Assembly: GCA_021108295.1 (NCBI GenBank)
Contig: JAIORF010000102.1
Span: 7,260 to 71,259 of the forward strand
DNA from: a bacterium
GTDB lineage: Bacteria; Patescibacteriota; Dojkabacteria; SC72
Reading direction: 5' to 3'
Length of the DNA: 64,000 nt
In this document: positions 1-64,000 of the stretch, in pieces
Position numbering within the stretch: the first letter of the stretch is position 1
Layout: each line of letters opens with the position of its first letter
The notes under the pieces: model-generated
The model's database searches: none
Told to the model about the DNA's origin: nothing
What the model saw: only the letters and a program-made list of their open reading frames with translations
Position numbers and translations under genes: made by a program

Positions 1-2002
1 AGGTGATGATATCTTTGATAGTAGTGGGAACGAACATAATGGGGAGATTAACGGTACCAATCTTGCTACTGGTATTGTTGATGGGGTTGTAGGTTATGCT
101 AGAGACTTTAATGGTACAGATGATTATATTATGAGTTCCATAGGTTCTGAATATAATCTTGGTACAGACGATCTCTCTATCTTTATGTGGGTGAAAACTG
201 ATACTGTAGCTACGACACAGACATTTCTCAGCTCGGAGGATAATAGAGCATATTTTGGAATATATGACAGTAAATGGGATATGGGGATTGCTACCAGCGA
301 TTGGAATACTGGTGGTGCAAATATTACAGCAACAACAGACTGGACACATGTGGGTATTGTATTTGATAGTGGTTCTAGTATGGCGAGACTCTATATTGAT
401 GGTGTATATAGTTTTAGTAAGTCATATAGTGAGTACTCTCTACCTGCTGGTTGGACAGTTGGCTCTCTTGGGGATCATTCATCATACTTCTTTGATGGAA
501 AGATTGATGATTTACGAATTTATGCTAATGGAATATCAGAATCCGATATATATGCTATGTACTCTATGGGTAAATACGATAGGTCGACAAATTCTATTGG
601 TAGTGTAGATATTAGTAATGAGAGTATGCTTCCCTTTTGGGTAGCCAGTGATGAACTGGGGACTAATATGGAGCTGATATATGGAGAGAGTAGGTATGCT
701 AATTATGAAATAGACAGTGATACAGAAGGGTTTTGGCATATGGACGAAGAGCATAATAATACATGTAGTGGTGGGACTAATGATGTTTGTGATAGTAGTG
801 ATAATGGTTGTGATGGTGCTATCCCAAGTGATGCTAGCACAGTAGATGGTGTATACGGAAAGGCTAGGAGTTTTGGTGAGAGTGATGATGTAGTTAATCT
901 GGGGGACCAAAATTTGGTAGATAATAATGCTAACTTTACGATAAGTTCTTGGATTTATACAAATTCTACAGACTTGGCCTACCATAGTGTTTTCCAAGAG
1001 GAGCTAGTGGCTTCTGTTGGACAGTATGGTACGCAGGTGGCAGTTCGCTTAAGTGGTAATGGATCGACTTGGACCCATACTTCAAACGTTTTGGGTAATC
1101 TTGAGGTGGGAATGTGGCACTACGTAGTGTGTGTAAAAGAGGGTGCTTCTCTACGAGTATATATTGATGGGGTTTTGGCAGGTGCTATGTCTGCTCCCGA
1201 AACTTTGTGGTCAACTACAGGTGATAATTTGATTGGTGGTGCTGCTAATGATCAGATATGGGATGGTATGCTTGATGAGGTTCGTATAGATGCTGTTGTT
1301 CGTAGTGCTGATGATATTCGTCAAGCGTATGAAATAGGGAGTAGGACATATCCAATCACTGTGAATTTTAAAGCAGATCTTCAAAGTGGTAATCTCATTA
1401 CAGGGAGTGGTGATACATCTTTTAGTATAGATGAGAGATCACATAATAGTACGTCATATATTGAACATATAGATGTAGGGGAGACAATTGTTGTAAAAGA
1501 AAACTACGGTGGTACTACATACATAGCTCAGGGGGAGATAGCTAGTGTAAACACGAGTACAGGAGCTTCTACAGTAGGTTCTTGGGATAGTAGTAGTACA
1601 TTTCCTGTTGGTGGGTTTACAGTAGAAGCTACCGTATTTAAGTGGCAAAGAGAATATGTTGATATAAGGTATTTGTTGGATGAGGATAGTAATGCTGTGA
1701 CGGATTTTACATTAAGAAGAACAACGAGTGTAGGAGCTAGTCTTTGGTTAGATGACATTAGGAGAGCTTCTTACTTTGGAGATTCTAGTGGAGCTACATT
1801 TACACAAGTTGAAGATATTCAGTATGTACAATATGAGTCTATATTCACAAAGTGGGATAGTAATCCTAATCTAAATCTATATCTTACCCAAGTAGACATT
1901 GACTACACTAGAGATGGGCCTACCACAGAGCAGATAATGAGACATGGTAAGTGGTTTAATGATGGAGAAATACAAGATCTCTGGTGGGCAGGTGATGAAT
2001 GA
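1..2002 (+). CDS. Large secreted LamG-like (concanavalin-A-like lectin) repeat protein, 5' end outside the window
   Basis: The reading frame is open from nt 2 (GDDIFDSSGNEHNGEINGT...) into the listed ORF. Laminin_G_3-type signatures recur (FDGKIDDLRIYANGISESDIYAMY; WDGMLDEVRIDAVVRSADDIRQAY). No upstream start lies within the window. Confidence 0.6.
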   Translation, partial: GDDIFDSSGNEHNGEINGTNLATGIVDGVVGYARDFNGTDDYIMSSIGSEYNLGTDDLSIFMWVKTDTVATTQTFLSSEDNRAYFGIYDSKWDMGIATSDWNTGGANITATTDWTHVGIVFDSGSSMARLYIDGVYSFSKSYSEYSLPAGWTVGSLGDHSSYFFDGKIDDLRIYANGISESDIYAMYSMGKYDRSTNSIGSVDISNESMLPFWVASDELGTNMELIYGESRYANYEIDSDTEGFWHMDEEHNNTCSGGTNDVCDSSDNGCDGAIPSDASTVDGVYGKARSFGESDDVVNLGDQNLVDNNANFTISSWIYTNSTDLAYHSVFQEELVASVGQYGTQVAVRLSGNGSTWTHTSNVLGNLEVGMWHYVVCVKEGASLRVYIDGVLAGAMSAPETLWSTTGDNLIGGAANDQIWDGMLDEVRIDAVVRSADDIRQAYEIGSRTYPITVNFKADLQSGNLITGSGDTSFSIDERSHNSTSYIEHIDVGETIVVKENYGGTTYIAQGEIASVNTSTGASTVGSWDSSSTFPVGGFTVEATVFKWQREYVDIRYLLDEDSNAVTDFTLRRTTSVGASLWLDDIRRASYFGDSSGATFTQVEDIQYVQYESIFTKWDSNPNLNLYLTQVDIDYTRDGPTTEQIMRHGKWFNDGEIQDLWWAGDE

Positions 2003-2026
2003 TTGTAAATTAATATTGTTAAGTAT

Positions 2027-2641
2027 ATGGAATTTGCAAAAGATATTGTAAAGAGTAATAAAAAGATACTGCTTCTGACATTGGGTTTACTAGTTATGTC
2101 TGTAGTAGGGATATTCTTTATGAATAGTGATGTCGTAAGTCCAACTCCTATAGTGATCGGACTGTATAGCCAACCAGAAGCTATGATAGAGAAAGGGGTT
2201 GATTATCAAGCAATAATAAAAACCATATATGGTGATATTGAGGTAGAGCTGTATGAAGAAGAATCCCCAAATGCTGTAAATAGTTTTATCTTTCTAGCAA
2301 AAAAGAACTTCTATAACGACCTTACCTTCCATAAGGTAATTAAGGACTTTGTGATACAAGCTGGAGATCATCTAGGAGACGGTAATGGTAATCCAGGATA
2401 TGTATTGGAGAGTGATGTAAATGATATAGAGATGAAAGAATACTCTATGTCTATGGTGAATGGAAGTCAATTCTTCATAGTTCCTAGTGGTGGAGATACT
2501 TCTCAACTTGGAGGATATGTTGTAATGGGTAGGGTAATTAGTGGATTTGCGGTTGTTGATGTGATAGAGAAAGTTGTAGTAGATGGATATACACCACGCA
2601 ATGATGTGACTATAAGCTCTATACTTATTGTTGAGAAATAG
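2027..2641 (+). CDS. Cyclophilin-type peptidyl-prolyl cis-trans isomerase with N-terminal membrane anchor
   Basis: FHKVIKDFVIQAGDHLGDGNGNPGY and SMSMVNGSQFFIV match the cyclophilin core. A hydrophobic N-terminus follows the start. Confidence 0.8.
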   Translation: MEFAKDIVKSNKKILLLTLGLLVMSVVGIFFMNSDVVSPTPIVIGLYSQPEAMIEKGVDYQAIIKTIYGDIEVELYEEESPNAVNSFIFLAKKNFYNDLTFHKVIKDFVIQAGDHLGDGNGNPGYVLESDVNDIEMKEYSMSMVNGSQFFIVPSGGDTSQLGGYVVMGRVISGFAVVDVIEKVVVDGYTPRNDVTISSILIVEK

Positions 2642-2645
2642 CTGG

Positions 2646-2678
2646 GTTCATCGAAAGTTCATAACTGCTTGTTAAAAT
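2646..2678 (+). promoter_or_regulatory. Conserved motif GTTCATC-N4-GTTCAT-N6-TTGTTAAAAT ending 6 nt before the comEA ATG (copy 1 of 3)
   Basis: Direct repeats GTTCAT at 2646 and 2657 sit 11 bp apart. TGTTAAAAT (an extended -10-like sequence) is at 2670-2678 and the ATG at 2685. The same architecture occurs at 37686 and 40824. Confidence 0.5.
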
Positions 2679-2684
2679 GTAGTT

Positions 2685-3401
2685 ATGGATCAACAAAAAG
2701 ATAAAAACTTTCTAATATTCCTCTTAGTATCTTTTGTAGTTGGTTTTTTAGTGGGTGTATGTGTAGTATTACTGTTTTTTCCAGAGCCAATTTGTGAATG
2801 TGATGAGTTACAGGTTGCGGAACAAGAGGGAGAGTCCACTGTAGATGTTGTAGGAGAGAAAGAAGGGATTGTAGACGAAAAGGATACATTAGGCAAGAGT
2901 GTTTCACTCCCAGTATCACAGTGTAGTGTCATTGTCGATATCGCTGGTGCAGTAGAGTCTCCGGGTGTTTACTGCCTTGAAGAGGGTAGTACTATCATAG
3001 ACGCTGTTTATCAGGCGAAAGGGTTCACTAAAGGTATTGCTCAAAAATTTGTATCAATGAGTATGAACTTGTCATCTTCGCTCAGTGATCATCAGAAAAT
3101 ATATATACCTTTTCAAGAGGATGTATATTGTGAGATAAAGAGTTTACAATATATTGATAAAGTCGCAAACACTGGTAGCACGGCAAATAGTGGAGGTGAT
3201 ACTACTGGTAGTACTACTACATGTGTGAATATTAATACTGCTAGTATAGAAGAATTAACACAACTAGATGGTATAGGGGAATCTACAGCACAAAAGATTA
3301 TAGATGCGAGACCTTATAGTGAAACATCCGACATTTTAAATGTGAGTGGAATAGGGGAGGCAACCTATGAAAAGTTTAAGGATGACATATGTGTCTATTA
3401 G
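2685..3401 (+). CDS. comEA: Competence protein ComEA (membrane-anchored, SLBB plus tandem helix-hairpin-helix DNA-binding)
   Basis: An N-terminal TM helix is followed by an SLBB-like segment (VIVDIAGAVESPGVYCLEEGSTIIDAV). The C-terminus is NINTASIEELTQLDGIGESTAQKIIDARPY...ILNVSGIGEATYEKF. Confidence 0.8.
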   Translation: MDQQKDKNFLIFLLVSFVVGFLVGVCVVLLFFPEPICECDELQVAEQEGESTVDVVGEKEGIVDEKDTLGKSVSLPVSQCSVIVDIAGAVESPGVYCLEEGSTIIDAVYQAKGFTKGIAQKFVSMSMNLSSSLSDHQKIYIPFQEDVYCEIKSLQYIDKVANTGSTANSGGDTTGSTTTCVNINTASIEELTQLDGIGESTAQKIIDARPYSETSDILNVSGIGEATYEKFKDDICVY

Positions 3402-5018
3402 ATGAAGAATGTAATACAAAAATTTATTTATTTGTATAAATGTTCCATACTCATATTTGAATATGTTAGAGATATTCCGATTCTGTCTATTTCCCTTTTT
3501 GCGATTTTCATTGATTGGGTATCTCTGAAAATCTACTACCATTATTTTACAGAGGAGTATGATTTAAGAAAACTGCTTATCTTTATCTCTATTTCTGTAC
3601 TAGTGAACATTGTATGTGTAATTGTCTACTGTGTGGAATTTTCACGGAGGCAAGAAAGGGAGGGTTTGGGTAGTAGAAGTACTGTTCAAATTTTGTTTGT
3701 GTTGGTATTACTACTCTTACGCTTGGTGTTGTGTGTAAGTAAAGACTTCCAGAATGGAGGGGATATTGAAGGTTTCACAGAGGTAAATGAGCCATTCTTT
3801 ATAGAAATTGGGGAGGTGTCTAAGAGCAAGGGGGATAAGCAAGAGATTGTTTTCAAATATGAGGGGGTGAAGGGTATTGGGTATGTAAATTGGTTCGAGA
3901 ATATAAAAATTGGGGATGTGTGTGAGGTGTATGGTGAGCTATCGGTGCCTGAAAACTTTCAAGACTTTGATTATCGAGGGTATCTCAGAAATAAAGATAT
4001 TTTTCTATATGGTAATAGGTTGTGTTTTGGAAAGTGTGAGTACGAGATGAACTATTTCGATATATCTAGTTATGTTCTTTCTCTCAAGAGAGCTCTTAGG
4101 GAGTTTAGAGATATTCTAAGTCGGAATATTGATATGAATCTGCCAGAACCACAATCTTCGTTGTTAGTGGGTATATTGTTTGGATCAGAGAGGGCGTTTA
4201 GTGAGGATTTCGAGAATTATTTGCGTATTAGTGGTACTACCCACATTATTGCTGCTTCTGGGTACAATGTGACGATATTAATATTGTTGTGTAGTAGGTT
4301 ATCGGGGTTCTTAAAAAAGAAATCGAGTTTAATATTTTCTCTCGTTGCAATATGGCTGTTTTGTATCTTTAGTGGGTTAGGTGCCTCTATACTTCGTGCT
4401 ACTGTTATGGGCTCTATTACAATATTGGCGTTGATTTCAGGGAATGTTAGGAATATACATATATTGATACCAATGGGTATTCTCATATTAATATTGATTA
4501 ATCCTAAGATTTTGTTTGATATTGGTTTTCAGTTATCAATATTGGCTACATTGGGGTTAGTATATCTTATGCCTAGTATGGCGGAGTGTGTGAAGAGGGT
4601 TTTTGGTATTAAGAAGGTGTTTAGTTGGGTTCAGGACTTCTTTCTTAGTACTCTTAGTTGTACTTTGGCTACACTTCCTGTTTCTATATCAATCTTTGGT
4701 AAGGTTTCCTTAGTGTCTGTATTTGCTAATGTGATAATATTGCCTCTTACTGGCTCTACGATGTTGTATGGTGTTGTAGCATTAGTCTTTTCATTCATAT
4801 CCCGCACTATCGGTCATTATCTATTTTCTATCCCATATTTCCAACTAAAGGTTTTTGAAAAGACAGTTTCTTTCTTTGGTGCTTTGCAGTGGGGTTACAT
4901 TGATGTTGAGAATTCGCTTGTAGGGGTAGTAATTGGTTTGTTTCTTATTTTCTTTTGTATGTATTTTTATCCTACTGACGAGGAGAATTACTATGTTAAA
5001 AAATATTACAGTTTCTAA
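3402..5018 (+). CDS. comEC: ComEC/Rec2 DNA-uptake channel, N-terminal (DUF4131 plus competence-domain) part
   Basis: Polytopic membrane protein carrying LLVGILFGSERAFSEDFENYLRISGTTHIIAASGYNVTIL, the ComEC competence-domain signature. The usual C-terminal metallo-beta-lactamase domain lies in the next, overlapping ORF. Confidence 0.75.
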   Translation: MKNVIQKFIYLYKCSILIFEYVRDIPILSISLFAIFIDWVSLKIYYHYFTEEYDLRKLLIFISISVLVNIVCVIVYCVEFSRRQEREGLGSRSTVQILFVLVLLLLRLVLCVSKDFQNGGDIEGFTEVNEPFFIEIGEVSKSKGDKQEIVFKYEGVKGIGYVNWFENIKIGDVCEVYGELSVPENFQDFDYRGYLRNKDIFLYGNRLCFGKCEYEMNYFDISSYVLSLKRALREFRDILSRNIDMNLPEPQSSLLVGILFGSERAFSEDFENYLRISGTTHIIAASGYNVTILILLCSRLSGFLKKKSSLIFSLVAIWLFCIFSGLGASILRATVMGSITILALISGNVRNIHILIPMGILILILINPKILFDIGFQLSILATLGLVYLMPSMAECVKRVFGIKKVFSWVQDFFLSTLSCTLATLPVSISIFGKVSLVSVFANVIILPLTGSTMLYGVVALVFSFISRTIGHYLFSIPYFQLKVFEKTVSFFGALQWGYIDVENSLVGVVIGLFLIFFCMYFYPTDEENYYVKKYYSF

Positions 5019-5790
5019 GGTATTGAGGATACTAGAGTGTGTAGTGTGGGTCTTTTGTGGTGTATATGTTTTGAGTGTGAGGCAGAGCCATGAGCGTATT
5101 GTAATATTTGATGTAGGGCAGGGGGATAGTATATTGATACAGAAGGGTGATTTTGAAATATTGGTAGATGGTGGGGAGGATGATACGGTGGTGTATAGGA
5201 TGGGGGAGTATATGGAGTGGGATGATAGGGTGATTGATGTTGTAGTTATCACTCATATGCATAGTGATCACTACATGGGTATTAAGTATTTACTTGAGAG
5301 TTACGAGGTAGGGTTATTTGTATTGTCTGTTAATTGTACAGATCTTTGTAGCGAGTTTAGAGAGTTTAATCATATTGATGTGAGTATGGGGGATACTTTG
5401 GAGTATGGTGGTATCCATATTGATATTTTGTGGCCTAGAGTGGGGGAATTGGATAGGAATTTGAATAATGATTCAATTGTAATGTTGGTAGAATGGTTGG
5501 ATAAGAGGGTTTTGTTAATGGGTGATGCTGAAGTAGAGGTTGAGAAACTATTGTTAGAACACTCTAGGTCATATGTTGCTGATATCGATATTCTTAAAGC
5601 AGGGCACCACTGTTCAAAGACTGCGTCTAGCTATGGGTTCCTAATTACGACATCTCCTAAGTTTGCTATTTGTAGTTGTGGAGAGGAGAATAGGTTTGGG
5701 CATCCTCATATTGAGGCATTGGATAATTTTGTAGAGGTGGGTGTCCCATATATTCTTACTTGGGAATATGGTGATTATATTGTAGAATAG
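4993..5790 (+). CDS. comEC: ComEC C-terminal metallo-beta-lactamase domain, encoded as a separate ORF in another frame
   Basis: ERIVIFDVGQGDSILIQ...VVITHMHSDHYMGI is the MBL HxHxDH motif. The start is moved to the ATG at 4993, preceded by AGGAG at 4981-4985. It overlaps the upstream comEC part by 26 nt in a different frame. Confidence 0.65.
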   Translation: MLKNITVSKVLRILECVVWVFCGVYVLSVRQSHERIVIFDVGQGDSILIQKGDFEILVDGGEDDTVVYRMGEYMEWDDRVIDVVVITHMHSDHYMGIKYLLESYEVGLFVLSVNCTDLCSEFREFNHIDVSMGDTLEYGGIHIDILWPRVGELDRNLNNDSIVMLVEWLDKRVLLMGDAEVEVEKLLLEHSRSYVADIDILKAGHHCSKTASSYGFLITTSPKFAICSCGEENRFGHPHIEALDNFVEVGVPYILTWEYGDYIVE

Positions 5791-5799
5791 CAATATTAA

Positions 5800-5873
5800 G
5801 TACCTGTAGCTCAACTGGATAGAGCATTGGTTTGCGGAACCAAAGGTTGTCGGTTCGATTCCGGCCAGGTACG
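5800..5873 (+). tRNA. tRNA-Arg (anticodon GCG)
   Basis: Cloverleaf GTACCTG/CAGGTAC acceptor, anticodon stem TTGGT/ACCAA, loop TTGCGGA with G37, TTCGATT T-loop. No CCA is encoded. Confidence 0.7.
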
Positions 5874-5901
5874 TATTGTGATAGAATGTTCAATATCCTA
5901 A

Positions 5902-5975
5902 GCACCCGTAGCTTAACTGGATAGAGCATCGGTCTTCGGAACCGAGGGTTGAGGGTTCGACTCCTTCCGGGTGCG
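5902..5975 (+). tRNA. tRNA-Arg (anticodon TCG)
   Basis: Acceptor GCACCCG/CGGGTGC, anticodon stem TCGGT/ACCGA, loop CTTCGGA, T-loop TTCGACT. It sits immediately upstream of argS. Confidence 0.75.
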
Positions 5976-5998
5976 TATATATATGCTAAAATGTTCAT

Positions 5999-7792
5999 AT
6001 GATTAAAACTACAATACAAGACCTCATAATCCAGTCTCTTTCGAATCTTGATATTGAGATTGATATTAAAGACCTTGTAGTAGAACAAACAAACGATTTC
6101 TCAAATGGGGATTACACTACTAATGTAGCGATGAGATTGGCTTCTAAGGGAGATAAAAGTCCTAGAGAGATAGCACAAAGTATAGTAGATAGCCTAGAGA
6201 AAACTCTTGATATTGAGAAAGTTGAGGTAGCAGGCCCCGGCTTTATTAACTTCTTCCTTTCTACTGCATATCTACAAGGAGAGATTAAGAAAATATTGGA
6301 TATGGGAGGAGTAGAATACCTTAAATCTGGCACTAAAGAGGGTAAAGATATCTTAATTGAGTACACAGACCCCAATCCATTCAAAATGATGCATGTGGGT
6401 CATCTATACACCAATATTGTAGGAGAATCCTTCTCAAGACTACAAGAAGCTACAGGGGCTAATGTGAAGAGGGCTAATTACCAAGGAGATGTAGGGCTTC
6501 ATGTTGCTAAAACTATGTGGGGAATTGAGAAGAAACTTAAGGAAGAGAGCCTATTGTTTAAAGATATTGGAAAGTTATCTCTTTTTGATAGGGTTGAATG
6601 GCTAGGCAAAGCATATCAGTTAGGATCTGAGTACTATGACGAGTTAGAGGATGAGGAAGCTATAGAGAAAATTCAGGATATTAACTACTATCTATATCAA
6701 ATCTGCTATCCTTCAATTCCCCAGAAAGATTTTAAAGGGCTAGAGAATCTGGGGGTGAGTGAATGGTATGTAGAGGGTCGTAAGTGGTGCTTAGAGTACT
6801 TTGAGGAGATATATGAGACTCTTGGTACTAAGTTTGATTACTACTTTTTTGAAGGAGAAGTAGGTGAGCAGGGATACAAAATGGTTTTAGAGAATATTGG
6901 TAATGGGATATTTAAGAAAGATGATGGTGCAATTATCTATGAAGGAGATCCAGATAAAGGACTTCATACACGAGTCTTTGTTAATCAGTTTGGTCTACCG
7001 ACCTATGAGGCAAAAGAGCTGGGGCTGGCAAAGAGTAAAAGTTCTAAGGGTAAGTGGGACGAGTCGATTATGATTACAGGAATGGAACAAATGCCTTATT
7101 TCAAAGTGGTATTGGACGCCCTTGGCAAACTCCTCCCCGAGATTGCTAAAGTGTCTAGGCATACTCCCCATGGCTTGATAGTGCTTCCTGGAATGAAGAA
7201 AATGTCTAGTAGGAAAGGTGAGATTATTAATGCAGAAGATCTCCTATCTATAGCAAAAGAGTCTGTAGCTAGTTTGATGAAAGAGAATGGGAAAGTAAAG
7301 GGTGAGGATATTGATGATTTAGCTCAGAAGATTGCTATGTCTGCTATTAAATACGCCTTTCTACGGGTTTCTGTAGGCAAGAACATTGTGTTTGATCTAA
7401 GTAAAGATATTGCGTTTGATGGAGATACTGGTCCGTATCTGATGTATGTCTACACCAGAGCTGTGTCTATTATTAATTCCTGCAAGGTAGAGTATGATAG
7501 TTCTTCGTGTTCCGAGAAGAAGGTGAAGAGTGTCGAGGTAGTAGAGCTTATGAGGTATATTGGCAAGGCCCAAGAAGTAGTGCTTAACGCCTCTACTAAC
7601 TATTCTCCTAGTACGATATGTACATATTTGTTTGAATTGGGTCAAAGTTTCAATAGATTTTATCAAAATGTAAATGTTCTGAACGCTGAGGAAGAGGATC
7701 AAAAGTTTTTACTTGCTTTAGTGGATGCTACTGCACAAATCATGAGTGCTGGACTCAATCTACTAGGTATTACTACTGTTAGTAGGATGTAA
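5999..7792 (+). CDS. argS: Arginyl-tRNA synthetase
   Basis: Shows the Arg_tRNA_synt_N-like N-terminus, the class I motif DPNPFKMMHVGH, the KMSSRKG (KMSK-type) motif, and the DALR anticodon-binding C-terminus ending ...TVSRM. Confidence 0.85.
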   Translation: MIKTTIQDLIIQSLSNLDIEIDIKDLVVEQTNDFSNGDYTTNVAMRLASKGDKSPREIAQSIVDSLEKTLDIEKVEVAGPGFINFFLSTAYLQGEIKKILDMGGVEYLKSGTKEGKDILIEYTDPNPFKMMHVGHLYTNIVGESFSRLQEATGANVKRANYQGDVGLHVAKTMWGIEKKLKEESLLFKDIGKLSLFDRVEWLGKAYQLGSEYYDELEDEEAIEKIQDINYYLYQICYPSIPQKDFKGLENLGVSEWYVEGRKWCLEYFEEIYETLGTKFDYYFFEGEVGEQGYKMVLENIGNGIFKKDDGAIIYEGDPDKGLHTRVFVNQFGLPTYEAKELGLAKSKSSKGKWDESIMITGMEQMPYFKVVLDALGKLLPEIAKVSRHTPHGLIVLPGMKKMSSRKGEIINAEDLLSIAKESVASLMKENGKVKGEDIDDLAQKIAMSAIKYAFLRVSVGKNIVFDLSKDIAFDGDTGPYLMYVYTRAVSIINSCKVEYDSSSCSEKKVKSVEVVELMRYIGKAQEVVLNASTNYSPSTICTYLFELGQSFNRFYQNVNVLNAEEEDQKFLLALVDATAQIMSAGLNLLGITTVSRM

Positions 7793-8797
7793 TTGACCAC
7801 AAGCTCCACCAATATCACTACCCATTGAGCGTCTAGTTGTTGTGTTAATACCCCTGTTCTCAAGGACTTTCCTAAATCGGTCTACTGTATTGTTTGAAGA
7901 AGCCTCGTAATCAATATCTTTGTATGTATTAAATTTGATGAGATTTACAAAGGCTAATCTCTTGTAGAGTAGTTGTGAGAGTTCAATTGCATGCTCAGGT
8001 TGATCATTTATGCCTTTGATCAAGGTATATTCGTATGTGATACGCTTGTTGTAAGTATCTTCGTACCAGGTAGCAAACTCCATAAGTTGTTCTAGAGGGT
8101 ATAGTTTGGAGATTGTTGACATAATTGAAGCACGCAGTTTTTGGTTGGGTGCATGTAGACTGATAGCGAGTCGTGGAATGTATCCTTTACTAAAGAATTC
8201 TTTGAGCTGTGGAACATAGCCTACTGTGGAGATTGTTACATGTCTAATTCCTATACTCAGTTTGTCCATATTATTGACAATATCTATTGATTTCTCAATG
8301 TTTGTAAGGTTAAGCATAGGTTCGCCCATACCCATATATACGAGATTTGTGACTCTTCTGCCTTTAGGTACAAGCATTCTCTGGAAATGGAGTATCTGAT
8401 CTACAATCTCCCTATAGGTTAGATTGCGGTGGAAGCCCATTTTCCCAGTAGCGCAGAAGGAACAGCCTACAGGGCAACCACTCATACAGCTTACACATAC
8501 TGAGTTTCTACCGTCGCTGTATTGCATTAATACAGCCTCAATATCGAAACCATCCTTAGTTTTGAATTCCGTCTTGATAGTCTTCCCATCTGAGGAATGG
8601 TTATCCTTGATATGGGTCAAAGTAGAGAACTCGACTTCTTGTTTGAGTAATTCTCTTAACTCTTTGGACCAAGTAGAGAGTTTGTCGAATGAAGGGATAG
8701 CTTGTTTGTAGTATTGGTTGTTAAACTGGTCTATTTTGTATTTAGGGAGATTGTGTGTATTTGCAAAGTGTTCAATCATGGTTGTATTATATATCAA
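7763..8797 (-). CDS. rlmN: Radical-SAM 23S rRNA / tRNA m2A methyltransferase RlmN
   Basis: CPVGCSFCATGKMGFHRNLTYREIV is the CxxxCxxC cluster with the RlmN-specific context. The C-terminus carries GGACGQL. The true start may be the internal Met at 8779. Confidence 0.8.
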   Translation of the reverse strand: MIYNTTMIEHFANTHNLPKYKIDQFNNQYYKQAIPSFDKLSTWSKELRELLKQEVEFSTLTHIKDNHSSDGKTIKTEFKTKDGFDIEAVLMQYSDGRNSVCVSCMSGCPVGCSFCATGKMGFHRNLTYREIVDQILHFQRMLVPKGRRVTNLVYMGMGEPMLNLTNIEKSIDIVNNMDKLSIGIRHVTISTVGYVPQLKEFFSKGYIPRLAISLHAPNQKLRASIMSTISKLYPLEQLMEFATWYEDTYNKRITYEYTLIKGINDQPEHAIELSQLLYKRLAFVNLIKFNTYKDIDYEASSNNTVDRFRKVLENRGINTTTRRSMGSDIGGACGQLHPTNSSNT

Positions 8798-8820
8798 TAT
8801 TATTTCTAAACATACTGTCT

Positions 8821-10218
8821 ATGATGTTTGATAAGAAACAGGACACAAGTGATCCATATCATTCTGGATATATTGCTCCTAAGGGTTGGCAACCGAAAAA
8901 TCCCGATGAGGATTATGTAATATCCCTTTTGGATATTGAACTATCTGATGGTATTGGTATGGATAAATTTGAGACTGCTGTGGCTGCTTGTGCAGCAGAG
9001 AGTTCTACTGGTACATGGACTAAGGTCTATGATGGGAAGGATAGTGGGGTGAAGATGGCAGAGAAAATGAGGGCTGTAGCGTTTGATTTGGATCCTCAGA
9101 CAAAGACCTTTAAGATTGCTTACAAGAAGGAGCTGTTTGAGACAGGAAATCTCTCTGGTTTACTTGCAGGTGTTGTTGGTAATATCGATGGTATGAAGAT
9201 GCTAAAGGCTTTTAGGTGTCTTGATGTGAGATTCCCAAGAGAATGGGTAGAGTCTATGCCAGGTCCTGCATTTGGTATAGATGATATGAGGGATTTGTTA
9301 GGGATTCCTACTGGCCCTATCCTTTGTACTGTACCTAAGCCAAAGGTTGGTAGGACTGCTAAGGAACAGGCTAATCTTGCTAAGATATTGTTCACAGCAG
9401 CGGATGGTGAGTATCAGGGTATTAAGGATGATGAGAACTTAACTAGTTTACATTTTAGTAAGTTTGAGGATAGGGTGGAGGAGATACACAAGGTGAGAAA
9501 GGATATTGAGGGAAAGACTGGTAAAAAGAAGTTCTATCTTTGTAATGTGACGCATAGCAATATTGATGTGATGTTAGAAAGAGCTGAGATGATTAAGTCT
9601 GCTGGTGGTAGGTGGATGATGATGGATGTTGTTGTTACTGGATTTAGTGCAGTTCATACCATGAGGTTAAAGAATCCTGGTTTAGCTATACATGCACATA
9701 GGGCAATGCATAGTTTGTTTGATAGAGAGAGTGGTCCGGGTGTGTATGATATGGGTGAAATTAAGGATTTTTCAATGTCTATGATTGTGATTGCTAAATT
9801 GATGCGTTTACTTGGTGTTGACGCACTTCATGGTGGTGCTCCTAAGACTAAGATGGAGAACTATGGAGAGCCAAAGCTTATCAAAGATGCTTTGCAGGCG
9901 GATAATACGCCATCTTCTAGTATGACTCTGGGACAGAATTGGTTTGGTATGAAGCCAGTATGGCATGTTGCTTCTGGGGGTTTACACCCTGGCTCTTTGG
10001 AAGAAGTGATTAAACAGTTAGGTGAAGATATCATGATACAGTGTGGTGGTGGAGTGTTGGGTCATCCATGGGGCATAGAGGCTGGTGTGGAGGCTGTAGT
10101 GCAGGCTAGAGACCTTTCAATGAGTAGGGTGGATATGAAGGGTTGGATAGTGGAAAATCCTGATAGTGCTTTGGCTAAGGCTGCTCAACATTGGGGGTTT
10201 GATCCAAGGATTGTATAG
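8821..10218 (+). CDS. rbcL: RuBisCO large subunit, form II/III type
   Basis: CTVPKPKVG (K175/K177), GIKDDENL (carbamylated-Lys loop), AIHAHRAMHS, and GGLHPG...QCGGGVLGHPWG are present. The start is set at the MMFDKK ATG to clear the rlmN overlap. Confidence 0.85.
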   Translation: MMFDKKQDTSDPYHSGYIAPKGWQPKNPDEDYVISLLDIELSDGIGMDKFETAVAACAAESSTGTWTKVYDGKDSGVKMAEKMRAVAFDLDPQTKTFKIAYKKELFETGNLSGLLAGVVGNIDGMKMLKAFRCLDVRFPREWVESMPGPAFGIDDMRDLLGIPTGPILCTVPKPKVGRTAKEQANLAKILFTAADGEYQGIKDDENLTSLHFSKFEDRVEEIHKVRKDIEGKTGKKKFYLCNVTHSNIDVMLERAEMIKSAGGRWMMMDVVVTGFSAVHTMRLKNPGLAIHAHRAMHSLFDRESGPGVYDMGEIKDFSMSMIVIAKLMRLLGVDALHGGAPKTKMENYGEPKLIKDALQADNTPSSSMTLGQNWFGMKPVWHVASGGLHPGSLEEVIKQLGEDIMIQCGGGVLGHPWGIEAGVEAVVQARDLSMSRVDMKGWIVENPDSALAKAAQHWGFDPRIV

Positions 10219-10561
10219 AATTGCTTTCTAAATCAAAGAGATATCTTCCAATGAGGGTTCTTTCGCTAGAAATGATTGTAGTAAGTTCCCTAATTTCTTG
10301 ATTATCTGCCATACGGATAATTACAATTTCAAATATGGGGTCATCTATATCTCTTATACCTTGCTCTATTAGAATATATCCATCTTCTTTGTCTGTATAA
10401 TGGCCGATAATCCAGCCATCGCTATCAGTCTCGTCCTTATATCCAGGAGTGAACTGTTGGGATAATGCTATGGATACTACAGGCGAGAAATCTTCAAGAT
10501 CATTATTAATCTCTTGTGGCAGTGGTAATCTTAATATTTCAGATTTACCATTTTCTATCAT
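10175..10561 (-). CDS. Hypothetical acidic protein
   Basis: ORF only. It overlaps the RuBisCO 3' end by 44 nt in convergent orientation and has no recognisable motif. Confidence 0.3.
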   Translation of the reverse strand: MIENGKSEILRLPLPQEINNDLEDFSPVVSIALSQQFTPGYKDETDSDGWIIGHYTDKEDGYILIEQGIRDIDDPIFEIVIIRMADNQEIRELTTIISSERTLIGRYLFDLESNSIQSLDQTPNVEQP

Positions 10562-10600
10562 TGCTTAATTATCATATATTCTGTTAGAATAATCAATACT

Positions 10601-12319
10601 ATGAAATACTCACAAATATTTACAAAAACGGACAAGAATGCGAAGAAATATAACTCTGCTAATGCTACGCTACTAACTAAAGGTGGCTTTATTGATCAAA
10701 CAATGGCAGGAGTTTACACATTTCTACCTTTAGGTACTAGAGTATTACGAAAAATAGAGAAGATTGTAAGAGAAGAAATGGATAAGATAGGGGTAGAGAT
10801 AGTGATGCCAGCCCTATCGCCCAAGGAAGCTTGGATTAATACTGGGAGATTGGAGGAGGTAGACATTCTTTTTAAGGTATGTGGTGCTAATGAGCTTTCT
10901 AGAAGGGTTAATAGTGCAGAATATATCTTAAATCCTACACATGAGGAGATAGTTACACCATTGGCTATGAAGTTTAGAAGGAGTTATAAAGATTTTCCAT
11001 TTGCACTCTATCAGATACAGACTAAGTATAGAAATGAGGCTAGACCAAAGTCTGGGATACTAAGGGGTAGGGAGTTTCTAATGAAAGATCTTTACAGTTT
11101 TCACACATCCATAGAGGATTTTAGAGAGTATTATGAAAAAGCTAAACAATCATACTGGAATATATTCGAGAGGTTAGAGATTAAAGAGGATACTGTGCTT
11201 GCAGCTGCATCAGGTGGTACATTTACAACAGAATTTTCTCATGAGTTTCAGACAAAGTGTGAGACAGGGGAAGATTTGATTTTTCAAGTACCAAGTACAG
11301 GGGAGGCGTTTAATAGGGAGGTTGCACCATCGAAAGCTCCAGAAAGTGCTCAAGAGAGTGAAATGAAAGAGATGGAGCATAGGAATGAGCCTGGGATAAT
11401 TGGAGTAGAAGCTCTGTGTAGGGTGTTTAATATAGAAGATTTCCAAACAGTCAAGACTCTTGTATTTGAGACCGATAGTAAGGAGCAGCCTGTAGTGGTT
11501 GTAGCTTTGAGAGGAGACTATGATATCAATGAAATGAAGCTTATGGAGATTGTAGGATGTAGTAAGATGAGATTGGCTAAAGAGGAGGTGGTAGAGAAAA
11601 TAACAGGTGCAGAGATAGGGTATGCAGGTATAATAAATCTGCAAGAAGGAGTGCCGGTGTATATTGATGACTCTATAGAATCTCTTGTCAATTTCGAATG
11701 TGGAGGGAATCGTACTGACTATCATATACTAAATGTGAACTGGGGTAGGGATATAGAAAAGCCTGAAAAGTTCCACGACATCAAAGTCGCTAAGCAAGGA
11801 GACTTATTTCGTGAAACAAATGAAGTGTATGACACCTTCAGAGCTAGTGAAGTGGGTAACATATTCCCTCTATTTGATAAATTCTCTAAGGCGCTGGGGT
11901 ATAACTATGTAAATAAAGAGGGTATAGAAAAGCCCGTCATTATGGGTTGTTATGGATTTGGTATAACACGTGTACTCGGGGTACTAGTTGAGAAGTATCA
12001 TGATGAGAATGGTATTGTTTGGCCATACAGTGTAGCGCCGTTTCACATCCAATTATTGCATATAGGAGAGGATGGGTATAAACGAGCAAAGGAGTTGGAA
12101 AGAGAATTAGAAGCGAATGGGTTTGAAGTTTTGTGGGATGATAGAGAGAGTGTGAGCGTTGGGGAGAAATTTGCAGATGCAGATTTGATAGGTTGTCCAT
12201 TTAGGATAGTGGTGAGTGATAAAACTCTCACTCAGGAATCTGTAGAGATTAAGAAAAGGAATGAATCTGAACCTAATATTGTCCCTATGGATGAAATTGT
12301 CTCTTTCCTAAGGGTTTAA
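10601..12319 (+). CDS. proS: Prolyl-tRNA synthetase (bacterial type with insertion/editing domain)
   Basis: Class II motifs are present (FLMKDLYSFH; GCYGFGITRVLGVLVEKYHDENGIVWPYSVAPFHIQLL). Confidence 0.85.
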   Translation: MKYSQIFTKTDKNAKKYNSANATLLTKGGFIDQTMAGVYTFLPLGTRVLRKIEKIVREEMDKIGVEIVMPALSPKEAWINTGRLEEVDILFKVCGANELSRRVNSAEYILNPTHEEIVTPLAMKFRRSYKDFPFALYQIQTKYRNEARPKSGILRGREFLMKDLYSFHTSIEDFREYYEKAKQSYWNIFERLEIKEDTVLAAASGGTFTTEFSHEFQTKCETGEDLIFQVPSTGEAFNREVAPSKAPESAQESEMKEMEHRNEPGIIGVEALCRVFNIEDFQTVKTLVFETDSKEQPVVVVALRGDYDINEMKLMEIVGCSKMRLAKEEVVEKITGAEIGYAGIINLQEGVPVYIDDSIESLVNFECGGNRTDYHILNVNWGRDIEKPEKFHDIKVAKQGDLFRETNEVYDTFRASEVGNIFPLFDKFSKALGYNYVNKEGIEKPVIMGCYGFGITRVLGVLVEKYHDENGIVWPYSVAPFHIQLLHIGEDGYKRAKELERELEANGFEVLWDDRESVSVGEKFADADLIGCPFRIVVSDKTLTQESVEIKKRNESEPNIVPMDEIVSFLRV

Positions 12320-15175
12320 TCACTGTTTCTTTTTAAGCCATTGTCCAGTATAGCTTTCCTTGCAATTCATAATATCTTCAACGCTTCCTTGAGCAACAAT
12401 GTTTCCGCCATTCTCTCCTCCATCTGGACCGAGATCAATTATCCAATCAGCTTGTTTTACTACATCAAGATTGTGTTCGATGATAATTACAGTGTGACCT
12501 TTCTCAACTAGACCACGAAGAAGAATGAGGAGTTTATCTACATCGTAGAAATGAAGACCTGTAGTTGGCTCATCTAAAATATATACTGTATGTCCCCGTG
12601 CCATCTTGGCAAGTTCTTTTGAAAGTTTTATTCTTTGGGATTCCCCACCAGAGAGAGTGAGTGCTGATTGTCCTAGTTTGATGTATCCAAGACCCACCTC
12701 CTGCAAAACATTTAATTTCCTATAGATGGTTGGAATATTTTCAAAAAACTTTAGAGCTTCGTCTACAGACATATGAAGAACTTCTGAAATATTCTTTCCT
12801 TTGTAATCAATGTCGAGGGCTTCTTTATTGTATCTTTTCCCATCACATTGGTCGCAGGTGATGTACATATCGGGTAAAAACTGCATCTCTACCTTGATTT
12901 GGCCGTCTCCCTTACACTTTTCACACCTTCCACCCTTCACATTGAAGCTAAATCTTCCTGCTTTATACCCTCTAGCTCTCGCTTCTTGGGTTTGGGCAAA
13001 AAGATCTCTAATTGGTGTAAAAACGCCGGTATATGTGGCTGGATTGGACCTTGGTGTGCGTCCAATAGGGGATTGGTCAATGCTTATGACCTTATCTATG
13101 GCATCAAGGCCGTCTATATCTTCGTACTGTCCTTCGATTTGTTTTCCATGCATTTTGCTATTCATCAGGGCAGGGTAGAGGGTGTCATTTATTAAAGAAG
13201 ATTTCCCACTTCCAGATACTCCTGTGATGCAGGTGAGCGTATTTGTTGGAATTTGAAGGTCAATTTGTTTGAGGTTGTGAGTTGTAACTCCAGTCATGTA
13301 GATACGGTCTTTTTGAGTGACACTCTTTTTCTTTTGGATCTCGCTGTTAATCTTAGACCCTACAGTACACTCCTTGTTTAGATACTTAGCAGTATACGAA
13401 TTGGATTGCTTTATATCTTTTATACTACCTTGTGCTACAATTTCCCCTCCTTTATTACCTGCATTGGGACCAATATCTACTATGTAGTCAGCATGATGCA
13501 TTGTTTCTTCGTCGTGTTCCACTATGATCACAGTATTTCCAGAGTCTCTTAAGTTCTCAAGAGAGCCTAGGAGTCTACTTACATCTCTCGAATGTAGCCC
13601 AATAGAGGGCTCATCGAGAACGTATAGCACACCTGAAAGGCCTGTGCCAATTTGAGAGGCAAGTCTAATTCTTTGTGATTCTCCACCAGAAAGGGTATTG
13701 GCTTTCCTAGAGAGGGTAAGGTAGTTTAGTCCTACATTTGTAAGAAATTCAAGTCGTGAGTTTATCTCTTTGAGGATAGGTTTAGAGATTGTTCTGCTAT
13801 TTCCTTTTAGCTTAAGATCGTTTAAGAACTCTTTTAACTCTGAAATAGGTAGTTGGGTTAGGTCTATGATGTTCTTTTCTCCTAGGCGTACAGAGAGAGA
13901 GTATGGTTTAAGTCTTTGGCCATTGCATAGGTGACAAATGATATCTTCCATATATTTCTCTATTTCAGTTCTTCTATACTCAGAGCTTGTTTCTTTATAT
14001 CCTCGTATCTGTTCATTTACTACCCCTTCGTATTGGATGTCGTAAGTTCGTTTTCTACCAAATCTGTTGGTATATTCTATTTTGTAGTAGGGGTTAGTAC
14101 CTTTTCCAAAGAAAATTAGATCAAATATTTCCGTTGGATAGTTTTTGATACGTGTTTTAAGATCAAAGCCGTGTTCCACAGAAAGTGATTCTAGGATTCT
14201 CTTGCTCCAAGAGTCTTTTGCCATTCTATTGGCCCAAGGGAAAATTCCTCCTTCGAGTATTGTTAGGTTGGGGTTATAAATTTTTTGTACATTTACCTCT
14301 TGCACATGTCCCAATCCCGCACAATTCGGACATGCCCCTTCTGGAGAGTTGAAAGAGAAGGTTGCGGGCGTTATCTTGGGGTAGGAGAGGTTGCAGTTAA
14401 AGCAGGTGAACTTTTCTGAGAAGAAGTGATCTTTATTTTTACTTCTAACGATTATTTCTCCATCTGACATATTGGATGCTACCTCCAAAGAATCGATTAA
14501 ACGTTTATGGAATTTCTCATCTTCAAATTGTAGAGTGTTTAGTCTGTCGACTATAAGTTCTATATTATGCTTTTTGTTTTTGTCCACAGGAATGTCGTCT
14601 ATATCATCAAGGTGGTAGGTATTCCCATCTACAATTACTCTTAGGAATCCCTTGTTGAGAAGTTTCTCAAAGAGTCCAGAGTATTCTCCTTTCCTATTTT
14701 TTACTAAAGGGGAAAGGATTTGAAATTTCTCTTCGTTTTTGAATTCGGATTCTACGAGGTCAGCAATTTGTTGTATTGTTTGTGATTTAATTATCTCTCC
14801 ACACTTAGGACAGTGTGGTACTCCTAGGTGTCCGTAAAGGAGTCTAAGGTATCCATAGATTTCGGTGATTGTTCCTACGGTAGATCTAGGATTCTTGCTT
14901 GTGGTTTTTTGGTCAATTGAGATGGCAGGAGAGAGTCCTGTTATGGATTCTACATCTGGTTTTTTCATTACTCCTAAGAATTGTCTTGCGTAAGAGGAGA
15001 GTGATTCTACATATCGTCTTTGACCTTCTGCATAGAGGGTGTCAAAAGCCAAAGAGGATTTACCACTTCCGGATACTCCAGTGAATACTATTAATTTGTT
15101 TTTTGGTAATTCTAGCGAGACATTTCTAAGATTGTTTTGTCTAGCGCCTTTAATTACGATTGTTTCGTTTTGCAT
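12320..15175 (-). CDS. uvrA: Excinuclease ABC subunit A
   Basis: Two ABC ATPase modules (GVSGSGKSSLAFDTLYAEGQRRYVESLS; GVSGSGKSSLINDTLYP) and zinc-finger CxxC pairs in a 951-aa protein. Confidence 0.95.
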   Translation of the reverse strand: MQNETIVIKGARQNNLRNVSLELPKNKLIVFTGVSGSGKSSLAFDTLYAEGQRRYVESLSSYARQFLGVMKKPDVESITGLSPAISIDQKTTSKNPRSTVGTITEIYGYLRLLYGHLGVPHCPKCGEIIKSQTIQQIADLVESEFKNEEKFQILSPLVKNRKGEYSGLFEKLLNKGFLRVIVDGNTYHLDDIDDIPVDKNKKHNIELIVDRLNTLQFEDEKFHKRLIDSLEVASNMSDGEIIVRSKNKDHFFSEKFTCFNCNLSYPKITPATFSFNSPEGACPNCAGLGHVQEVNVQKIYNPNLTILEGGIFPWANRMAKDSWSKRILESLSVEHGFDLKTRIKNYPTEIFDLIFFGKGTNPYYKIEYTNRFGRKRTYDIQYEGVVNEQIRGYKETSSEYRRTEIEKYMEDIICHLCNGQRLKPYSLSVRLGEKNIIDLTQLPISELKEFLNDLKLKGNSRTISKPILKEINSRLEFLTNVGLNYLTLSRKANTLSGGESQRIRLASQIGTGLSGVLYVLDEPSIGLHSRDVSRLLGSLENLRDSGNTVIIVEHDEETMHHADYIVDIGPNAGNKGGEIVAQGSIKDIKQSNSYTAKYLNKECTVGSKINSEIQKKKSVTQKDRIYMTGVTTHNLKQIDLQIPTNTLTCITGVSGSGKSSLINDTLYPALMNSKMHGKQIEGQYEDIDGLDAIDKVISIDQSPIGRTPRSNPATYTGVFTPIRDLFAQTQEARARGYKAGRFSFNVKGGRCEKCKGDGQIKVEMQFLPDMYITCDQCDGKRYNKEALDIDYKGKNISEVLHMSVDEALKFFENIPTIYRKLNVLQEVGLGYIKLGQSALTLSGGESQRIKLSKELAKMARGHTVYILDEPTTGLHFYDVDKLLILLRGLVEKGHTVIIIEHNLDVVKQADWIIDLGPDGGENGGNIVAQGSVEDIMNCKESYTGQWLKKKQ

Positions 15176-15226
15176 CTCGATTTATATTATATCATGAAGA
15201 TGTAGTATAATGAGGGGATTTGGTAG

Positions 15227-15300
15227 GCACCTGTAGCTCAATTGGATAGAGCAACGCACTCCTAACGCGTAGGTTATCGGTTCGATTCCGGTCAGGTGCG
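15227..15300 (+). tRNA. tRNA-Arg (anticodon CCT)
   Basis: Acceptor GCACCTG/CAGGTGC, anticodon loop CTCCTAA with U33 and A37, T-loop TTCGATT. Confidence 0.7.
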
Positions 15301-15304
15301 AAGA

Positions 15305-16849
15305 TTAATGTATTGTGTACACAGTTATCTGTACTCCGTCTTCTGTGATATTTGTGAGAGTGATGAGTTCATCTCTAGAGCGTGTGATTGTCCAGTATAT
15401 GATGTTTTCACTACTAATTAGTGGTGTTTTGTTGTCACCATCCTTGTCAGCGATGTATATGAAGTTGTCTTCTTTAAAGGAGATGTAGCTTGAGTTAGAG
15501 ATCCAACTTATATCTTCTATTTGATCAAAGAGTAAGTTTCCAATATCTTTAGTTCCTATAGTGACGGTATGGTCTCCATTTTCTTTATCGAATGTAAAGA
15601 TTTCATATTTCTTAGAATTCTCTAGAAGTAATTTATCATTATCAGGGGAGAACGCTATTAGTTGTACAGGGTAAGGAGATACAGTGATGTATTTGTCTGC
15701 TACAATATCATACCAGTATGTAGATTGAGTAGTTTGGATATATACACCTTCGCTACTTTGGTTGACGTAGAAGTCTGTAATTTCTCCTATAGTTTGTGTG
15801 CATTCTGGAGAGTTTGTAAAGAAGCTAAAATCAAAGCCTGTAGATCTGTAGTTCTCAATGTATTCTGTATTGTTCTGGAAATATACTGTAGGTATTACCT
15901 CTGTCTGGGAGGATCCATCAAGTTTGTATTGGAACAAAGCATATTTTAGAATGTCGTTAGGCGATGTTTCTAAGTGTTTGACGATGTAAAAGAAGCCTTC
16001 TTTGTCTGTAATCCATTTATCTAGTGGGTTTGTTTTCTTTAGGAGTAAAGACTTTGTACCTTTGTTGAAGTCGTATGAGAGAACTTCGGTCTTGGACTCT
16101 AGTATTAAGTATTTATTATCCAATGACCAAGTAGTGTCGTAATCAGAGAATTTAGAGAGATTTATTTGGTTTATAGCGAGATCTTTGTACTCAGAGGATT
16201 TATTTGTTGGGATTATATAGTTACTAGAGGCTGTACTATTGACGATATTTAGAAGGGCGAATTCTCCTGAGTGCGAGAGTAGTAGATCAATATCTTCAAT
16301 TATTCCCTCCTCTGTATCCTCTAGGCTCAAAATTACGGTAGATTTTATACCTAGTTCCCAGAATTGTGTATTAAGATCGTAATGTAGTAATTCGTAACGA
16401 GTTTCATCTTTAAGTAAGAGCAGTAAATGATTATCAGTATCATCTATCCAATATTTCTGTAGGATTTTGTCTGAACTAAACCCAATCTCTGACTTAATCT
16501 CTGATAGTATTAGCCAAGGGAATACGGGGGTAGATTTTTCTTCTAGAATTGTTACATCCTTTATCCAATCGTAGTAACCCTCTTTACTTACTTTGATAGA
16601 GTATGTGCCGACATTTAGTGCAGTGCTTTTACTTGTGCGTCCTATAGTTTCGTCATTTATCTCTATTGTTGCTAGGGTGGGAGAGCTTTCTACTGTAAGT
16701 ACACCTGTTTTTCTGACAGAATGGTTCGAAAAATCGATTCTCCAACCACTTGCGTATAGAAAAATTACTAGAGTTCCTGTATATATAGAGAGGGTGAGTA
16801 GAATAGATGTGAGCACTGGGAGGAGACTTTTGGACTTATTTGATTTCAT
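15305..16849 (-). CDS. Membrane-anchored PEGA-domain / beta-propeller-like hypothetical protein
   Basis: An N-terminal TM helix is followed by a PEGA-like segment (TLATIEINDETIGRTSKSTALNVGTYSIKVSKEGYYDW) and a repetitive beta-rich remainder. Confidence 0.5.
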   Translation of the reverse strand: MKSNKSKSLLPVLTSILLTLSIYTGTLVIFLYASGWRIDFSNHSVRKTGVLTVESSPTLATIEINDETIGRTSKSTALNVGTYSIKVSKEGYYDWIKDVTILEEKSTPVFPWLILSEIKSEIGFSSDKILQKYWIDDTDNHLLLLLKDETRYELLHYDLNTQFWELGIKSTVILSLEDTEEGIIEDIDLLLSHSGEFALLNIVNSTASSNYIIPTNKSSEYKDLAINQINLSKFSDYDTTWSLDNKYLILESKTEVLSYDFNKGTKSLLLKKTNPLDKWITDKEGFFYIVKHLETSPNDILKYALFQYKLDGSSQTEVIPTVYFQNNTEYIENYRSTGFDFSFFTNSPECTQTIGEITDFYVNQSSEGVYIQTTQSTYWYDIVADKYITVSPYPVQLIAFSPDNDKLLLENSKKYEIFTFDKENGDHTVTIGTKDIGNLLFDQIEDISWISNSSYISFKEDNFIYIADKDGDNKTPLISSENIIYWTITRSRDELITLTNITEDGVQITVYTIH

Positions 16850-16886
16850 AGTGTGTTAGTATAGCATAAGTTGGTATAATAGAGGT

Positions 16887-17903
16887 ATGATAGGAAAGAA
16901 ATTAGGAATTGATTTAGGTACGGCCAACTCTGTGGTATTCGTGCAGGGGGAGGGTATCGTATTTGTAGAGCCAACTGTTGTGGCTATTGATGTTAATAGT
17001 TACAAAGTTATTGCTGTAGGAAAAGAAGCAAAGGAGATGATTGGTAAGACTCCTGAGAATATTGTAGCCAAGAGGCCTCTTAGGAATGGTGTTATCGCAG
17101 ATTCTCGGGTGACAGAAGCCTTGCTTAAATACTTCTTTGATAAGGCTTTGGGTAAGACTAGGTTTTTCAAACCGGATGTTGTGATAAGTGTGCCTGCAGG
17201 TATTACTACTGTAGAGCAGAGGGCTGTACTTAAGGCTGCTAATGCTGCTGGTGCAAAGAATATTACACTTCTTCCTGAACCACTGCTTGCTGCACTTGGT
17301 GCAGAACTTCCAATTAATACTTCCTCGGGTAATATGATAGTTAATATGGGAGGTGGTACTTCAGAAATTGCAGTAATCTCTTTGGATGGAATTGTAAGGT
17401 ATGATTCCTTGAGGGTGGCTGGAGATGCTATCAATGAGGCGATAATAGCATATATGAGAAAGAGAAAGGGTGTATTGATAGGAGAACAGACTGCAGAGAA
17501 AGTTAAGTTTGAAATAGGATCTGCACTTGAGATTGAAAAGCCCCTAGAGATGGAGGTAAGGGGTAGGGATGTTGGTGCAGGAGTACCTAAGGCAGTATTG
17601 GTTAATTCTAATGATATTGCTCAAGCTGTTAAGATGCCACTGAGAAAAATTATACAGTCCATTAAGGGTGTTCTTGAGCAAACTCCTCCTGAGCTTTCTG
17701 CAGACATTATAGATAGGGGTATGGTAATGAGTGGTGGTACTGCAGAGTTGAGAAATCTAGACAGATTGATATCCAAAGCTACAGGTGTTCCAGCCCATGT
17801 TGCTAATGAACCAATATTTTGTGTAGCTAAGGGTACTGGTATGGCTTTAGAGCTAATCGCTTCTGGACAAAGGGTCTTTGTCTTTGAAAAAAAACTTAGT
17901 TAG
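16887..17903 (+). CDS. mreB: Rod-shape-determining actin homologue MreB (copy 1)
   Basis: IGIDLGTANSVVFV phosphate-1 motif, DIGGGT-type motif (NMGGGTSEIAV), and MreB length. Confidence 0.9.
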   Translation: MIGKKLGIDLGTANSVVFVQGEGIVFVEPTVVAIDVNSYKVIAVGKEAKEMIGKTPENIVAKRPLRNGVIADSRVTEALLKYFFDKALGKTRFFKPDVVISVPAGITTVEQRAVLKAANAAGAKNITLLPEPLLAALGAELPINTSSGNMIVNMGGGTSEIAVISLDGIVRYDSLRVAGDAINEAIIAYMRKRKGVLIGEQTAEKVKFEIGSALEIEKPLEMEVRGRDVGAGVPKAVLVNSNDIAQAVKMPLRKIIQSIKGVLEQTPPELSADIIDRGMVMSGGTAELRNLDRLISKATGVPAHVANEPIFCVAKGTGMALELIASGQRVFVFEKKLS

Positions 17904-17917
17904 TGTATATTAACAGT

Positions 17918-19084
17918 ATGATTAGTATGTTTAGTAAAAAAGGAAGAAGTGAGAGAAAGTTAGAAGAAGTAACAAAGCTTCTTCAACGGCTTCGTATTCC
18001 AATTGGGTTGGTATTTACACCAACAAATCTCAAAGAAGAGAAAAAGAGGTTCTTTAATTCAGAAATGTATGAGCCTAATTTTGAGTATAGGGGGATAAAG
18101 AATAAGAATAATGAGATATTTAGAGAGTTGTCTGGTCTAAAGACTATTACAGATATTGACCCAAGGATTTCTGATTTCTATATTGAGTTAATAGAGTCAA
18201 AGAAAGACTCTAGTGCTTTAATGCATGGTGTGGGGAATAATGAATTGGTGACAGAACTGTCATTGAAAAAGTATGGAAAGGTTTCTCCGAAGCTTTTTAG
18301 AAATGCTAGTAGAGTGCTTAGGGGTAAGTTGGATAGTTATAATGTTGTTCAGGCAACTACTGTTGATAAAGGTAAGGTCTTGAATTACAATCAAATAGAT
18401 GAGGTTTTCAAGGTCGCTTTTGAAAGTCTTGGACTATCGGATTGGTCTATATTCCCTTCCAAAAACATTTCAAAGAATGCGGTTAAGGTTGGAATTAAAC
18501 GTAAACAGATATTTGTTGATCCAAATATCACACGATCAGAGTATAAGTTAAAGAAACTTCTTGTGCATGAGATTGGTACTCATGTTTTGCGATCACACAA
18601 TGGTTTTAAAACTGGGTTCCCAGCTTTAGGTAATGCTAATTTGCCCTCATATCTTGATGTAGAAGAGGGTCTTGCGACTTGGAATGAGGAAGCTATGGGT
18701 TTTCTTACTGATAAATGGCTTAAGAAGAAAGCTGGCTTGGTATGGGCAATATATATTGGAGAGGAGATGACGTTTAGGCAGTTGTATAATGCATTGTCAG
18801 GTAGTTTCTTAAAATATTCTGCATGGGATATTGCTTATAGGGTCAAGAGAGGACTAGGGGATACCAGTTATTCGGGAATATATGTGAAGGATGTAGTTTA
18901 TTTCAGGGGTTTTAGGAAGGTAAAGCGTGTATTGGAGAAGGATAGTGCAATGTATGAGAAGCTGTATGCTGGTAAGATAAATATTAAACAGACTAAGTGG
19001 GTTGATGAGGGGTTGTTACCAAAGCCACCAATTGTGCCGTCTAAGGAGTTGTGGAATGATATTTTTGAGAAAGCTAATCTCTAA
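17918..19084 (+). CDS. DUF1704 / QEGLA-motif (MATCAP-family) putative zinc metallopeptidase
   Basis: HEIGTH (HExxH) is followed by VEEGLATWNEE (QEGLA-like). The start is moved from the GTG at 17903 to the first ATG. The stop overlaps the convergent ATP-grasp gene by 11 nt. Confidence 0.5.
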   Translation: MISMFSKKGRSERKLEEVTKLLQRLRIPIGLVFTPTNLKEEKKRFFNSEMYEPNFEYRGIKNKNNEIFRELSGLKTITDIDPRISDFYIELIESKKDSSALMHGVGNNELVTELSLKKYGKVSPKLFRNASRVLRGKLDSYNVVQATTVDKGKVLNYNQIDEVFKVAFESLGLSDWSIFPSKNISKNAVKVGIKRKQIFVDPNITRSEYKLKKLLVHEIGTHVLRSHNGFKTGFPALGNANLPSYLDVEEGLATWNEEAMGFLTDKWLKKKAGLVWAIYIGEEMTFRQLYNALSGSFLKYSAWDIAYRVKRGLGDTSYSGIYVKDVVYFRGFRKVKRVLEKDSAMYEKLYAGKINIKQTKWVDEGLLPKPPIVPSKELWNDIFEKANL

Positions 19085-20030
19085 AGGCTGTAATCATAGC
19101 TTCTGCAATGTTTATAGGCTCTCCATCTGTAATTTTAGTCTCATAGGCTTTGAAACCAGGATGTAAGCTAATCTCTTGTATATATGGTTTATCGTTTTTA
19201 AACATAAAGTCTACTGCGATGAAGTCTGCATCGAAGATATTAGCGACCTTCTGTGCAATTTGTGTGATTTCTTCGTTTGGTTCGTTGTACATATGATAAC
19301 TTCCACCACTTACTGTCATAAAACCTTTTGTTGCCTTACGTTTCCAACCACCAATTACTTTACCAAACTTTACAAATATGCGTACGTCTTCTGGATTGGT
19401 AGAGAATTCTTGTAAAAAGAAGGCCTTATGGTCTTGTTTACATAAATGTTTTTGGTTTAGATCTTTTACATTGTCTAGTTTGTATACATTCTTTTTTACT
19501 TTCTTCTTACCAAATTTCCTATCAATTCTGTTTACTCCTGCGTATTCTTTGATAATTAGGGGGTAGTTGTTTAATACATCTCTAGCTTTAGTGTAATCGC
19601 CACTAGTAGAGTAGTATGTGTCAAAATATGGGATTTTGTGTGTAGCAAAGATTTGTGCAGTGTAGATTTTGTTGTAGTAGGGGAGTTTCTTGATAGCGTT
19701 ACTGTTATATACCAAGATCTTGTTATCAGGGTGAGATAAATTGTATTGATCAGTCCAGTCGACTATCAGTCTTTTCATCTGGTATTCTCTTGGACTATGT
19801 AAATTGTGACCTCTGAGTATGATATGAGAGTATTCTGTGATATGGTTACCTGCGAATTTTAGATGTGTTTCACCATCGAGTAGGAAGAATTCTATTTGGT
19901 TGTTGTATACAAAATCGTATGGAATATCTTTTTTGTCCAATTCCTCCATCATCCGTTTTACAGCTGAAGGGTATTTACCAACTCCTTTGACTTTTACTCG
20001 TGGTTCTTTGTCTATGATGAGGTATTTCAT
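19074..20030 (-). CDS. RimK-like ATP-grasp amidoligase (operon gene 5)
   Basis: ATP-grasp pattern: IKEYAGVNRIDRKFGKK, FFLQEF...EDVRIFVKFGKVIGGWKRK, and ADFIAVDFMFKNDKPYIQEISLHPGF. The ATG overlaps the upstream stop (TAATG). Confidence 0.6.
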   Translation of the reverse strand: MKYLIIDKEPRVKVKGVGKYPSAVKRMMEELDKKDIPYDFVYNNQIEFFLLDGETHLKFAGNHITEYSHIILRGHNLHSPREYQMKRLIVDWTDQYNLSHPDNKILVYNSNAIKKLPYYNKIYTAQIFATHKIPYFDTYYSTSGDYTKARDVLNNYPLIIKEYAGVNRIDRKFGKKKVKKNVYKLDNVKDLNQKHLCKQDHKAFFLQEFSTNPEDVRIFVKFGKVIGGWKRKATKGFMTVSGGSYHMYNEPNEEITQIAQKVANIFDADFIAVDFMFKNDKPYIQEISLHPGFKAYETKITDGEPINIAEAMITAFRD

Positions 20031-21739
20031 TATATTGTGTTGATTATTTTAATATGTTTCTTTCGTTTATATTTCTTTATAATCTTCATTTCGGTTTTGT
20101 GGGATTTAATGTCTTTTGTGACAAAGAGAATATCTATTTTATCAAATCCTAGTCCATGTTCTTTGACTTCATCTAGGTCTCTGTATTGTAGGATGATGGT
20201 GTCTAGGGCTGCGTTGACTTTGAGGGCTTCAATGGCCTTCCAGGTATCAATATTGTCATTAAATTCACAGTTATTAATTAATATCTTATGGTCTTTGTAT
20301 ACACCGACATTTTCTTCATTATTAATGTATCCTTTTTTCCTTAGTAGTGTAGGGATATCGTCTGTACTTTGGCCAATTACTACATATTTCTTTGTGTGAT
20401 TGTCTTTGAGTAGGGCTTGAACGTAGTAGGTGAGTGCTTCCGTTTGTACTTCTCCAATTACTGGGAAGAAGTTAAGGTATGATTCTGGCATAGTATTGAC
20501 CTCTAGTATTGCACCGTTGTCTTTTGTGAGTGGCTTTGAGATGTCTTTACACATTATATCTACACCTAAGGTAAATACATGCATTGTAGAGGCTATTGAT
20601 TCTACGATTATTTTTATCTCAGGAGATACTTTGTCTGAGAAGTCTTCTGTTATTCCTCCTCTACTCATACTTGCTATACCTCGTACATAGATTTTTTGAT
20701 TTTTTGTAGGTATAGATTCTAATGTTAAGCTCTGTTTTTCTAAGAAGGTTGTTAGTGGATCATCAAATATTATTGGCTTTAAGGTATGTGAAGGGTTACT
20801 TGTATTTCTTCTTGGGTCTTTGTTTGTTTCGTCTATGAGTTTCTTGATAGAAGATTTTCCATTTCCGATGATAAAGGCTGGTATTCGTTTGGTACAGACT
20901 TTTAGTTCCCCGTTGATAACCAAAAGCCTGTAGTCTGAGCCGTCTTTAGGGCCGTCTACCTGTTCCTGTATCATTATCTTTTTTTGCCAAGCACTTCTTT
21001 TTTTTGCTTCTACCTGTTTTGTGGCGTATTCTAAAGCATTGTAGGCTTTTTCCTTAGAGTCAATACCTACGACAACACCACTTCCTCCTGTTAGACCAGT
21101 TGGTTTGATAACTAGAGGCTTCTCATATTGAGCCCAGACTTTATCAATGTCTTTTTTGGAATCAATAATTTCCCATTTAGGTAGGGGCAGACCCATTCGT
21201 TCTATGATTTTGTTTGTTGACCATTTGTCTCGTTGAACTTTCATACCAAAGGTTGAGTCTTTTGTTGAAGCTATGGAGCAGGTTGCTTCAGATCCTTTAC
21301 CACAGCCTAGTGTGTAGTATCTATTCCAAGTGTAACCGAATCCTGCGGAGGTTCCGGGAACTATATCTTCGTTAGCAATTGTGAGTGTAGTTTCGTATCC
21401 TAGTTCCTGAGCTTTATGTAGTATTGGGATGGTAGACATAGAGTTAACTCTTTGTTTGATTACGGTGCCTAGTGTGTAATCTTGAGCTTCTTGTAGAGTT
21501 ATTTCTGAGTTGGAGAGTTTTCTAAAGGTTTTTGCACAATTTCTCCAGATACCTGGTAATTTGGAGCTTATAGTTAGGAGGTTGTTTTCTAATTTGTAGT
21601 TTTCAATAAATATTGGGTGAAATCCTTGGATTAGGTTTAGTAGTTTGAAGAGTTCTTCGCTTTCTTTAATGTCTGAGATCTTAATTTGAGTAGTAGGGGA
21701 TTCAAGGTTTAGGCCTTGTATTGTTTTGAGGTTTTTCAT
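20030..21739 (-). CDS. ATP-grasp ligase resembling the cyanophycin-synthetase N-terminal (G) domain, with N- and C-terminal extensions (operon gene 4)
   Basis: LVIKPTGLTGGSGVVVG, YRLLVINGELKV, and IIGNGKSSIKKLIDETNKDPRR resemble CphA-like GDGKxTIxELI..N.DPRR. MSRGGITEDFSDKV is also present. No Mur-ligase domain is seen. Confidence 0.6.
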   Translation of the reverse strand: MKNLKTIQGLNLESPTTQIKISDIKESEELFKLLNLIQGFHPIFIENYKLENNLLTISSKLPGIWRNCAKTFRKLSNSEITLQEAQDYTLGTVIKQRVNSMSTIPILHKAQELGYETTLTIANEDIVPGTSAGFGYTWNRYYTLGCGKGSEATCSIASTKDSTFGMKVQRDKWSTNKIIERMGLPLPKWEIIDSKKDIDKVWAQYEKPLVIKPTGLTGGSGVVVGIDSKEKAYNALEYATKQVEAKKRSAWQKKIMIQEQVDGPKDGSDYRLLVINGELKVCTKRIPAFIIGNGKSSIKKLIDETNKDPRRNTSNPSHTLKPIIFDDPLTTFLEKQSLTLESIPTKNQKIYVRGIASMSRGGITEDFSDKVSPEIKIIVESIASTMHVFTLGVDIMCKDISKPLTKDNGAILEVNTMPESYLNFFPVIGEVQTEALTYYVQALLKDNHTKKYVVIGQSTDDIPTLLRKKGYINNEENVGVYKDHKILINNCEFNDNIDTWKAIEALKVNAALDTIILQYRDLDEVKEHGLGFDKIDILFVTKDIKSHKTEMKIIKKYKRKKHIKIINTI

Positions 21740-21748
21740 TGGTTGGGA

Positions 21749-22735
21749 TTATGAATTTAGATATTTTTGTTGTATATATTTCATTATTGGTATTGCTACT
21801 CTTGCAATTTCTCCCTCATCTACTTTGTAGTGTATTCTAAGTCCTGGGTTGTAGTTGATTTCGTTAATACCACATTTCACTTTCTTGGTAATGTCTGGTG
21901 TTATTATATCTACACCTCCAAATTCTGTTCCTATGGCGTGTACTGCGTCTATTGCTAGCTGTTTGTAGTAAGGGTGTACTTCCTTATTGCATTCTTGTGT
22001 AGTTCCTCCTGTAGAGAGATTACAGCTATATCTTAGGATTATATCTTCTTTGTCTTGTGGTATGGAGTCTAGTGTCATATTGAGTTCACGGAGTCGTAAG
22101 TTTACTTCATTATCAATCTTGATTGGTTTTAAGAGGTCGGTTTTTCTTTTGTTATTAAAAAGATTTATTAGTTCTTGTATGCTGTTTTTACCATCGCCTA
22201 TTACATGTGCGGCTTTTCTTCTTACTGTACCTACGATTTCATTTCCTACTACTAGGAGTCTGTAGTTTTCTCCTTCTAGAAATTCTTCACCTAAGACGCC
22301 TATATTACCTTTTGATTTGTTTTTTGTTTTAGCTATGGTATAAGCCTCTAGGACTTCTTTTTCATTGCTTGGGAGTAGTGTAATTCCTATTCCTCCTAGT
22401 TGTTGTGTTGGTTTGATCACAATTCTTTTATATTTGGCAAAGAATTTTATTGCATCAATTGGGCTTTTGAGTTTCTCTTGTTTTGGAACTGGTATTGCAG
22501 ATTCTTCAAGTACTAGGTTTGTGAGGTGTTTTCTTTTTGCAATTGTTGCGGATGTGGTATTGGTAAGTGGTGTAGCGGTGTTTATTATGTGCCATACCTT
22601 ATCTTTGCATCTGAATTCTGCAAGAAGGCTTGGTACGAGTACTTTGTAGTGTATTTTTAATTCATCGGCAGCTTCTAGGTAGTATGCTAGGTGTACATTG
22701 CCAGCTTCTTTTAGGTAGTCTGTGTATGTTTTCAT
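21749..22735 (-). CDS. Stand-alone ATP-grasp ligase, cyanophycin-synthetase G-domain-like (operon gene 3)
   Basis: IVIKPTQQLGGIGITLL, YRLLVVGNEIVGTVRRKAAHVIGDGKNSIQELINLFN, and NLSTGGTTQECNKEVHP...GGVDIITPD. Confidence 0.6.
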   Translation of the reverse strand: MKTYTDYLKEAGNVHLAYYLEAADELKIHYKVLVPSLLAEFRCKDKVWHIINTATPLTNTTSATIAKRKHLTNLVLEESAIPVPKQEKLKSPIDAIKFFAKYKRIVIKPTQQLGGIGITLLPSNEKEVLEAYTIAKTKNKSKGNIGVLGEEFLEGENYRLLVVGNEIVGTVRRKAAHVIGDGKNSIQELINLFNNKRKTDLLKPIKIDNEVNLRLRELNMTLDSIPQDKEDIILRYSCNLSTGGTTQECNKEVHPYYKQLAIDAVHAIGTEFGGVDIITPDITKKVKCGINEINYNPGLRIHYKVDEGEIARVAIPIMKYIQQKYLNS

Positions 22736-22744
22736 ATATGTATA

Positions 22745-24211
22745 TTACTTAAATATAGAGGAGGTATCAATGAGGTATCCTGTGAGTTCAGATCTCCCTA
22801 TTACTAGAGGGTAGGGGATATCGTTTGTAATGACGGCGTTTAAGGCCTTTTTATCTCCAGATATTTTAATACGGATATTAATTACAGGTCTGATTACAAT
22901 TTGTCCATCTTCTACAATTTTTGCAAGTCTTACTATGTCTGGATGGTTGGTGATTTTCTTCCCTTTGGCATCAATATATTCTTGTGCGTCTTTAAAGGTG
23001 GGGAAGCTCTTTGGTGTTTCTAACTGTTTGAAGTATTTATTTATATCGGTGTATCCTGTTCTGCTAGAGAGTCTTGTGGAGATACGGGTGGTAAGTACAC
23101 CGGTGTCTATGAATGATTTAGTTAGTTCTTTTTCTATCTTTATTTTTGTTTTCTTTTTCTTGTTTAGGATTTTAGGTTTGTGGTATACGTATACTTTTTC
23201 AGTGATGTTGACGACCTTACGACCACTTATAGATTCGATGCTTTCTTCAATTTCTCCCCCAAAGAGGTTTTTTCCTATTCTAATACCGTGTTTGATGCTT
23301 TTTACTTCTAGTCCTTTGACTTTTTCGAGTCTCCATCTTAGACCTGCTTGATTTGCTACCTGTATTCCTAGTCCTGGTCTTGCGTTGACCTCAAACACAA
23401 CGGGTCCTTTGTCACGGTCAATTGCGATGTCTACTCCGATATATCCGAGTTTTGAGGCTTTTTGGCATTTGAGGGCAATTGTAAGGAGGTTGTTCCAATT
23501 TGGTATTTGGATACCACTTAGAGATTTGTTTTCTTCAAGGTCTACTGTTTTGTCAATCATTTCGTATGTATCACTAATTAGGCTTGTTGGTTGCATATGC
23601 ATTGAGTAGGTGGTTATCCCTGTGCTTATATCGATGCCTGTACATATTGCTCCAGTGTGTAGGTTGGCTGTACCGTTAGATCTTTTGGTAGGTAGTCGTG
23701 TCATTGCCATGATGGGGACTCCATTAAAGCAGATTATTCTAATATCAGGTACTCCTTTGTAGGAGTATTGTTTAAGGAATGGGTCTGTTTTTACTCTTTC
23801 TTCGATGATTGCAGTATCTTTTCGGGAACCCATGGAGTATCTGCCTTCTAGGATGTTTTCTATATGTAGTATTATGTCCCTTTTAGACATTATCTTGCCG
23901 TTTGGTCTAATCCAGGCGTTTTGTCCTTTCTTTTTGCCGTAGAATACTATGATTCCGTTTCCTCCTGTTCCTTTGTTTGGTTTTATCACAAAGCTTTTTG
24001 GTAGTGATTCCCAGTCAAGGTATTTCAGTTGTTTTTTGCTTCTAATGAGTTTGTATACGTCGGGTGTTTTTATCCCTTCTTTTTTTAATATTCTTTTGGT
24101 GACTATCTTGTTGTCTGCAATGGCTTTTGCAGAGAGAGAGTTGTATGGTCTTATATATTCTTGGTTTCTTCTGTTTAATCCAAGAATGTCTTTGAGGGTG
24201 TTCCTATGCAT
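22745..24211 (-). CDS. ATPgrasp_ST / alpha-L-glutamate-ligase-related RimK-like ATP-grasp (operon gene 2)
   Basis: The N-terminal ILGLNRRNQEYIRPYN motif typifies the 7TM-associated RimK-related family. It is followed by FVIKPNKGTGGNGIIV and GVDIAIDRDKGPVVFEVNARPGL. Confidence 0.6.
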   Translation of the reverse strand: MHRNTLKDILGLNRRNQEYIRPYNSLSAKAIADNKIVTKRILKKEGIKTPDVYKLIRSKKQLKYLDWESLPKSFVIKPNKGTGGNGIIVFYGKKKGQNAWIRPNGKIMSKRDIILHIENILEGRYSMGSRKDTAIIEERVKTDPFLKQYSYKGVPDIRIICFNGVPIMAMTRLPTKRSNGTANLHTGAICTGIDISTGITTYSMHMQPTSLISDTYEMIDKTVDLEENKSLSGIQIPNWNNLLTIALKCQKASKLGYIGVDIAIDRDKGPVVFEVNARPGLGIQVANQAGLRWRLEKVKGLEVKSIKHGIRIGKNLFGGEIEESIESISGRKVVNITEKVYVYHKPKILNKKKKTKIKIEKELTKSFIDTGVLTTRISTRLSSRTGYTDINKYFKQLETPKSFPTFKDAQEYIDAKGKKITNHPDIVRLAKIVEDGQIVIRPVINIRIKISGDKKALNAVITNDIPYPLVIGRSELTGYLIDTSSIFK

Positions 24212-24866
24212 TATCTTTTTCTTCTAGTATAGATTGAAATCTAAGAAGGTCTTTGAATCTTAGGCCTTTGAATTGTCCAATTAGTATGTTTATGAGTATG
24301 AATACGGGTATTATCCAGAGGTTGTTTACTAGGTTGGTGGAGATTACGTCTCTTGTGATGATAAACCAGCCTAGTGCTGAGATTGCGATTGTAGAGAAGA
24401 GTGTAAGGAATGATGTTTTGAGGGATTTCTTTACATATTGTTTTGTAAAGAAGTCTCCTAGTGCTGCGATTGAGATCATAGCTAGGGATGGGATGTATGC
24501 CATGTTTTCTAGTGTTAGTCCATATTTGTCTATTACCATTAGGAAAAGTGTTAGGGAGAGTATGAGTATGCAGTAGTTGATAGCGATTCTTGTTATGTAG
24601 TGCATTCTAATCCTTCGTAGCACAGAGTAGGAGAGTAGGGTGCTAAAGATTACTACGGTAGTAATTGCTAATCCATACTTGAGTCCTGTGTAGGAGTATG
24701 CGATTGCGAGTATTATGGGTGCGTATATTCCGTATGTTTTGTTACCGAAGATGTATCTTCCGATACTTACTAGGGTAGCTAGTAGAGCAATTGTGATGAA
24801 GAGCTCTAAAGTTTGACTGGGTACACCATTTCCCAGTATCCAGGTTGTAAATGGAGAGTATTCCAT
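24204..24866 (-). CDS. Seven-helix integral membrane protein, probable 7TM partner of the ATP-grasp ligases (operon gene 1)
   Basis: Seven hydrophobic helices in 220 aa. It overlaps the downstream ATP-grasp gene by 8 nt, and it is the first gene after the rplL terminator. Confidence 0.5.
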   Translation of the reverse strand: MEYSPFTTWILGNGVPSQTLELFITIALLATLVSIGRYIFGNKTYGIYAPIILAIAYSYTGLKYGLAITTVVIFSTLLSYSVLRRIRMHYITRIAINYCILILSLTLFLMVIDKYGLTLENMAYIPSLAMISIAALGDFFTKQYVKKSLKTSFLTLFSTIAISALGWFIITRDVISTNLVNNLWIIPVFILINILIGQFKGLRFKDLLRFQSILEEKDNA

Positions 24867-24934
24867 AGGTAGTGTTTATGACAATTTAGTATTAATTTGT
24901 GAGCAGATTAATTAATTATACTTATTAAGAGGGG

Positions 24935-24957
24935 AAAAAGCCACTCTTACGAGTGGC
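24935..24957 (-). terminator. Intrinsic terminator of rplL
   Basis: Minus-strand RNA reads AAAGCCACUCGUAAGAGUGGCUUUUUCCCC. Stem GCCACUC/GAGUGGC is followed by a U-tract. Confidence 0.7.
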
Positions 24958-24983
24958 TTTCTTTGTTCACAAAAGTTAGAGTA

Positions 24984-25385
24984 TTACTCTAATTCTACTT
25001 TAGCTCCTGCTTCTTCAAGCGTTGCTTTCATAGCTTCAGCGTCTTCCTTTTGTACTTCCTCTTTGATAGCTTGAGGAGCACCTTCTACAAGATCTTTAGC
25101 CTCTTTAAGGCCTAATTCTGTAATCTCTCTTACTGCTTTGATTACACCGATCTTGTTGGCACCAGCTTCTTTAAGAACAATGTTGAATGTAGACTTTTCT
25201 TCTACTTCTTCTGCTGCTACTGGGGCTGCTGCTGCTGCCATAGGGGCTGCTGCACTTACTCCAAACTTTTCTTCCATGTTCTTAACTAGGTCTGCTAGTT
25301 CTAGTACGGTCATTTTTTCAACCATTTCTAGTACTTTTGTTGCTTCCTTTGTTAATTTTGGGAGTTTTTTTGTTTCTTCTGCCAT
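24984..25385 (-). CDS. rplL: Ribosomal protein L7/L12
   Basis: [43 protein letters not shown]..., an Ala-rich hinge, and a C-terminal domain ending KVELE. Confidence 0.95.
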
Positions 25386-25418
25386 TTTATTAAGTATATA
25401 AATTAAATTATTATCCGT

Positions 25419-25940
25419 TTAGGAATCTTTTTTAGTTATGCCTGTTAGGGCAACGGTTAGGCTCTTAGCATTACCGGTTACTGCGTTCATAAAACCACTT
25501 AGAGGTGCGCTCATTGTACCAACTAGCATACCGAGTAGTTCTTCTTTAGAAGGTATTTCTGCAAGTTGCATTACTTTTTCTTCACTTAGGAATTCTCCTT
25601 CATATACACCGCCTCTTGTGTCTAGTAGTTCTGTTTCTTCTTGAACGTCTTTTACTAGTTTAGCGGGGGTTGTAGGGTCTTCTCCGAAGTATATTACGGC
25701 TGTATTGCCATCAAAGTCTTGTATTTCTACTGGTTGTTTTGTGTCTTGTAGTGCTATTTTAAAGATCGTATTCTTTATCACAGTGAAGTTTGCACCTTGT
25801 TCTTTTAGGTCTTTTTTGAGTGCTGTGACTGTTGTTGTGTCAATACTGCCTGAGTTTACTAAGAAGTATCCTTCGTGGTTAGAGAGGATGTCTTTGTACT
25901 GTTTTAGTAATTCAGTTTTTTTGTCTTGGCTGATTGCCAT
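25419..25940 (-). CDS. rplJ: Ribosomal protein L10
   Basis: L10 N-terminal pattern (KKTELLKQYKDILSNHEGYFLVNSGSIDTTTVTALKKDLKEQGANFTVIKNT). Confidence 0.9.
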   Translation of the reverse strand: MAISQDKKTELLKQYKDILSNHEGYFLVNSGSIDTTTVTALKKDLKEQGANFTVIKNTIFKIALQDTKQPVEIQDFDGNTAVIYFGEDPTTPAKLVKDVQEETELLDTRGGVYEGEFLSEEKVMQLAEIPSKEELLGMLVGTMSAPLSGFMNAVTGNAKSLTVALTGITKKDS

Positions 25941-26031
25941 GTCTTTAGATTATTAATTAATTTGAGTAGTCATATTTTGCCTCGTATGGGTTTATGTTCA
26001 TACCATATGTCTTAGGCGATTAACTAGGGTG

Positions 26032-26060
26032 ATTATATATGTTTAGGTGTAGGTGGTCAA
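26032..26060 (-). promoter_or_regulatory. rplJ promoter (TTGACC-17-TATAAT) ahead of a ~90-nt L10 leader
   Basis: On the minus strand: TTGACCacctacacctaaacataTATAAT. It lies 12 nt downstream of the cassette-A terminator U-tract. Confidence 0.6.
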
Positions 26061-26071
26061 GTAGGGTAGTG

Positions 26072-26755
26072 GTAGGAAAGAAAAAGAACACCCTTAATAT
26101 TTGTTGACCGAAGTCAGAAATATTCCTCTGCTAGGAGGGGGTGTTCTCGTTCATATGGGGGTGGGGTTATTCCTAGTCGTCGTAATCCTCTATTAGTACG
26201 GGATATACTGCTGTGATCCCTGCTAAGGCGATGAGTACGTATACCAATACAACGGGATTCCAGCTCGGTATCATTATTACGCTGAGATATGCTATCGCTC
26301 CTCCTACAAGATAGGGGAAGCTTTTCTTGCAGATGAATATTGCAAGATCCTCGAGGATCTCTCCTAGGAATTTTTGTGTTTCAGGCTTCATCTCTGTCAC
26401 TTGACTTGTATCTTTCCTCATCTGTCTTATTCTTTTCTGCATTTTATTTCTCCTTTTAACAATATTGTTTGTTTTTATTATAACCATACTATTAAACTTC
26501 AACTGCTTAAAATCTAATATATGGTTATAACTATCCTAAGGAGACTAACCTTTTTTCCATATGAAAACTTGTATAAATATGGATATAAATATCACATAAT
26601 ACAAGAATATTTTAAAGAACTAGTTTCTTATAAAAGAAACATAAAAAAGATAAGGAAATCTCTCTCTATGAAGCTTTTATGTATGTTTTGGGGATATATT
26701 AAGGTGCAGTATTAACTATCTACTACATTATACTATAGGACGACATTAGTGTCAA
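26072..26755 (-). repeat. Cassette unit A: sigma70 promoter, ~250-nt conserved leader, small 2-TM ORF, conserved structured terminator
   Basis: Promoter TTGACA-17-TATAAT at 26727-26755 (minus). The leader 26473-26726 is near-identical to copies at 27157, 27843 and 30855. The terminator stem AGAACACCC/GGGTGTTCT at 26085-26147 (inner TGAC-CGAA-GTCA hairpin) is followed by a U-tract. Confidence 0.8.
26173..26442 (-). CDS. Small two-TM membrane protein (cassette A cargo, 89 aa)
   Basis: The start is moved to the internal Met (MQKRIRQMRKD...), preceded by AAGGAGA. The N-terminal MKFNSMVIIK of the listed ORF is read from the conserved leader. Two hydrophobic helices. Confidence 0.55.
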   Translation of the reverse strand: MQKRIRQMRKDTSQVTEMKPETQKFLGEILEDLAIFICKKSFPYLVGGAIAYLSVIMIPSWNPVVLVYVLIALAGITAVYPVLIEDYDD

Positions 26756-26767
26756 TTACACGTATGG

Positions 26768-27437
26768 GCAAGAAAGAAAAAAGCACCCTTAATATGTATT
26801 GTTGACTAATGAAAGTCAAAAATATCATAAACCTCTGTTAGGAGGGGGTGCTTTATTCATATGGTTAGGGATGCCAGATAGTAGACAGAAATTTCGAGAT
26901 AATCTGAAATGATCCATGAATACTTATCGCTTCTACAATATATACGAATAATAGTAATGCTACACATATATATGTGAAGAGGATAAGTACCCTCGTTTCT
27001 TCCTTGATTGGATTCCAGACCTTGGGTATTTTAGTGGGTATTGGGCACTCTAAAGACCACTTGAGAAGAGAGAATCCCCCATAAAAAAGCCCAGCTATGA
27101 CTCCCGTTATGGTAATCGCATCATAGATGTTCATGTTTAAGCTCCTTTTTAATTGTTTTATTATAACCATACTATTAAACTTCAACTGCTTAAAATCTAA
27201 TATATGGTTATAACTATCCTAAGGAGACTAACCTTTTTTCCATATGAAAACTTGTATAAATATGGATATAAATATCACATAATACAAGAATATTTTAAAG
27301 AACTAGTTTCTTATAAAAGAAACATAAAAAAGATAAGGAAATCTCTCTCTATGAAGCTTTTATGTATGTTTTGGGCTGTTTAAAGGTGCAGTATTACTAC
27401 CTACTATATTATACTATAGGGCAGGGGGTGTAGTCAA
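26768..27437 (-). repeat. Cassette unit B (same architecture as A)
   Basis: Promoter TTGACT-18-TATAAT at 27408-27437. Leader 27157-27407. Terminator stem AAAGCACCC/GGGTGCTTT at 26780-26854, a compensatory variant of the stem in A and D. Confidence 0.8.
26865..27134 (-). CDS. Small two-TM membrane protein (cassette B cargo, 89 aa)
   Basis: The start is at the internal Met (MNIYDAITITG...), preceded by AAAAGGAG. It is unrelated in sequence to the cargo of A, C and D. Confidence 0.55.
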   Translation of the reverse strand: MNIYDAITITGVIAGLFYGGFSLLKWSLECPIPTKIPKVWNPIKEETRVLILFTYICVALLLFVYIVEAISIHGSFQIISKFLSTIWHP

Positions 27438-27449
27438 TATGGTGTATGG

Positions 27450-28124
27450 GTGAGAAAGAAAAAGCACCCTTAAATTATGTATTGTTGACTAATGAAAGTC
27501 AGAATAAATAAAGTGGGTGCTTTTTTCATATGGGGGGGGTTAGAACAAGTTCCAAACAAATACGACAGCCATTATGAACAGAAGGGCAATATTCTTAGCC
27601 GCTTTACGGGCAAGCTTTCTTGCTTCTTCTTCTCTTGCTTCGTCTTCTTTTGCTTCAGATTCTACAACTAAGGTATTCACCTTATAGGTAGTTTGTATTA
27701 TCACTATTAGTGATAATATTCCAACCTGGATTTGCTGCGTTTTTAACAACGAGAGCAAAGCTTCCAAGAAAAGCATCGCATCCTTAAAGAAAAAAACTAC
27801 ATCCTTAATCATTTTATGTCTCCTTTATATTATAGAATATTGTTTTATTATAACCATACTATTAAACTTCAACTGCTTAAAATCTAATATATGGTTATAA
27901 CTATCCTAAGGAGACTAACCTTTTTTCCATATGAAAACTTGTATAAATATGGATATAAATATCACATAATACAAGAATATTTTAAAGAACTAGTTTCTTA
28001 TAAAAGAAACATAAAAAAGATAAGGAAATCTCTCTCTATGAAGCTTTTATGTATGTTTTGGGCTGTTTAAAGGTGCAGTATTAACTATCTACTACATTAT
28101 ACTATAGGGCAGTGGTGTGGTCAA
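27450..28124 (-). repeat. Cassette unit C (same architecture)
   Basis: Promoter TTGACC-17-TATAAT at 28096-28124. Leader 27843-28095. Terminator stem AAAGCACCC/GGGTGCTTT at 27461-27523. Confidence 0.8.
27540..27812 (-). CDS. Small two-TM membrane protein (cassette C cargo, 90 aa)
   Basis: MIKDVVFFFKDAMLFLEALLSLL... The charged middle is EAKEDEAREEEARKLARKAAK. AAGGAGA RBS. Confidence 0.55.
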   Translation of the reverse strand: MIKDVVFFFKDAMLFLEALLSLLKTQQIQVGILSLIVIIQTTYKVNTLVVESEAKEDEAREEEARKLARKAAKNIALLFIMAVVFVWNLF

Positions 28125-28127
28125 TGT

Positions 28128-28153
28128 GTAGAAAAGGACCCTTTCGAGTCCTT
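28128..28153 (-). terminator. Intrinsic terminator of rplA
   Basis: Minus-strand RNA reads GGAAGGACUCGAAAGGGUCCUUUUCU. It ends 4 nt before the -35 of the cassette-C promoter. Confidence 0.55.
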
Positions 28154-28175
28154 CCATATTCATAATCAAAGAATA

Positions 28176-28862
28176 TTACTCCTTACTGTAGCTAATCTTT
28201 ACACCTGCGCCCATTGTAGGAGCAAGATGAAGACTATTTAGTAGTTGAGAAGAACTCTTGTTTAATACCTCTTCTAGGGTAGTAATACAAGTATGTACAT
28301 TCTCCATTAGGTCTTCTGTAGACATATCTAACTTACCTGCGTTCATATGTATAACTCCACCCTCATCACAAACAAAAGTCTGTTTACCCTGCTTATACTC
28401 CTTAATCGCACTAGCAATATCTTCAGTTACTGTACCACTCTTAGGATTAGGCATAAGGCCCTTAGGACCTAATTCTCTACCAAGTGCTGCTATTGAAGCC
28501 ATGACTGTAGGAGTTGCTATTGCAACATCAAAGTCTGTCTTTCCGGCCTTAATATCTTTTGTTAGCTTATCTAGGCCTACAATATCTGCTCCAGCCTTCT
28601 TAGCAATATCTTCCATATCTGGAGAACAAAAGACTGCAATCTTTACATTACTAGTACCACTAGAGTGGGGTAGTGTGTATGCACCTTTAATGGATTTAGG
28701 ATCCCTATCCTTTGGTACTTTGATATCAGCATGTACTTCTAGTGTACCTACAAAGTTAGAGTAAGAGAGCTTCTTTACCTGTTCAATAGCCTCTTTAAGG
28801 TCGAGTATGACATTATTGTCATATCCTTTTATACTCTTATTATATCGTTTCCCTCTTTTCAT
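28176..28862 (-). CDS. rplA: Ribosomal protein L1
   Basis: L1 signature across the full 228 aa (GTLEVHADIKVPKDRDPKSIKGAYTLPHSSG...). Confidence 0.9.
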   Translation of the reverse strand: MKRGKRYNKSIKGYDNNVILDLKEAIEQVKKLSYSNFVGTLEVHADIKVPKDRDPKSIKGAYTLPHSSGTSNVKIAVFCSPDMEDIAKKAGADIVGLDKLTKDIKAGKTDFDVAIATPTVMASIAALGRELGPKGLMPNPKSGTVTEDIASAIKEYKQGKQTFVCDEGGVIHMNAGKLDMSTEDLMENVHTCITTLEEVLNKSSSQLLNSLHLAPTMGAGVKISYSKE

Positions 28863-28880
28863 AGTTAGTATATATACAAA

Positions 28881-29306
28881 TTAAAGTTCAACTGTTACAC
28901 CCATCTGTTTTGCAGTACCTGCTACAATTTTAGCAGCTACCTCTGGGTCTGTAGTATTTAAATCAGGCATCTTAATCTTAACAATATCAAGGACTTGCTT
29001 CTTTGTAAGAGTACCAACTTTAGTTAGATTAGGAGTTGCCGAGCCCTTCTTAATATCTAGTGCTCTTCTAATCAATTCTGATGTAGGAGGAGTTTTAAGT
29101 ATGAAATCGAATGATCTATCATCGTAGATTGTGAGGATTACAGGGGTTAATATCCTGTCGTCTTCTCTAGTCTTCTCATTAAATTGAGTACAGAAGTCTT
29201 GTCCATTTATACCGTAAGGAGCAAGTGTAGGACCTATTGGAGGAGCCATTGTTGCACCACCTGCAGGAATTGTAATCTTAAGTTGTGCTTTTATTGGTTT
29301 TGCCAT
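28881..29306 (-). CDS. rplK: Ribosomal protein L11
   Basis: MAKPIKAQLKITIPAGGATMAPPIGPTLAPYGINGQDFCTQFN... Confidence 0.95.
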   Translation of the reverse strand: MAKPIKAQLKITIPAGGATMAPPIGPTLAPYGINGQDFCTQFNEKTREDDRILTPVILTIYDDRSFDFILKTPPTSELIRRALDIKKGSATPNLTKVGTLTKKQVLDIVKIKMPDLNTTDPEVAAKIVAGTAKQMGVTVEL

Positions 29307-29324
29307 TTTTTGAGTTTAATAATA

Positions 29325-29885
29325 TTAAAGTTTAGTGACCTGTGAAAAATCAAGTTCAACAGGAGCTTCTCTACCTAGGAAAGAAATGAGGACTTTTATC
29401 TTACCCTTAGTAGAATCAATCTCTTGTACACTACCGATGAAGTCTGCAAATGCACCTTCAGTAATCTTTACGGCTTCCCCTATACTAAATGAGGTCTTGA
29501 ATGAAGGTTGTTCGACTTCCATATATTGCATAATGGCTTTAACTTCACTCTCAGGTAGTGGTCTTGGCTTTTTGTCTGTTCTTACAAAGCCTCTTACACC
29601 TTCAATGCTGTTGAGTATCTCCCATGTGAGTTCACTTAGTTCTGCTTTAACTAAGATGTATCCTGGGAATATCTTGTCTTCAACTACATTCTGTTTCCCT
29701 TTTTTAACAACGATTTTCTTTTGTACAGGGATTAAGATCTCTACAATCTGTTTTTCTAAACCAGAGGCTTCTATTTTCTGTTGTAATTCCTTTTTGATAG
29801 CATTTTCATACCCAGTTCGTATGTTGAGTACATACCATTTGGCTTTAGGGTTTGTTATTTTCTTTTTCTTTGTTGTTTTTGGCAT
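29325..29885 (-). CDS. nusG: Transcription antitermination factor NusG
   Basis: NGN domain (KWYVLNIRTGYENAIKKEL) and C-terminal KOW (GKIKVLISFLGREAPVELDFSQV). Confidence 0.9.
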   Translation of the reverse strand: MPKTTKKKKITNPKAKWYVLNIRTGYENAIKKELQQKIEASGLEKQIVEILIPVQKKIVVKKGKQNVVEDKIFPGYILVKAELSELTWEILNSIEGVRGFVRTDKKPRPLPESEVKAIMQYMEVEQPSFKTSFSIGEAVKITEGAFADFIGSVQEIDSTKGKIKVLISFLGREAPVELDFSQVTKL

Positions 29886-29887
29886 TT

Positions 29888-30064
29888 TTAGAATATATTT
29901 ATAGTAAGATACCAGTCTCGAATCTTAAAAAAGATTAGGTCTAAGCCTGTTGCAAAGAGGGCTATTATAGCACAAAGAATTGTAGTATATATTGTCAGTT
30001 TAATCAATTCAAGGCCTGTTGGCCACTTTGTCATTTTTAATTCACTAATTATTCCTTTTATCAT
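29888..30064 (-). CDS. secE: Preprotein translocase subunit SecE
   Basis: KMTKWPTG (K-V/T-x-WP) plus a single TM helix. The start is moved to the internal Met so it clears tRNA-Trp. Confidence 0.75.
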   Translation of the reverse strand: MIKGIISELKMTKWPTGLELIKLTIYTTILCAIIALFATGLDLIFFKIRDWYLTINIF

Positions 30065-30076
30065 ATTTTTGTTTTC

Positions 30077-30152
30077 TGGCAGGCCCACTCTGATTTGAAC
30101 AGAGAACTATGGTTTTGGAGACCACTGTTTTACCAGTTGAAACTATGGGCCC
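30077..30152 (-). tRNA. tRNA-Trp (anticodon CCA)
   Basis: Minus strand GGGCCCA...TGGGCCTGCCA. Anticodon loop CTCCAAA, T-loop TTCAAAT. CCA is encoded. It sits in the conserved rpmG-trpT-secE position. Confidence 0.75.
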
Positions 30153-30184
30153 TTAGCGGTTTCAACGTAATTTAAAAAGAGCGT

Positions 30185-30349
30185 TTACTTTATCTTTGTC
30201 TCCTTATGTAAAGTATGTTTTTGACATTTCTTACAGTATTTGTTTTGTTCAATTTTTTCTTTAATATTCCTAGTTTTGTATGTAGTGTAATTCCTGTTTT
30301 TACATTCACTGCATTGTAGAACTATAATATTTCTTTTTGCCTTTGCCAT
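30185..30349 (-). CDS. rpmG: Ribosomal protein L33 (C4 zinc-ribbon type)
   Basis: Hand-translated 54 aa: [54 protein letters not shown]. It is not in the ORF track (<60 aa). Confidence 0.8.
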
Positions 30350-30437
30350 TTGTTTCTGGGTTTCAATTTATGATGGTGGGAAATATACTGAGGGTATTAT
30401 ATATTGAAAAGTAGGGGAGGTCAAATATTGAGTGTAG

Positions 30438-31138
30438 GTAGGAAAGAAAAAGAACACCCTAAATATTTGTTGACCGAAGTCAAAAATACCTCTGTATAAG
30501 AGGGGGTGTTCTGTTCTTTTCATAGGGGGGGTTAGTAGTTGAAGTTCTCTAGGACGAGAATCCACACTGCGGTAAGGCCTAGTACGATAAGGAGCAATGC
30601 AGTAGCGGTGAAGCGAAAAGAATCTTTTTTATTCTTACTCATCTTCTACTCTCTCCTCTTCTGCCTTCTTGAACAGTATTGCTAATGCTATCAGTTCCGT
30701 TATAAAGGCCAAAGCCCAGACGGGAAACGTGGCTTCTAAGAAGAACATTATGACTATTTGTATCAAGACAATTAGCCACAGTAAGTAATAAATGTTCAAT
30801 TCCTTTATAGAGTCTTTCACTTTTTCCTTTAACATTTTGTTCTCCTATTTATATTTTTATTATAACCATACTATTAAACTTCAATATACTTAAAATCTAA
30901 TATATGGTTATAACTATTCTAATAAGGAGTAACCTTTTCCCATATGAAAACTTGTATAAATATGGATATAAATATCACATAATACAAGAATATTTTAAAG
31001 AACTAGTTTCTTATAAAAGAAACATAAAAAAGATAAAGAAATCTCTCTATATGAAGCTTTTATAGGTGTTTTGGGATATATTAAGGTGCAGTATTAACTA
31101 TCTACTATATTATACTATAGGGTGAAGGTTGGTGTCAA
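30438..31138 (-). repeat. Cassette unit D (solo copy, slightly diverged)
   Basis: Promoter TTGACA-18-TATAAT at 31109-31138, 11 nt from the tRNA-Thr 3' end. Leader 30855-31108 has about 10 substitutions relative to A-C. Terminator stem AGAACACCC/GGGTGTTCT at 30451-30512. Confidence 0.8.
30635..30835 (-). CDS. Small two-TM membrane protein (cassette D cargo, 66 aa)
   Basis: MLKEKVKDSIKELNIYYLLWLIVLIQIVIMFFLEATFPVWALAFITELIALAILFKKAEEERVEDE. Confidence 0.55.
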   Translation of the reverse strand: MLKEKVKDSIKELNIYYLLWLIVLIQIVIMFFLEATFPVWALAFITELIALAILFKKAEEERVEDE

Positions 31139-31149
31139 TCTGCATATAT

Positions 31150-31226
31150 TGGAGCTGGATCTGAGAATCGAACTCAGGACCTCATTCTTACCATGAATGC
31201 GCTCTAGCCATCTGAGCTAATCCAGC
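31150..31226 (-). tRNA. tRNA-Thr (anticodon GGT)
   Basis: GCTGGAT...ATCCAGCTCCA. Anticodon loop ATGGTAA. T-loop TTCGATT. Confidence 0.75.
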
Positions 31227-31270
31227 TAATATGGTGATTATACAATAAAAGAATTCCTTTTTGGAAATAT

Positions 31271-31855
31271 CTAATCTTTTAGGTTGTTTGTCTTCTTAAA
31301 AAATATATACCAAAGAGGCAAAGAAAGTACAAGTAACCCTAACGAATATGCAGGTGCATACTGTGTAGAATATTCTCCAACTCTTGTAAGGAAGTAGTTT
31401 ATTAAATTATATGATGCTGTAGGGATAGCAATAACACCAACTATGCTATATATCATTAAGGAAATAAAGGTATAACCTTTATCTATCCATTCTATGGCAT
31501 CTTTCTTCTTTATCCTTTTAATACCAACCCTATGAAGTATGAAAAGAAGTGACATAGATATGAATATTGATAAGCTATTAACTAATCCATTCTGTCTTGT
31601 AGTTTCATTCCAGCAATATTCGTTACCCTCTATCTCTATAACCTCTCCATTGTCATAACATTTTTCCTCATTAAAGTCTTCCATATATTGAATATCATTT
31701 ACTTGGTGAAGAGAGTAAGAAAAGTGTAGTGGGGCAATGTATGAGGCCCCTGTTTGTATTAGGTATGCTCCTGAAAAGAGGATGGAAACTAAAGTTATTA
31801 AACACATCAGGTGTAAGTATGTCTGGAGTAAGGCTTTGACTGTAATCTTTTTCAT
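31271..31855 (-). CDS. Hypothetical polytopic membrane protein
   Basis: ORF with 3-4 hydrophobic helices, sitting between tRNA-Tyr and tRNA-Thr. No recognisable motif. Confidence 0.4.
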   Translation of the reverse strand: MKKITVKALLQTYLHLMCLITLVSILFSGAYLIQTGASYIAPLHFSYSLHQVNDIQYMEDFNEEKCYDNGEVIEIEGNEYCWNETTRQNGLVNSLSIFISMSLLFILHRVGIKRIKKKDAIEWIDKGYTFISLMIYSIVGVIAIPTASYNLINYFLTRVGEYSTQYAPAYSLGLLVLSLPLWYIFFKKTNNLKD

Positions 31856-31887
31856 AAATATTTTTTAATAATTTAAGATCAAAGAAA

Positions 31888-31973
31888 TGGTGCAGAGGAC
31901 TGGATTTGAACCAGTGTATCCCGAAGGAGTCGGTTTTACAGACCGATGCGATTGACCACTCCGCCACCTCTGC
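31888..31973 (-). tRNA. tRNA-Tyr (anticodon GTA), class II with long variable arm
   Basis: GCAGAGG...CCTCTGCACCA. Anticodon loop CTGTAAA. Long variable arm CTCCTTCGGGATACA. Confidence 0.7.
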
Positions 31974-31976
31974 ACA

Positions 31977-32053
31977 TGGAGCCGAAGAAGAGATTCGAAC
32001 TCTTGACCTATTGTTTACAAAACAATTGCTCTGACCAACTGAGCTACTTCGGC
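31977..32053 (-). tRNA. tRNA-Thr (anticodon TGT)
   Basis: GCCGAAG...CTTCGGCTCCA. Anticodon loop TTTGTAA. T-loop TTCGAAT. Confidence 0.75.
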
Positions 32054-32111
32054 GTAGTCGTAAGTCTATTATATCAATGAATTGAAAGTCAAGAAAGGGG
32101 TGTTAGAAAAT

Positions 32112-32246
32112 GTCCTGCTAGGAGAGGAGTCATAGAGCTCATACAGAATAAGTGGGTTTCCTCAACTTAACTCCAAAGAGCTAAGCGATATTTGGAATCC
32201 CGAGCTCTGGTTACAGAGCTATGAAACCTCTGATTCCCATCAGGAC
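32112..32246. ncRNA. Candidate ~135-nt structured RNA of unknown class in a non-coding gap
   Basis: Nested inverted repeats: GTCCTG/CAGGAC closing, AGAGG/CCTCT, CATAGAGCTC/GAGCTATG, GGGTTTCC/GGAATCCC, TCCAAA/TTTGGA, and CCAAAGAGCT/AGCTCTGG. No ORF. Strand undetermined. Confidence 0.3.
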
Positions 32247-32294
32247 ACTATATTTTATCGTAAATAGAGATGGGGGGCAACATATAACAATATG

Positions 32295-32966
32295 TTATAA
32301 GAAACCAAGAAGAGTTAAGAAAAAGTCCAAGGTCGACCCAATAAATGAAGAAATGAATGTAGATAAAGGGGAAAACGGCAATATAAACAGAAGAATAAGA
32401 ACCCAAGAATAACTCTCCAGCTTCTCCCAATAGTATGAGAGCCCTTTTGGAAGCAATCCATTTACAATTTTGTGTCCATCAAGTGGAGGAACAGGAATCA
32501 TATTAAAAATTGCTAAGGAAAGGTTTATAGTCGCAAATATAAATAGAAAATAACTTATAAGATACCAGTCGGGTAGAATCTGATATAGTATCGCAGTTAA
32601 TATAGCCACTACAAGGTTTGAAACTGGTCCAGCAAGAGCTGTGAGAGCCGTATCCTGTCTTCTACGCTCGAAATTATACTCATTGATAGGTATAGGTTTA
32701 CTCCATCCAAACCTAAAGATAACCATCATAAGGGCACCAATAGGATCTATATGTGCTAAAGGATTGAGAGTTAACCTGCCACTTGCCTTAGCAGTAGGAT
32801 CTCCCAATTTGAATGCACACCATGCATGGAAATACTCATGAATAGTAGAGGCAACCACTATAGATGGTACTGCCAGAGCTATCCATAATATAAAATCTTC
32901 TGTGAACATAAAACATATCTTGCTAAAACTGATACTTTTTGATAATATCATCTTGCGCCTAATCAT
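32295..32966 (-). CDS. Peptidase M50B family membrane metalloprotease (SpoIVFB-like)
   Basis: HEYFHAW (HExxH) within a TM helix. LNPLAHIDPIGAL matches the M50B LDG-like motif. Confidence 0.7.
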   Translation of the reverse strand: MIRRKMILSKSISFSKICFMFTEDFILWIALAVPSIVVASTIHEYFHAWCAFKLGDPTAKASGRLTLNPLAHIDPIGALMMVIFRFGWSKPIPINEYNFERRRQDTALTALAGPVSNLVVAILTAILYQILPDWYLISYFLFIFATINLSLAIFNMIPVPPLDGHKIVNGLLPKGLSYYWEKLESYSWVLILLFILPFSPLSTFISSFIGSTLDFFLTLLGFL

Positions 32967-32987
32967 TCAATTAAAAGAATAAAAAGT

Positions 32988-33206
32988 ATGTCAAAAGTAT
33001 GTTACATTTGTAAAAAATCTACAATTGCAGGAAAAAGAGTTCAGCATAAGCATGCTGGAGGTTGGAGATTTAAAGCACCAAAAACTAATAGGGTATTTAA
33101 GCCAAATCTTAAGAAAGTCTCTCTAGAAGTAGATGGAAAGCAGAGAAGAGTTTCTATATGTATGAAGTGTTACAAGAGACTCAGAAAAGAAACCTCCGAG
33201 AAATAG
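32988..33206 (+). CDS. rpmB: Ribosomal protein L28
   Basis: MSKVCYICKKSTIAGKRVQHKHAGGWRFKAPKTNRVFKPNLKKV...CMKCYKRL (zinc-ribbon L28). Confidence 0.75.
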   Translation: MSKVCYICKKSTIAGKRVQHKHAGGWRFKAPKTNRVFKPNLKKVSLEVDGKQRRVSICMKCYKRLRKETSEK

Positions 33207-33309
33207 TATAGTATCTGTGATCAATTATTTTGTTGTGGGGTATATTTTAACCTCGAAATATTCTGTGCTACATGCTATTATACAAAACAATAACTTCTGT
33301 GAATGAAAA

Positions 33310-34365
33310 ATGAAACCATTTAATTCAGTATGGAATCTATTTACCTATGATTTAGGTATAGATTTAGGTACTGTTAATACAATAGTATACTTGAGGGGAC
33401 ACGGTATTGTGATATCCGAGCCTTCTGTAGTTGCTATCAACAAACGAACCAAGAAGATTCTAGCTGTGGGTAATGAAGCACGTAAGATGATAGGTAGGAC
33501 ACCTGCCAATATTGTTGCTATCCGACCATTAAAGCATGGTGTAATTTCTGACTTTGATACTACTCAAGCTATGATTCACCACTTCATACACAAGACGCAT
33601 CGAGGTTTTAAGAATAATTGGAAGGTACCAAGACCACGAGTCATTGTCGGTGTACCATCTTCTGTAACTGAAGTTGAAAGACAGGCTGTGATAGATGCTT
33701 CTAAGACTGCAGGAGCTAGAGAGGTTTTTCTTGTAGAAGAAGCTATGGCAGCAGCAATTGGGGCAAGTTTGCCGATAGAAGATGCCTCTGGAAGCATGAT
33801 TATCGATATTGGTGGTGGAACTACAGATATTGCTGTGTTGTCTCTTGGAGATGTAGTGGTGGATAATACGATAAGGGTAGCAGGGGATGAGATGAACCAA
33901 GACATCATTGATTATGTAAAAGAGAAGTACAACATACTGATTGGTGAAAGAACTGCAGAGGATGTGAAGATCGCTATTGGTTCTGCAATACCTCTTAGTG
34001 ACGAGAAAGAAGTCATATTACAAGGTAGAGATTTAGTAACTGGTCTTCCTAAGTCTGTACAGGTAAGTAGTGTAGAGATAAGGGAGGCAATAATGGCATC
34101 CATAATGGTTATCACAGAGGCTGTAAAGGAAGCTATAGAAGATACCCCCCCAGAGCTAATTAGAGACTTACTTTCTGCTGGTTTACACCTTGCAGGAGGT
34201 GGAGCATTGATAAAAGGGTTGGATAGGTACTGGTCTCATGAATTAAATGTCCCTGTACATATTGTAGACGACCCTATCTCTGCTGTAGCTAGAGGCACTG
34301 CACAGATGCTAGACCATATAGATCTTCTTGATAGGGTTCAATCTTCGTGGAAAGAATTAGTTTAG
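33310..34365 (+). CDS. mreB: MreB (copy 2), first gene of the mreBCD-mrdA cluster
   Basis: LGIDLGTVNTIVYL, DIGGGTTDIAV, full length. Confidence 0.9.
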   Translation: MKPFNSVWNLFTYDLGIDLGTVNTIVYLRGHGIVISEPSVVAINKRTKKILAVGNEARKMIGRTPANIVAIRPLKHGVISDFDTTQAMIHHFIHKTHRGFKNNWKVPRPRVIVGVPSSVTEVERQAVIDASKTAGAREVFLVEEAMAAAIGASLPIEDASGSMIIDIGGGTTDIAVLSLGDVVVDNTIRVAGDEMNQDIIDYVKEKYNILIGERTAEDVKIAIGSAIPLSDEKEVILQGRDLVTGLPKSVQVSSVEIREAIMASIMVITEAVKEAIEDTPPELIRDLLSAGLHLAGGGALIKGLDRYWSHELNVPVHIVDDPISAVARGTAQMLDHIDLLDRVQSSWKELV

Positions 34366-34377
34366 TGGTTTAAAAAG

Positions 34378-35202
34378 GTGGTTTTAGAGAGTAATAATAA
34401 AAAAGATGGGAATTGGTTACCAATTCTTACAACATTCACCATATCTGTCATTCTCATCATACTCTGTAATATAGGATGGCTTAATTGGGTAAAACCAGCA
34501 CTCTCATACGTATTTGATCCGATATATACCGTATCCTCCAATGGAGCTACTCAAGTTAGTGGGTATGTAAGTACTCTTACCAATATCTCAGAGTTCAGGA
34601 ATGAATACAATCAGATGAAAATACAAATAGCTCAGTATAAGGTTGATATTGCAGATTACCGTAGTATTAAGAAGGAAAATGATGATTTAAAAATTCAATT
34701 GGAGTTACAAAACAAAGAATACAGGTATGTACACAGCAAAGTACTTGACCATATAGAGATAGATTACATGGTAATTAATACTGGACTACAAGATGGTATC
34801 ACTAATGGAGATATTGTAGTTTTTGGAGACACTTTTCTAGGGATTGTAATTGAGTGTAATCAGTATACTTCTATAGTAAGACTCCCAATATCCAAATCGA
34901 GTTTCTTAGAGGTATATATAATCTCCTCTGATGATAGTGATGGTCGTAACATCTTGAGTAGGGCAGTAGTAAATGGATCCTCAGATGGTATTAAAATTGA
35001 AAATATTGGGATGAATAGTGGAGTAGAGAACGGTGACGTTGTAATAGTGAATGATAGTAAGGTAAAGGACAACCTTGTACTTGGTCACATAGTAGGTCTC
35101 TCAAAAGACCCAGCTACAACTACACGTACAGGATATGTTTCTCCCACTATTGATTTCTATGATTTACTTAATGTTTTTGTAAGACTAAAAGATGTTGATT
35201 AG
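34378..35202 (+). CDS. mreC: Rod-shape protein MreC
   Basis: TM anchor, coiled coil (QMKIQIAQYKVDIADYRSIKKENDDLKIQLELQNK), beta-rich C-terminus. Follows mreB. Confidence 0.65.
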   Translation: MVLESNNKKDGNWLPILTTFTISVILIILCNIGWLNWVKPALSYVFDPIYTVSSNGATQVSGYVSTLTNISEFRNEYNQMKIQIAQYKVDIADYRSIKKENDDLKIQLELQNKEYRYVHSKVLDHIEIDYMVINTGLQDGITNGDIVVFGDTFLGIVIECNQYTSIVRLPISKSSFLEVYIISSDDSDGRNILSRAVVNGSSDGIKIENIGMNSGVENGDVVIVNDSKVKDNLVLGHIVGLSKDPATTTRTGYVSPTIDFYDLLNVFVRLKDVD

Positions 35203-35680
35203 TATATTGGTGATAACAATGGGAATAATCCTATGCATAGCACTAGAGAGTTTTCTTTCTACACTCTTTTCTTTCTCTGTGATAATCATTGTTGCACTAA
35301 TATTGGTGGAGAAATGGGATACTTCGAAGTGGATAGTAGTGATATCACTAAGCTCGATTTTTGTGGATGTAATCCTGCATAGATGTTTAGGTATTACCCT
35401 TTTAAGTATATCCTTGAGTATATTGGTTCTTAATATTCTCTTCCTTGTAATGCCCAAAAAACAACTCATACTTTCATATATCCCATACTTCTTTGCATTA
35501 CTTCTCTTTTACATCATAATTCAAATATTCTCCCCACTACTTCTTGATGGGATATTGGGATATTTCAGTCTTGAAATATTTATACAGTCTGTGATTAAGT
35601 CTTTAGTTTCTACACTTTTAATCTTTTTAATCAATATTCTGACAGATAGGATCAGGACTGAGAAGATAATATCAATATGA
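35192..35680 (+). CDS. mreD: Rod-shape protein MreD
   Basis: A 162-aa polytopic membrane protein between mreC and mrdA. Confidence 0.55.
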   Translation: MLISILVITMGIILCIALESFLSTLFSFSVIIIVALILVEKWDTSKWIVVISLSSIFVDVILHRCLGITLLSISLSILVLNILFLVMPKKQLILSYIPYFFALLLFYIIIQIFSPLLLDGILGYFSLEIFIQSVIKSLVSTLLIFLINILTDRIRTEKIISI

Positions 35681-37686
35681 GTAAAAACCTAGAGTTTGAT
35701 AAAAAGTTATCTAAAAAGAGCTCCAAGAAGCCAAGAGTATCTAGGATTGATATACCCAAAATGAGTGGGAAGGAGCAATTAGCTAAGATCTGGCATAGTG
35801 CGGGTGAACAAGATATCTCTGCTTGGAATTTCCTCTACGTTTTTGTGTTCTTTGCATTCCTTTTTTCTGTTCTGTTCGTATCTCTTGTAAATTTACAGAT
35901 TGTACAAGGAGAAGAGATGGCAAAAAGGTCGGAATACAACAGTATTAGGATAACGACAGTACCTTCTTACAGAGGTGTGATATTTGATAAGAATGGGGAG
36001 AAGCTTGTTGAGAATGTCCCTGCCATAAGTGCATACATTAATATAGATGTTTTCCTTAATCAGAGATTGGAGATTGATGAGGAAAAATTGCACAATGTAT
36101 CCGATATTTTAGAAGAGATTCTGGGGGATAAATGGTTGATGGTATTGGAGGAAGACGAACACTACGCCTCAATCTATGAGAAAATCTATACAATATATTC
36201 TTCAGACCCATACTTATCCAATATCTTGTTAGCAAGGGATATTGGTAACGATATGTCTATCAATATTAAGTCCAGAGGAGAGGAGTTGCCGGGTGTAATA
36301 TTGGAAGATGAGAGTAAAAGGAATTACATACATTCTCAGTACTTCTCTCATATCTTAGGGTATGTGGGAGAGGCTTCTACTAGTGATATTGGAAATAACG
36401 AATATATTTCCCAAAATGATACAGTAGGGAAGTTAGGTATAGAACAGTACTACAATGAACTTCTTGCTGGTACGAATGGGAAGCGAGCTACAGAGGTAAA
36501 TGCTCTAGGTCATTCGATAACGGGTTCATCATACACAATAGAGCAGGAACTCTCTGGGGAGAGTCTGTACTTAACCTTAGATATTGATGTACAGGAGCAG
36601 CTCTACAAGATACTAACTACCTCTGTAGCGAAAAGTGGAGCTAAGGGTGCATCCATTGTTGTTGAAGATGTAAATAATGGAGAGATATTGAGTATGGTCT
36701 CTTACCCTGGTTACGATACAAACAAATTTATCGGAGGAATATCTCAAAAGGATTACCAAGCTTTGTTGGAGGATAAAAGGGTCCCTTTGCTTAATCGCTC
36801 TGTAGCAGCACAAGTACCACCAGGATCGACCTTTAAGACTCTTGTAGCAGCAGGTGCGCTTGATGCCAAAGCTATCACTACATCTACAATATATGTTAGT
36901 AGACAGGGATATACCTTTAGTAGTGGAGCACCATTCCAAGAGTATGCAAATCATTCATACGGATCGCTCAACATTGTTCAAGCCATTGCAAAATCTTCCA
37001 ATATTTTCTTCTGCGAAACCATTCGTAATTGGGATATGGACGAACTTGTTCCTTACCTTAGCGCTTTCGGTATTGGTGAATATACGGGAATCGATATACC
37101 TGGAGAGATGCCAGGGAGATTACCATCTCCTGAGAACAAAATATATCTTGCAGAACATGGTAGTCCATGGTTGGACGCTATTTGGTATCCAGAAGGGGAC
37201 TCCTGTAACTCTGTCATAGGGCAGGGCATTACCCTAGTCACACCAATCCAGATGGTAAATTGGATGGCTGCAATTGCCAATGGGGGGACTTTGTATAGGC
37301 CACATATTGCCCAAAAGAGTATAGATGAAGATGGGAATATAACGGAGATAGTGTACGAACCTCTAGGGACGGATATTGTATCGAAAGAGGCACTAGATGT
37401 GGTCAAGGAGGGTATGTGGTCAACAGTACATAGCAATATGGGTAGTTCTGGCACACTGAGGAGTCTTGGGCAAGAAGTAGCTATTAAAACGGGTACTGCA
37501 GAGTTTGGAGCACTCAATGCGAAGGGGGAATATGAACATACCCATGCTTGGATAGCAGGTTTCTACCCATATGACGACCCTAAGTATTCCTTTGTCATAT
37601 TCCTTGAAGATGGAGGTTTGAGTTTTGATTCTCTACCATACATTAAGGAAGTGCTACATTGGTTAATTGAAAGCGAGTACTACTAG
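35677..37686 (+). CDS. mrdA: Penicillin-binding protein 2 (elongasome transpeptidase)
   Basis: PBP dimerisation region followed by the transpeptidase motifs STFK (PPGSTFKTL), SSN (AKSSNIFF) and KTG (IKTGTAEF). Confidence 0.85.
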   Translation: MSKNLEFDKKLSKKSSKKPRVSRIDIPKMSGKEQLAKIWHSAGEQDISAWNFLYVFVFFAFLFSVLFVSLVNLQIVQGEEMAKRSEYNSIRITTVPSYRGVIFDKNGEKLVENVPAISAYINIDVFLNQRLEIDEEKLHNVSDILEEILGDKWLMVLEEDEHYASIYEKIYTIYSSDPYLSNILLARDIGNDMSINIKSRGEELPGVILEDESKRNYIHSQYFSHILGYVGEASTSDIGNNEYISQNDTVGKLGIEQYYNELLAGTNGKRATEVNALGHSITGSSYTIEQELSGESLYLTLDIDVQEQLYKILTTSVAKSGAKGASIVVEDVNNGEILSMVSYPGYDTNKFIGGISQKDYQALLEDKRVPLLNRSVAAQVPPGSTFKTLVAAGALDAKAITTSTIYVSRQGYTFSSGAPFQEYANHSYGSLNIVQAIAKSSNIFFCETIRNWDMDELVPYLSAFGIGEYTGIDIPGEMPGRLPSPENKIYLAEHGSPWLDAIWYPEGDSCNSVIGQGITLVTPIQMVNWMAAIANGGTLYRPHIAQKSIDEDGNITEIVYEPLGTDIVSKEALDVVKEGMWSTVHSNMGSSGTLRSLGQEVAIKTGTAEFGALNAKGEYEHTHAWIAGFYPYDDPKYSFVIFLEDGGLSFDSLPYIKEVLHWLIESEYY

Positions 37687-37717
37687 TTCATCTTTTGTTC
37701 ATTTCTGTTTGTTAAAC
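37686..37717 (+). promoter_or_regulatory. GTTCATC-N4-GTTCAT-N6-TTGTTAAAC motif ending 6 nt before the dprA ATG (copy 2 of 3)
   Basis: Repeats at 37686 and 37697 (11 bp apart). TTGTTAAAC at 37709-37717. ATG at 37724. Confidence 0.5.
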
Positions 37718-37723
37718 TTAACT

Positions 37724-38557
37724 ATGGAGTTTAATAAGTTTGAAGTGGCATACATGTTACAAAACGAGAGGGTGGGGAGGAAATATATACTAAACTATAT
37801 CCTCTCGCATAAGATGTTTAATATAGATTGTAATGTACTAAAAGACTACAAGAAATCAATAGAAGATTTAGGAATATCCATAATTTCTTGTACTGAACCT
37901 GAATACCCTCATCTACTAAAGGAAATATACGACTACCCATTGATACTTTTCTGTAAGGGAGATAGAAGCCTACTTAATAGGCATATAATCACTATGGTTG
38001 GTACTAGAGAAATGAGTGAATATGGCAAATGGTGTGTGAAATACATACTAGAGAGTATGAGAGAGGAAAACGTTGTAGTAGTGAGTGGTCTAGCCAATGG
38101 AATTGATGCTCAAGTTCATAAAACATGTCTAGATTTAAATATCCCTACAATTGCAGTAGTAGCGGGAGGACTAGATCGGGGATATCCCAAGAGTAACGAG
38201 CAACTATATCAAGAAATTTGTAAAAAAGGACTAGTAATTTCTGAATTTCCACACGGTAGAACAATCGTGAAGGGTATGTTCCCAATGAGAAATAGAATAC
38301 TAGCAGGAATGGCTCTAGCTAGCGTAATAGTAGAGTCTGGAGAGCAGGGAGGCTCATTAATAACTGCAAGACTATCTATAGAGTACGGAAGAGAGACCTT
38401 CTGTATACCTTGTAATATAAACAAATTTGCGTTACAGGGTTGTAACATGCTTTTAGAGAGGGGAGCTGTACCTCTTTTTAGCCCCAAACAGGTGGTTGAA
38501 TTTCTTAGAGAAAGAATAAAAGATTGGTACTGTCCGTATGTCCGAATACGCCAATAG
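37724..38557 (+). CDS. dprA: DNA-processing protein DprA (Smf)
   Basis: GLANGIDAQVHKTCLDL...AVVAGGLDRGYPKSNEQLY...GMFPMRNRILAGMALASVIVESGEQGGSLITAR. The start is moved to Met-20 (MEFNKFEV), matching the motif-to-ATG spacing seen at comEA and radC. Confidence 0.8.
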   Translation: MEFNKFEVAYMLQNERVGRKYILNYILSHKMFNIDCNVLKDYKKSIEDLGISIISCTEPEYPHLLKEIYDYPLILFCKGDRSLLNRHIITMVGTREMSEYGKWCVKYILESMREENVVVVSGLANGIDAQVHKTCLDLNIPTIAVVAGGLDRGYPKSNEQLYQEICKKGLVISEFPHGRTIVKGMFPMRNRILAGMALASVIVESGEQGGSLITARLSIEYGRETFCIPCNINKFALQGCNMLLERGAVPLFSPKQVVEFLRERIKDWYCPYVRIRQ

Positions 38558-38667
38558 GAGGACGCTCCTGCATCTTGTGGGGAATATTTGAACAGATTAG
38601 AGGGGGTGTATAACTGTTGTATAGATTTGACAGGAATAGCAGAGTGTATTCTTGACAATTATATTTT

Positions 38668-40824
38668 TTGAAGGTATTTTTATTGAAGACTATGGCAAAA
38701 ACTAAAAAAACAAAAACAACTTACAAGAACTTACTACTTGTTGAGTCTCCTGCGAAAGCGAAGACTATTAACAAATACTTAGGATCAGATTTTAAAGTAT
38801 TGGCTACTGTAGGACACATCATAGATTTACCAAAGAGTAGTCTAGCAGTTGATGTGGAGAACAACTACGAACCACAATATGAGACAATATATGGAAAAGG
38901 GAAGATAATACAGGAGCTTAAAAGAGCTGTACCTAAAGGTGGTAATGTATATCTTGCAATGGATTTGGATAGGGAAGGAGAAGCAATTGCTTGGCATGTT
39001 AAGAATGCTCTTAAACTCAAAAATCCTAAGAGGGTTACATTCAACGAAATTACAAAAGATGCTGTAAACAAAGCAGTAGCTGATGCAGGGAAGATAGATG
39101 ATAATCTTGTAGAGGCTCAGAAGGCTAGGAGAATACTAGATAGATTGGTAGGATATAAACTCTCGGAGATCATATGGAAAAAGGTCTGGTATGGACTTTC
39201 TGCAGGTAGGGTACAGTCTGTAGCGCTAAGATTGATTGTAGAGAAAGAAGAAGAAAGGGAAGCTTTCAAATCGGAAGAATTCTGGGACTTTGGTGTCGTA
39301 GTAAAGGATAGCGATGGGAATGATCTAACTGCGAAGTTAAAGACCAAAGATGGTAAGAAATATGTACCTGTAGATTCAAAAGAGGTCAAAGATCTGGAGA
39401 AACTACTAGGAAAATCCAATTACACAGTAGTAGATGTAGTAGAGAGAGAGAGAAAGAAAAGGCCATATCCACCTCTTACGACCTCTAAACTTCAACAGTC
39501 TGGACATATTGCATTTGGTTTTACATCTAAGAGAACGATGGGTATAGCGCAGGCATTGTATCAGGCAGGACATATTACATATATGAGAACTGATTCTACC
39601 AACCTTAGTATGAAGGCAATTAAAGAGATTAGGAAGTTGGTTGGTGAGAAATATGGTAAGGAATATCTTCCAGAGAAGCCAATGTTCTACAAGACCAAGA
39701 GTAAAGGAGCACAGGAGGCTCACGAGGCGATTAGACCAACGAATTTTTCAATGACAAAGGAAGATGTAGCTAAGAAATTTGGTAATGCAGAAGCCAAACT
39801 CTATGATCTAATATGGAGAAGGGCAGTGAGTAGTCAGGTAGCTCCTAAGAGGGCTAAGGTTTTGACAGTAAAGATACAGGCTAAGGATGTAGCAGATCCT
39901 AAGTATATCTTCTCACTTGGTGGTGAGATGACACTGTTTGATGGTTTTAGAAGAATATTGGGCGGTGGTAAGGCACAGGAGGATTTGAGTGAGATTACTA
40001 AGATTGTTAAGGGTGATGAGCTTAAGAAGGTTAAGTTTGAAACAGAGCAGAAATTTACACAGCCTCCTGCAAGGTTTAATGAGGCGAGTTTAGTAAAGAT
40101 GTTGGAGAAATTGGGTATTGGTAGGCCTTCTACATATGCATCTATCATTTCCACCATACAGGCGAGGGGGTATGTAGAGAGGGAGGGTAAGACACTGTTT
40201 CCTACTGATGTTGGTAGGGTTGTTACGAACTTTCTAAGAGGTAGTTTTAAGAGATTGGTTGATTATGAGTATACAGCTAAGGTAGAGGATGAATTGGATG
40301 ATATTGCAGAGGGTAAGATAGATTATGTCCCTTTCATAGATTCACAGTACAAGCCTTTGATGAAGGAGATAAAGGTGGCGGATAAAGAGGTGGATAAGAA
40401 GGATGTAGTCATTTTGGGTAAGGCTAAGGGTGAGAAGTGTCCAGAGTGTAAGGGGAGTATGGTAGTAAGGGTGGGTAGGTATGGTAAGTTTTTGAGTTGT
40501 GCTAAGTTCCCAGAGTGTAAGGGTATGAAGGATCTTTCTGGTGGAGAAGAGGCTTTGGATTTCAAGAAGTATTTTAAGCCTAAGGAGTGTCCTAAGTGTA
40601 AGGCTAAGATGGTACTTAAGAATGGTAAGTATGGTAAGTTTTGGGCTTGTGAGAAGTATCCAGAGTGTAAGACCACTATGCCGATGCTTTTGGTAGAGAA
40701 GTGTCCAGAGTGTAAGGAGCATTTGGTAGAGAGAAGGAGTAAGTGGGGTAAGATATTTATAGGTTGTAGTGGATATCCTAAGTGTAAGTATATTAAGAAG
40801 GCTAAGAAGAAAGAGAAAAAGTAG
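38668..40824 (+). CDS. topA: DNA topoisomerase I with four C-terminal zinc ribbons
   Basis: Toprim start LLLVESPAKAKTINKYLG, an active-site Tyr region, and repeated CPECK/CPKCK zinc-ribbon modules at the C-terminus. Confidence 0.9.
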   Translation: MKVFLLKTMAKTKKTKTTYKNLLLVESPAKAKTINKYLGSDFKVLATVGHIIDLPKSSLAVDVENNYEPQYETIYGKGKIIQELKRAVPKGGNVYLAMDLDREGEAIAWHVKNALKLKNPKRVTFNEITKDAVNKAVADAGKIDDNLVEAQKARRILDRLVGYKLSEIIWKKVWYGLSAGRVQSVALRLIVEKEEEREAFKSEEFWDFGVVVKDSDGNDLTAKLKTKDGKKYVPVDSKEVKDLEKLLGKSNYTVVDVVERERKKRPYPPLTTSKLQQSGHIAFGFTSKRTMGIAQALYQAGHITYMRTDSTNLSMKAIKEIRKLVGEKYGKEYLPEKPMFYKTKSKGAQEAHEAIRPTNFSMTKEDVAKKFGNAEAKLYDLIWRRAVSSQVAPKRAKVLTVKIQAKDVADPKYIFSLGGEMTLFDGFRRILGGGKAQEDLSEITKIVKGDELKKVKFETEQKFTQPPARFNEASLVKMLEKLGIGRPSTYASIISTIQARGYVEREGKTLFPTDVGRVVTNFLRGSFKRLVDYEYTAKVEDELDDIAEGKIDYVPFIDSQYKPLMKEIKVADKEVDKKDVVILGKAKGEKCPECKGSMVVRVGRYGKFLSCAKFPECKGMKDLSGGEEALDFKKYFKPKECPKCKAKMVLKNGKYGKFWACEKYPECKTTMPMLLVEKCPECKEHLVERRSKWGKIFIGCSGYPKCKYIKKAKKKEKK

Positions 40825-40856
40825 TTCATCTTTTGTTCATTTCCCTTTGTTAAAAT
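40824..40856 (+). promoter_or_regulatory. GTTCATC-N4-GTTCAT-N6-TTGTTAAAAT motif ending 5 nt before the radC ATG (copy 3 of 3)
   Basis: Repeats at 40824 and 40835. TTGTTAAAAT at 40847-40856. ATG at 40862. Confidence 0.5.
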
Positions 40857-40861
40857 AGAGT

Positions 40862-41497
40862 ATGTTACCAAGAGAAAAATTCCTTAAAGGTGGTGTAGAC
40901 TATCTATCTGATACCGATTTAATATCTATCCTTGTAGGAAGTGGTATTAAAGGTAAAAACTTTAGAACCATATCCCTAGGAATACTCAAAAAGATTAAGA
41001 AGAACATCAAAGAAGGTCTAGATACAACAATATCTGACCTTACCACTATCGATGGAGTAGGGAGTGTAACCGCTATGCGCATACTCTCTGGTATTGAGTT
41101 AGGAAGAAGAATATATGGCTTGTATATGGGACAAACCACTGTAGTTAAAAACTCTAACCAAGCATATGAACTACTCAAAAGTATGTCTAAATTTAAACAA
41201 GAACACATTGTAGCACTCTACCTTAACTCTAGATTTGAACTACTCGAACAGAGGACGGTAAGGATAGGGGGAGTAGATAGTGCAGGACTACTACCAAGAG
41301 ATGTAATAGGGTATGCATTGGAAAAGAATGCATCTTTTGTAGTACTAGCACACAATCATCCATCTGGAGACTGTACACCAAGTAAAGAAGATATATTGCT
41401 TACACAAAGGTTGAAAGAAGCGATGGACATTGTAGGTATTAATCTCCTAGAACACATTGTAATTGCTAAAGATGGGTGGAGGAGTGTGGAGATTTGA
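40862..41497 (+). CDS. radC: RadC-like JAB/MPN domain protein (UPF0758)
   Basis: The N-terminal HhH-like region is followed by the JAMM motif HNHPSGDCTPSKEDILLTQRL. Confidence 0.8.
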   Translation: MLPREKFLKGGVDYLSDTDLISILVGSGIKGKNFRTISLGILKKIKKNIKEGLDTTISDLTTIDGVGSVTAMRILSGIELGRRIYGLYMGQTTVVKNSNQAYELLKSMSKFKQEHIVALYLNSRFELLEQRTVRIGGVDSAGLLPRDVIGYALEKNASFVVLAHNHPSGDCTPSKEDILLTQRLKEAMDIVGINLLEHIVIAKDGWRSVEI

Positions 41498-41811
41498 ATG
41501 TGGTATAATTCAACATATGATAATATTCCACTCAAAACATAACGACAAAGTATACGATATCAAACTTGAGATTAACGCATACATAGACATTAATAAAAAA
41601 GACAAGCAAAAAATAAACAAAGTTGTTCACATACTAAATACACTAGGATGTGAAGAAGAAGAAGAGGTACAATACTACAGCCTTGTATCCGAGCAAGAAG
41701 ATGAAGAACTTCTTTTAGATGTACAATACCGCAAACCAGAAAAAGTTGAAGAAAAGGAGATACAAAGATAAAAGATAGATTCGAAAGATTAGGACTAGAT
41801 CACAAAACCCC

Positions 41812-41841
41812 TTGATATCTACTATACCATTCGTGTATAAT
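41812..41841 (+). promoter_or_regulatory. Probable rpsB promoter
   Basis: TTGATA-18-TATAAT about 100 nt upstream of the rpsB ATG. Confidence 0.4.
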
Positions 41842-41940
41842 TAGCCTGTTAATTAATATATCTCACATATCTCTTGATATATTTCCTTGTAGTAATTTAC
41901 TACCTAAAGAGATAGGTGTCTAAAGGAAAGGATAAACAAT

Positions 41941-43077
41941 ATGAAAGACAAAAAGTCTACAGTCTCAACCAATACCAAGACTAAAAACAAAGGTGTTAAA
42001 ATACCTGAACTAATGAAATTTCTTAAGGCAGGTGCTCATTTCGGTCACAAGACAAGTGCTTGGAACCCTAAAATGAAAAAATATATCTACCAACAAAGAA
42101 ACGGAGTACACATCATTGACCTAATTAAGTCTAAACCAATGCTAGAGAAAGCACTCAATGCAATTGAAGATGCTTCTAACAAAGGATATGTCCTCTTTGT
42201 AGGAACTAAAGGACAAGCAGCTACAATTGTACAAAATAAAGCAGATGAAGTGGGAGCATTCTACATTGTCAAACGATGGCCAGGAGGACTCTTCACAAAC
42301 TTTGGAATTCTTAAAAAAGGTGTCTTCAATTTGCTAAAGATGGAAGAATCTAGAGCAAGTGGAGGAAAAGGTCTCGTTAAAAAAGAGGTCCTCATGATGG
42401 AAAGAAAAGTACAGAGAATGAACAAAATCTACGAAGGTATTAAATTTATGGACAAATTACCAGCACTAGTAATTGTGGTTGACAGTAAAGTTGAGAAGAA
42501 TGCGATAAGGGAAGCTGGAATTGCAGGAATACCAACAGTTGCTCTAGTAGATACCAACTGTGATCCTGACATTGTAGACTACCCAATCCCAGCAAACGAT
42601 GATTCTCTTAAGAGTATTACTCTGTATGTAGAACTCTTCGGTCAAGCAATTAAGAATGGAAGTAAATCTCAAGCCCTAATTGCATTAAGAAAGAACCACA
42701 AAGCTAACCTTAAGAACCTTAATGATAGATATATTGCAGAAAAGGAAAGAGTAGCTAGAATGGAAGAAGAGGAGAGGGTAAGAATGAAGATTCTACGAGA
42801 TGGGAAAACCTTTAGTAAACAAAGTACTGGTGTAGTCAGAGTTGTTAAGAAAAAGAAGAATATAGAAGAAGATATAAAGGCGGCAGAAGCAGTAAAAGCA
42901 AAAACAGACTCAAAGAATATTGAAGAACTAGGCCTTGGAGGAAGAATAGAGAAAGCTCTCATTGCCGAAGGTATTACTACCTTAGAGGGTATTGTTGGAA
43001 AGAGTAAGAAGGATCTTATAGAGATAAAAGGTATTGGTGAAAAAGCAGCAGAAAGTATTCTTAAAGCTATTAAATAA
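41941..43077 (+). CDS. rpsB: Ribosomal protein S2 with ~130-aa C-terminal extension containing a helix-hairpin-helix
   Basis: S2 core (LLKAGAHFGHKTSAWNPKMKKYIYQQRNGVHIIDL) is followed by a Lys/Glu-rich linker and ELGLGGRIEKALIAEGITTLEGIV...IKGIGEKAAESILKAI. Confidence 0.85.
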   Translation: MKDKKSTVSTNTKTKNKGVKIPELMKFLKAGAHFGHKTSAWNPKMKKYIYQQRNGVHIIDLIKSKPMLEKALNAIEDASNKGYVLFVGTKGQAATIVQNKADEVGAFYIVKRWPGGLFTNFGILKKGVFNLLKMEESRASGGKGLVKKEVLMMERKVQRMNKIYEGIKFMDKLPALVIVVDSKVEKNAIREAGIAGIPTVALVDTNCDPDIVDYPIPANDDSLKSITLYVELFGQAIKNGSKSQALIALRKNHKANLKNLNDRYIAEKERVARMEEEERVRMKILRDGKTFSKQSTGVVRVVKKKKNIEEDIKAAEAVKAKTDSKNIEELGLGGRIEKALIAEGITTLEGIVGKSKKDLIEIKGIGEKAAESILKAIK

Positions 43078-43098
43078 CTTTAATATTTTATTAAAACC

Positions 43099-43809
43099 AT
43101 GTCAGTATCAATTGACGATATTAAAAAATTAAGGGCAAAAACATCTGCAGGTATGGGACTCTGTAAAGAAGCACTAAGTAAGTCAGATGGGGATATGAAG
43201 AAAGCCATTGAGTATATAAATAAGAGAAGTGATGTCATCGGCAGACTACACAATCTCACCGGAGCTAAGATTGGTCTTTGTAAATTAGCACTAGAAGAAA
43301 CAGGTAAAGATTTCGAAAAGAGTGTAGAACTAATTAAAGAAAGAGGTTGGGATGAACCAATTGAACCAGACTGTGAAATAGGTAATGGTGTAATAGAGAC
43401 ATACTTACATGGTGTTGATCAAAGACTGGTATCTCTAGTAGAGGTAGGATGTAAGACAGACTTTGTAGCAAAGAATGATGAATTTAAATCTTTTGTACAC
43501 GAATTAGCCTTACAGGTAGCAGCAATGAAGCCTAAATTTGTGTCCAAAGACTCTATTCCAAAAGAAAAGATTGCAGAACTAACAGATATGTTTACAAAGG
43601 AAGCTCAAGCTGAAGGAAAACCTAAGAATATGTCACCTAAGATTGTAGAAGGTAAAATGAATAAATATCTTAGTGAGAATTGTTTACTTGAACAAAAGTG
43701 GTTCAAGGATGAATCTAAGACTATGAGGAATCTTCTAGATGAGTCCATTACTAAAATGGGAGAGCCTTTAGAAGTAAGAAGAATCCTTGTTTGGGAGTTT
43801 GGGAAATAA
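43099..43809 (+). CDS. tsf: Elongation factor Ts (short form, duplicated UBA-like N-terminus)
   Basis: IKKLRAKTSAGMGLCKEAL is the UBA-like motif, repeated as LTGAKIGLCKLALEE. The dimerisation core follows. Confidence 0.8.
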   Translation: MSVSIDDIKKLRAKTSAGMGLCKEALSKSDGDMKKAIEYINKRSDVIGRLHNLTGAKIGLCKLALEETGKDFEKSVELIKERGWDEPIEPDCEIGNGVIETYLHGVDQRLVSLVEVGCKTDFVAKNDEFKSFVHELALQVAAMKPKFVSKDSIPKEKIAELTDMFTKEAQAEGKPKNMSPKIVEGKMNKYLSENCLLEQKWFKDESKTMRNLLDESITKMGEPLEVRRILVWEFGK

Positions 43810-43832
43810 ATGGTTTTAGGTTTAAAGTGAAG

Positions 43833-43859
43833 GGGAGATTTTATCTCCCTTTTGTTTTC
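43833..43859 (+). terminator. Intrinsic terminator after tsf
   Basis: GGGAGATtttATCTCCC followed by TTTTGTTTTCT. Confidence 0.6.
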
Positions 43860-43905
43860 TACTGTTTTTTTGTAAAATCTAATATAACTTTAGTTACATA
43901 TAGAT

Positions 43906-44451
43906 ATGGACACAGACAAATTTCAGATAGACTTAGATAAATGTATAGAAGCTTTTAAAGAAGACCTTGCACAAATTAGAACAGGAAGAGCTACACCTGA
44001 GTTGGTGGAAGATATACTAGTAGATGTATACGAGACACTCTTGCCAATAAAGAACTATGCCTCTATAAATGCCTCTGATACTAGATCTCTCCTCATCTCA
44101 CCATGGGATAAAAGTATTCTAGACAATATCTCCAAAGCCATATCAAGTGCTAATATGGGATTCTCTCCAGTCACCGAAGGAGATTGTATTAGAGTAACAA
44201 TCCCTGAACTAACAGAAGAACGAAGAAAAGACTATGTGAAGATTATGAAAGATAGATCAGAAGATGCTAGGATATCAGTAAGAGGTGTAAGACAGAAATA
44301 TATGAAAGAGCTAGATACTATGCAAACAGGAGGCTTCTCGGAGGAAGAAGCAGATAGGATAAGGGTTGGTTTTGAGAAATTGGTAAAGGAATACAATGAG
44401 AAGATAGAAGAAATAAAGAATGCCAAAGAAAAAGATCTAATGACAATCTAA
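43906..44451 (+). CDS. frr: Ribosome recycling factor
   Basis: RRF length with the pattern (LAQIRTGRATPELVEDILVDVY...RISVRGVRQKYMKELD). Confidence 0.85.
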   Translation: MDTDKFQIDLDKCIEAFKEDLAQIRTGRATPELVEDILVDVYETLLPIKNYASINASDTRSLLISPWDKSILDNISKAISSANMGFSPVTEGDCIRVTIPELTEERRKDYVKIMKDRSEDARISVRGVRQKYMKELDTMQTGGFSEEEADRIRVGFEKLVKEYNEKIEEIKNAKEKDLMTI

Positions 44452-44476
44452 AAGCTTAAATTAATCACTACTCGAC

Positions 44477-45622
44477 ATGGATATAATAATAACAATTCTC
44501 TTACTTATTCTTGTTCTTGGTGTTCTTGTCTTCATACACGAACTTGGTCACTTCCTAGCTGCTAGGATTGTAGGAGCAACAGTATATGAGTTTGCACTAG
44601 GATATGGCCCCAAACTCATATCAAAGAAATATAAAGGAACGCTTTACAGTATTAGATTGTTACCACTAGGTGGTTTTGTAAAAATATTGGGAGATGGAGA
44701 CCCTGGGAAGAAAGGGGAGGAGGAGCTTAGAGAAAAAGACATAGAGGGGGATTTAAAGAATAAGAGTAAACCAGCCCAGATATTTGTAATGTTAGCTGGG
44801 GTATCTATGAATATCCTCTTGGCTATTGTCGCATACTTTGTAGTTTTAGGTTTTAGTAATTGGAAGATAGACCTTTCCTATGAGTTTGAAGACTTCAAAC
44901 CACTAGGAGCGACTATTGTAAGGGAGAGAGATATGGATGTCCCATATCAAGTATTGGAGGACAGTTTGGCAGAATCTTCTGGTATGCCAAAGGAGGGATA
45001 TATCAAAAGTATTAACAATGAATATGTGGAATATGTAGAAGATATCTCTAGACTAATAGAAGGCAATGAGACTGTATTAGTTGAAACATGTGATATGGAA
45101 GAGATATGCAATGAGTATATTGTGAGTGTGGGAGATGATGGGAAAATTGGTATAGCTATTGGTTCTAACTATTACATCTCTGTAGACTACTCTGAGCACA
45201 AAGCTCTAAGTGGGGTTTCTCATTTAATAAATAATGTAAGACTAATCGGCAGAGTATTTGGAGGTTTATTTGAGGAAGCAAGAGAGACTGGGGATTACAG
45301 TTCTCTCTCAGGTTCTGTAGCTGGTCCAGTAGGCATGTTTTTCTTAATTGATTACTTTAAGGACTTGGGTTGGGTACCCTTTATTGCTTTAGTTGCAGAC
45401 CTCTCTCTTTCCTTAGCCTTTATGAATCTACTCCCTATTCCTGCACTAGATGGGGGGAGGGTATTTATACTTGTGGTAGAAGGAGTGTTGAGAAAGGACT
45501 TAGACCCTAAAGTAGAGGCTATTATCATCAATCTTAGCTTCATACTGCTCATGGTATTTATTGTAATTGTAATGATTAAGGATATAGCCAATATTAATGA
45601 GTTGAAAAGTCTGTTTGAATAG
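44477..45622 (+). CDS. rseP: RseP-type site-2 protease (M50A) with PDZ domain
   Basis: HELGHFLAA (HExxH) in TM1, a central PDZ-like region, and C-terminal LPIPALDGGRVF (LDG motif). Confidence 0.85.
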   Translation: MDIIITILLLILVLGVLVFIHELGHFLAARIVGATVYEFALGYGPKLISKKYKGTLYSIRLLPLGGFVKILGDGDPGKKGEEELREKDIEGDLKNKSKPAQIFVMLAGVSMNILLAIVAYFVVLGFSNWKIDLSYEFEDFKPLGATIVRERDMDVPYQVLEDSLAESSGMPKEGYIKSINNEYVEYVEDISRLIEGNETVLVETCDMEEICNEYIVSVGDDGKIGIAIGSNYYISVDYSEHKALSGVSHLINNVRLIGRVFGGLFEEARETGDYSSLSGSVAGPVGMFFLIDYFKDLGWVPFIALVADLSLSLAFMNLLPIPALDGGRVFILVVEGVLRKDLDPKVEAIIINLSFILLMVFIVIVMIKDIANINELKSLFE

Positions 45623-45656
45623 TATAGATTATTAATAGTAATATTAGCTCTGCCAA

Positions 45657-47357
45657 TTGATGAAAATAAGGATCACTAAAACAGGGAAGATAATTCTCTA
45701 TGTAATACTAGGAATTCTAATCTTGGGCTCTAGTGGTTACCTACTATGGAGAGTAATGCAACCACAAACCATGGCCCCTATAGATAGTGATGCAGGAGGA
45801 GGGGGAGATGGTGGAGGTTGTTGTTTAGCCTCATACGTTAACGGTAGTTGGATGTGTCCAGTTGACACTTGGAAAGCTCGTTGTGACGCGAATCCTAATG
45901 ATAAGGTTGCCTGTTTCTGTAAAAATAAGAGTAAAGTTAATCGCTGTGGAAGTAATCGCTACTGTCTATCATCTAAAAGGAGTGAGGAATCAACATGTAA
46001 TGTGTGTGAGGGAGAACCTTTGCCACAAGATCAAGATTGCTATGGAGGCTCAGACTGTGATGCATGTGCATATCCCAATGTAGGATTTTGTATTAGTGGA
46101 AAGTGTACATGTAAACACTGGAGTACTACTGGACTACCTCAACCATGCGAATCTCCTGGAGAGACCTTCTCATGTAAAGCTTCGTGCCCTTCTGGGCAGG
46201 AAGAGTGTGGAAGTGACCATACAGACTGTACTGAGGTAAGAGAAGATTGTACATGTTCTGTTTGTAAGAATAAGTCATACGCCACCATTTGGTGTAAAGA
46301 TGCTCCTGTCAATGTCTGCTCTGGAGAATCTTGGATAGAGCAACCATCAGGAACGAAAACGTACTGCTCTAAATTTAGTGCAATAGCGGAAGCAAGCGAT
46401 CCAGACGGTATAGATCTAAGTAGTATAAAAGTAACACTAGGAGTAGATACAATCGAGTTGTGTACAGCAAGTCCTACAACCACCTGCTACACTACTGCAG
46501 ACAGTGGGGATAATACAAGAATAAGTGTGAAAATAAATGAATACAAGTGTTTAACTGCAGGTGAGTACATACTGAACATTAACTGGAGTGATAGCCTGGG
46601 TGCAAGTGGGGACGACTGTGCACTAAGTACGACCTTTGAGATGGCAGAACAAGCCAAGGGAAGCTGTGGAGACGGAATACTAGATAGTGCTGGAGGTGAA
46701 CAATGTGAACTAGGTGATCCAGATGGATATCAGTGTAGCTGGGAGACATGTAACCAAACTACATGTATATGTCCAAGCACTAACCCAGAGTGGAGCATCT
46801 CTAAAGTAGGTGTAGAAAGCTGTATAGAAGACGGAGAGAGTGTTGAGGGAAGATCTACATACACAATTACAGTAACTAATATTGGAGACGCACAAGGGAA
46901 TATAGATAGGCTAGTAGATAATCTTGACAACAAAGTAATAGCAAGTTACTTGGAAAACATCTCTGGTGTAGGAGCATACACTAACGGACAAATAACATGG
47001 GACTTAGAAGGAGATGATGAAATCTTTGGAGTAGGAGAAACTCAAACATTCACATACTACATACAGGTACCATCTAGTGCATTTGGTACATACGAGAACA
47101 CAGTAACCGCATATCCAAGTGAAGGAGAAAGCTTCTCTGCGCAAGAAACAGTAGTAATAGATTGTGAGATAGAAGGTGAAATACCACAAACAGGCCTTTT
47201 TGATAGCAGTATGGCTAAAATCATTGCAGGAATGGTATTAATTCTTGTAGGTGCTACTTGGAACAAGGTGAACTTCACTCTAGACTTTACTGTAAAAGAC
47301 TACGTATCGGATCGAAGAATAAAAAGATTTGAAAACAAGGTAGCAAAGAAGAAGTAG
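45657..47357 (+). CDS. Cysteine-rich, sortase-anchored cell-surface protein with a DUF11-like repeat domain
   Basis: N-terminal TM/signal, about 40 Cys in the first 330 aa, a DUF11-like beta domain (YTITVTNIGDAQGNIDRLVDNL), and C-terminal IPQTG plus hydrophobic helix plus RRIKRF basic tail (LPXTG-like sorting signal). Confidence 0.5.
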   Translation: MMKIRITKTGKIILYVILGILILGSSGYLLWRVMQPQTMAPIDSDAGGGGDGGGCCLASYVNGSWMCPVDTWKARCDANPNDKVACFCKNKSKVNRCGSNRYCLSSKRSEESTCNVCEGEPLPQDQDCYGGSDCDACAYPNVGFCISGKCTCKHWSTTGLPQPCESPGETFSCKASCPSGQEECGSDHTDCTEVREDCTCSVCKNKSYATIWCKDAPVNVCSGESWIEQPSGTKTYCSKFSAIAEASDPDGIDLSSIKVTLGVDTIELCTASPTTTCYTTADSGDNTRISVKINEYKCLTAGEYILNINWSDSLGASGDDCALSTTFEMAEQAKGSCGDGILDSAGGEQCELGDPDGYQCSWETCNQTTCICPSTNPEWSISKVGVESCIEDGESVEGRSTYTITVTNIGDAQGNIDRLVDNLDNKVIASYLENISGVGAYTNGQITWDLEGDDEIFGVGETQTFTYYIQVPSSAFGTYENTVTAYPSEGESFSAQETVVIDCEIEGEIPQTGLFDSSMAKIIAGMVLILVGATWNKVNFTLDFTVKDYVSDRRIKRFENKVAKKK

Positions 47358-47402
47358 AATGTGATATAATCCAACCGGTTACATTAATTAATAGAGATAA
47401 AC

Positions 47403-47603
47403 ATGGCAGTAATTGTACATGCTAATGAAAATATAGACAGTGCCCTAAAAAGACTACACAGAGAAGTTCTTAGAGAAAGAATCTTAGAAACATTTAGAAA
47501 TAGAACATACAGGATTAAAAAAGCTGACCTTAAGATTGCAAAAAGAAGAGAATGGGCCAAGATGAAAAGAAGAAGAAGAACCGCTGCAAGAAGAGCAAAA
47601 TAA
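47403..47603 (+). CDS. rpsU: Ribosomal protein S21
   Basis: MAVIVHANENIDSALKRLHREVLRERILETFRNRTYRIKKADLKIAKRREWAKMKRRRR. Confidence 0.85.
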   Translation: MAVIVHANENIDSALKRLHREVLRERILETFRNRTYRIKKADLKIAKRREWAKMKRRRRTAARRAK

Positions 47604-47620
47604 TTTGTTAACTTCTCACT

Positions 47621-48070
47621 ATGTCTCTCCTACAAACCCTCCGAAAAGATATGATAACTGCTACTAAAGCAGGAGATAAGGATGTAATCAATATCCTTAA
47701 GATGGTACTAGCTACTATCAAAAATATTCAAATAGACCAATCAGAAGAACTAACAGATGAAAATGTTGAAAAAATACTTAGAAAAGAAACTAAAAAGATA
47801 GAAGACTCTATTGCACAATATACTCAAATGGAGAGAGATGACCTTGTAAAAAATGAGAAAAAAGATTTAGACATATTACAAAAATATCTCCCTGAACTCA
47901 TGAGTGAAGAGAAGGTAAGAGAAGTAGTTTCTGCGAAAATCAAAGAACTAGGAGCAACAGATATGAGAGAAATGGGCAAAATAATGGGCTCAGTTATGCA
48001 AGAACTCCAAGGCAGTGCAGACGGAAATGTTGTAAAAAAGATTGTACAAGAGATACTAAGCAATGGTTAA
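47621..48070 (+). CDS. yqeY: GatB/YqeY-domain protein
   Basis: YqeY pattern (LKMVLATIKNIQIDQSEELTDENVEKILRKETKK). Follows rpsU as in many bacteria. Confidence 0.7.
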   Translation: MSLLQTLRKDMITATKAGDKDVINILKMVLATIKNIQIDQSEELTDENVEKILRKETKKIEDSIAQYTQMERDDLVKNEKKDLDILQKYLPELMSEEKVREVVSAKIKELGATDMREMGKIMGSVMQELQGSADGNVVKKIVQEILSNG

Positions 48071-48506
48071 GATATTCGATACGCAAGTCCTCCTAGACAT
48101 ATATCCTAAATTACCCTTTACACATAGAGGAGTAGAGGAGTACCTTGAACAATTTACTACTCTAGGTGAAAAGAACGTAGATATCGTATTTGTAGAAAAG
48201 AAATACATCAAAAAACTTAATAAAGAGTATAGAAGTAAAGATGAAGTTACAGACGTGTTATCATTTAAGCTTGATACAAAAGATCTTCTAGGCGAAGTCT
48301 ACATATGTCCTCAATATATATATAAAAAGTTCTCAAAGAAGAAATTTATAGAAGAAATAATAAGACTTTGTGTACACGGAGTCCTACATTTACAAGGAGA
48401 AGACCATACAAAAAAGTTTGATAAAGTTGATTACAAGGATGAACCAATGTATATTAATCAAGAAGAAATAGTCGATAAAATGTTAAACAAGTTAATAAAA
48501 ACATGA
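48063..48506 (+). CDS. ybeY: rRNA maturation endoribonuclease YbeY
   Basis: CVHGVLHLQGEDH, the HxxxHxxxxxH zinc motif. Confidence 0.8.
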   Translation: MVKIFDTQVLLDIYPKLPFTHRGVEEYLEQFTTLGEKNVDIVFVEKKYIKKLNKEYRSKDEVTDVLSFKLDTKDLLGEVYICPQYIYKKFSKKKFIEEIIRLCVHGVLHLQGEDHTKKFDKVDYKDEPMYINQEEIVDKMLNKLIKT

Positions 48507-49066
48507 TACTAATTGCCGGAATAGGAAATGGGGATGTGAAGTACTACAATACTAGACACAATGCTGGATACTTTGGTATAGAAGTACTAAAGATTGCTCT
48601 AAGATACGAAGGCTTCCGTGCTGACTATACATTCAAATACTCCAAATATGAGAAATCAGACTTAATAAGATTTAAGTGGGGTGGAGGAGAGGAAATTATC
48701 CTACAAAAGTTTAAAGGCTTTATGAACGAATCAGGAAAATATGTTAAAAAACTTTACGATGATAATGATGTAAAGCACCTAATCCTTTTCCATGACGACC
48801 TAGATATCAAGTTAGGAGAATATAAAATTCAATATGGGAAATCTCCACACGGACATAATGGAGTAAACAGTGTAGAAGAAAGTATGGGTACTAAAGACTT
48901 TCTAAGGGTAAGAATAGGCATTGAGAATAGGGGAGATAGACAAATCCCTGGAGAGAAATATGTACTAGAACGATTTACTCAAGAAGAAATGGTAATACTC
49001 AAAGAAGGGCTCGTAGGAGCATGTGAGGAACTTCTTCTTACTGACATATTTGAAAAGTGGATATAG
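48503..49066 (+). CDS. pth: Peptidyl-tRNA hydrolase
   Basis: MILIAGIGNGDVKYYNTRHNAGYFGIEVL, the Pth N-terminal signature. Confidence 0.8.
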   Translation: MILIAGIGNGDVKYYNTRHNAGYFGIEVLKIALRYEGFRADYTFKYSKYEKSDLIRFKWGGGEEIILQKFKGFMNESGKYVKKLYDDNDVKHLILFHDDLDIKLGEYKIQYGKSPHGHNGVNSVEESMGTKDFLRVRIGIENRGDRQIPGEKYVLERFTQEEMVILKEGLVGACEELLLTDIFEKWI

Positions 49067-50264
49067 TCTCTCCATAGAAAAGAAGTATACCCTCATAAGT
49101 GTGATACTGTACAACCCTCTCACCAGGCAAGACAATAGCCACCCTATTCCTATCCATAGTCATTCCCATATTCATAATCTCACCATCATCATCTAGTATG
49201 AAGAAAACCCTACCACTAGCAAGTATAGGACTGCCATTGAGATTAAGATCAATCAGTAAGTCCTTAGAAAGATAGTACTCTCTTAAAACATCTTGATAAT
49301 CAATATCTACAGAGTAGCTCTTTTTATCCATCGATTGAGTATAGAAATCCTTAAGTACAGGTTCAATAGGTGAGTTACTCTCAAAGAAAGCTTGGGAAAC
49401 CAATCTGTAAGAATCTAAACCACCGAACCTATAAACAACCTGATTTCTCAGACCAACCTTACTACTAACGGTAATCTTGTTTGAATCTACAACACCTCTT
49501 AGTGAAGAAATCAGATCTTCTCTCTCGGCATCCAATATGTTATCAATCCCATCATTATCAATATCCATATCCTGTATATTCATAAGCGTATCATAATCCA
49601 AATCATCCATACTGGAAATCCCTAGAAAACTGTTGTTGTAAGTCTGGGTATTGAGAAACATGGTAAAAAGGAGATATACACTGGTAAGGGAAAGCAATCC
49701 ATACATCGCCATACTTTGCCATTTAACTTTTTTAAGAAACCTTTTACTTAATGATATTAAAGCAATCACTACAATAACTAACTCAATAGCAAAATATACA
49801 CTTAAGAAATATCCTACGAAATAACTAGGTTCAAACAAATATTTTAATATAGTGAAATATCTAGTAGTAAAAGGATAAAGGAACATAATATCACCAACTA
49901 ACAAATCGGCTAAGAAATGAGAAATACCTGCAATTAGAAAAGAATTAAGTAGTATTTTAAGAAAATCCTTTGAGAAAAACTGCTTCATTCTCTTATTCAT
50001 TCCTCTATAAACTAACTTCATTACCAGCAACAACCCCAACCAAACTATTAACCAATAAAAAGGAGTATGGGTGAAAATATCATGATGAGAATATGCAGGC
50101 CTGCCAATCATCATCATAAGGAAAAGATCTAAATCAGGCATAACTCCAAAAGCTAGGGAACAAGCAATTAGAAATGTGTGTTGTGAAGGCTTAAGACCTA
50201 CAATCTTCTTCTTTTGTAGCATCTCATTAGCAAGATAAGAAATCGGTCCATGCGCTATATACAT
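49038..50264 (-). CDS. YdjM/DUF457-like membrane-bound metal-dependent hydrolase with large extracytoplasmic C-terminal domain
   Basis: The N-terminal four-TM region carries H...DLDLF...SHHDIFTHTP (His/Asp motifs of the LexA-regulated YdjM family). The remaining ~250 aa are hydrophilic. Confidence 0.45.
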   Translation of the reverse strand: MYIAHGPISYLANEMLQKKKIVGLKPSQHTFLIACSLAFGVMPDLDLFLMMMIGRPAYSHHDIFTHTPFYWLIVWLGLLLVMKLVYRGMNKRMKQFFSKDFLKILLNSFLIAGISHFLADLLVGDIMFLYPFTTRYFTILKYLFEPSYFVGYFLSVYFAIELVIVVIALISLSKRFLKKVKWQSMAMYGLLSLTSVYLLFTMFLNTQTYNNSFLGISSMDDLDYDTLMNIQDMDIDNDGIDNILDAEREDLISSLRGVVDSNKITVSSKVGLRNQVVYRFGGLDSYRLVSQAFFESNSPIEPVLKDFYTQSMDKKSYSVDIDYQDVLREYYLSKDLLIDLNLNGSPILASGRVFFILDDDGEIMNMGMTMDRNRVAIVLPGERVVQYHTYEGILLFYGETISTFQICQ

Positions 50265-50311
50265 TCCTCTCCCCCTTACAAATTAACACTTAATCCAATA
50301 TAATCTCGAAT

Positions 50312-52705
50312 ATGCAAAATTACAATCATTCAACAACTAAAGATAACCTTTTTAATCAATTAAGTAAACACTTTAATATTAACAAAGAACAAAAATATTT
50401 CTCTCAAGTAGATAGTGAATTTGAAGAGATATTTGCAGAAATACTTGGTCGCAAACTTCAGTGCTCTGTATATATATCAAAAAACATAGAAGAAAAGAAC
50501 ATTAAAGTTCTTAGATTACAAAAAGGAGAAAGGTTTGAATCGGGATCTCTTAGTAAATTGGGATACAAGAAAGTAGAAAGAGTGTGGGAAGAGGGGGAGT
50601 TCTCTATACTAGGAGATGTAGTAATTCTCTGGCCCCACAGTATGAAAAATATCCTAAGGCTAAGCATTTGGGGAGAAGAGATAGAAAGTATTGAAATAGT
50701 AGAACCAAGTAGTAGAAGAAAGATAGAAGAACTGCAGTTCAAGGAAATCCTAGATGCTAATTCTTCCAATATTGTAGGTAATGAGTGTCTTTCTAACTCC
50801 CAGCTAATATACCTTACCCAAGATCTAGAGTTAGAAACTTACGAAGTAGGTCTTAAACGTATTCCAGCAATATATAGCTATATAGATTTACATACTACAG
50901 AAAATATACTACGGAATTACAAGAAATTGGGTTATAAAATATGGTATCTCTCAAAAAGTTTAGAGAGATTCGAGAAAAGTCAGAGTAATCTTACTAAATA
51001 TATAGATAAATACTTCGAAACCGAGAGTAACATAGAAAAGAATCTAAGTAGAGGCTTTGTATATGAAAAAGCTAAGCTAATTCTCCTTACAGACTTGGAA
51101 GTACTAGGGGAGGTAGATATTTCAGATCACAAAACAGGTTTGAGGAATATAGATGCCTCCTCATTGGAAATATTAAAGAAAATAGTTCCAGGGGACTACC
51201 TTGTACATGAAGATCATGGTATTGGAATATTTAAAGGTGTTAAGGAGATAGAAGAAAAGAAATATTTAGATATTCACTATGCTAAAAGTGACAAATTACT
51301 CATACCTTTTAATGCTTTAGAGAAGGTGATGAAATATATTGGTGTAGGACGTAAGAAACCTGTACTTACAGGGCTCAATAGTGGGATATGGAGTAGAATA
51401 TCCAAGAGTGCAAAGAAACAGGCAGAGAGTATAGCTAAGGAGCTCCTAGTACTATACGCACTTCGTACTACAACTACTACAGAGATTGTGGTAAAGGAAG
51501 GACAATTAGAAGACTTTTGGGAGTTTGTAAGCGGTTTTGAATTCAGAGATACAGAAGATCAGCTAGTAGCAACAAAAAATATTGTAGAAGATTTTCAGAA
51601 TACAATACCAATGGACAGACTACTTGTAGGAGATGTAGGCTTTGGTAAGACAGAAATCGCTATGCGAGCAGCCTATGGGGTAGTAAACGCAGGTTTCCAA
51701 GTAGCAATACTTGCCCCTACAACAGTACTTGTAGAACAACATCTTAAAGTATTAAGAAAAAGATTTGATAAATACCCATATGTAATTGAATCTTTAAGTA
51801 GATTTAATACCCAGACACAAGGAGAGAAAATTAGAAAGGGGATAGAGAGTGGTGGTATAGATATTGTTGTAGGTACACATAGTTTACTCTCCAAGAAAGT
51901 CAAATTTAAGAATCTCGGACTAGTAATTCTAGACGAAGAGCAGAAATTTGGAGTTAAACAAAAAGAACATCTTAAAGGTATGCGATTAAATACTAATATA
52001 CTCTCAATGACGGCTACGCCCATCCCTAGAACTCTAAATATGTCACTAATGGGTATAAGGGATATCTCTGTACTTGCTACACCTCCAAGTGGGAGGAAGG
52101 ATATTAAGAATGAATTCAAGAAATTCTCGTGGAAAGATATAGAGAGAGTAGTGACAAGAGAGCTGGATAGAGATGGTCAGGTATTCTTCCTACACAATCG
52201 TATAGGGACTATACAGTTCGTACAAAAAAGGTTACAGAAAATATTCCCAGAAAATGTAGTAGAAATATTGCACGGGCAGATGAGTAGCAAAAGGATTGAA
52301 CAAACTATGAACTCATTCGTAGGCGGTAGTATAGATATATTGCTTTGTACTACGATAATAGAGAACGGAATAGATATCCACAATGTGAATACTTTAATTG
52401 TGGGTGATATAAATATGTTTGGTCTCTCTCAACTCTACCAACTTCGGGGGAGGATAGGACGGGGTAGTAGACAGGCCTATGCCTGTTTCTTGTTTGAGAA
52501 TCTGACAAGTAATAGTGCTCTAAGGATTGGTGCACTAAAGGATTCCGAGTCTTTGGGTTCTGGCTTTATCCTCTCTAATCGTGATTTGGAGATTAGAGGA
52601 GCAGGGGATATCCTAGGGAGCAATCAGTCTGGAACTATCAATTCAATTGGTTACGGTTTGTATACACAGATGCTTAGTGATGCAGTCAAAAAATTAAAAG
52701 CCTAA
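50312..52705 (+). CDS. mfd: Transcription-repair coupling factor Mfd, short form lacking the UvrB-homology N-terminus
   Basis: CarD/TRCF RNAP-interaction domain (IVPGDYLVHEDHGIGIFKG), SF2 helicase motifs (GDVGFGKTEIAMRAA; ILDEEQKFGV), and a TRG-like C-terminus, in 797 aa. Confidence 0.75.
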   Translation: MQNYNHSTTKDNLFNQLSKHFNINKEQKYFSQVDSEFEEIFAEILGRKLQCSVYISKNIEEKNIKVLRLQKGERFESGSLSKLGYKKVERVWEEGEFSILGDVVILWPHSMKNILRLSIWGEEIESIEIVEPSSRRKIEELQFKEILDANSSNIVGNECLSNSQLIYLTQDLELETYEVGLKRIPAIYSYIDLHTTENILRNYKKLGYKIWYLSKSLERFEKSQSNLTKYIDKYFETESNIEKNLSRGFVYEKAKLILLTDLEVLGEVDISDHKTGLRNIDASSLEILKKIVPGDYLVHEDHGIGIFKGVKEIEEKKYLDIHYAKSDKLLIPFNALEKVMKYIGVGRKKPVLTGLNSGIWSRISKSAKKQAESIAKELLVLYALRTTTTTEIVVKEGQLEDFWEFVSGFEFRDTEDQLVATKNIVEDFQNTIPMDRLLVGDVGFGKTEIAMRAAYGVVNAGFQVAILAPTTVLVEQHLKVLRKRFDKYPYVIESLSRFNTQTQGEKIRKGIESGGIDIVVGTHSLLSKKVKFKNLGLVILDEEQKFGVKQKEHLKGMRLNTNILSMTATPIPRTLNMSLMGIRDISVLATPPSGRKDIKNEFKKFSWKDIERVVTRELDRDGQVFFLHNRIGTIQFVQKRLQKIFPENVVEILHGQMSSKRIEQTMNSFVGGSIDILLCTTIIENGIDIHNVNTLIVGDINMFGLSQLYQLRGRIGRGSRQAYACFLFENLTSNSALRIGALKDSESLGSGFILSNRDLEIRGAGDILGSNQSGTINSIGYGLYTQMLSDAVKKLKA

Positions 52706-52778
52706 GGTTAAAGTCTTTTATCCGAGTAAAATATTTTTACTTTACAGCGTTGTAGAAGCTGGTCTAAGATATAACATC

Positions 52779-54341
52779 ATGTCAACAGTACTATACCGAA
52801 AATATCGAGCCCAGAACTTTGATGAATTAGTAGGGCAAGAACATATTACTAAAATATTGAAGAATGCTGTAAAAAGGGACCAGCTCTCACATGCATATCT
52901 TTTTGTTGGATCTAGAGGAACTGGTAAGACCAGTGCTGCAAGAATTTTTGCTAAGGCTGTTAACTGTACAAATATAGGTAAAGACGGCAATCCTTGCGGC
53001 AAATGTACGATATGTAAGGGTGTTCTCAGTGGTAATTTCCTAGATCTCATCGAAATAGATGCAGCATCTAATAGGGGGATTGATCAGATTAGAGAATTAA
53101 AAGAAAAGATTGAGTTTTCTCCAAACGAGGGTAAGTACAAGGTCTATATTATCGACGAAGTCCACATGCTTACTACAGAGGCTTTTAATGCACTTCTTAA
53201 GACTTTAGAAGAGCCTCCATCACACATCATCTTCATACTTGCTACTACAGAGGTTCATAAGCTACCTGCTACAATTCTTTCTAGGTGTCAGAGGTATGAT
53301 TTTAAGTTGGGGAATGATAAGGAGATAGAGGCAGTAATAGATCGTAGCAGTAAGGGGGAGGGTATGAAGGTGGAGGATAGCGCAAAGTATTTGATTGTAA
53401 AGAATGCAAGGGGTAGTTACAGGGATGCTCTTTCTCTACTTGATGTCGTATTTTGTGGTCAGAGTGGCAAGGACAAGAAGATTACTGAAGAAGAGGTAAG
53501 GGATTTGTTGGGTTTGCCCGATATTGTAATGGTAGATGCTTTACTAACTAGTTTAATGAATGGTGACGCAAAGAAGGCACTAGACCTTATAGAAAGTATA
53601 GAAAAGAAGGGTGTTAATCTAGAACAATTCGTATCATACACCTTGGAAATACTAAGAGAGGTATTGGTCGCAAAGATTAAGGATGAGGAATTAGAGTATG
53701 ATTTTTACAATAAGGTTGCTCAGAAGGATATCTTAAAATTTGTAAAGATATTTCTAGAAATAGAGAGGAGTTTTAGGGGTAGTAGTAATCAGTCGCTAAT
53801 TTTAGAGATGATAATTCCTGAGTTTTGTGTAGATCAAAATATCGAAGAGGAGGAAGAAGAGGAAGAGGAAGAGGCTGTGGATAATGATGTGGATATGAAG
53901 GAGGAGGAGGATAAGAAGCCTGTTGTAGTAAGTTCTGATGAGGATATTGACTTTGAGGCCATTAAAAAGAACTGGGGTAAGGTAGCACAAGCTATAAAGC
54001 CTGTACATAGGCATTTGTTTGCATTCTTGGGTACATCTAAACCTATAAGGTGTGAGGGAAGTAGTCTTTACATAGAGGTTCCTTTCCAGTTCCATAAAGA
54101 TCAGATTGATTGTCCACAGAGTAGGGATGTAATTAACAGGGTTCTAAAGGATATGTTTAATGTTTCTTGTCATCTAGTGTGTAGTGTTAATGAAAAAGCT
54201 AAGCCTCGTATGAAGAGTAATGCAGATATTGTACTTAAAGATATCCCAACAAAGGAGAGTGTGAATGTAGCTAGTAGTAAGAAGAAATACTTCAGACCGA
54301 AAATGTCAGCAGAGGTAGAAGCTATATTCGAGGGGATGTAA
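52779..54341 (+). CDS. dnaX: DNA polymerase III subunit gamma/tau
   Basis: VGQEHITKILKNAVKRDQLSHAYLFVGSRGTGKTSAARIFAKAVNC, zinc module CGKCTICK, SRC motif LSRCQRY. Acidic EEEEEEEEE linker. Confidence 0.9.
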   Translation: MSTVLYRKYRAQNFDELVGQEHITKILKNAVKRDQLSHAYLFVGSRGTGKTSAARIFAKAVNCTNIGKDGNPCGKCTICKGVLSGNFLDLIEIDAASNRGIDQIRELKEKIEFSPNEGKYKVYIIDEVHMLTTEAFNALLKTLEEPPSHIIFILATTEVHKLPATILSRCQRYDFKLGNDKEIEAVIDRSSKGEGMKVEDSAKYLIVKNARGSYRDALSLLDVVFCGQSGKDKKITEEEVRDLLGLPDIVMVDALLTSLMNGDAKKALDLIESIEKKGVNLEQFVSYTLEILREVLVAKIKDEELEYDFYNKVAQKDILKFVKIFLEIERSFRGSSNQSLILEMIIPEFCVDQNIEEEEEEEEEEAVDNDVDMKEEEDKKPVVVSSDEDIDFEAIKKNWGKVAQAIKPVHRHLFAFLGTSKPIRCEGSSLYIEVPFQFHKDQIDCPQSRDVINRVLKDMFNVSCHLVCSVNEKAKPRMKSNADIVLKDIPTKESVNVASSKKKYFRPKMSAEVEAIFEGM

Positions 54342-54399
54342 TTGAAAGTTGTTAAGCTTGATGTATAATATGATAGAGATAAATTCGTAGACATCAGAT

Positions 54400-56139
54400 A
54401 TGTCCAACCCTGAGATAAGAGAGAGTGATAATTCACAAGGAGGTTTAGATCCTCGCCATTTTGTTGCAGGAGCTATTATACTCAGTGCGGCCGCTGCAGC
54501 AACATCAGCATGTCAAACTCCAGAAGCCCTAGCTAATACTCCTGAGGGCAAGGTCCCTATGGAAGAATATGATCCTACATTGGTTCAGCAAGAACCTTTG
54601 TCTACCCCCACCCCAGAGAGTTCTGAAGTATCTCCTACCCCTACCATGATGCCTACTGAAGTGGTAGAAGAAGAGGTTGAAACCTTTCTAAGTATCACAG
54701 AAGGCTTTACAGTAGTACCAGGTACAAGAGAAGAAGTAGATAAGCCCTTTGTAGTTTCAAAAGATGCTCAGGCATTTAGAATTCCAATTACAGAAAATGA
54801 TGGACGAGATGTTCTAGATATCTCTAAAGCAATCTCTGTAGGAGATATAAAAGAAGATGTTGTTGTTCCTGTTTATGAAATCCTTGTGATGGTAGATAAA
54901 GAAGGTAATGAGGTAAAGATTGCCCTTGTTGAAGATGTTGTGGGAGAATCCGCAGTCCATGCTGTAGTAATACAGGATAAAGAGGAAAATATTTTTGCAA
55001 CCGAGAGAGAAGATGGAGCCATTGCAACTGGAGTAATTACCAATCTAGGAGAGTATCCTGCTGAAGATGTAGAGACTTTATCCAAAGTCTTTGAGCAATT
55101 TGTAAACTTTCAGAGAACTGGTGGAGAGTTTAAGAATGGTGCAGAATATACCTCTGATTATATATTCGGAATAGATAAATATACCGAGGAAGAAACAGAT
55201 CTCCTTTTGGAAATGCTAAAGAGGTTGAATAGTAGTGATTCCGAGGAAGAAAGTTTCATTTCAAAGGTAAAAGGGTTTGTAAATGTAGATATCTCTGTGA
55301 GCGAAAATGGTGATATATGGTTTACTCTCTCTGAGAGTAATGAGCTTCGTGAGGTTGATATGTCTTTTCTACAGGGAGATTTTCCTCAAGTAGTTGAATC
55401 GAGTGTTGGAATGAGTGAAGAGGAGCAGGTAATGGCAGAGAATATATTGGATTTACAAGGTTTTGGTGTTTTCTTAGAGGATTTAGAGCAGGGAGAGCAG
55501 GTGTCGGAGTTTTTGAAATTGCAGGAGGATTTGAATGGTTGTAATGGGAATGTAGTGTGTTTAGGAGAAATTAGCAAGCCTCTTGCAGAGTATGTAGAGA
55601 ATGGTGGAGATCTTAATTCCATAGCTCTAGCATTTGTAGTGAGAGAATATTTCCCGGATTTTGGGTTTCCTAAGTTAGGTGATGAGATTAGGAGGACTCC
55701 TAGAGAAGTTCTCCAAGATATTAGTTTTTCTTATTATAATTATGTGGAGTTGTTTGATTTAAAATTTAACAACAAACAAATAATGAGATCGCCCACTACT
55801 TACGGAGGGACCTTCTATACTGGACCTGAAAATCAAGTATATTCTTTCCTTGTTCCTGGAGATATCCTCTTTTTTGAAGGGGAGAATTATTGGGGAAATC
55901 CAGAAACAGCAGGTTTCCAGATTATTCTTGCCAAGATTGTAGCAGAAGATGGCAGTATATCATTATTGGTTGCTGGAACAAATGGAGATAGCGAAATAGT
56001 GGTATACACAAGTAAAGATAACGTGGATAATCTAATAACTAAAAATGGTCAGGGATCTGTAATAAGAGGTGGGTGGATAGCACCAGAGCTACCACCAGGG
56101 GCAGATCCAATGCCTACTCCCCCAAAGGCAGATAGCTAA
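54400..56139 (+). CDS. Acidic secreted/lipoprotein-like hypothetical protein
   Basis: Hydrophobic N-terminus ending ...AAAATSAC (possible lipobox Cys), then an acidic Pro/Thr-rich linker. No known domain. Confidence 0.4.
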   Translation: MSNPEIRESDNSQGGLDPRHFVAGAIILSAAAAATSACQTPEALANTPEGKVPMEEYDPTLVQQEPLSTPTPESSEVSPTPTMMPTEVVEEEVETFLSITEGFTVVPGTREEVDKPFVVSKDAQAFRIPITENDGRDVLDISKAISVGDIKEDVVVPVYEILVMVDKEGNEVKIALVEDVVGESAVHAVVIQDKEENIFATEREDGAIATGVITNLGEYPAEDVETLSKVFEQFVNFQRTGGEFKNGAEYTSDYIFGIDKYTEEETDLLLEMLKRLNSSDSEEESFISKVKGFVNVDISVSENGDIWFTLSESNELREVDMSFLQGDFPQVVESSVGMSEEEQVMAENILDLQGFGVFLEDLEQGEQVSEFLKLQEDLNGCNGNVVCLGEISKPLAEYVENGGDLNSIALAFVVREYFPDFGFPKLGDEIRRTPREVLQDISFSYYNYVELFDLKFNNKQIMRSPTTYGGTFYTGPENQVYSFLVPGDILFFEGENYWGNPETAGFQIILAKIVAEDGSISLLVAGTNGDSEIVVYTSKDNVDNLITKNGQGSVIRGGWIAPELPPGADPMPTPPKADS

Positions 56140-56225
56140 CGATTTATCCATTACTACGAGCTCTTGATACTAAAAAGGACATAGGATATCATTAAATATG
56201 AGATTTATTTTATAATTCAAAGTAA

Positions 56226-58847
56226 ATGAAGAATAAAACTGTCCTAATTGTTGTAGCTATCATTTTATCAGGTATCTTTTTCTCTAGTTATATCATTAAG
56301 AGTGATGTATTGGCATATGACTGTAGAGCTTTAGGTATGGTTTGTGTAAAGCCGGGTGGTATTGTGAGGAATGTTTGGTTTAGAACCTCGGGTATATGTT
56401 GGTTTCATAGTGGAACCTATAAATATTCCTGTACAGGTAATAATAGAAATTGTAATGGTGGTGTATATTACTATCGAACGTGGGCACTATGTAATGCGGG
56501 AGGTCACCATAGATTTGCCGGTTGTTGTGGAGAGCCTAGCTGTACCCCCGGCTGTACCCCTCCTGCTTGTCCTGCAGGAACTTCTGCTTCAGGCACAGGA
56601 GGTTTATATAATCCTCGTCCTAGTTGTAGAGACGATTGTAACGATTGGCACTACCGTGATTGCTACTACGATTGTACAGACCCTACCTGCCAAGAACTTA
56701 ACTCAGAACTGTATGATGTATGTCCTGGAGGACAAACCTGTGGAGGTCCTGTCACTATCACCTACACCGACTCAGTAGCCTGTGGAGGAGCTACGCATAG
56801 CAAACAATGTGTATTCGTAAGAAATAGTCGTCCAGTTAGTACAGACCTCACTATTTACTACGGAGACTTTGGTACAGTCCAAGGAACCCATACTAGCCAA
56901 TCACCATGGTTTAATAAGATTGTGAAAAGCCTCTCTGCACAAGAACTAGAAGGTGGAGTAGACCGAATACTAGGATTCACATCTACAGAATACTCCGGAA
57001 GTAGCCTTAACAACCCAATCAAAATACGAGCAGAATACCAAGATGCCGACGGTTCTAACGATATTGTAGCCATCTATGTATGGTGGTCTGAAAGTGAGAC
57101 AGTAGATTTCATTACCCCAGATAGAATAGCGGCTGCCTCTGAAGGCCTCTCTTCTCAATCGGAAAGTGAAGACTCTTGGGGCTTTATGCTAAGACGTGTG
57201 GGAGGAAGTTGGACTACAGTATACTCACCATATATCAGTAGTACTGATGCAGCTTGGGTTGAAATAGGGTATGTAGGAGGAGGTTCGTCTCCTTCCTCTA
57301 TTCTCTCTCCTTCTGGCGAAGAAATGGCTGTTCTCCATAATGTTGAGGTTACTGATATCTCTGGAGGTAGAGTAGAAATAGAACTCTTACTAGAATTCGT
57401 AAACTCGGGGACTAGTCCAGCAATAGCTGAAGGAGAATACAAGATATGGAACTTTGCTAATGATGTAGACGGGTTCTTACCGTTTGAAAGTGATCCAGAT
57501 ATAGAAGATGTGATAGTGGATAACGACCTTTGGGAAGATAGTACAATGGATTGGAATCTTGATTTAGAAGAACCAAGTATTTGGGCAGAAACTATATCCG
57601 AAGTAAGTGACGGAGTTCTAGCTCTTGATTTTAATGTGTCTGATATAGATAACTTCGGACTCTCCTATGTACGCATAGATGCGTGTAGGACGGGAGGAAG
57701 TACTACTGATGTCCTTACACCTACACTTAACGGTGTTCCTGGTAGTTCTTACACCATGCCAACCTGTGATGCATGTTCCTCTTTCTCTGGTATAGATATA
57801 ACGAGTGATCTAGATCTCTTAGGAGGCGATGGAACAATCCTTAGTTCTACTACTCATACATACTCCCCAATGACCTTAAGAGTAGCGCTAAATTCTAACG
57901 AAAACGGAGCTATAACCTTCTGGATAACAGCAATGGATATGGCAGGTAACTACCAACAATCCACAATAATTTACGAACTAGGAAAATGGATGATAGCTAC
58001 GGATGGTTTTGTGTACGGAACCGACGGAGTAAGTGCAAATACGAGGAATATAGCAGATGGTGTATGGAATGCTCCTTCTGAATTGTTTAATTATAACTTT
58101 GATGAACCAACCGCAGATTTAACAGATTTGGTCCTTTTGGGAGGTCATAATAATACGGCAAGCTTCTTGGGTATGTTAGTGAAATACAATGAGAACAATT
58201 CTTTTAAAGTTGCTCACTTCCCTGGAGTCTATATTAATTCTCCTTATACAGAACTTTTAGCAGCTTACAATGCTAAAACAGAGAATCTCTTGCTAGATTA
58301 CGATGAAATTAGTGATACAAGTATTAGTGGTAATCTTACCAGTCTTTTTGGTGCAGTTCATGACTACTATATAGTGAATAATAGTGGGGATACAACCATA
58401 AGCTCTAGCTTTGTATGTGATGGACAAGGATTGATAATGGTAGATGGTGATATAACTATCACACCCGATGTTGTAAATAGTACGGCTTTGGATGCATGTA
58501 TAGTGCTTGCTTCGGGAGATATAATAATCGAGGATGGTAGTAATAAGACTGATTCTGGTGCGTTTGGGTATGATTTACTCCACGCGTTCCTCATTGCTAA
58601 CGGAGAGATAATTATAGACGCTGACGCTCACAATGATGGTTTACTGGTAGAAGGGGGTTTGGTAGCTTTTACGCCAAATACTGCTAGTGGGGCTATAGTA
58701 AACAACAGAGAAATGGATGTAGCTACCTCTAATATTTATCCAATATTAGCAGTGAACAACAATGCTAAGTATGGATTACTAAGTAAAGTTCTCTTTGGTT
58801 CTCAAATAGATGTGTTTAAGCTTGAGATTGGGTTTAAGCCTTACTAA
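56226..58847 (+). CDS. Large cysteine-rich secreted hypothetical protein
   Basis: Signal/TM helix, an ~200-aa N-terminal region with more than 30 Cys, and a long beta-rich remainder. Confidence 0.4.
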   Translation: MKNKTVLIVVAIILSGIFFSSYIIKSDVLAYDCRALGMVCVKPGGIVRNVWFRTSGICWFHSGTYKYSCTGNNRNCNGGVYYYRTWALCNAGGHHRFAGCCGEPSCTPGCTPPACPAGTSASGTGGLYNPRPSCRDDCNDWHYRDCYYDCTDPTCQELNSELYDVCPGGQTCGGPVTITYTDSVACGGATHSKQCVFVRNSRPVSTDLTIYYGDFGTVQGTHTSQSPWFNKIVKSLSAQELEGGVDRILGFTSTEYSGSSLNNPIKIRAEYQDADGSNDIVAIYVWWSESETVDFITPDRIAAASEGLSSQSESEDSWGFMLRRVGGSWTTVYSPYISSTDAAWVEIGYVGGGSSPSSILSPSGEEMAVLHNVEVTDISGGRVEIELLLEFVNSGTSPAIAEGEYKIWNFANDVDGFLPFESDPDIEDVIVDNDLWEDSTMDWNLDLEEPSIWAETISEVSDGVLALDFNVSDIDNFGLSYVRIDACRTGGSTTDVLTPTLNGVPGSSYTMPTCDACSSFSGIDITSDLDLLGGDGTILSSTTHTYSPMTLRVALNSNENGAITFWITAMDMAGNYQQSTIIYELGKWMIATDGFVYGTDGVSANTRNIADGVWNAPSELFNYNFDEPTADLTDLVLLGGHNNTASFLGMLVKYNENNSFKVAHFPGVYINSPYTELLAAYNAKTENLLLDYDEISDTSISGNLTSLFGAVHDYYIVNNSGDTTISSSFVCDGQGLIMVDGDITITPDVVNSTALDACIVLASGDIIIEDGSNKTDSGAFGYDLLHAFLIANGEIIIDADAHNDGLLVEGGLVAFTPNTASGAIVNNREMDVATSNIYPILAVNNNAKYGLLSKVLFGSQIDVFKLEIGFKPY

Positions 58848-58920
58848 ACTATTTAGTAATTAAAACTTTCCAACTTTCATGTATAATGAATTAATATTTT
58901 AATTTGTCTTAAAAACACAT

Positions 58921-59211
58921 ATGTTAAATCCAAAAGAAATCCTCAAGATGCAAAGCGAAGCCAAGAAAATGCAGAAGAAACTAAGAGAAAAGAAAATCAC
59001 TGGAGAATCCAAAGACGGTAGGCTTAAAATATATATGAATGGAGCTCAAGAGTTTGAAGACATATATATAGATGAAGAAGTTCTTGATGCAGAAGACCTT
59101 AAGGGTATAAAAAAGAGGATGAAGGAAGCCTTTAAGAGTTACCAAAAGAAGTTGCAAAAAGAAATGATGTCAGATATGGACATGGATTCACTTAAGAAAA
59201 TGTTTAGCTAA
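58921..59211 (+). CDS. ybaB: Nucleoid-associated protein YbaB/EbfC
   Basis: A 96-aa protein with the KMQ..AKKMQ..L pattern. It sits directly upstream of recR, the conserved dnaX-ybaB-recR arrangement. Confidence 0.75.
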   Translation: MLNPKEILKMQSEAKKMQKKLREKKITGESKDGRLKIYMNGAQEFEDIYIDEEVLDAEDLKGIKKRMKEAFKSYQKKLQKEMMSDMDMDSLKKMFS

Positions 59212-59217
59212 AGAAAT

Positions 59218-59847
59218 ATGTCTGTTTTACCTAAGTCTGTTGAAAATGTCATTGCGCAATTTAGTAAACTACCTGGAGTAGGTCCTAAATCTGCTGCAAG
59301 AATGACATACCACTACCTTAGATCTCCAAATGGAGATGCTACTAATCTTGCGAATGCTCTAATTGATATGGATGAAAACATCTGTTTTTGTACTAAATGT
59401 TACAACGTATCGGATAAAGAGGTGTGTAGTTTATGCGACAGTTTGCTCAGGAAGAATTCTAAAATCTGTGTTGTAGAGGAACCATTGGATGTAGTGGCAT
59501 TTGAGAATTCTGCAGTATACGAGGGCTTCTACTTTGTACTTGGTGGTGTAATATCTCCAGCAGAGGGAATAGGGGCAGAGGATTTAAGGTTTAAACAGCT
59601 TAAAGAGAGGTGTAATGAGTTGCTCAAAGAACTAGAGAGTAAGAGATTAGAGGTAATTGTAGCTACTAATCCCAATCTTGAAGGAGAAGCTACAGCTAGC
59701 TACATTCACGATATGTTTGAAAAATATATTAAAGAGGGTACAATGGTAGTAAGTAGATTAGCAATGGGGTTACCAACAGGAGCAGATTTGGAGTATGCAG
59801 ATAGGTTGACACTAAAAAGAGCACTGGAGGGTAGAAGGAGTATATAA
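59218..59847 (+). CDS. recR: Recombination protein RecR
   Basis: HhH (LPGVGPKSAARMTYHYL), C4 zinc finger (CFCTKCYNVSDKEVCSLC), and Toprim domain. Confidence 0.9.
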   Translation: MSVLPKSVENVIAQFSKLPGVGPKSAARMTYHYLRSPNGDATNLANALIDMDENICFCTKCYNVSDKEVCSLCDSLLRKNSKICVVEEPLDVVAFENSAVYEGFYFVLGGVISPAEGIGAEDLRFKQLKERCNELLKELESKRLEVIVATNPNLEGEATASYIHDMFEKYIKEGTMVVSRLAMGLPTGADLEYADRLTLKRALEGRRSI

Positions 59848-59864
59848 TTTGTATTTACTGCTTA

Positions 59865-60671
59865 ATGTCTTCTAAACCAAAGAAAAAAGATTACGGAGAG
59901 TTTATAAATCAAAATGGTTACCTTTTTGTATTTACAATAATATGTGGCCTTGGTTTACTAAGTTACTTTGTATGTAGTAGATACTTTGAGGAGATATTTA
60001 TCAAAAGAGAGCTTTATGTACTCGAGAGTTCTGCAGTAAAAGGAGTGTGGATTGATAATGCGAGTATAAGATGTCCGAATATTGAAGGGTTGGATGTAGA
60101 TAGGTGTGTAGAGTACTCATACTTAGATAATTTTGAAATACTGTCTACTGAAAATATTTTGTTTGATAGTAATGGAAGAGTTCTTTTTTCTAATGATGAG
60201 CTCTTTGTAAGCGGAATATTTGATAGAAGGGAGCTTCTTAACCAAGAGATATGGCCTGATGTATATATAGGGGATTTAAATATTAAGATTAACCATAAGC
60301 AGTGGGTGTATGAAGATGTTGTTTTGGATATGGAATCAAAAGACCCTATCCTTTCTCTCTTCAAGACGGATGACGGCTATATATTACTTCTTTCCCCTTC
60401 TGTAAGCATGGTTAATCGTACTAAGCAATTTTGGGTGTATAAGTATGTTAGTAAAACAGAGGAGATTTCTGGGATGAGCTTTTACAAAGATGGTACTCCA
60501 AGGGTGTTCTTTGAATCGGGCAGTGTGTCTTTTGATGCGAAGGGGAGTGATATCTTCCTTTTGTTTGAACGAGATGACCCTGCATTGATGGGGAATATTG
60601 AAGTTGAAATATATAGGGTAGGTCAGAATTTGAGTTTTGAGCAAAGAATACTTCTTCTAAATGGATATTAG
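59865..60671 (+). CDS. Membrane-anchored hypothetical protein
   Basis: Single N-terminal TM helix. No motif. Confidence 0.35.
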   Translation: MSSKPKKKDYGEFINQNGYLFVFTIICGLGLLSYFVCSRYFEEIFIKRELYVLESSAVKGVWIDNASIRCPNIEGLDVDRCVEYSYLDNFEILSTENILFDSNGRVLFSNDELFVSGIFDRRELLNQEIWPDVYIGDLNIKINHKQWVYEDVVLDMESKDPILSLFKTDDGYILLLSPSVSMVNRTKQFWVYKYVSKTEEISGMSFYKDGTPRVFFESGSVSFDAKGSDIFLLFERDDPALMGNIEVEIYRVGQNLSFEQRILLLNGY

Positions 60672-60699
60672 GCTTAATACATTGTAAAATAGCAATATT

Positions 60700-62145
60700 A
60701 TGAAACTTTACAGTACATTAGATAGGGGAGTGGTACAAGTTAAACCCTTGGTTAAGGGTAGAATCTCTATGTATAGCTGTGGCCCTACTGTTTACTTCAG
60801 GATGCATATAGGGAATATTCGTGCATATGTTAATTGGGATATACTTCATAAGGCTTTTTTGTATCTGGGATATGATGTTAAGAGAGTAATGAATCTCACT
60901 GATGTGGGCCATATGACGGATGATACTGATTTTGGAGAGGATAAAATAGAGAAGAGTGCTAGTAGTGAGGGGGTTACACCGAGAGAGATTGCTAATCAAT
61001 ATATCCGTACTGTACTTGAGGATTTCTCAAGAATGAACATCCTTTCTCCTAGTGGGGAGAGTATTGATCTTAAATTAGAGATTGGTAAGGTTAAAGAGTA
61101 TGGTTTCCTGAGAGCTACTGAATATATCCCTGAAATGATTGAAATGATACAGAAAATTGAGGGGAATGGTTGTACCTATGAGACAGAACAAGCTGTATAT
61201 TTCGATGTTTCTAAGATTTCTGATTACACAATATTTACAGGGCAGTCACTTGATGAGAAGACAGAAGGGGCTAGAGATGAAGTGAATGTGGATCCTGGTA
61301 AGCGTCATCCTGCTGATTTTGTACTGTGGATGAAGAGAGTCGGTAAGTATGAGAATCATACTATGCACTGGAAGTCTCCTTGGGGAGATGGTTTCCCTGG
61401 TTGGCATATAGAGTGTTCTGCCATGAGTATTGATGCACTTGGTAAGGAGTTTGATATACATACTGGAGGAATCGATCATATCCCTATTCATCATCCAAAC
61501 GAAAGGGCTCAAAACATTGGAGCTATGGGTAGATCTGTTGTGAGTTACTGGATTCATAATGAATGGGTAGTGATGGGGGATGATATGAAGATGTCTAAGA
61601 GTGGTGGTAGTTCTGTAGTATTGGACGATATTGTTGATATGGGTTTCGATTTTCTAGATTTAAGGTATCTTTTTGTTTCTGTAAATTATCATATTAAGAT
61701 TAACTTTTCTAAAAAGGCATTACACGGTGCTAGAAATTCTAGGTTAGCGCTAGTAAGTCGATTAAGAGAGTTAAAGAATGAAGCAGATGGTGAAGGGGAG
61801 TTGATTCATGAATATGTAGAAAGATTTAAAGAGTGTTTAGATGATAGTTTGAATATCTCTAAGGTATTAGCGTTGATAAATGAGATGATTAAGTCTGATA
61901 AGAAAGCAGAGGATGTACTTGTTACTATCTATGATTTCGATAAGGTGTTGAGCTTGGATTTAGAGGCATCAGTTGAAGATGTGGGGTTAGATATCCCCGA
62001 AGAGATACTGAAGCTTGTAGAGAGGAGAGAGGAGGCTAGGAGAGGTAAAGATTTCGAACTAGCGGACTCAATTAGAGGTCAAATTGGTGATATGGGATAT
62101 ATGGTTGTAGATAGCGCAGATGGTTTTAATATAGAAAAGATATAG
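60700..62145 (+). CDS. cysS: Cysteinyl-tRNA synthetase
   Basis: MYSCGPTVYFRMHIGNIRAY (HIGH), zinc ligands, KMSKSGG. Confidence 0.9.
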   Translation: MKLYSTLDRGVVQVKPLVKGRISMYSCGPTVYFRMHIGNIRAYVNWDILHKAFLYLGYDVKRVMNLTDVGHMTDDTDFGEDKIEKSASSEGVTPREIANQYIRTVLEDFSRMNILSPSGESIDLKLEIGKVKEYGFLRATEYIPEMIEMIQKIEGNGCTYETEQAVYFDVSKISDYTIFTGQSLDEKTEGARDEVNVDPGKRHPADFVLWMKRVGKYENHTMHWKSPWGDGFPGWHIECSAMSIDALGKEFDIHTGGIDHIPIHHPNERAQNIGAMGRSVVSYWIHNEWVVMGDDMKMSKSGGSSVVLDDIVDMGFDFLDLRYLFVSVNYHIKINFSKKALHGARNSRLALVSRLRELKNEADGEGELIHEYVERFKECLDDSLNISKVLALINEMIKSDKKAEDVLVTIYDFDKVLSLDLEASVEDVGLDIPEEILKLVERREEARRGKDFELADSIRGQIGDMGYMVVDSADGFNIEKI

Positions 62146-63039
62146 ATGGCACAAAATACGGTTAGTATAAAATTGGATAGTGTTCAAATAGAAGATTTCT
62201 CAAATATGATGAAGATACTGAACTGGAAGGAGAAACCTGTAGGGAACATGTATATAAAGGAGGCTTTTTTATCTCCTAAAGGTGGGGTAGCTACATTGTA
62301 TACAAGTGGAAAACTTGTACTACAGGGTAGTGAGGACTTTGCCCAGACTATTGCATATATCAAGGGTAGTAGCGAAGAATATGAAGATATTATTCCACAT
62401 ATTGGTGTAGATGAGGTAGGTAAGGGTGATTATTTCGGTCCTTTAGTAGTAGTTGCTTGTTTTGTAGATAAAGATTTTGTTGAGAAAATATCAGGCTTGG
62501 GTTTTGATGATTCCAAGAAGTTCTCCGATAAGAAAATATCACATTTGTATAATGAGGTAAGGGACTATTCATACTACTATCCTATTGTTCTAGATCCTAG
62601 CGTTTACAATGATTTAATTAATGAGTATGGTAATTTGTCTATACTTTTGGCTAAACAGCATACTCAGTGTATTGAAACAGGATTGGAAGATTTAAAGAAG
62701 AAAGGAATTGAGTGTAAGAAGGTAGTTATTGATCAGTTCTCTTCTTCGAAGAATAGGATTTTGGATGAACTTGGTCCACTTGGTAAGAATGCAAGTGTAG
62801 AGCAATTTCATAAAGGAGAGTCTGATATTGCAGTAGCGGTTGCATCTGTTATTGCTAGGGGTATACTTCTAGAAGAATTTGATAAGTTGCAATCTAAGTA
62901 TGAGTTTGATTTTCCTAAGGGGGCATCTCACGTCATTGAACCTGGTGCTGATTTTGTACGTAGGTATGGTAAGGAGGAGCTGAGAGAGGTTGCTAAGGTA
63001 AGTTTTAAGACTACTCAGAAGGTTTTAAGTTTGGTTTAG
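62146..63039 (+). CDS. rnhC: Ribonuclease HIII (RNase HII-fold with N-terminal TBP-like domain)
   Basis: The N-terminal ~80 aa carry ATLYTSGKLVLQG. The catalytic domain shows GVDEVGKGDYFGPLVVVACFVD (DEDD first motif). Confidence 0.7.
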   Translation: MAQNTVSIKLDSVQIEDFSNMMKILNWKEKPVGNMYIKEAFLSPKGGVATLYTSGKLVLQGSEDFAQTIAYIKGSSEEYEDIIPHIGVDEVGKGDYFGPLVVVACFVDKDFVEKISGLGFDDSKKFSDKKISHLYNEVRDYSYYYPIVLDPSVYNDLINEYGNLSILLAKQHTQCIETGLEDLKKKGIECKKVVIDQFSSSKNRILDELGPLGKNASVEQFHKGESDIAVAVASVIARGILLEEFDKLQSKYEFDFPKGASHVIEPGADFVRRYGKEELREVAKVSFKTTQKVLSLV

Positions 63040-63946
63040 TTTTTCTTTTTACTGATTTTGTTAGTGTAAGTACTACAATGAGAACAATTGTTATGTAGAG
63101 AGATTCGTTTCTAAATCCAGGAATTTCTATTTCTTGGGTAATTACTCCATTATCTATACCATTTTGTATCTTTATATACGCAGTTTTCCCAAGCAGGATG
63201 TCTTCTATATACCAATTGTTTACCTTAAAATCCATCTCAAGAGAGTTTTCTGGATAAACTTTGTCTCTATCTAGATTAATCTTAATATATTCGGGTTCTT
63301 TATCAGCACTATTCTTTACTACCTGTATTTCTCCCTTTGGTATGAGAGTGTATTTTGAATTATTAAAGAAAGATATCCTTAATTGTGCTGGTTTAAGGAA
63401 TGGTATTCCTCTATTGATTACTTTTGTATAGATCTTGTAATCTTCTGTAATGGTTTCGAGGTTTATATCTTTTGTAAGATTGAGTATTACGATATGGGAG
63501 TTTTGAGCTGTTACTCCAGTTCCAGAGTCCGTGTATGTTTGAGCGTCTAGTTGTGGAGCGAATGTAATGAGGATGTAGTATGTACCTGGTTCTAATGCTT
63601 CTATCCCCAATATTTGGAATGGTACTGTTTTTGTACTATGGGCGGGAATTAGTAAAGGGGTTGTATCAATCTTTATGAAATTTTCGAAGGGTTCTAAGTC
63701 AAGAATCTGTTCTGAGTCTGGATGGTATTTGTATAGGTGTGGGGTTAGGTAGATATCGTAGTCTTTTGTGTTCCCTATATTTACTGACTGATTGCTTGTT
63801 TCTCCTATGTTCTGAGTTACCTCAGTGAAGATAGGGGAGATGGTCTCCGCATAAGTGTTAGAAGGTATGAGTAAGCTAGCGAGGGTAACGATTATTATGC
63901 TTAATACTTTTCTTTGGTTTTTTCCTTTTAGTTTTAAGTGTGACAT
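63011..63946 (-). CDS. Secreted hypothetical protein with C-terminal membrane anchor
   Basis: Signal peptide (LSIIIVTLASLLIPSNTYA), beta-rich body, C-terminal TM plus basic tail. Confidence 0.35.
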   Translation of the reverse strand: MSHLKLKGKNQRKVLSIIIVTLASLLIPSNTYAETISPIFTEVTQNIGETSNQSVNIGNTKDYDIYLTPHLYKYHPDSEQILDLEPFENFIKIDTTPLLIPAHSTKTVPFQILGIEALEPGTYYILITFAPQLDAQTYTDSGTGVTAQNSHIVILNLTKDINLETITEDYKIYTKVINRGIPFLKPAQLRISFFNNSKYTLIPKGEIQVVKNSADKEPEYIKINLDRDKVYPENSLEMDFKVNNWYIEDILLGKTAYIKIQNGIDNGVITQEIEIPGFRNESLYITIVLIVVLTLTKSVKRKTKPNLKPSE

Positions 63947-64000
63947 ATAGGACCATTATGGCAATTAATACCATTATTATCAACCTCCAAGGGATAATCC

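What the first reader, a model, noticed from the sequence alone, without database searches (positions are those of the whole stretch)
2646..2678. Rigidly spaced GTTCATC-N4-GTTCAT-N6-TTGTTAAA motif precedes exactly the three DNA-uptake/processing genes comEA, dprA and radC; transcripts would be leaderless
The same 33-nt architecture occurs at 2646-2678 (comEA), 37686-37717 (dprA) and 40824-40856 (radC). Two GTTCAT direct repeats lie 11 bp apart, one helical turn. Exactly 12 bp after the second repeat is TTGTTAAA(A/C)T. It contains an extended -10-like TGTTAAAAT and ends 5-6 nt before the ATG, so transcription would start at or next to the start codon, giving leaderless mRNA. The motif lies in the very short gaps after the stop codons of cyclophilin, mrdA and topA. 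It does not occur upstream of any other gene in the 64 kb. Direct repeats one turn apart and overlapping the -35 position suggest a dimeric activator, or an alternative sigma factor that controls a competence regulon. This would be a candidate com-box for this lineage.
Basis: seen in the sequence. Interest (0 to 1): 0.7.

Follow-up and report, generated by a model that had tools for sequence, protein, structure and literature searches.

The report
Competence-gene promoter box in Dojkabacteria
A conserved 33-bp promoter module (two TTCAT repeats one DNA turn apart, then a -10 box ending just before the start codon) precedes only the DNA-uptake genes comEA-comEC, dprA and radC in an uncultivated Dojkabacteria (CPR) bacterium and its relatives, which points to a dedicated, probably response-regulator-type, switch for DNA uptake.

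Summary
GTTCATC-N4-GTTCAT-N10-TAAA(A/C)T occurs three times in 64 kb, against 0.03 expected, and each copy fills the 37-43 nt gap before comEA-comEC, dprA or radC. The organism is a Candidatus Dojkabacteria (Patescibacteria) MAG.

The same geometry, nTTCAT-N5-nTTCAT-N10-TAnnnT-N5-7-ATG, is kept before all three genes in eight or more diverged lineages. That makes 20 sites, with DprA identity down to 45%. The box stays with the downstream gene when the upstream neighbour changes. In about 240 kb of related DNA it occurs almost nowhere else.

The layout is 7-bp direct repeats, a 4-bp A/T-rich spacer and an 11-bp period, covering -39 to -22. This is the OmpR/PhoB-family operator layout (S. coelicolor PhoP GTTCACC-N4-GTTCACC; TorR CTGTTCATAT). 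Identical boxes in Bacillales lie beside OmpR-type two-component genes.

The best reading is a tandem winged-helix regulator activating a small competence regulon from promoters that lack a -35 and give leaderless mRNA. Leaderless starts are general in this genome, not specific to the box.

An alternative sigma factor is unlikely. A repressor, including a LexA-like one (the alphaproteobacterial SOS box is GTTC-N7-GTTC), remains a serious rival. No regulator gene was found, and no genome-wide scan was possible.

The parts
2646..2652 (+). Box repeat 1 (GTTCATC) of the comEA promoter, about -39 to -33
2657..2663 (+). Box repeat 2 (GTTCATA) of the comEA promoter, about -28 to -22. The 4-bp spacer GAAA lies at 2653-2656.
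2670..2678 (+). Extended -10 TGtTAAAAT. It ends 6 nt before the ATG at 2685, so the predicted transcription start is the A of the start codon.
2657..2690 (+). comEA-specific hairpin. Arm 2657-2668 (repeat 2 plus spacer) pairs with arm 2679-2690 (discriminator plus AUGGAU). It could form only in read-through RNA from the upstream gene.
   Evidence: -12.8 kcal/mol, z = -3.0; 97.9% of cells paired, 4 pairs with compensatory changes in 4 lineages
2685..5790 (+). Operon driven by site 1: comEA 2685-3401, comEC 3402-5018 (its start abuts the comEA stop), and an overlapping separate MBL-domain ORF at about 4993-5790
37686..37692 (+). Box repeat 1 (GTTCATC) of the dprA promoter. Its first G is the last base of the pbp2 stop codon.
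37697..37703 (+). Box repeat 2 (GTTCATT) of the dprA promoter
37710..37718 (+). Extended -10 TGtTAAACT, 5 nt before the ATG at 37724
37724..38557 (+). dprA (DNA_processg_A). The N-terminus M(E/K)FNK is conserved from this ATG in the relatives.
38652..38680 (+). Separate canonical promoter of topA (TTGACA-N17-TATTTT; ATG at 38692). Not part of the box regulon. Shown as the contrast promoter.
40824..40830 (+). Box repeat 1 (GTTCATC) of the radC promoter. Its first G is the last base of the topA stop codon.
40835..40841 (+). Box repeat 2 (GTTCATT) of the radC promoter
40848..40856 (+). Extended -10 TGtTAAAAT, 5 nt before the ATG at 40862
40862..41497 (+). radC (UPF0758_N + RadC JAB domain). The N-terminus MLPREKF is conserved from this ATG.

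Best explanation
The 33-bp module is a complete, activator-dependent promoter. Two 7-bp direct repeats (consensus nTTCAT[C/A]) are separated by a 4-bp A/T-rich spacer, giving an 11-bp period. They lie at about -39 to -22, exactly 10 bp upstream of a sigma-70-type -10 hexamer, where a -35 element would otherwise sit.

A head-to-tail dimer of a winged-helix regulator, most likely an OmpR/PhoB-family response regulator, binds the repeats and recruits RNA polymerase (inferred). Transcription then starts at or next to the A of the ATG, giving leaderless mRNAs for comEA-comEC, dprA and radC (inferred from geometry).

Together these form a small dedicated DNA-uptake and DNA-processing regulon that is conserved across Candidatus Dojkabacteria. 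There is no room for a terminator or a ribosome-binding site in the 37-43 nt gaps. Read-through RNA from the upstream housekeeping gene would therefore translate these genes poorly. At comEA a conserved hairpin would also bury the AUG in such RNA. Expression would thus depend on the box-driven leaderless transcript (inferred).
For: Shown:
- Three exact sites against 0.03 expected.
- The genes are comEA/comEC, dprA and radC.
- 20 sites before the same three genes in at least 8 lineages, with DprA identity down to 45% and ComEC down to 41%. Spacing is invariant: N5 between the repeats, N10 to TAnnnT, and 5-7 nt to the ATG.
- The conserved core is TTCAT, at 1.3-2.0 bits per position, while the spacers vary.
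- The box follows the downstream gene when the upstream neighbour differs: femAB-like instead of pbp2 before dprA, and an ABC ATPase instead of topA before radC.
- A relaxed pattern gives 20 hits in 239 kb against 3.1 in shuffles. Eighteen of the 20 lie before these genes.
- uvrA, mfd, recR, dnaX and a radical-SAM gene in the window have no box.
- In the more distant lineages the -10 is weak and the TG is absent, while the repeats persist. This suggests a need for an activator.
- topA shows that a canonical TTGACA -35 exists in this genome.
- The same box-to-(-10) geometry in Bacillales lies directly beside OmpR-type two-component genes: RR-HK-[box]-HlyD in L008, HK-[box]-RND in L029, and [box]-RR in L017.

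From the literature:
- The OmpR/PhoB family binds 7-bp direct repeats with a strict 4-bp spacer as tandem dimers. S. coelicolor PhoP uses GTTCACC-N4-GTTCACC and PhoB uses CTGTCAT(A/T)4CTGTCAT (PMC4832192, PMC4415409).
- TorR boxes are CTGTTCATAT and CCGTTCATCC (PMC9239176).
- HssR activates hrtAB through a direct repeat (PMC3968170, PMC6305404).
- comEA/EC, dprA and radC are co-regulated in the ComX regulon (PMC6560143) and in the CRP-S regulon (PMC1635313).
- Patescibacteria are naturally competent through comEC (PMC10633639).
Against: - No response-regulator gene, or any other regulator, was found in the window or in about 280 kb of related loci.
- In the window's own clade the -10 is near-consensus with a TG (TGtTAAAAT). 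This is the same class as the presumably constitutive argS promoter, so the promoters could be intrinsically active and the box an operator for a repressor.
- The invariant spacing could partly reflect the extreme compaction of the gaps.
- The regulon could not be scanned genome-wide. The strict pattern found no further sites in the related MAGs SMBSF33 and UBA9296, or in JGI metagenomes. No pilus, comF, ssb or recA target, and no autoregulated regulator gene, is known.
- There are no transcription-start or expression data.
- The HssR repeat sequence (GTTCATATT-N2-GTTCATATT) is recalled from memory and was not verified here.
Confidence: 0.55

Rival explanations
1. The repeats are an operator for a repressor, which might be LexA-like. 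It sits on the -35/spacer region of otherwise constitutive extended -10 promoters and keeps the DNA-uptake genes off until a signal, such as DNA damage or starvation, removes it.
For: - In the window clade the box reads GTTC-N7-GTTC, which is the alphaproteobacterial LexA direct-repeat SOS box (PMC4951493, PMC9578287).
- radC is listed among LexA-regulated genes in some clades (PMC8565304).
- The -10 elements TGtTAAAAT and TGtTAAACT are near-consensus and resemble the box-free argS and mreB2 promoters.
- A protein bound at -39 to -22 would occlude RNA polymerase.
Against: - Across lineages the conserved core is TTCAT, not GTTC. The first base is G, A or T (0.5-0.6 bits), while the A and T after TTC are conserved.
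- The core SOS gene uvrA, and also mfd, recR and a radical-SAM gene, lack the box in the window.
- In the distant lineages the -10 is weak and lacks the TG, while the repeats stay.
- The 7+4 repeat layout with an A/T spacer is the OmpR/PhoB signature (PMC4832192).
- Promoters with the same geometry in Firmicutes, which by the search pattern also carry the TG, lie beside OmpR-type two-component genes.
- The lexA and recA promoters could not be examined.
Confidence: 0.25
2. The module is the promoter of an alternative sigma factor dedicated to competence, like ComX/SigH. The GTTCAT element would serve as its -35.
For: - Competence regulons in Firmicutes use a dedicated sigma factor (PMC6560143).
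- The module is promoter-sized and specific to competence genes.
Against: - Two equally conserved direct repeats, not one -35 element.
- Their distances to the -10 are 10 and 21 bp, outside the 16-19 bp range of sigma-70-family promoters.
- The -10 varies freely within TAnnnT (TAAAAT, TAAACT, TAGAAT, TAATAT, TACTAT, TATAAT and others), like housekeeping promoters of the same genome.
- There is no similarity to the cin-box TACGAATA (from memory).
Confidence: 0.05
3. The element is not a transcription signal. It could be a chance repeat, the 3' end or terminator of the upstream gene, a DNA-uptake sequence, or a remnant of a mobile element.
For: - It lies immediately after the stop codons of the upstream genes.
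- Site 1 can form a hairpin.
Against: - 0.03 sites are expected by chance.
- The box is conserved with its downstream gene even when the upstream gene differs.
- Sites 2 and 3 have no stable fold (z = +1.4 and +0.3).
- No terminator-like site was found and no Rfam family matches.
- There are only 3 copies in 64 kb, so it is not an uptake sequence.
- The conserved TAnnnT lies at a fixed distance from the ATG.
Confidence: 0.02

Closest known systems
PHO boxes of OmpR/PhoB-family regulators (E. coli PhoB CTGTCAT-(A/T)4-CTGTCAT; S. coelicolor PhoP GTTCACC-N4-GTTCACC)
   Same: Both have 7-bp direct repeats, a 4-bp (A/T-rich) spacer and an 11-bp period, and both replace the -35 just upstream of the -10. 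The half-site GTTCAtC differs from the Streptomyces GTTCAcC by one base (PMC4832192, PMC4415409).
   Different: The target genes are DNA-uptake and DNA-processing genes, not pst/pho genes. No Pho-regulon gene or PhoR/PhoB pair was seen. The transcripts are predicted to be leaderless. The regulator is unknown.
TorR tor boxes (CTGTTCATAT; box 3 CCGTTCATCC) and the HssR/HitR direct repeats of Firmicutes
   Same: The core GTTCAT(A/C) is the same and is read as tandem direct repeats by OmpR-family activators (PMC9239176, PMC3968170). Bacillales promoters with the identical GTTCAT-N5-GTTCAT-N10-(-10) geometry lie next to Response_reg + Trans_reg_C genes.
   Different: Those systems control TMAO respiration, haem efflux or other efflux genes, and their mRNAs have SD-bearing leaders. 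Here the box fills the whole intergenic gap and the mRNA is leaderless. The HssR repeat sequence itself is from memory.
Competence-regulon boxes: streptococcal cin-box (ComX), gamma-proteobacterial CRP-S sites (CRP + Sxy), Bacillus ComK boxes
   Same: A short lineage-specific promoter motif marks the same gene set (comEA/comEC, dprA, radC) and is absent from housekeeping genes (PMC6560143, PMC1635313).
   Different: The sequence and logic differ. Here the motif is a tandem direct repeat one turn apart at -39 to -22. It is not a -10-type sigma box, a 22-bp palindrome or AT-tract boxes. Only three operons have been found so far.
Alphaproteobacterial LexA SOS box GTTC-N7-GTTC
   Same: Both are direct repeats with identical GTTC-N7-GTTC spacing in the window clade (PMC4951493, PMC9578287).
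   Different: The conserved core here is TTCAT, the first G is not conserved in the relatives, and uvrA lacks the box. The regulon content is competence genes, not SOS genes.

Membership tests
OmpR/PhoB-family response-regulator operator (class II, -35-replacing) | Two or more direct repeats of a 6-7 bp half-site with a 10-11 bp period (7 + 4 layout) | tested here: met
   GTTCATC-N4-GTTCAT[A/T] at all 3 window sites. The 11-bp period is kept in 20 of 20 sites from the relatives. The family rule is from PMC4832192.
OmpR/PhoB-family response-regulator operator (class II, -35-replacing) | A/T-rich spacer between half-sites, for the wing contact in the minor groove | tested here: met
   The spacers are GAAA, TTTT, TTCT, ATAT, AAAT, ATTT, TAAT, ATAA and TGAA, and CTTT at one site.
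OmpR/PhoB-family response-regulator operator (class II, -35-replacing) | The box abuts the -10 (about 10 bp upstream) and there is no -35 hexamer | tested here: met
   Exactly 10 bp lie between repeat 2 and TAnnnT at every site. No TTGACA-like element is present, whereas topA has TTGACA-N17. The figure of 10 bp for the pho box is from memory.
OmpR/PhoB-family response-regulator operator (class II, -35-replacing) | A cognate Response_reg + Trans_reg_C protein is encoded in the genome and binds the repeats | not testable with these tools
   There is no such gene in the window or the fetched loci.
Competence (DNA-uptake) regulon promoter box | The motif precedes several DNA-uptake or DNA-processing operons and not unrelated genes | tested here: met
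   It lies only before comEA-comEC, dprA and radC in 64 kb. Eighteen of 20 relaxed hits in 239 kb lie before these genes.
Competence (DNA-uptake) regulon promoter box | Conserved before the orthologous genes in related species | tested here: met
   At least 8 Dojkabacteria lineages.
Competence (DNA-uptake) regulon promoter box | Covers the rest of the machinery (comF, pilus, ssb, recA) and is induced together with competence | not testable with these tools
   The genome and metagenome pattern scans found no further Dojkabacteria sites. There are no expression data.
LexA SOS box (alphaproteobacterial type, GTTC-N7-GTTC) | A GTTC-N7-GTTC direct repeat conserved as such | tested here: inconclusive
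   Met in the window clade. In the other lineages the repeats read ATTCAT, TTTCAT or TTTAAT, so the conserved core is TTCAT.
LexA SOS box (alphaproteobacterial type, GTTC-N7-GTTC) | Present before core SOS genes (lexA, recA, uvrA) | tested here: not met
   uvrA (12320-15175, minus strand) has no box, and neither do mfd, recR or the radical-SAM gene. lexA and recA were not available.
Alternative-sigma promoter (ComX/SigH-like) | A distinct -10 and/or a single -35 element at 16-19 bp spacing | tested here: not met
   There are two repeats, 10 and 21 bp from a variable sigma-70-like TAnnnT.
Leaderless mRNA | A -10 hexamer 5-8 nt upstream of the start codon, no SD, and the transcription start at the start codon | tested here: inconclusive
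   The geometry is met: 6, 5 and 5 nt in the window and 5-7 nt in all relatives. There is a genome-wide peak of TAnnnT at 5-7 nt (14 genes against about 4 expected) and SD-like sequence in only 4 of 48 genes. Transcription starts were not mapped.

The most novel reading that the evidence does not exclude
In Dojkabacteria, a two-component response regulator of the PhoP/TorR/HssR specificity group directly switches on a minimal DNA-uptake regulon (comEA-comEC, dprA, radC) through -35-less promoters that give leaderless mRNA. It could be the phosphate-starvation regulator itself, because the half-site differs by one base from the Streptomyces PHO box. Read-through transcripts would be kept untranslatable, at comEA by an AUG-sequestering hairpin.

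This would be the first competence control circuit defined for the Candidate Phyla Radiation. It would tie DNA uptake to an environmental signal such as nutrient or phosphate limitation.
Probability: 0.15. Interest if true: 0.8.

Novelty: new variant of a known kind. Interest (0 to 1): 0.6.

Why it matters
Patescibacteria (CPR) make up a large share of bacterial diversity and cannot make nucleotides de novo. They are now known to be naturally transformable through comEC (PMC10633639). My literature searches found nothing on how they regulate DNA uptake.

This box gives a concrete, testable cis-element that links comEA-comEC, dprA and radC in one CPR class. It predicts the type of regulator to look for and supplies a motif for scanning complete genomes for the rest of the regulon and for the autoregulated regulator gene.

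It also adds a third, independently evolved regulon that groups radC with comEA and dprA, after the ComX and CRP-S regulons. That strengthens the case that RadC has a role in transformation. Finally, it illustrates extreme promoter compaction: stop codon, operator, -10 and start codon all within 37 nt.

Tried and rejected
1. Genome-wide regulon scan. One pattern scan of 185,579 species genomes returned only comEA and dprA sites in two related MAGs (SMBSF33, UBA9296), plus chance hits and Firmicutes hits. The window's own genome is not in that collection.

2. Metagenome pattern scan. Of 17 loci, only one (the contig of L035) was Dojkabacteria. L045 looked similar but encodes a small phage-like ORF, so it was dropped.

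3. Viral-contig scan. It found only Firmicutes-type boxes with SD-bearing leaders.

4. Search for a regulator gene. There is no Response_reg + Trans_reg_C, LexA or sigma-factor gene in the window or the fetched loci. A 1929-aa Response_reg protein lies near dprA in L059 only, and I judged it irrelevant.

5. I expected the Bacillales hits to be hrtAB promoters. The downstream genes are HlyD, RND, a response regulator and others. I therefore claim only 'OmpR-type two-component neighbourhood', not HssR.

6. Literature search for the HssR repeat sequence. The sequence is not in the held texts.

7. Gram-positive-type LexA palindrome GAAC-N4-GTTC in the window. It is not enriched (10 hits against 18 expected) and none lies before uvrA.

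8. RNA-structure reading of the motif. It holds only at comEA. There is no Rfam match.

9. The 472-kb contig of the window's genome could not be retrieved.

10. The paper on the SOS network of Patescibacteria (Sanchez-Osuna 2017) is not held.

Full report
**Observation**

The three sites are exactly as described. Each consists of GTTCATC, four bases, GTTCAT, ten bases that end in TGt, a -10 hexamer (TAAAAT, TAAACT, TAAAAT), and then 6, 5 and 5 bases before an ATG.

A search for GTTCAT-N5-GTTCAT-N6-TTGTTAAA that allows three mismatches finds only these three places. Shuffles give 0.03.

Pfam confirms the downstream genes:
- ComEA (SLBB + HHH_3), followed directly by ComEC and a separate metallo-beta-lactamase ORF.
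- DprA.
- RadC.

The upstream genes are a cyclophilin, PBP2 and topoisomerase I. The gaps are 43, 37 and 37 nt. At sites 2 and 3 the last base of the upstream stop codon is the first base of repeat 1.

**Organism**

The window has 35-39% G+C, a form II/III RuBisCO, and ribosomal and cell-wall genes. DprA homologues that carry a name are from Candidatus Dojkabacteria.

The identical ComEC and DprA are NCBI proteins MCD4811517.1 and MCD4811551.1, from a MAG labelled 'bacterium', on a 472-kb contig. The window is therefore from a Dojkabacteria (WS6, Patescibacteria/CPR) genome.

**Conservation**

I fetched syntenic loci around DprA and ComEC homologues from progressively more distant relatives. 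DprA identities were 81, 67, 60, 55, 53 and 45%. ComEC identities were 71, 55, 52 and 41%.

Every locus has the same module before comEA, dprA and radC: nTTCAT-N5-nTTCAT-N10-TAnnnT-N5-7-ATG. That gives 20 sites in all.

- The information content is concentrated in TTCAT (twice) and in the T, A and final T of the -10. The spacers drift. Some lineages use TTAAT or TTCAG variants.
- The box travels with the downstream gene. dprA is preceded by pbp2 in some lineages and by a femAB-like gene in others. radC is preceded by topA or by an inserted ABC ATPase gene. The box always lies directly before dprA or radC.
- A very permissive pattern over 239 kb of Dojkabacteria DNA, both strands, gives 20 hits against 3.1 in shuffles. 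Eighteen are these promoter sites and two are intragenic strays.
- Protein conservation starts exactly at the proposed ATGs (M-E/K-FNK for DprA, MLPREKF for RadC), which supports the start codons.

**Promoter context**

In this genome TAnnnT is strongly enriched 5-7 nt before start codons: 14 of 48 genes against about 4 expected. Examples are argS, mreB2, mfd, rplJ, rplK and nusG. SD-like sequences are rare, at 4 of 48 genes. Leaderless initiation is therefore a general habit of the organism.

topA, which lies between dprA and radC, has its own TTGACA-N17-TATTTT promoter (and the same in the relatives). This has two consequences. A canonical -35 exists in this lineage, and dprA and topA are separate transcription units.

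The box promoters have no -35. The repeats occupy about -39 to -33 and -28 to -22.

**What the box resembles**

The layout is 7-bp direct repeats, a 4-bp A/T-rich spacer and an 11-bp period, immediately upstream of the -10. This is the signature of OmpR/PhoB-family response regulators, which bind as head-to-tail dimers.

- Published examples include S. coelicolor PhoP (GTTCACC-N4-GTTCACC) and E. coli PhoB (CTGTCAT(A/T)4CTGTCAT) (PMC4832192, PMC4415409).
- TorR boxes are CTGTTCATAT and CCGTTCATCC (PMC9239176).
- HssR activates hrtAB through a direct repeat (PMC3968170, PMC6305404). From memory, that repeat is GTTCATATT-N2-GTTCATATT.

The genome-collection scan gave independent support. About a dozen Bacillales and Clostridia promoters have the same GTTCAT-N5-GTTCAT-N10-(-10) geometry. 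Where I checked, they lie directly beside Response_reg + Trans_reg_C and histidine-kinase genes, or before efflux genes.

The most economical mechanism is therefore a tandem winged-helix activator that replaces the -35 contact. The gene set (comEA/comEC, dprA, radC) is the conserved core of the ComX regulon (PMC6560143) and of the CRP-S regulon (PMC1635313). CPR bacteria are naturally competent through comEC (PMC10633639). 'Competence box' is thus a fair functional label.

**Rivals**

*Repressor.* A repressor is the serious rival.
- For it: in the window clade the box reads GTTC-N7-GTTC, which is the alphaproteobacterial LexA box (PMC4951493, PMC9578287). radC is LexA-regulated in some clades (PMC8565304). 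The -10 with its TG is near-consensus and could be constitutive.
- Against it: the conserved core across lineages is TTCAT, and the first G is not conserved. uvrA, mfd, recR and a radical-SAM gene lack the box. Distant lineages keep the repeats while their -10 is weak and lacks the TG. The 7+4 layout is OmpR-like.
- Not tested: I could not inspect the lexA or recA promoters.

*Alternative sigma factor.* This is unlikely, because there are two repeats, at 10 and 21 bp from a variable sigma-70-type -10.

*Chance, terminator or uptake-sequence readings.* These are excluded by the statistics and the conservation data.

**Extra feature at comEA**

Repeat 2 plus the spacer (2657-2668) pairs with the discriminator plus AUGGAU (2679-2690). 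The fold has -12.8 kcal/mol and z = -3.0.

The stem is kept in three other lineages, with four pairs changed on both sides. Overall 97.9% of cells are paired, against 54% or less when the partners are slid. It is absent at dprA and radC, and in the most distant comEA site (L067).

The stem would form only in RNA read through from the cyclophilin gene, where it would bury the comEA AUG. A transcript that starts at the ATG lacks the 5' arm. This fits the idea that only the box-driven leaderless mRNA is translated. It rests on four sequences and is an inference.

**Limits**

- No regulator gene was found.
- The regulon could not be scanned genome-wide. The strict pattern found no further Dojkabacteria sites in the genome, metagenome or viral collections.
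- There are no transcription data.

**Verdict**

This is a real, conserved, lineage-specific promoter module for DNA-uptake genes in a CPR class. It is most probably operated by an OmpR/PhoB-type regulator. I rate the activator reading at 0.55 and the repressor reading at 0.25.

Noticed in passing
window 2657-2690; also L065 5253-5286, L063 9257-9290, L064 9253-9286: A 12-bp hairpin specific to the comEA site pairs box repeat 2 and the spacer with the discriminator and the first two codons. It has four compensatory pairs across four lineages. It would sequester the AUG only in read-through RNA.
   Followed up: partly
window 3402-5018 and about 4993-5790; the same in L062, L063, L064, L065, L067: ComEC is split. 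The competence/DUF4131 part and the metallo-beta-lactamase part are separate ORFs in different frames that overlap by about 26 nt. The split is conserved in all Dojkabacteria loci examined, so it is either a stable split or a programmed frameshift.
   Followed up: no
L032 13797-16409 and L033 10169-12781 (relative with 81% DprA identity): A DpnII-type restriction-modification cassette (N6_N4 methylase, DpnII endonuclease, D12 methylase) is inserted 20 nt after radC. It lies just downstream of the box-driven gene. This recalls the competence-induced DpnA ssDNA methylase of S. pneumoniae (from memory).
   Followed up: no
window, all gene starts: Besides the leaderless peak, TAnnnT shows a second and stronger peak 14-16 nt before start codons, with 26 occurrences among 48 genes. 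SD-like sequences are rare (4 of 48). This could be a short-leader promoter class or an A/T-rich initiation signal.
   Followed up: partly
window 41941-43077; the same in L032, L035, L036, L039, L059, L060: Ribosomal protein S2 carries a C-terminal extension that matches the RNA polymerase alpha C-terminal (HhH) domain. The fusion is conserved across Dojkabacteria.
   Followed up: no
window 26469-28083: Three tandem copies of a unit of about 685 bp. A 245-nt core is 92-100% identical between copies. Each unit carries a small ORF (h109, h106) with an identical upstream region. The repeat lies between rplJ and rplA.
   Followed up: partly
window 17903-24866: A cluster of four RimK/ATP-grasp genes, a MATCAP-like carboxypeptidase and a 7TM_transglut membrane protein. 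It may be a peptide-ligation or peptide-modification system.
   Followed up: no
L008 6541, L014 6581, L017 6961, L029 7168 and about 10 other Firmicutes loci; L070-L077 (viral contigs): A recurrent promoter, GTTCATA-N4-GTTCATA-N9-10-TGnTAnnnT, lies next to OmpR-type two-component genes and efflux genes in Bacillales and Clostridia. It is probably the regulon box of an HssR/HitR-like response-regulator subfamily.
   Followed up: partly
window 8755-10218: A form II/III-like RuBisCO large subunit lies next to a radical-SAM gene. The arrangement is conserved in the relatives and is typical of CPR nucleotide-salvage pathways.
   Followed up: no

What the first reader, a model, noticed from the sequence alone, without database searches (positions are those of the whole stretch)
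17918..24866. Operon of a 7-TM membrane protein plus four ATP-grasp amidoligases, converging on a DUF1704/MATCAP-family metallopeptidase
On the minus strand, 24866 to 19074 is a tightly packed unit. The 8-nt and 1-nt overlaps (TAATG) and 10-nt gaps indicate translational coupling. It contains:
- a 7-helix membrane protein;
- an ATPgrasp_ST / alpha-L-glutamate-ligase-related enzyme with the N-terminal LGLNRRN...YIRPYN motif (this family is known to pair with 7TM or inactive-transglutaminase partners);
- a stand-alone cyanophycin-synthetase G-domain-like ATP-grasp;
- a 569-aa CphA-like ATP-grasp with extra N- and C-terminal domains (GNGKSSIKKLIDETNKDPRR);
- a RimK-like ATP-grasp.
The converging gene at 17918-19084 encodes an HEIGTH / EEGLA (QEGLA-like) DUF1704 protein, the domain family of the eukaryotic tubulin detyrosinase MATCAP. 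That makes a ligase and peptidase pair. I do not know a described system with four different ATP-grasp ligases and no Mur-ligase (CphA M-domain) or PgsBCA components. The set suggests stepwise non-ribosomal assembly of an amino-acid polymer or peptide tag (poly-Glu, poly-Asp or cyanophycin-like), on a membrane or surface target, or as a storage or signalling product. The DUF1704 peptidase could be the trimming or reversing enzyme.
Basis: partly seen in the sequence, partly recalled or inferred. Interest (0 to 1): 0.8.

Follow-up and report, generated by a model that had tools for sequence, protein, structure and literature searches.

The report
Four-ligase, two-peptidase peptide-building gene cluster
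A tiny-genome Dojkabacteria (CPR) bacterium carries, like nearly all its relatives, a six-gene set of a membrane protein, four ATP-driven amide-bond ligases and two peptidases, an enlarged version of the little-understood Rlo/Rim systems that probably makes and trims an unknown acidic peptide or polymer.

Summary
All six ORFs exist and the family calls are right. Three things were missed.
- The 488-aa ligase is RloC-type and carries a C-terminal retropepsin (RimB/RloA-like) protease domain.
- The 569-aa protein has the full cyanophycin synthetase 2 architecture: N domain, G domain and a dead M-domain remnant.
- The MATCAP-like gene is co-transcribed with a second mreB paralogue.

The CphA2-like family appears restricted to Candidatus Dojkabacteria. 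Of 46 species-level loci with enough flank, 43 carry all six genes. In deep-branching members the order and one flank differ and MATCAP lies inside the ligase cluster, yet the six genes stay together.

Catalytic residues are invariant in all six proteins. The 328-aa ligase keeps CphA1's aspartate-recognition residues. The 569-aa enzyme has an invariant, different acceptor site. Neither keeps the residue that binds cyanophycin's arginine, so this is not a cyanophycin or poly-γ-glutamate operon.

MATCAP-family genes are independently paired with ATP-grasp genes in Proteobacteria. A haloarchaeon fuses the 7TM and RloC-type domains.

Best reading: an expanded, membrane-coupled Rlo/Rim-type system that builds and trims an acidic peptide or polymer. 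The product is unproven. It is a new variant of a known kind.

The parts
24204..24866 (-). Gene 1: 220-aa polytopic membrane protein. It is RloB-like in its 7TM part only and has no transglutaminase-like domain.
   Evidence: PF14402 5.6e-13, covering profile positions 56-247 of 248. NF052267 RloB matches only profile positions 312-507 of 508, 32.6 bits against a cut-off of 900. About seven hydrophobic segments. Present in all evaluable loci. Fused to the ligase domain in Halobacterium.
22745..24211 (-). Gene 2: 488-aa fusion of an RloC-type ATP-grasp ligase and a retropepsin domain.
   Evidence: PF14397 1.8e-68 over residues 14-299; TIGR02291 301 bits against a cut-off of 314. More than 120 orthologue clusters, all 480-497 aa, at 68-89% identity. 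K77, E137, E138, D156, R158, D261, E274, N276 and R278 are 100% conserved in 72 sequences.
22748..23206 (-). C-terminal retropepsin (RimB/RloA-like aspartic peptidase) domain of gene 2, about residues 336-488, with D369-T370-G371.
   Evidence: The domain profile hits RloA2 (9g59, E 0.0056) and RloA (9g58, E 0.015), including the MDTG..TS segment. The AF2 model has pLDDT 78-90 over residues 360-480. The top 45 Foldseek PDB hits are all retropepsins: Ddi1, RloA, RloA2, DUF785, HIV PR. D369 and T370 are 100% conserved and G371 88%. Pfam PF05618 is recorded as a weak hit on the L009 orthologue.
21749..22735 (-). Gene 3: 328-aa stand-alone CphA1 G-domain-like ATP-grasp ligase that keeps the aspartate-recognition residues.
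   Evidence: TIGR02068 8.5e-62, aligned to CphA positions 190-471. PDB CphA1 7lgm 5e-38. K69, K108, R159, R173, N239, D276, E292, N294 and G298 are 100% conserved and R300 98% in 79 sequences. These map to TeCphA1 K220, K261, R309, R323, N394, D431, E450, G456 and R458 (PMC9427784).
20030..21739 (-). Gene 4: 569-aa CphA2-like protein. N domain about residues 1-140, G domain about 141-452, and a truncated inactive M-domain remnant about 453-569.
   Evidence: AF2 model pLDDT 89.9, pTM 0.87. Best Foldseek PDB hit is CphA2 7ta5, E 1.3e-37, TM 0.68/0.67 over 599 columns. K172, K212, R271, R285, D394, E413 and N415 are invariant in 84 sequences, and so are the family-specific S357 and E419; Y421 is conserved in 83 of 84. 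The M-domain P-loop GTNGKT is replaced by GQSTDD.
19074..20030 (-). Gene 5: 318-aa divergent RimK/LysX-type ATP-grasp ligase.
   Evidence: PF08443 9.4e-11 over the full domain; TIGR00768 71 bits against a cut-off of 143. Aligns to Pseudomonas RimK 7qyr. K161, D215, R217, D274 and E286 are 100% conserved. The usual E-x-N is E-x-S288, with S in 91% of sequences.
17903..19084 (+). MATCAP/DUF1704-family zinc metallopeptidase, 388-393 aa, with a start at GTG 17903 or ATG 17918. It converges on gene 5 and overlaps it by 11 nt.
   Evidence: PF08014 112 bits against a cut-off of 27. H217, E218, H222, E249, E250, G251 and L252 are 100% conserved in 66 sequences. It is adjacent to the RimK-like gene (gap under 300 nt) in 52 of 64 loci. 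It lies inside the ligase cluster in L009 and L010.
16887..17903 (+). Second MreB paralogue, immediately upstream of MATCAP and probably co-transcribed with it. This is an association only; a functional link is unproven.
   Evidence: The stop codon TAG at 17901-17903 overlaps GTG 17903. The MATCAP-to-mreB gap is under 300 nt in 57 of 61 loci. The canonical mreB-mreC-PBP2 operon is elsewhere, at 33310-37686. No mreB is present near the cluster in L009 or L010.
24915..24960 (-). Operon boundary: the rplL intrinsic terminator (24935-24960, AAAGCCACTCGTAAGAGTGGCTTTTT) followed by a perfect TATAAT hexamer (24915-24920), 48 nt upstream of the 7TM start codon.
   Evidence: Read directly from the sequence. 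The stem-loop was also picked up by the terminator scan. Promoter function is inferred, not shown.

Best explanation
This is an expanded, membrane-coupled Rlo/Rim-type amide-ligase system that is characteristic of Candidatus Dojkabacteria.

Shown here:
- A five-gene operon encodes an RloB-like 7TM protein, an RloC-type ATP-grasp ligase fused to a retropepsin peptidase, a CphA1-G-like ligase that keeps the aspartate-binding residues, a CphA2-architecture ligase with an invariant altered acceptor site, and a RimK/LysX-type ligase.
- A MATCAP-family zinc peptidase gene travels with the operon.
- All active sites are conserved.

Inferred mechanism:
1. The cytoplasmic ligases activate peptide carboxylates as acyl-phosphates, one after another, and add amino acids. 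Asp and Glu are the most likely, given the retained Asp site and the poly-Glu specificity of RimK, RimB and RloA.
2. This builds an acidic oligopeptide or a cyanophycin-like hetero-polymer. The product is not cyanophycin.
3. The 7TM protein docks the RloC-type ligase at the membrane, or passes the product across it.
4. The fused retropepsin cuts within the chain and may also stimulate its ligase, as RimB does for RimK.
5. The MATCAP-like enzyme removes C-terminal residues, resetting or maturing the chain end.

For an amino-acid auxotroph with a genome of about 0.5-0.8 Mb, the product may be an envelope or osmoprotective polymer, or an amino-acid reserve.
For: - Family and domain assignments.
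- The rlo operon parallel, with genetics showing that RloB and RloC make something the RloA proteases must remove, and that RloA cleaves runs of 8 or more Glu: PMC12239564.
- RimB both trims poly-Glu and stimulates RimK about fourfold, and RimBK hybrid proteins exist: PMC11957791.
- 7TM-ATPgrasp_ST single-chain fusion in Halobacterium sp. DL1, plus the shared N-terminal L-x-x-N-x-R-N..Y....N motif.
- 43 of 46 evaluable species loci carry all six genes.
- Rearranged deep-branch loci L009 and L010 keep all six genes together, with MATCAP inside the cluster and a different downstream flank.
- MATCAP-family genes lie next to GshB-type ATP-grasp genes in alpha- and gamma-proteobacteria, with variable gene order and variable FGase fusion state.
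- Catalytic residues are invariant in all enzymes.
- Residue mapping onto TeCphA1 and CphA2 shows the Asp site kept in the 328-aa ligase, and a distinct, invariant S357/E419/Y421 site in the 569-aa enzyme.
- The operon has its own boundary after the rplL terminator.
Against: - There is no product or expression data. Every functional step rests on homology.
- The physiological product of the model Rlo system is itself unknown.
- Both CphA-like ligases lack the P-loop His of CphA1 and CphA2, and the RimK-like ligase has E-x-S instead of E-x-N, so the chemistry may differ from the models.
- In the main clade MATCAP is joined more tightly to an mreB paralogue (57 of 61 loci under 300 nt) than to the ligase operon (52 of 64). 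Sporadic unrelated genes are inserted between RimK-like and MATCAP, and three loci lack one component nearby.
- The whole region is syntenic in the main clade, so much of the co-occurrence there could be vertical inheritance.
- Polymer, short defined peptide and protein tag cannot be told apart from sequence.
Confidence: 0.55

Rival explanations
1. Protein tagging. The ligases extend the C-terminus or a side chain of a specific protein with Glu/Asp residues, and the two peptidases trim the tag. The models are RimK/RimB on ribosomal protein S6 and TTL/TTLL with MATCAP on tubulin. Candidate targets are ribosomal proteins (the cluster always abuts rplJ-rplL) or the MreB paralogue co-transcribed with MATCAP.
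For: - RimK-family and RloC-type ligases, and RimB-like proteases, act on poly-glutamylated RpsF.
- Eukaryotic MATCAP is a protein C-terminal carboxypeptidase (Pfam PF08014 description).
- The rplJL adjacency is kept in both cluster layouts, and mreB2-MATCAP is operon-like in 57 of 61 loci.
Against: - The C-terminal residues of L7/L12 (A, E, K, Q or V) and of MreB2 (R, T, N, S and others) are not conserved and not acidic across Dojkabacteria.
- The CphA-G / GshF / Ngg clade, to which two of the four ligases belong, acts on free peptides or polymers rather than proteins.
- No recurrent small 'substrate' gene is found in or beside the cluster.
- mreB2 is absent near the cluster in the deep-branch loci.
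- rpsF could not be examined.
Confidence: 0.2
2. A short, defined non-ribosomal peptide metabolite of 3-6 residues, for example a glutathione-like thiol, an osmolyte or a cofactor tail. Each of the four ligases would add one residue, and the peptidases would recycle the product.
For: - The closest relatives of the CphA-like G domains include GshF and N-acetylglutaminylglutamine synthetase, both small-molecule ligases.
- Proteobacterial MATCAP homologues sit with GshB-type ligases and N-formylglutamate-amidohydrolase-like enzymes, which suggests small-peptide metabolism.
- In CphA2 the N and M domains are structural only (PMC10273328).
- One lineage (L081) has a C45/AAT Ntn-hydrolase gene inside the operon.
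Against: - RloA and RimB-type retropepsins need long acidic runs (8 or more Glu), which argues for chains rather than tri- or tetrapeptides.
- The CphA2-type N-G-M architecture is so far known only from polymerases.
- A 7TM partner is not needed for a soluble metabolite.
Confidence: 0.15
3. MATCAP is not part of the system. It belongs functionally with the MreB paralogue, or is an unrelated housekeeping peptidase, and merely abuts the five-gene ligase operon because the region is syntenic in this lineage.
For: - It is on the opposite strand and shares an operon-like junction with mreB2.
- It is closer to mreB2 than to the RimK-like gene when insertions occur. In L049 and L059, 3.8 kb separates it from the ligases but only about 40 nt from mreB2.
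- L064 and L083 have the ligase operon without MATCAP nearby.
Against: - In L009 and L010 MATCAP sits between the RimK-like and CphA2-like genes with no mreB in 21 kb.
- MATCAP-family genes are independently coupled to ATP-grasp ligase genes in Proteobacteria, with different orders and fusions.
Confidence: 0.25
4. An ordinary cyanophycin (or poly-gamma-glutamate) synthesis operon that has simply diverged.
For: Source databases annotate the 569-aa family as 'cyanophycin synthetase'. The best sequence and fold matches are CphA1 and CphA2.
Against: - TIGR02068 scores about 210 bits against a cut-off of 850.
- There is no active Mur-ligase M domain: the P-loop Lys is lost.
- The residue that binds the Arg side chain of the cyanophycin primer (E215 in CphA1, D212 in CphA2) is not conserved in either protein. 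The P-loop His267 is Gly. In the 569-aa enzyme N394, G456 and R458 are S, E and Y.
- No PgsB- or CapA-type domains are present.
Confidence: 0.04

Closest known systems
rloABC operon of Pseudomonas aeruginosa and other Gammaproteobacteria (Lormand et al., mBio 2025, PMC12239564)
   Same: An RloC-type ATP-grasp ligase (PF14397 / TIGR02291), a 7TM_transglut membrane partner and a retropepsin-like aspartic peptidase are encoded together. The ligase is about 41% identical to a Legionella RloC and shares the N-terminal motif.
   Different: The membrane protein lacks the periplasmic inactive-transglutaminase domain. The retropepsin is fused to the C-terminus of the cytoplasmic ligase and has no signal peptide, whereas RloA is a separate secreted protein. 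Three further ATP-grasp ligases and a MATCAP-family peptidase are added. The host is a CPR bacterium, not a proteobacterium.
RimK-RimB and RimBK hybrid proteins (Little et al., JBC 2025, PMC11957791)
   Same: A cytoplasmic ATP-grasp Glu ligase is physically coupled to a retropepsin that trims poly-Glu and stimulates the ligase. Ligase-protease fusion proteins exist.
   Different: In RimBK the protease is N-terminal and the ligase is RimK-type. Here the protease is C-terminal and the ligase is RloC-type. The separate RimK-like gene here scores below the rimK_fam cut-off and has E-x-S instead of E-x-N. An S6 target has not been examined.
Cyanophycin synthetase 2 (CphA2; PDB 7ta5, 8fxh) and CphA1
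   Same: The 569-aa protein shares the N + G + truncated inactive M architecture, the ATP/Mg and acyl-phosphate residues, and Tyr at the CphA1-R458 position as in StCphA2. The 328-aa protein keeps the CphA1 Asp-recognition set.
   Different: Identity is only about 20-30%. The P-loop His is Gly. N394 and G456 are Ser and Glu in the 569-aa enzyme. The primer-Arg-binding acidic residue is absent in both. No active M domain exists anywhere in the cluster. The family is confined to Dojkabacteria.
Proteobacterial FGase / QEGLA (MATCAP-family) / GshB-like ATP-grasp gene trio, and the eukaryotic TTL/TTLL-MATCAP tubulin cycle
   Same: A MATCAP/DUF1704 HExxH metallopeptidase is genomically or functionally paired with ATP-grasp amide ligases.
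   Different: The Dojkabacteria protein is a stand-alone 388-aa domain at about 25% identity, with EEGLA instead of QEGLA. It scores below the TIGR02421 cut-off (131 bits against 339). It has no FGase partner, and its ligase partners belong to other ATP-grasp families. No tubulin-like acidic-tail substrate is evident.
Halobacterium sp. DL1 plasmid protein (L094:4182-5936), a 7TM_transglut + ATPgrasp_ST fusion
   Same: A 7TM-only module with no transglutaminase domain is joined directly to an RloC-type ligase, mirroring genes 1 and 2 of the window, which overlap by 8 nt.
   Different: It is a single polypeptide with no retropepsin domain, no CphA-like or RimK-like ligases nearby and no MATCAP. 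The host is an archaeon.

Membership tests
Rlo system (RloA/RloB/RloC) | RloC-type ATP-grasp ligase (PF14397; TIGR02291) | tested here: met
   PF14397 231 bits against a cut-off of 31. TIGR02291 301.2 bits, just under its equivalog cut-off of 314.2. 41% identity to Legionella RloC.
Rlo system (RloA/RloB/RloC) | [quoted passage not shown] | tested here: not met
   Only the 7TM half is present. NF052267 matches positions 312-507 of 508 at 32.6 bits against a cut-off of 900. The protein is 220 aa, and rplL lies upstream.
Rlo system (RloA/RloB/RloC) | RloA: a separate, secreted retropepsin with a signal peptide | tested here: not met
   A retropepsin fold and the DTG motif are present, but as the C-terminal domain of the cytoplasmic ligase. 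This holds in all of the more than 120 orthologue clusters.
RimK / RimB (and RimBK) | RimK-family alpha-L-glutamate ligase (TIGR00768) with the canonical E-x-N Mg site | tested here: inconclusive
   PF08443 passes (42 bits against 21). TIGR00768 scores 71 bits against 143. E286 is 100% conserved but N is replaced by S288 in 91% of sequences.
RimK / RimB (and RimBK) | Substrate RpsF with a C-terminal Glu-Glu | not tested
   rpsF is not in the window, and the genome could not be searched.
Cyanophycin synthetase 1 (CphA1) | Active Mur-ligase-like M domain that adds Arg | tested here: not met
   The 328-aa protein has no M domain. The 569-aa protein has a remnant of about 115 aa in which the P-loop GTNGKT is GQSTDD. 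TIGR02068 scores about 210 bits against 850.
Cyanophycin synthetase 1 (CphA1) | G-domain catalytic set (K220, K261, R309, R323, D431, E450) | tested here: met
   Invariant in 84 sequences of the 569-aa family and 79 sequences of the 328-aa family.
Cyanophycin synthetase 1 (CphA1) | Asp-recognition residues N394, S396, G456, R458 | tested here: inconclusive
   Met in the 328-aa ligase: N239 100%, S/T241, G298 100%, R300 98%. Not met in the 569-aa enzyme: S357, S359, E419, Y421, all invariant or nearly so.
Cyanophycin synthetase 1 and 2 | Acidic residue binding the Arg side chain of the (beta-Asp-Arg)n primer (E215 in CphA1, D212 in StCphA2), and the P-loop His267 | tested here: not met
   E215 aligns to the variable position K167 (K, E, N or T) in the 569-aa family and to Thr in the 328-aa protein. 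H267 aligns to Gly in both.
Cyanophycin synthetase 2 (CphA2) | N + G + truncated inactive M architecture | tested here: met
   Best Foldseek PDB hit is 7ta5, E 1.3e-37, TM 0.68/0.67 over 599 columns, with a model pLDDT of 89.9. Tyr421 sits where CphA2 has Tyr/Phe and CphA1 has R458.
Cyanophycin synthetase 2 (CphA2) | Polymerises beta-Asp-Arg dipeptides | not testable with these tools
   This needs enzymology. The differing substrate-site residues argue against it.
MATCAP / DUF1704 (PF08014) | Pfam domain above the gathering score, with HExxH and the (Q/E)EGLA motif | tested here: met
   112.3 bits against 27, covering profile positions 2-330 of 365. H217, E218, H222, E249, E250, G251 and L252 are 100% conserved in 66 orthologues.
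MATCAP / DUF1704 (PF08014) | Equivalog of the proteobacterial QEGLA protein (TIGR02421) | tested here: not met
   131 bits against a cut-off of 338.65. About 25% identity. No FGase domain or FGase neighbour.
MATCAP / DUF1704 (PF08014) | C-terminal (tyrosine) carboxypeptidase activity on an acidic protein tail | not testable with these tools
   No biochemical data are available. No conserved acidic or aromatic C-terminus was found on neighbouring L7/L12 or MreB2.
Poly-gamma-glutamate synthesis (PgsBCA / CapBCA) | PgsB Mur-ligase-type synthetase, plus CapA and CapC | tested here: not met
   None of these domains appears in any of the six proteins.

The most novel reading that the evidence does not exclude
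A bacterial analogue of the eukaryotic 'tubulin code'. A dedicated MreB (actin-like) paralogue, co-transcribed with a MATCAP-family carboxypeptidase and flanked by four ATP-grasp ligases (the superfamily of TTL and TTLL), would be reversibly extended and trimmed by these enzymes to tune cell shape or envelope growth in Dojkabacteria. More broadly, the cluster would write and erase a poly-amino-acid mark on a cytoskeletal or ribosomal protein.
Probability: 0.06. Interest if true: 0.92.

Novelty: new variant of a known kind. Interest (0 to 1): 0.62.

Why it matters
If the inference holds, Dojkabacteria devote about 1% of a minimal genome to a conserved multi-ligase machine that makes an undescribed peptide or biopolymer.

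- **New enzymes.** It would give a CphA2-architecture enzyme with a new, invariant acceptor site, and a stand-alone Asp-adding G domain. Both are attractive for biopolymer enzymology.
- **A simpler Rlo model.** The system is compact and cytoplasmic, with ligase and protease fused. [quoted passage not shown]
- **Bacterial MATCAP function.** It is a concrete setting in which to learn what bacterial MATCAP-family peptidases do. The repeated pairing with ATP-grasp ligases suggests the ligase/carboxypeptidase logic of the tubulin cycle has prokaryotic roots.
- **CPR biology.** A conserved envelope polymer or amino-acid-storage polymer would bear on how these auxotrophic episymbionts live.

Tried and rejected
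- **Sub-domain Pfam scans.** Scans of the unassigned N- and C-terminal regions at E up to 10 found nothing. Profile-versus-PDB search and structure prediction were needed instead.
- **Neighbouring proteins as tail substrates.** I asked whether L7/L12 or MreB2 have conserved acidic or aromatic C-termini. They do not.
- **A hidden seventh component.** I looked in the insertions that occasionally split the cluster. Their contents are heterogeneous and shared only between close relatives: a GT4 glycosyltransferase, an alpha/beta hydrolase, Wzy_C, a histidine kinase, a DUF4143 ATPase and ORFans.
- **Giant multi-ATP-grasp proteins as Rosetta stones.** They combine CphA-like G domains with AMP-binding, acylphosphatase, PGA_cap, LPG_synthase_C or YheCD modules. 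None has 7TM, retropepsin or MATCAP, so they show only that such ligases work in series.
- **Recent duplication.** The two CphA-like genes are only 31% identical.
- **Canonical cyanophycin or poly-gamma-glutamate operon.** Rejected on the domain and residue tests.
- **Spread beyond Dojkabacteria.** The most distant full-length relatives (33-45% identity) are still Dojkabacteria. A non-Dojkabacteria Patescibacteria G-like gene is solitary.
- **Literature.** No paper links Dojkabacteria or Patescibacteria to this cluster. Iyer et al. 2009 (Mol Biosyst 5:1636), which first predicted the associations between ATP-grasp ligases, 7TM/inactive-transglutaminase proteins and peptidases, is not held in the library, so statements about it rest on my memory and on citations in other papers.
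- **Other limits.** The afdb50 fold library was unavailable. The AF2 model of the 488-aa protein was poor outside the C-terminal domain. Promoter-like and terminator-like site counts were no higher than in shuffled sequence.

Full report
**1. Observation**

The window is AT-rich, at about 37% GC. It comes from a Candidatus Dojkabacteria (WS6, CPR/Patescibacteria) MAG. The 569-aa protein is identical to NCBI K8R14_02905 on a 472-kb contig, and its relatives are named Dojkabacteria or WS6.

All six ORFs exist at the stated coordinates. On the minus strand:
- 24866-24204 and 24211-22745 overlap by 8 nt.
- The next two junctions are 9-nt gaps.
- 21739-20030 and 20030-19074 share one base (TAATG).
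- The plus-strand gene, 17903 or 17918 to 19084, overlaps the last ligase gene by 11 nt.

An rplL terminator (24935-24960) and a TATAAT hexamer 48 nt upstream of the first start codon set the operon apart from rplJL.

**2. What the proteins are**

Three additions matter.

(a) *The 488-aa ATPgrasp_ST protein is the RloC type.* It scores 301 bits on TIGR02291 and is 41% identical to the ligase of a canonical Legionella rloABC trio. Its unassigned C-terminal ~150 residues form a retropepsin domain.
- A profile of this domain hits the solved RloA2 and RloA structures, including the MDTG..TS active-site segment.
- This part of the AF2 model is confident, and its top 45 PDB matches are all retropepsins.
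- D369 and T370 are invariant and G371 is 88% conserved in 72 orthologues.
- Every orthologue cluster is 480-497 aa, so the fusion is fixed in the lineage.

(b) *The 569-aa protein models at pLDDT 89.9.* Its best structural match over its whole length is cyanophycin synthetase 2 (7ta5). It therefore has an N domain, a G domain and a truncated M domain. The Mur-ligase P-loop is destroyed: GQSTDD in place of GTNGKT.

(c) *The 7TM protein corresponds only to the membrane half of RloB*.

**3. Active sites**

I used the experimentally defined TeCphA1 residues (PMC9427784), the CphA2 papers (PMC10273328), and alignments of 66-84 orthologues per family.
- Both CphA-like ligases keep the ATP, Mg and acyl-phosphate residues without exception.
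- The 328-aa ligase also keeps N394, S396, G456 and R458, the residues that hold the incoming aspartate.
- The 569-aa enzyme has S, S, E and Y at those positions, invariant or nearly so. Tyr at the R458 position is shared with CphA2.
- Neither protein keeps the acidic residue that binds the arginine side chain of the cyanophycin primer. Both replace the P-loop His with Gly.
- The RloC module, the RimK-like ligase (which has E-x-S rather than E-x-N) and the MATCAP-like HExxH / EEGLA site are all conserved.

These are live enzymes under purifying selection, and they are not cyanophycin synthetases.

**4. Distribution and linkage**

The 569-aa family has only about a dozen full-length clusters at the 50%-identity level. 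Even the most distant members (33-45% identity) are Dojkabacteria, and canonical CphA1 enzymes come next.

A scan of one genome per species returned 80 loci at 40% identity or more, all Dojkabacteria or unclassified Patescibacteria MAGs. Of 46 loci with enough flanking sequence, 43 have all six genes.

In the main clade the whole region is syntenic: rplJL, the cluster, MATCAP, mreB2, PEGA, uvrA. On its own that proves little. Two deep-branching genomes, L009 and L010, are more informative. There rplJL is inverted, the downstream flank is pseudouridine synthase and a tRNA synthetase, no mreB is nearby, and MATCAP lies between the RimK-like and CphA2-like genes. All six genes still stay together.

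Independent support for a ligase-MATCAP partnership comes from Proteobacteria.
- In Rhizobiaceae, and in a record labelled Roseateles but flagged UNVERIFIED_ORG, the order is FGase, QEGLA/MATCAP, then a GshB-type ATP-grasp.
- In Photobacterium the ATP-grasp comes first and FGase is fused to MATCAP.

Independent support for the 7TM-ligase pair is a single-chain 7TM_transglut + ATPgrasp_ST protein in Halobacterium sp. DL1, together with the shared N-terminal motif.

**5. A complication**

The MATCAP gene starts at or within 15 nt of the stop codon of an mreB gene. That mreB is a second paralogue, because the canonical mreB-mreC-PBP2 operon lies at 33310-37686. Across species, MATCAP lies within 300 nt of mreB2 in 57 of 61 loci, against 52 of 64 for the RimK-like gene. 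When insertions occur, MATCAP stays with mreB2. I therefore keep 'MATCAP belongs with MreB2' as a live rival at about 0.25, and the tubulin-code-like reading as the most novel possibility not excluded.

Neither MreB2 nor L7/L12 shows a conserved C-terminal residue. The insertions contain no recurrent extra gene.

**6. Mechanism (inferred)**

Genetics in Pseudomonas show that RloB and RloC make something that becomes harmful unless the RloA proteases remove it, and that RloA cleaves runs of 8 or more Glu. RimB both trims poly-Glu and stimulates RimK about fourfold, and RimBK fusion proteins exist.

By analogy, the Dojkabacteria RloC-retropepsin fusion, docked on its 7TM partner, would make and size-limit an acidic chain. 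The Asp-adding G-like ligase, the RimK-like ligase and the CphA2-architecture enzyme would add further residues or polymerise units. The MATCAP-like enzyme would remove C-terminal residues.

My rough split for the product is:
- oligomer or polymer: about 0.45
- short defined peptide: about 0.15-0.2
- protein tag: about 0.2
- something else: the remainder

Overall confidence that this is an expanded Rlo/Rim-type peptide-ligation and trimming system is 0.55.

**7. Comparison and novelty**

The core of the cluster (7TM, RloC-type ligase, retropepsin) is a known association, found here in a new form: there is no transglutaminase domain, and the protease is cytoplasmic and fused to the C-terminus of the ligase. 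I found no description of the following additions:
- two CphA-like ligases with distinct sites;
- a RimK-like ligase;
- a MATCAP-family peptidase;
- fixation of the whole set across an entire CPR lineage.

It fails the membership tests for CphA1, RloB, RloA, TIGR02421 and PgsBCA. It meets those for PF14397, PF08014 and the CphA2 architecture.

Verdict: a new variant of a known kind. It is interesting (0.62) mainly because it points to an unknown product and new CphA-type specificities, and because it offers a compact model for both Rlo systems and bacterial MATCAP function.

Noticed in passing
window 26076-28115 (between rplJ and rplA): Three tandem units of about 685 nt. Each has a 245-nt core that is 92-100% identical (26469-26713, 27152-27396, 27839-28083). 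On the minus strand each core covers about 211 nt of upstream sequence plus the first ~11 codons ('MKFNSMVIIK', TTG start) of small, otherwise different, TM-like ORFs. No Rfam match at E up to 0.1. Other Dojkabacteria also carry small unannotated ORFs in this spacer.
   Followed up: partly
window 33310-37686 and 16887-17903: Two MreB paralogues. One is in a canonical mreB-mreC-(162 aa)-PBP2 operon. The other is paired with the MATCAP-like gene and is divergent from a PEGA-domain membrane protein (15305-16849) across only about 37 nt.
   Followed up: partly
window 8755-10218: A RuBisCO large-subunit homologue (PF00016 and PF02788), as reported for some CPR lineages.
   Followed up: no
window 41941-43077: Ribosomal protein S2 carries a C-terminal extension that matches the RNA polymerase alpha CTD / helix-hairpin-helix domain.
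   Followed up: no
window 54400-56139 and 56226-58847: Two large ORFs of 579 and 873 aa with no Pfam match at 1e-5.
   Followed up: no
proteins P0253, P0255, P0258, P0261, P0263, P0262, P0265: Giant proteins of 770-1,965 aa contain two or three ATP-grasp modules related to the CphA G domain. These are fused to AMP-binding, acylphosphatase, PGA_cap (CapA), LPG_synthase_C, YheCD-type or MmgE/PrpD domains. They look like uncharacterised multi-ligase assembly lines.
   Followed up: partly
L081:9007-9984 (+); L080:12514-14746; L076:15036-16379: Lineage-specific insertions inside the cluster. L081 has a C45/AAT Ntn-hydrolase gene in-operon between the G-like and CphA2-like genes. L080 and L081 have a GT4 glycosyltransferase plus an alpha/beta hydrolase. 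L076 has a Wzy_C O-antigen-ligase-like gene between MATCAP and mreB2. This is a faint hint of a cell-surface theme.
   Followed up: partly
L013:4038-7041 (Photobacterium sp. GJ3 plasmid pGJ3-1, an unannotated record): A GshB-type ATP-grasp gene overlaps a 665-aa FGase-MATCAP fusion gene. The alpha-proteobacterial counterparts have FGase as a separate gene, and their 632-aa QEGLA protein has an N-terminal ~275-aa region with no Pfam match.
   Followed up: partly

Follow-up and report, generated by a model that had tools for sequence, protein, structure and literature searches.

Four units, A to D, which interrupt the ribosomal-protein cluster of the stretch of DNA analysed here (64 kb from an uncultured, Dojkabacteria-like bacterium; hereafter the window), are recent accessory DNA added at operon boundaries. 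They appear to form a family that is lineage-restricted, each member an expression unit complete in itself with a near-consensus sigma-70 promoter and, with slightly better than even confidence, we read them as moron-like expression cassettes that sit in permissive operon boundaries and multiply and exchange by homologous recombination via their constant arms. The two boundaries concerned lie just upstream of the rplJ -35 and between tRNA-Thr and the rpmG -35, where an insertion probably disturbs neither adjoining operon.

All features of the locus given below are on the minus strand, on which the order is tRNA-Thr(GGT), unit D, rpmG, tRNA-Trp, secE, nusG, rplK and rplA, followed by units C, B and A and by rplJ and rplL. 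The tRNA-Thr(GGT) (31226-31150; ARAGORN and Rfam tRNA) has its 3' end 11 nt upstream of the -35 of unit D, while rpmG, rplA and rplJ lie at 30349-30185, 28862-28176 and 25940-25419, respectively. The rpmG promoter (TTGACC-17-TATAAT, 30396..30424) stands directly after unit D. The rplJ promoter (TTGACC-17-TATAAT) is at 26032..26060, and comparison of the junction with empty sites places the end of the insert at the exact 5' edge of its -35. The intrinsic terminator of rplA (~28131..28153) reads as a GGACUC-GAAA-GGGUCC hairpin with UUUUC; it is kept in the relatives L003, L084, L089 and L091 and missing in L093, L094, L090 and L088. Cassettes, terminator and promoter were all found where the initial annotation had placed them, and its statement that tuf is absent also held, with none detected by tblastn in the 64-kb window. 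Its likening of the tRNA-Thr to rpmG slot to that of tufB does not apply to this clade: each relative has a different lineage-specific gene there. The junctions are compact, as had been described, but not of the same spacing: between the T/C-rich tract and the -35 that follows it there are 5 nt for rplA and 13-15 nt for the cassettes, as against the 11 nt after the tRNA 3' end, and counted from the last stem base the distance is 11 nt for rplA versus 25-27 nt for the cassettes. The view that such a cluster is rarely interrupted was overstated, as the rplA-rplJ gap (median 253 nt) exceeds 1.2 kb in eight of the 53 GTDB species for which both genes were found. Another interruption of the cluster is orf194 (31271..31855), a lineage-specific membrane-protein gene with no family match and a dS of 0.14 versus L003; it lies between tRNA-Tyr and tRNA-Thr(GGT), which are 3 nt apart in L084, L085 and L088.

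The four units follow a common plan of a consensus promoter, an AT-rich leader of ~280 nt, one or more SD-led ORFs encoding hydrophobic ORFan peptides of 36-90 aa, and a branched terminator. In unit D the promoter (TTGACA-18-TATAAT, 31109..31138, score 12/12) carries a conserved CCTATAGTATAATATAGTAG block, and the AT-rich leader of type 2 (30836..31108, ~22% GC), which is 99% identical to L003 leaders, contains a 25-bp hairpin, the anti-SD CUCCUU and a UUUUCAUAUGGG box. Its variable segment (30532..30835) holds two translationally coupled ORFs of 66 aa (30835-30635) and 36 aa (30642-30532), both hydrophobic and each with its own SD. The 3' element of unit D (30432..30534, fold z -4.5), a branched terminator 98-99% identical to that of L003, begins with TAACCCCCCC-UAUGAA and has the closing stem GAACACCC/GGGUGUUC, then a U-tract. 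Unit C has the promoter TTGACC-17-TATAAT (28096..28124), a type 1 leader (27813..28095, fold z -5.7), an ORF of 90 aa with hydrophobic ends and the SD AAAGGAG (27540..27812), for which no Pfam, PHROG or PADLOC match was found, and a 3' element with terminator (27452..27542, fold z -6.3) that has the conserved 3' motif. Unit B is made up of the promoter TTGACT-18-TATAAT (27408..27437), a type 1 leader (27135..27407), an ORF of 89 aa with two hydrophobic segments and the SD AAAAGGAG (26865..27134), which matched only itself among 1.84 billion representatives, and a 3' element with terminator (26770..26866, fold z -6.9). Unit A comprises the promoter TTGACA-17-TATAAT (26727..26755, 12/12), a type 1 leader (26443..26726), an ORF of 89 aa with a hydrophobic C-terminal half and the SD AAAAGGAG (26173..26442), whose sole homologue is the L003 orthologue, and a 3' element with terminator (26066..26172, fold z -4.5) that is 96% identical to the 3' element of unit D.

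The repeated parts of the cassettes are their expression signals. A promoter and leader block of ~290 nt is common to the four units at 82-100% identity, and a conserved 3' element recurs in them too; shuffles would be expected to give 0.04-0.07 such matches. All four terminators fold with z scores from -4.5 to -6.9. About 130 nt of the leader are invariant across six copies, and the leaders of B and C are 100% identical over 245 nt, their ORFs being without detectable similarity. The four cassette promoters score 11-12/12; 20 kb of the window taken as a control contained no site of at least 11/12. The rplJ promoter had been said to have the same form; it shares the consensus hexamers and nothing further, which is also true of rpmG, and the cassette promoters, unlike these two, have a conserved CCCTATAGTATAATRTAGTAG block of their own. 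The idea of a modular duplication stands as far as it concerns amplification of the cassette itself, for which the identical B and C leaders argue; a copied ribosomal terminator-promoter junction is not supported, the cassette promoters and terminators being unrelated beyond consensus to the rplJ promoter and rplA terminator. A scan for copies, which covered the 64-kb window of the genome, found all four clustered and co-oriented, and no homologues of the cassette ORFs were found outside the window, L003 and allied cassette-bearing lineages.

Comparison with relatives showed that the rplA-rplJ site is variably occupied. It is empty, with a spacer of 122-170 nt, in L093, L084, L089, L090 and L091 (72-88.5% rplK+rplA nucleotide identity). 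One cassette brings the spacer to 863 nt in L003, and three bring it to 2235 nt in the window. The empty sites in five more distant relatives indicate that the ancestral state was empty. In the rplK+rplA tree, (L003,(window,(L093,L094))), lineages with cassettes surround the empty L093, and its sister L094 has a cassette, the promoter of which starts 9 nt past the rplA stop, with no rplA terminator between, and has a patch resembling the D-slot cassette of the window. Cassette number among the close lineages is three, possibly two, one, and at least one; the two-cassette state of L001 could be an assembly collapse, as the join falls exactly inside the identical B/C leader. In L085 the same junction is filled by an unrelated membrane ORF of 139 aa, which has a TTGACT promoter of its own, and in L088 by an ORF of 239 aa in the opposite orientation; L090, the 91.7%-identical sister of L088, is empty. 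These boundaries have repeatedly gained unrelated genes in this Dojkabacteria-like clade, which points to a permissive hotspot and not to sequence-specific targeting, and permissiveness would explain the location of the cassettes.

Divergence from L003 differs sharply between cassettes and flanks. Cassette A has a dS of 0.018, about 25-fold below that of the flanking ribosomal genes (0.34-0.56); it differs at one synonymous and nine nonsynonymous positions (pS 0.018, versus 0.28-0.40 for rplL, rplJ, rplA, rplK and rpmG; Fisher p 9e-9) and has a pN equal to that of the flanks. Together with the empty relatives and the varying cassette number, this low divergence supports recent insertion, as opposed to ancient fixed genes. 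For cassette D, a 5' block (30850-31450) is 99.3% and a 3' block (30365-30513) 98% identical to L003, and between them the ORF segment is ~45% identical in nucleotides, with sharp bounds and the coupled two-ORF layout kept. The high-identity block extends past the promoter and tRNA, 180 nt into orf194, where it stops abruptly, as recombination tracts typically do. It should be noted that the near-identical blocks could be partly due to chimeric metagenome assembly of co-occurring strains (the two records have similar NCBI locus-tag prefixes, K8R14_ and K8R20_, and may share one deposit), and that strong functional constraint instead of exchange could account for the extreme conservation of the leader.

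In the reading that we favour, the constant leader and terminator would act as homology arms of a resident cassette. Unequal crossing-over may gain or lose tandem units, and double crossovers or gene conversion may replace one variable ORF segment by another and make the arms more alike, within the genome as well as between co-occurring lineages. Taken as a whole, the initial interpretation is supported in its insertion and cassette amplification but not in its targeting and its copying of a junction.

The expression signals of the cassettes are foreign to their surroundings. An SD is present at 5/5 cassette ORFs versus 2/51 host genes (p = 5.5e-6), and in 18/51 host genes the -10 box lies 4-12 nt before the start codon, so near that leaderless mRNAs are implied; the cassettes thus bring an SD and a long leader to an otherwise SD-less, largely leaderless genome. 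Folding predicts a paired SD in 6/6 leaders (unpaired probability no higher than 0.03), in 4/6 minimum-free-energy structures with a conserved CUCCU, and a leader box, UUUUCAUAUGG(G), is complementary over 11-13 nt to a 3' box, (C)CCAUAUGAA, just past the stop codon. The duplex of these boxes is worth -12 to -19 kcal/mol and forms in 3/6 full-length minimum-free-energy folds. Going by folding, translation of the peptides may be gated by sequestration of the SD by the leader CUCCUU, to which a helix between the 5' and 3' UTRs might add.

Such features recall type I toxin-antitoxin loci, and the cassettes might be addiction modules with a putative toxic hydrophobic peptide and a stable, translationally inert mRNA, whose selfish persistence and duplication would give tandem copies and a patchy distribution. 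We regard this as unlikely. Short hydrophobic ORFan peptides of 36-90 aa, a strong promoter with an SD that a conserved anti-SD is predicted to sequester, a box complementarity reminiscent of hok fold-back inhibition, and three tandem copies plus a solo one, as in the E. coli LDR (ldr/rdl) repeats, would fit it. Against it, no conserved antisense promoter of at least 9/12 was found in the cassette constant regions, there is no PADLOC or Pfam match, typical type I toxins are shorter than most of the ORFs, and known type I families show the reverse of mutually unrelated ORFs between constant UTRs. The proposal also speaks to function more than to location and is compatible with the explanation that we prefer.

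Still less probable, in our view, is a site-specific mobile system with the cassettes as cargo, which would recognise an operon-boundary motif and have its recombinase elsewhere in the genome, be it integron-like or an IS200/IS605-like or PATE-like single-strand element inserting beside TTGAC. The exact fit of the insert boundary to the 5' side of the -35 TTGAC, the TTGAC at the start of every cassette, the conserved structured elements at both ends, the variable presence among very close lineages and the L094 promoter patch, which suggests movement between slots, can be read in its favour. However, no recombinase or transposase Pfam domain was found within ±10 kb in three assemblies, no attC core (GTTRRRY or RYYYAAC) in the 3' elements and no terminal inverted repeats on the cassettes. 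Nor was there any target duplication or shared motif at the cassette ends beyond TTGAC; this would look the same as a 5-6-nt target duplication or a target motif, but is uninformative because any promoter requires it. Each cassette, unlike those of integrons, has its own promoter, and the four copies within the 64 kb lie together in one orientation. In L085 and L088 the same junction is filled by unrelated genes that lack the leader which, together with the terminator-less L094, makes the slot look permissive and not targeted, contrary to the site-specific insertion first suggested.

Old, vertically inherited clade genes lost in some lineages, with very strong purifying selection or assembly artefacts behind the near-identity of leaders, terminators and the cassette A ORF, form the least probable account: the A and D slots are filled at the same positions in the window and L003, the two best-assembled lineages, a single loss would explain the empty L093 inside the occupied clade, and the invariant ~130 nt of leader might be expected of a functional RNA, but selection at the protein level cannot erase synonymous change such as cassette A lacks relative to its neighbours, and the tract-like D block, the emptiness of the five more distant relatives and the restriction of the ORFs to these lineages all speak against it.

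Among the closest known systems are phage morons, a concept attributed to Juhala/Hendrix et al. (2000); these are reportedly autonomous promoter-ORF-terminator units that interrupt the gene order of phage genomes that are collinear in other respects. Like these, the cassettes have their own promoter and intrinsic terminator, lie between genes that neighbour each other in related genomes, are missing in close relatives and encode small accessory proteins with expression signals atypical of the surrounding genome. They differ in residing in a chromosomal ribosomal-protein cluster and not in a phage or prophage (no match to phage collections was found) and in that four copies share a constant 280-nt leader and terminator around exchangeable ORFs. 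Integron arrays such as the Vibrio superintegron, with its near-identical VCR attC repeats, also have tandem short ORFans between highly conserved repeats and a content that varies among close relatives, with ORFs swapped and repeats constant. The cassettes described here, however, are without a nearby IntI or attI and without attC core sites, and their inter-ORF repeat of ~400 nt is composed of terminator, promoter and leader, so that every cassette is self-expressed, with no common Pc promoter. With type I loci (LDR ldr/rdl, ibs/sib, hok/sok) they share small hydrophobic peptides, long structured 5' UTRs with a predicted sequestered SD and possible 5'-3' fold-back, and intergenic, patchily distributed tandem and solo copies; unlike in those loci, the peptide sequences differ between copies, the ORFs mostly exceed 60 aa and no antisense RNA gene was identified. 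Ordinary rplKA/rplJL breakpoints are likewise two-operon junctions with unrelated genes in other taxa, for example a 462-aa gene in the Lachnospiraceae-like isolate L075 and five genes over ~4.5 kb in the distant Dojkabacteria MAG L004, but the inserts described here are a repeated family of exchangeable cassettes, polymorphic at species level, and not a fixed single gene. Lastly, the variable surface protein families vlp, vsp and vsa of Mycoplasma have highly conserved 5' regions before divergent coding regions. The cassettes resemble them in belonging to a reduced-genome, probably host-dependent bacterium, in clustering with near-identical upstream regions and divergent membrane-associated products, and in the homopolymer tracts of their constant parts; they differ in having no lipoprotein signal peptide, internal repeats, invertible promoter or recombinase, and in that their homopolymer C-tract is located past the stop codon.

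The minus-strand cluster is read in the order tRNA-Thr(TGT), tRNA-Tyr, a 194-aa membrane ORF (orf194, 31855-31271), tRNA-Thr(GGT) (31226-31150), cassette D, rpmG (30349-30185), tRNA-Trp, secE, nusG, rplK, rplA (28862-28176), cassettes C, B and A, rplJ (25940-25419) and rplL. The landmarks reported in the initial annotation were found again: the rplA terminator hairpin lies where it had been placed (~28153-28131), the rplJ promoter is TTGACC-17-TATAAT (26060-26032), and there is no copy of tuf anywhere in the 64-kb window. The neighbours of the cassettes are ribosomal, tRNA and cell-envelope genes, and the usual position of rpoBC after rplL is taken by a 7TM-transglutaminase and ATP-grasp cluster. 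This block (17903-24866) consists of a 7TM-transglutaminase-like membrane protein and four ATP-grasp (RimK/YheCD-like) proteins, with a MATCAP-like carboxypeptidase nearby; it keeps its position in every relative with a long enough contig and looks like a peptide-ligase and modification system. Elsewhere in the window two MreB/Mbl paralogues occur within 17 kb (16887-17903 and 33310-34365, both plus strand), and downstream of the second come mreC, then a 162-aa ORF that has no annotation but stands where mreD would, and then a PBP2-like gene. Ribosomal protein S2 (41941-43077, plus strand) is extended at its C-terminus by sequence with matches to a helix-hairpin-helix domain and to the C-terminal domain of RNA polymerase alpha. 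The topoisomerase I gene contains, at 40425-40757 (plus strand), three direct repeats 62-97 nt long with 74-76% identity, which correspond to repeated zinc-ribbon modules.

The four cassettes, the only copies in the window and all of them clustered, have in common a promoter and leader block of ~290 nt. The leaders of B and C are 100% identical over 245 nt and that of A is almost the same, while the leader of D is of a second type which differs mainly in one 28-nt patch. Each cassette has a sigma-70 promoter matching 11-12 of 12 positions and carrying a private conserved block (CCCTATAGTATAATRTAGTAG); no site with at least 11 matches was present in a 20-kb control stretch of the window. The leader, of about 280 nt counted from the predicted transcription start and ~22% GC, folds with a z-score of -5.7 against shuffled sequences, and its 25-bp hairpin lies a short distance 5' of the ribosome-binding site. 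A possible mimicry of the L10 leader of rplJ was dropped, only TAGTTAAT being common to both. The Shine-Dalgarno (SD) sequence is AAAGGAG or AGGAG, 6-8 nt 5' of the ATG. Cassettes A, B and C have a single ORF of 89-90 aa each, and D has a coupled pair (66 and 36 aa); there is no detectable similarity between these ORFs, and every one of them (36-90 aa) has at least one hydrophobic, transmembrane-like segment of at least 19 residues. The constant 3' element, which closes each cassette, begins at or just past the stop codon with TAACC(C)n-AUAUGAA. Its fold (z -4.5 to -6.9) is a branched hairpin with (A/G)(G/A)CACCC/GGGUG(C/U)U as the closing helix, behind which comes a U-tract. The poly-C tract in the 3' element, directly after the stop codon (window 27530-27540, 30520-30530 and 26155-26168; 9590-9605 in the related locus L003), has a length that changes from cassette to cassette and from lineage to lineage (C2, C4AC5, C7, C8, C10-11) and is a possible slipped-strand hotspot.

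The signals for translation set the cassettes apart from the rest of the window. A GGAG or GAGG motif is found upstream of all five cassette ORFs and of only 2 of 51 other window genes (p = 5.5e-6), and in 18 of 51 host genes a -10-like box ends at a distance of 4-12 nt, most often 6-10 nt, from the start codon that follows. This arrangement suggests that initiation in the host is widely, and predominantly, leaderless or SD-independent; with their long leader and SD, the cassettes are thus architectural outliers. A 408-aa ORF without a Pfam match (49038-50264, minus strand) is preceded by a strong SD (aagggggagaggaATG), as only one other gene outside the cassettes is, and may likewise be foreign. 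In all six available leaders the cassette SD is predicted to be paired (probability of being unpaired ≤0.03), and in four of them the predicted partner is a conserved CUCCU on the far side of the long hairpin, ~80 nt upstream. Moreover, the leader box UUUUCAUAUGG(G) is complementary over 11-13 nt to the 3' box (C)CCAUAUGAA, which lies immediately 3' of the stop codon (duplex energy -12 to -19 kcal/mol), and the corresponding helix is present in three of six predicted full-length minimum-free-energy folds; as there are two leader types, no covariation is available for testing these predictions. The small hydrophobic peptides, the predicted SD sequestration and the fold-back potential, which by in silico folding would render the mRNA translationally inert as in type I toxin systems, are compatible with a type I toxin-like function. 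Against it, no antisense RNA was identified, the plus strand of the constant regions contains no common promoter-like site but only weak, unit-specific 9/12 matches, and the putative toxins are not conserved between cassettes.

The history of the rplA-rplJ slot was addressed by comparison with other genomes. An rplA scan of GTDB genomes gave as nearest species representative a Dojkabacteria MAG with only 48% L1 identity, and a large protein collection yielded a graded series of Dojkabacteria-like relatives. With identities calculated on rplK plus rplA nucleotides against the window, and the spacer measured from the rplA stop to the rplJ start, the window (2235 nt, three cassettes) is followed by L001 (L1 identical; 1548 nt, two cassettes), L094 (89.3%; the contig ends in the spacer, with a cassette promoter 9 nt past the rplA stop) and L003 (88.1%; 863 nt, a single cassette which is the orthologue of A). 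The view that the cassettes occupy an intergenic slot is borne out by the empty sites of five relatives, L093 (88.5%; 128 nt), L084 (79.8%; 166 nt), L089 (80.0%; 167 nt), L090 (75.0%; 122 nt) and L091 (71.8%; 170 nt). Two further relatives carry other DNA, in L085 (74.8%; 659 nt) an unrelated membrane ORF of 139 aa together with its TTGACT promoter and in L088 (75.0%; 903 nt) an unrelated 239-aa ORF on the opposite strand. In a neighbour-joining tree the empty L093 is the sister of the occupied L094, nested in (L003,(window,...)), and the filled L088 and the empty L090 are sisters with 91.7% identity. The ancestral spacer was therefore empty, and unrelated DNA has entered the slot on at least three independent occasions. 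In L001 the join falls inside the identical B/C leader and may thus come from genuine unequal crossing-over or from collapse of the repeat during assembly.

The slot between tRNA-Thr(GGT) and rpmG contains a different lineage-specific gene in every relative, such as a HAD hydrolase, ORFs of 136, 149 and 157 aa or an 817-aa protein, and nothing in L004, a distant Dojkabacteria MAG. A third interruption, specific to the window and L003, is orf194 between tRNA-Tyr and tRNA-Thr(GGT), two genes with a gap of 3 nt in L084, L085 and L088; orf194 has neither a promoter nor an SD of its own. Across the 53 GTDB species for which rplA and rplJ could both be placed, the gap between them had a median of 253 nt and exceeded 1.2 kb in eight. 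A 462-aa gene lies between rplA and rplJ in L075, a Lachnospiraceae-like isolate (6729-8117), and ~4.5 kb with five genes do so in L004 (6791-11200). These long gaps in other taxa mark the junction of the rplKA and rplJL operons as a known soft spot; what stands out here is the nature of the inserts and their turnover.

Comparison of the window with L003 showed abrupt changes in divergence. The ribosomal genes differ with pS 0.28-0.40 (dS 0.34-0.56) and dN/dS 0.07-0.13, whereas cassette A shows one synonymous and nine nonsynonymous differences (dS 0.018; pN 0.043, the level of the flanks; Fisher p 9e-9). Purifying selection on the protein cannot erase synonymous change and so does not account for this low dS. 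Unit A is 92-100% identical from its -10 through to the rplJ promoter. At slot D a 600-nt block (30850-31450) spanning leader, promoter, tRNA and the last 180 nt of orf194 is 99.3% identical, with four differences; the adjoining ORF segment of ~330 nt is ~45% identical and practically unalignable; the next 150 nt, comprising the 3' element and the rpmG promoter, are again 98% identical, and past this promoter identity falls to the genomic background of 74-92%. For orf194, whose last ~180 nt are identical, dS is 0.14, below that of the flanking genes. The layout of slot D is the same in both lineages: an ORF of 64-66 aa overlaps one of 36 aa, an SD precedes each of them, and LENF is the C-terminus of the 36-aa peptide in the window as in L003. 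This common two-ORF layout in spite of the divergence argues for real coding genes, present as deeply divergent alleles between near-identical arms, that is, the constant leader and 3' element. The low dS of cassette A and the sharp blocks at slot D form the pattern left by recent recombination through constant flanks. All comparisons are between short-read metagenome assemblies, in which repeats of 290 nt can collapse (possibly so in L001) and chimeric assembly of co-occurring strains could inflate the identity of blocks common to the window and L003. The residual differences, ten in ORF A and four in the 600-nt block, argue against simple chimerism with the window strain, and the presence/absence polymorphism is backed by two independent datasets, L093 and L094.

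Database searches gave very little outside this locus. Pfam, PHROGs and PADLOC returned no significant match for the cassette ORFs, orf194 or an ORF antisense to the leader. ORF A had one homologue only, in the sister lineage L003, ORF B matched only itself among 1.84 billion representatives, and the look-up of ORF C returned nothing. In the Rfam gathering mode neither leader nor 3' element reached the gathering score of any family, and in the E-value mode the matches below E = 0.1 were two tRNA genes, with none in the leader. Two invariant leader 25-27-mers had no exact match in metagenome_contigs or viral_contigs, blastn of a whole cassette found no match in phage and plasmid collections, and an nhmmer profile of the leader detected no diverged copy in the more distant relatives among 94 fetched loci. 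The antisense ORF (53-64 aa, plus strand; 26521-26715, 27204-27383, 27891-28070 and 30904-31065, one per leader) is annotated as a gene in some public assemblies. We rejected it as a real gene, having found no homologues, no synonymous variation in the invariant stretch and a length that varies with leader type; spurious as it is, it makes a handy probe for leader copies in protein databases, and its use as such retrieved only this locus, in three assemblies. A literature search found no description of such cassettes, and a paper on "hypervariation" in CPR bacteria deals with an unrelated intragenic repeat (PMC6851277).

When occupied and empty sites were aligned, the insert stopped on its right side immediately 5' of the rplJ -35 (...CCCTAC|TTGACCacctacacctaaacataTATAAT). 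On the left it starts with the TTGAC of the cassette itself, preceded in the window and L003 by the T-tract of the rplA terminator and in L094, where no terminator is present, directly by the rplA stop codon. As to a target-site duplication or insertion motif at the junctions, the two ends have only TTGAC(Y) in common, which is present in every promoter here. The proposed association with terminators was not borne out, as the L094 case ties the cassettes to the downstream promoter boundary. The rplA hairpin is absent from L093 (1344-1473), L094 (1144-1181) and L090 (5687-5810), where the -35 of rplJ or of the cassette lies 8-9 nt past the rplA stop, so the rplA terminator is not a constant part of this junction. 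The promoter patch of the rplA slot in L094 (TTGACAccaacaccgtCC) is similar to the D-slot patch of the window and L003, a resemblance which hints at traffic between the two slots. A dedicated site-specific insertion system, encoded elsewhere in the genome, is unlikely though conceivable, and nothing found requires one: the Pfam lists include no recombinase, integrase or transposase domain among the genes within ±10 kb in three assemblies, L001 and L003 among them, the attC cores RYYYAAC and GTTRRRY are absent from all four 3' elements, and no terminal inverted repeats link the cassette ends, the sole end repeat being the -35 TTGAC. Modular duplication of a ribosomal terminator-promoter junction, the other origin initially proposed, is not supported, as the cassette signals share only consensus features with the rplJ and rpmG promoters and the rplA terminator.

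The best-supported interpretation is that the cassettes are moron-like autonomous units which colonised permissive operon boundaries. Their constant arms would let homologous recombination add, delete and swap units, also between co-occurring lineages. A more far-reaching reading, which we regard as rather unlikely, is that of a previously undescribed chromosomal gene-cassette array in a CPR bacterium, in which a promoter-leader-terminator module captures, amplifies and swaps ORFan membrane-peptide genes without an integron integrase. Such an array would be embedded at the operon boundaries of the ribosomal cluster and would form an SD-dependent translation channel, gated by the anti-SD, apart from the SD-less, largely leaderless host; balancing or diversifying selection, acting for example on toxin/immunity or host-interaction peptides, would lie behind the deeply divergent two-peptide alleles of slot D and their 99%-identical arms. 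The moron-like units are a concrete, sequence-defined case of ORFan small membrane proteins being gained, multiplied and exchanged in CPR bacteria, and they show that an uncultured bacterium with a minimal genome has fast-turnover accessory slots even in its most conserved gene cluster. Should the peptides be toxins, immunity or host-interaction factors, they would bear on how episymbiotic CPR cells compete or attach. For this lineage, which is not known from experiments, the SD and long leader against a leaderless, SD-less host offer a testable case of gene-specific translational control, and the constant arms can be used as a probe or covariance model to fish the cassette pool from metagenomes.

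The cassettes differ from the known systems that they most resemble. Integron cassettes are generally promoterless, while every unit here has its sigma-70 match of 11-12 of 12 positions; integron arrays have an adjacent intI, an attI site and a common Pc, while in L001 and L003 no integrase gene lies within ±10 kb; and the place of attC at the 3' end of integron cassettes is taken here by elements which fold as U-tract terminators. MITEs and IS-derived elements have terminal inverted repeats and a target-site duplication, neither of which is seen here beyond the TTGAC of the -35; such elements also occur as many dispersed copies, and the cassettes number four, all clustered, in the 64 kb covered. 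Morons are the closest parallel, since the cassettes lie between genes which are adjacent in related genomes, as the empty junctions of five relatives demonstrate, and the ORF is flanked by a predicted promoter and a predicted factor-independent terminator of its own. Morons reside in phages and prophages, a location not supported for the cassettes, which had no match in PHROG, phage or viral-contig collections; the units described here reside instead in the chromosomal ribosomal-protein cluster.
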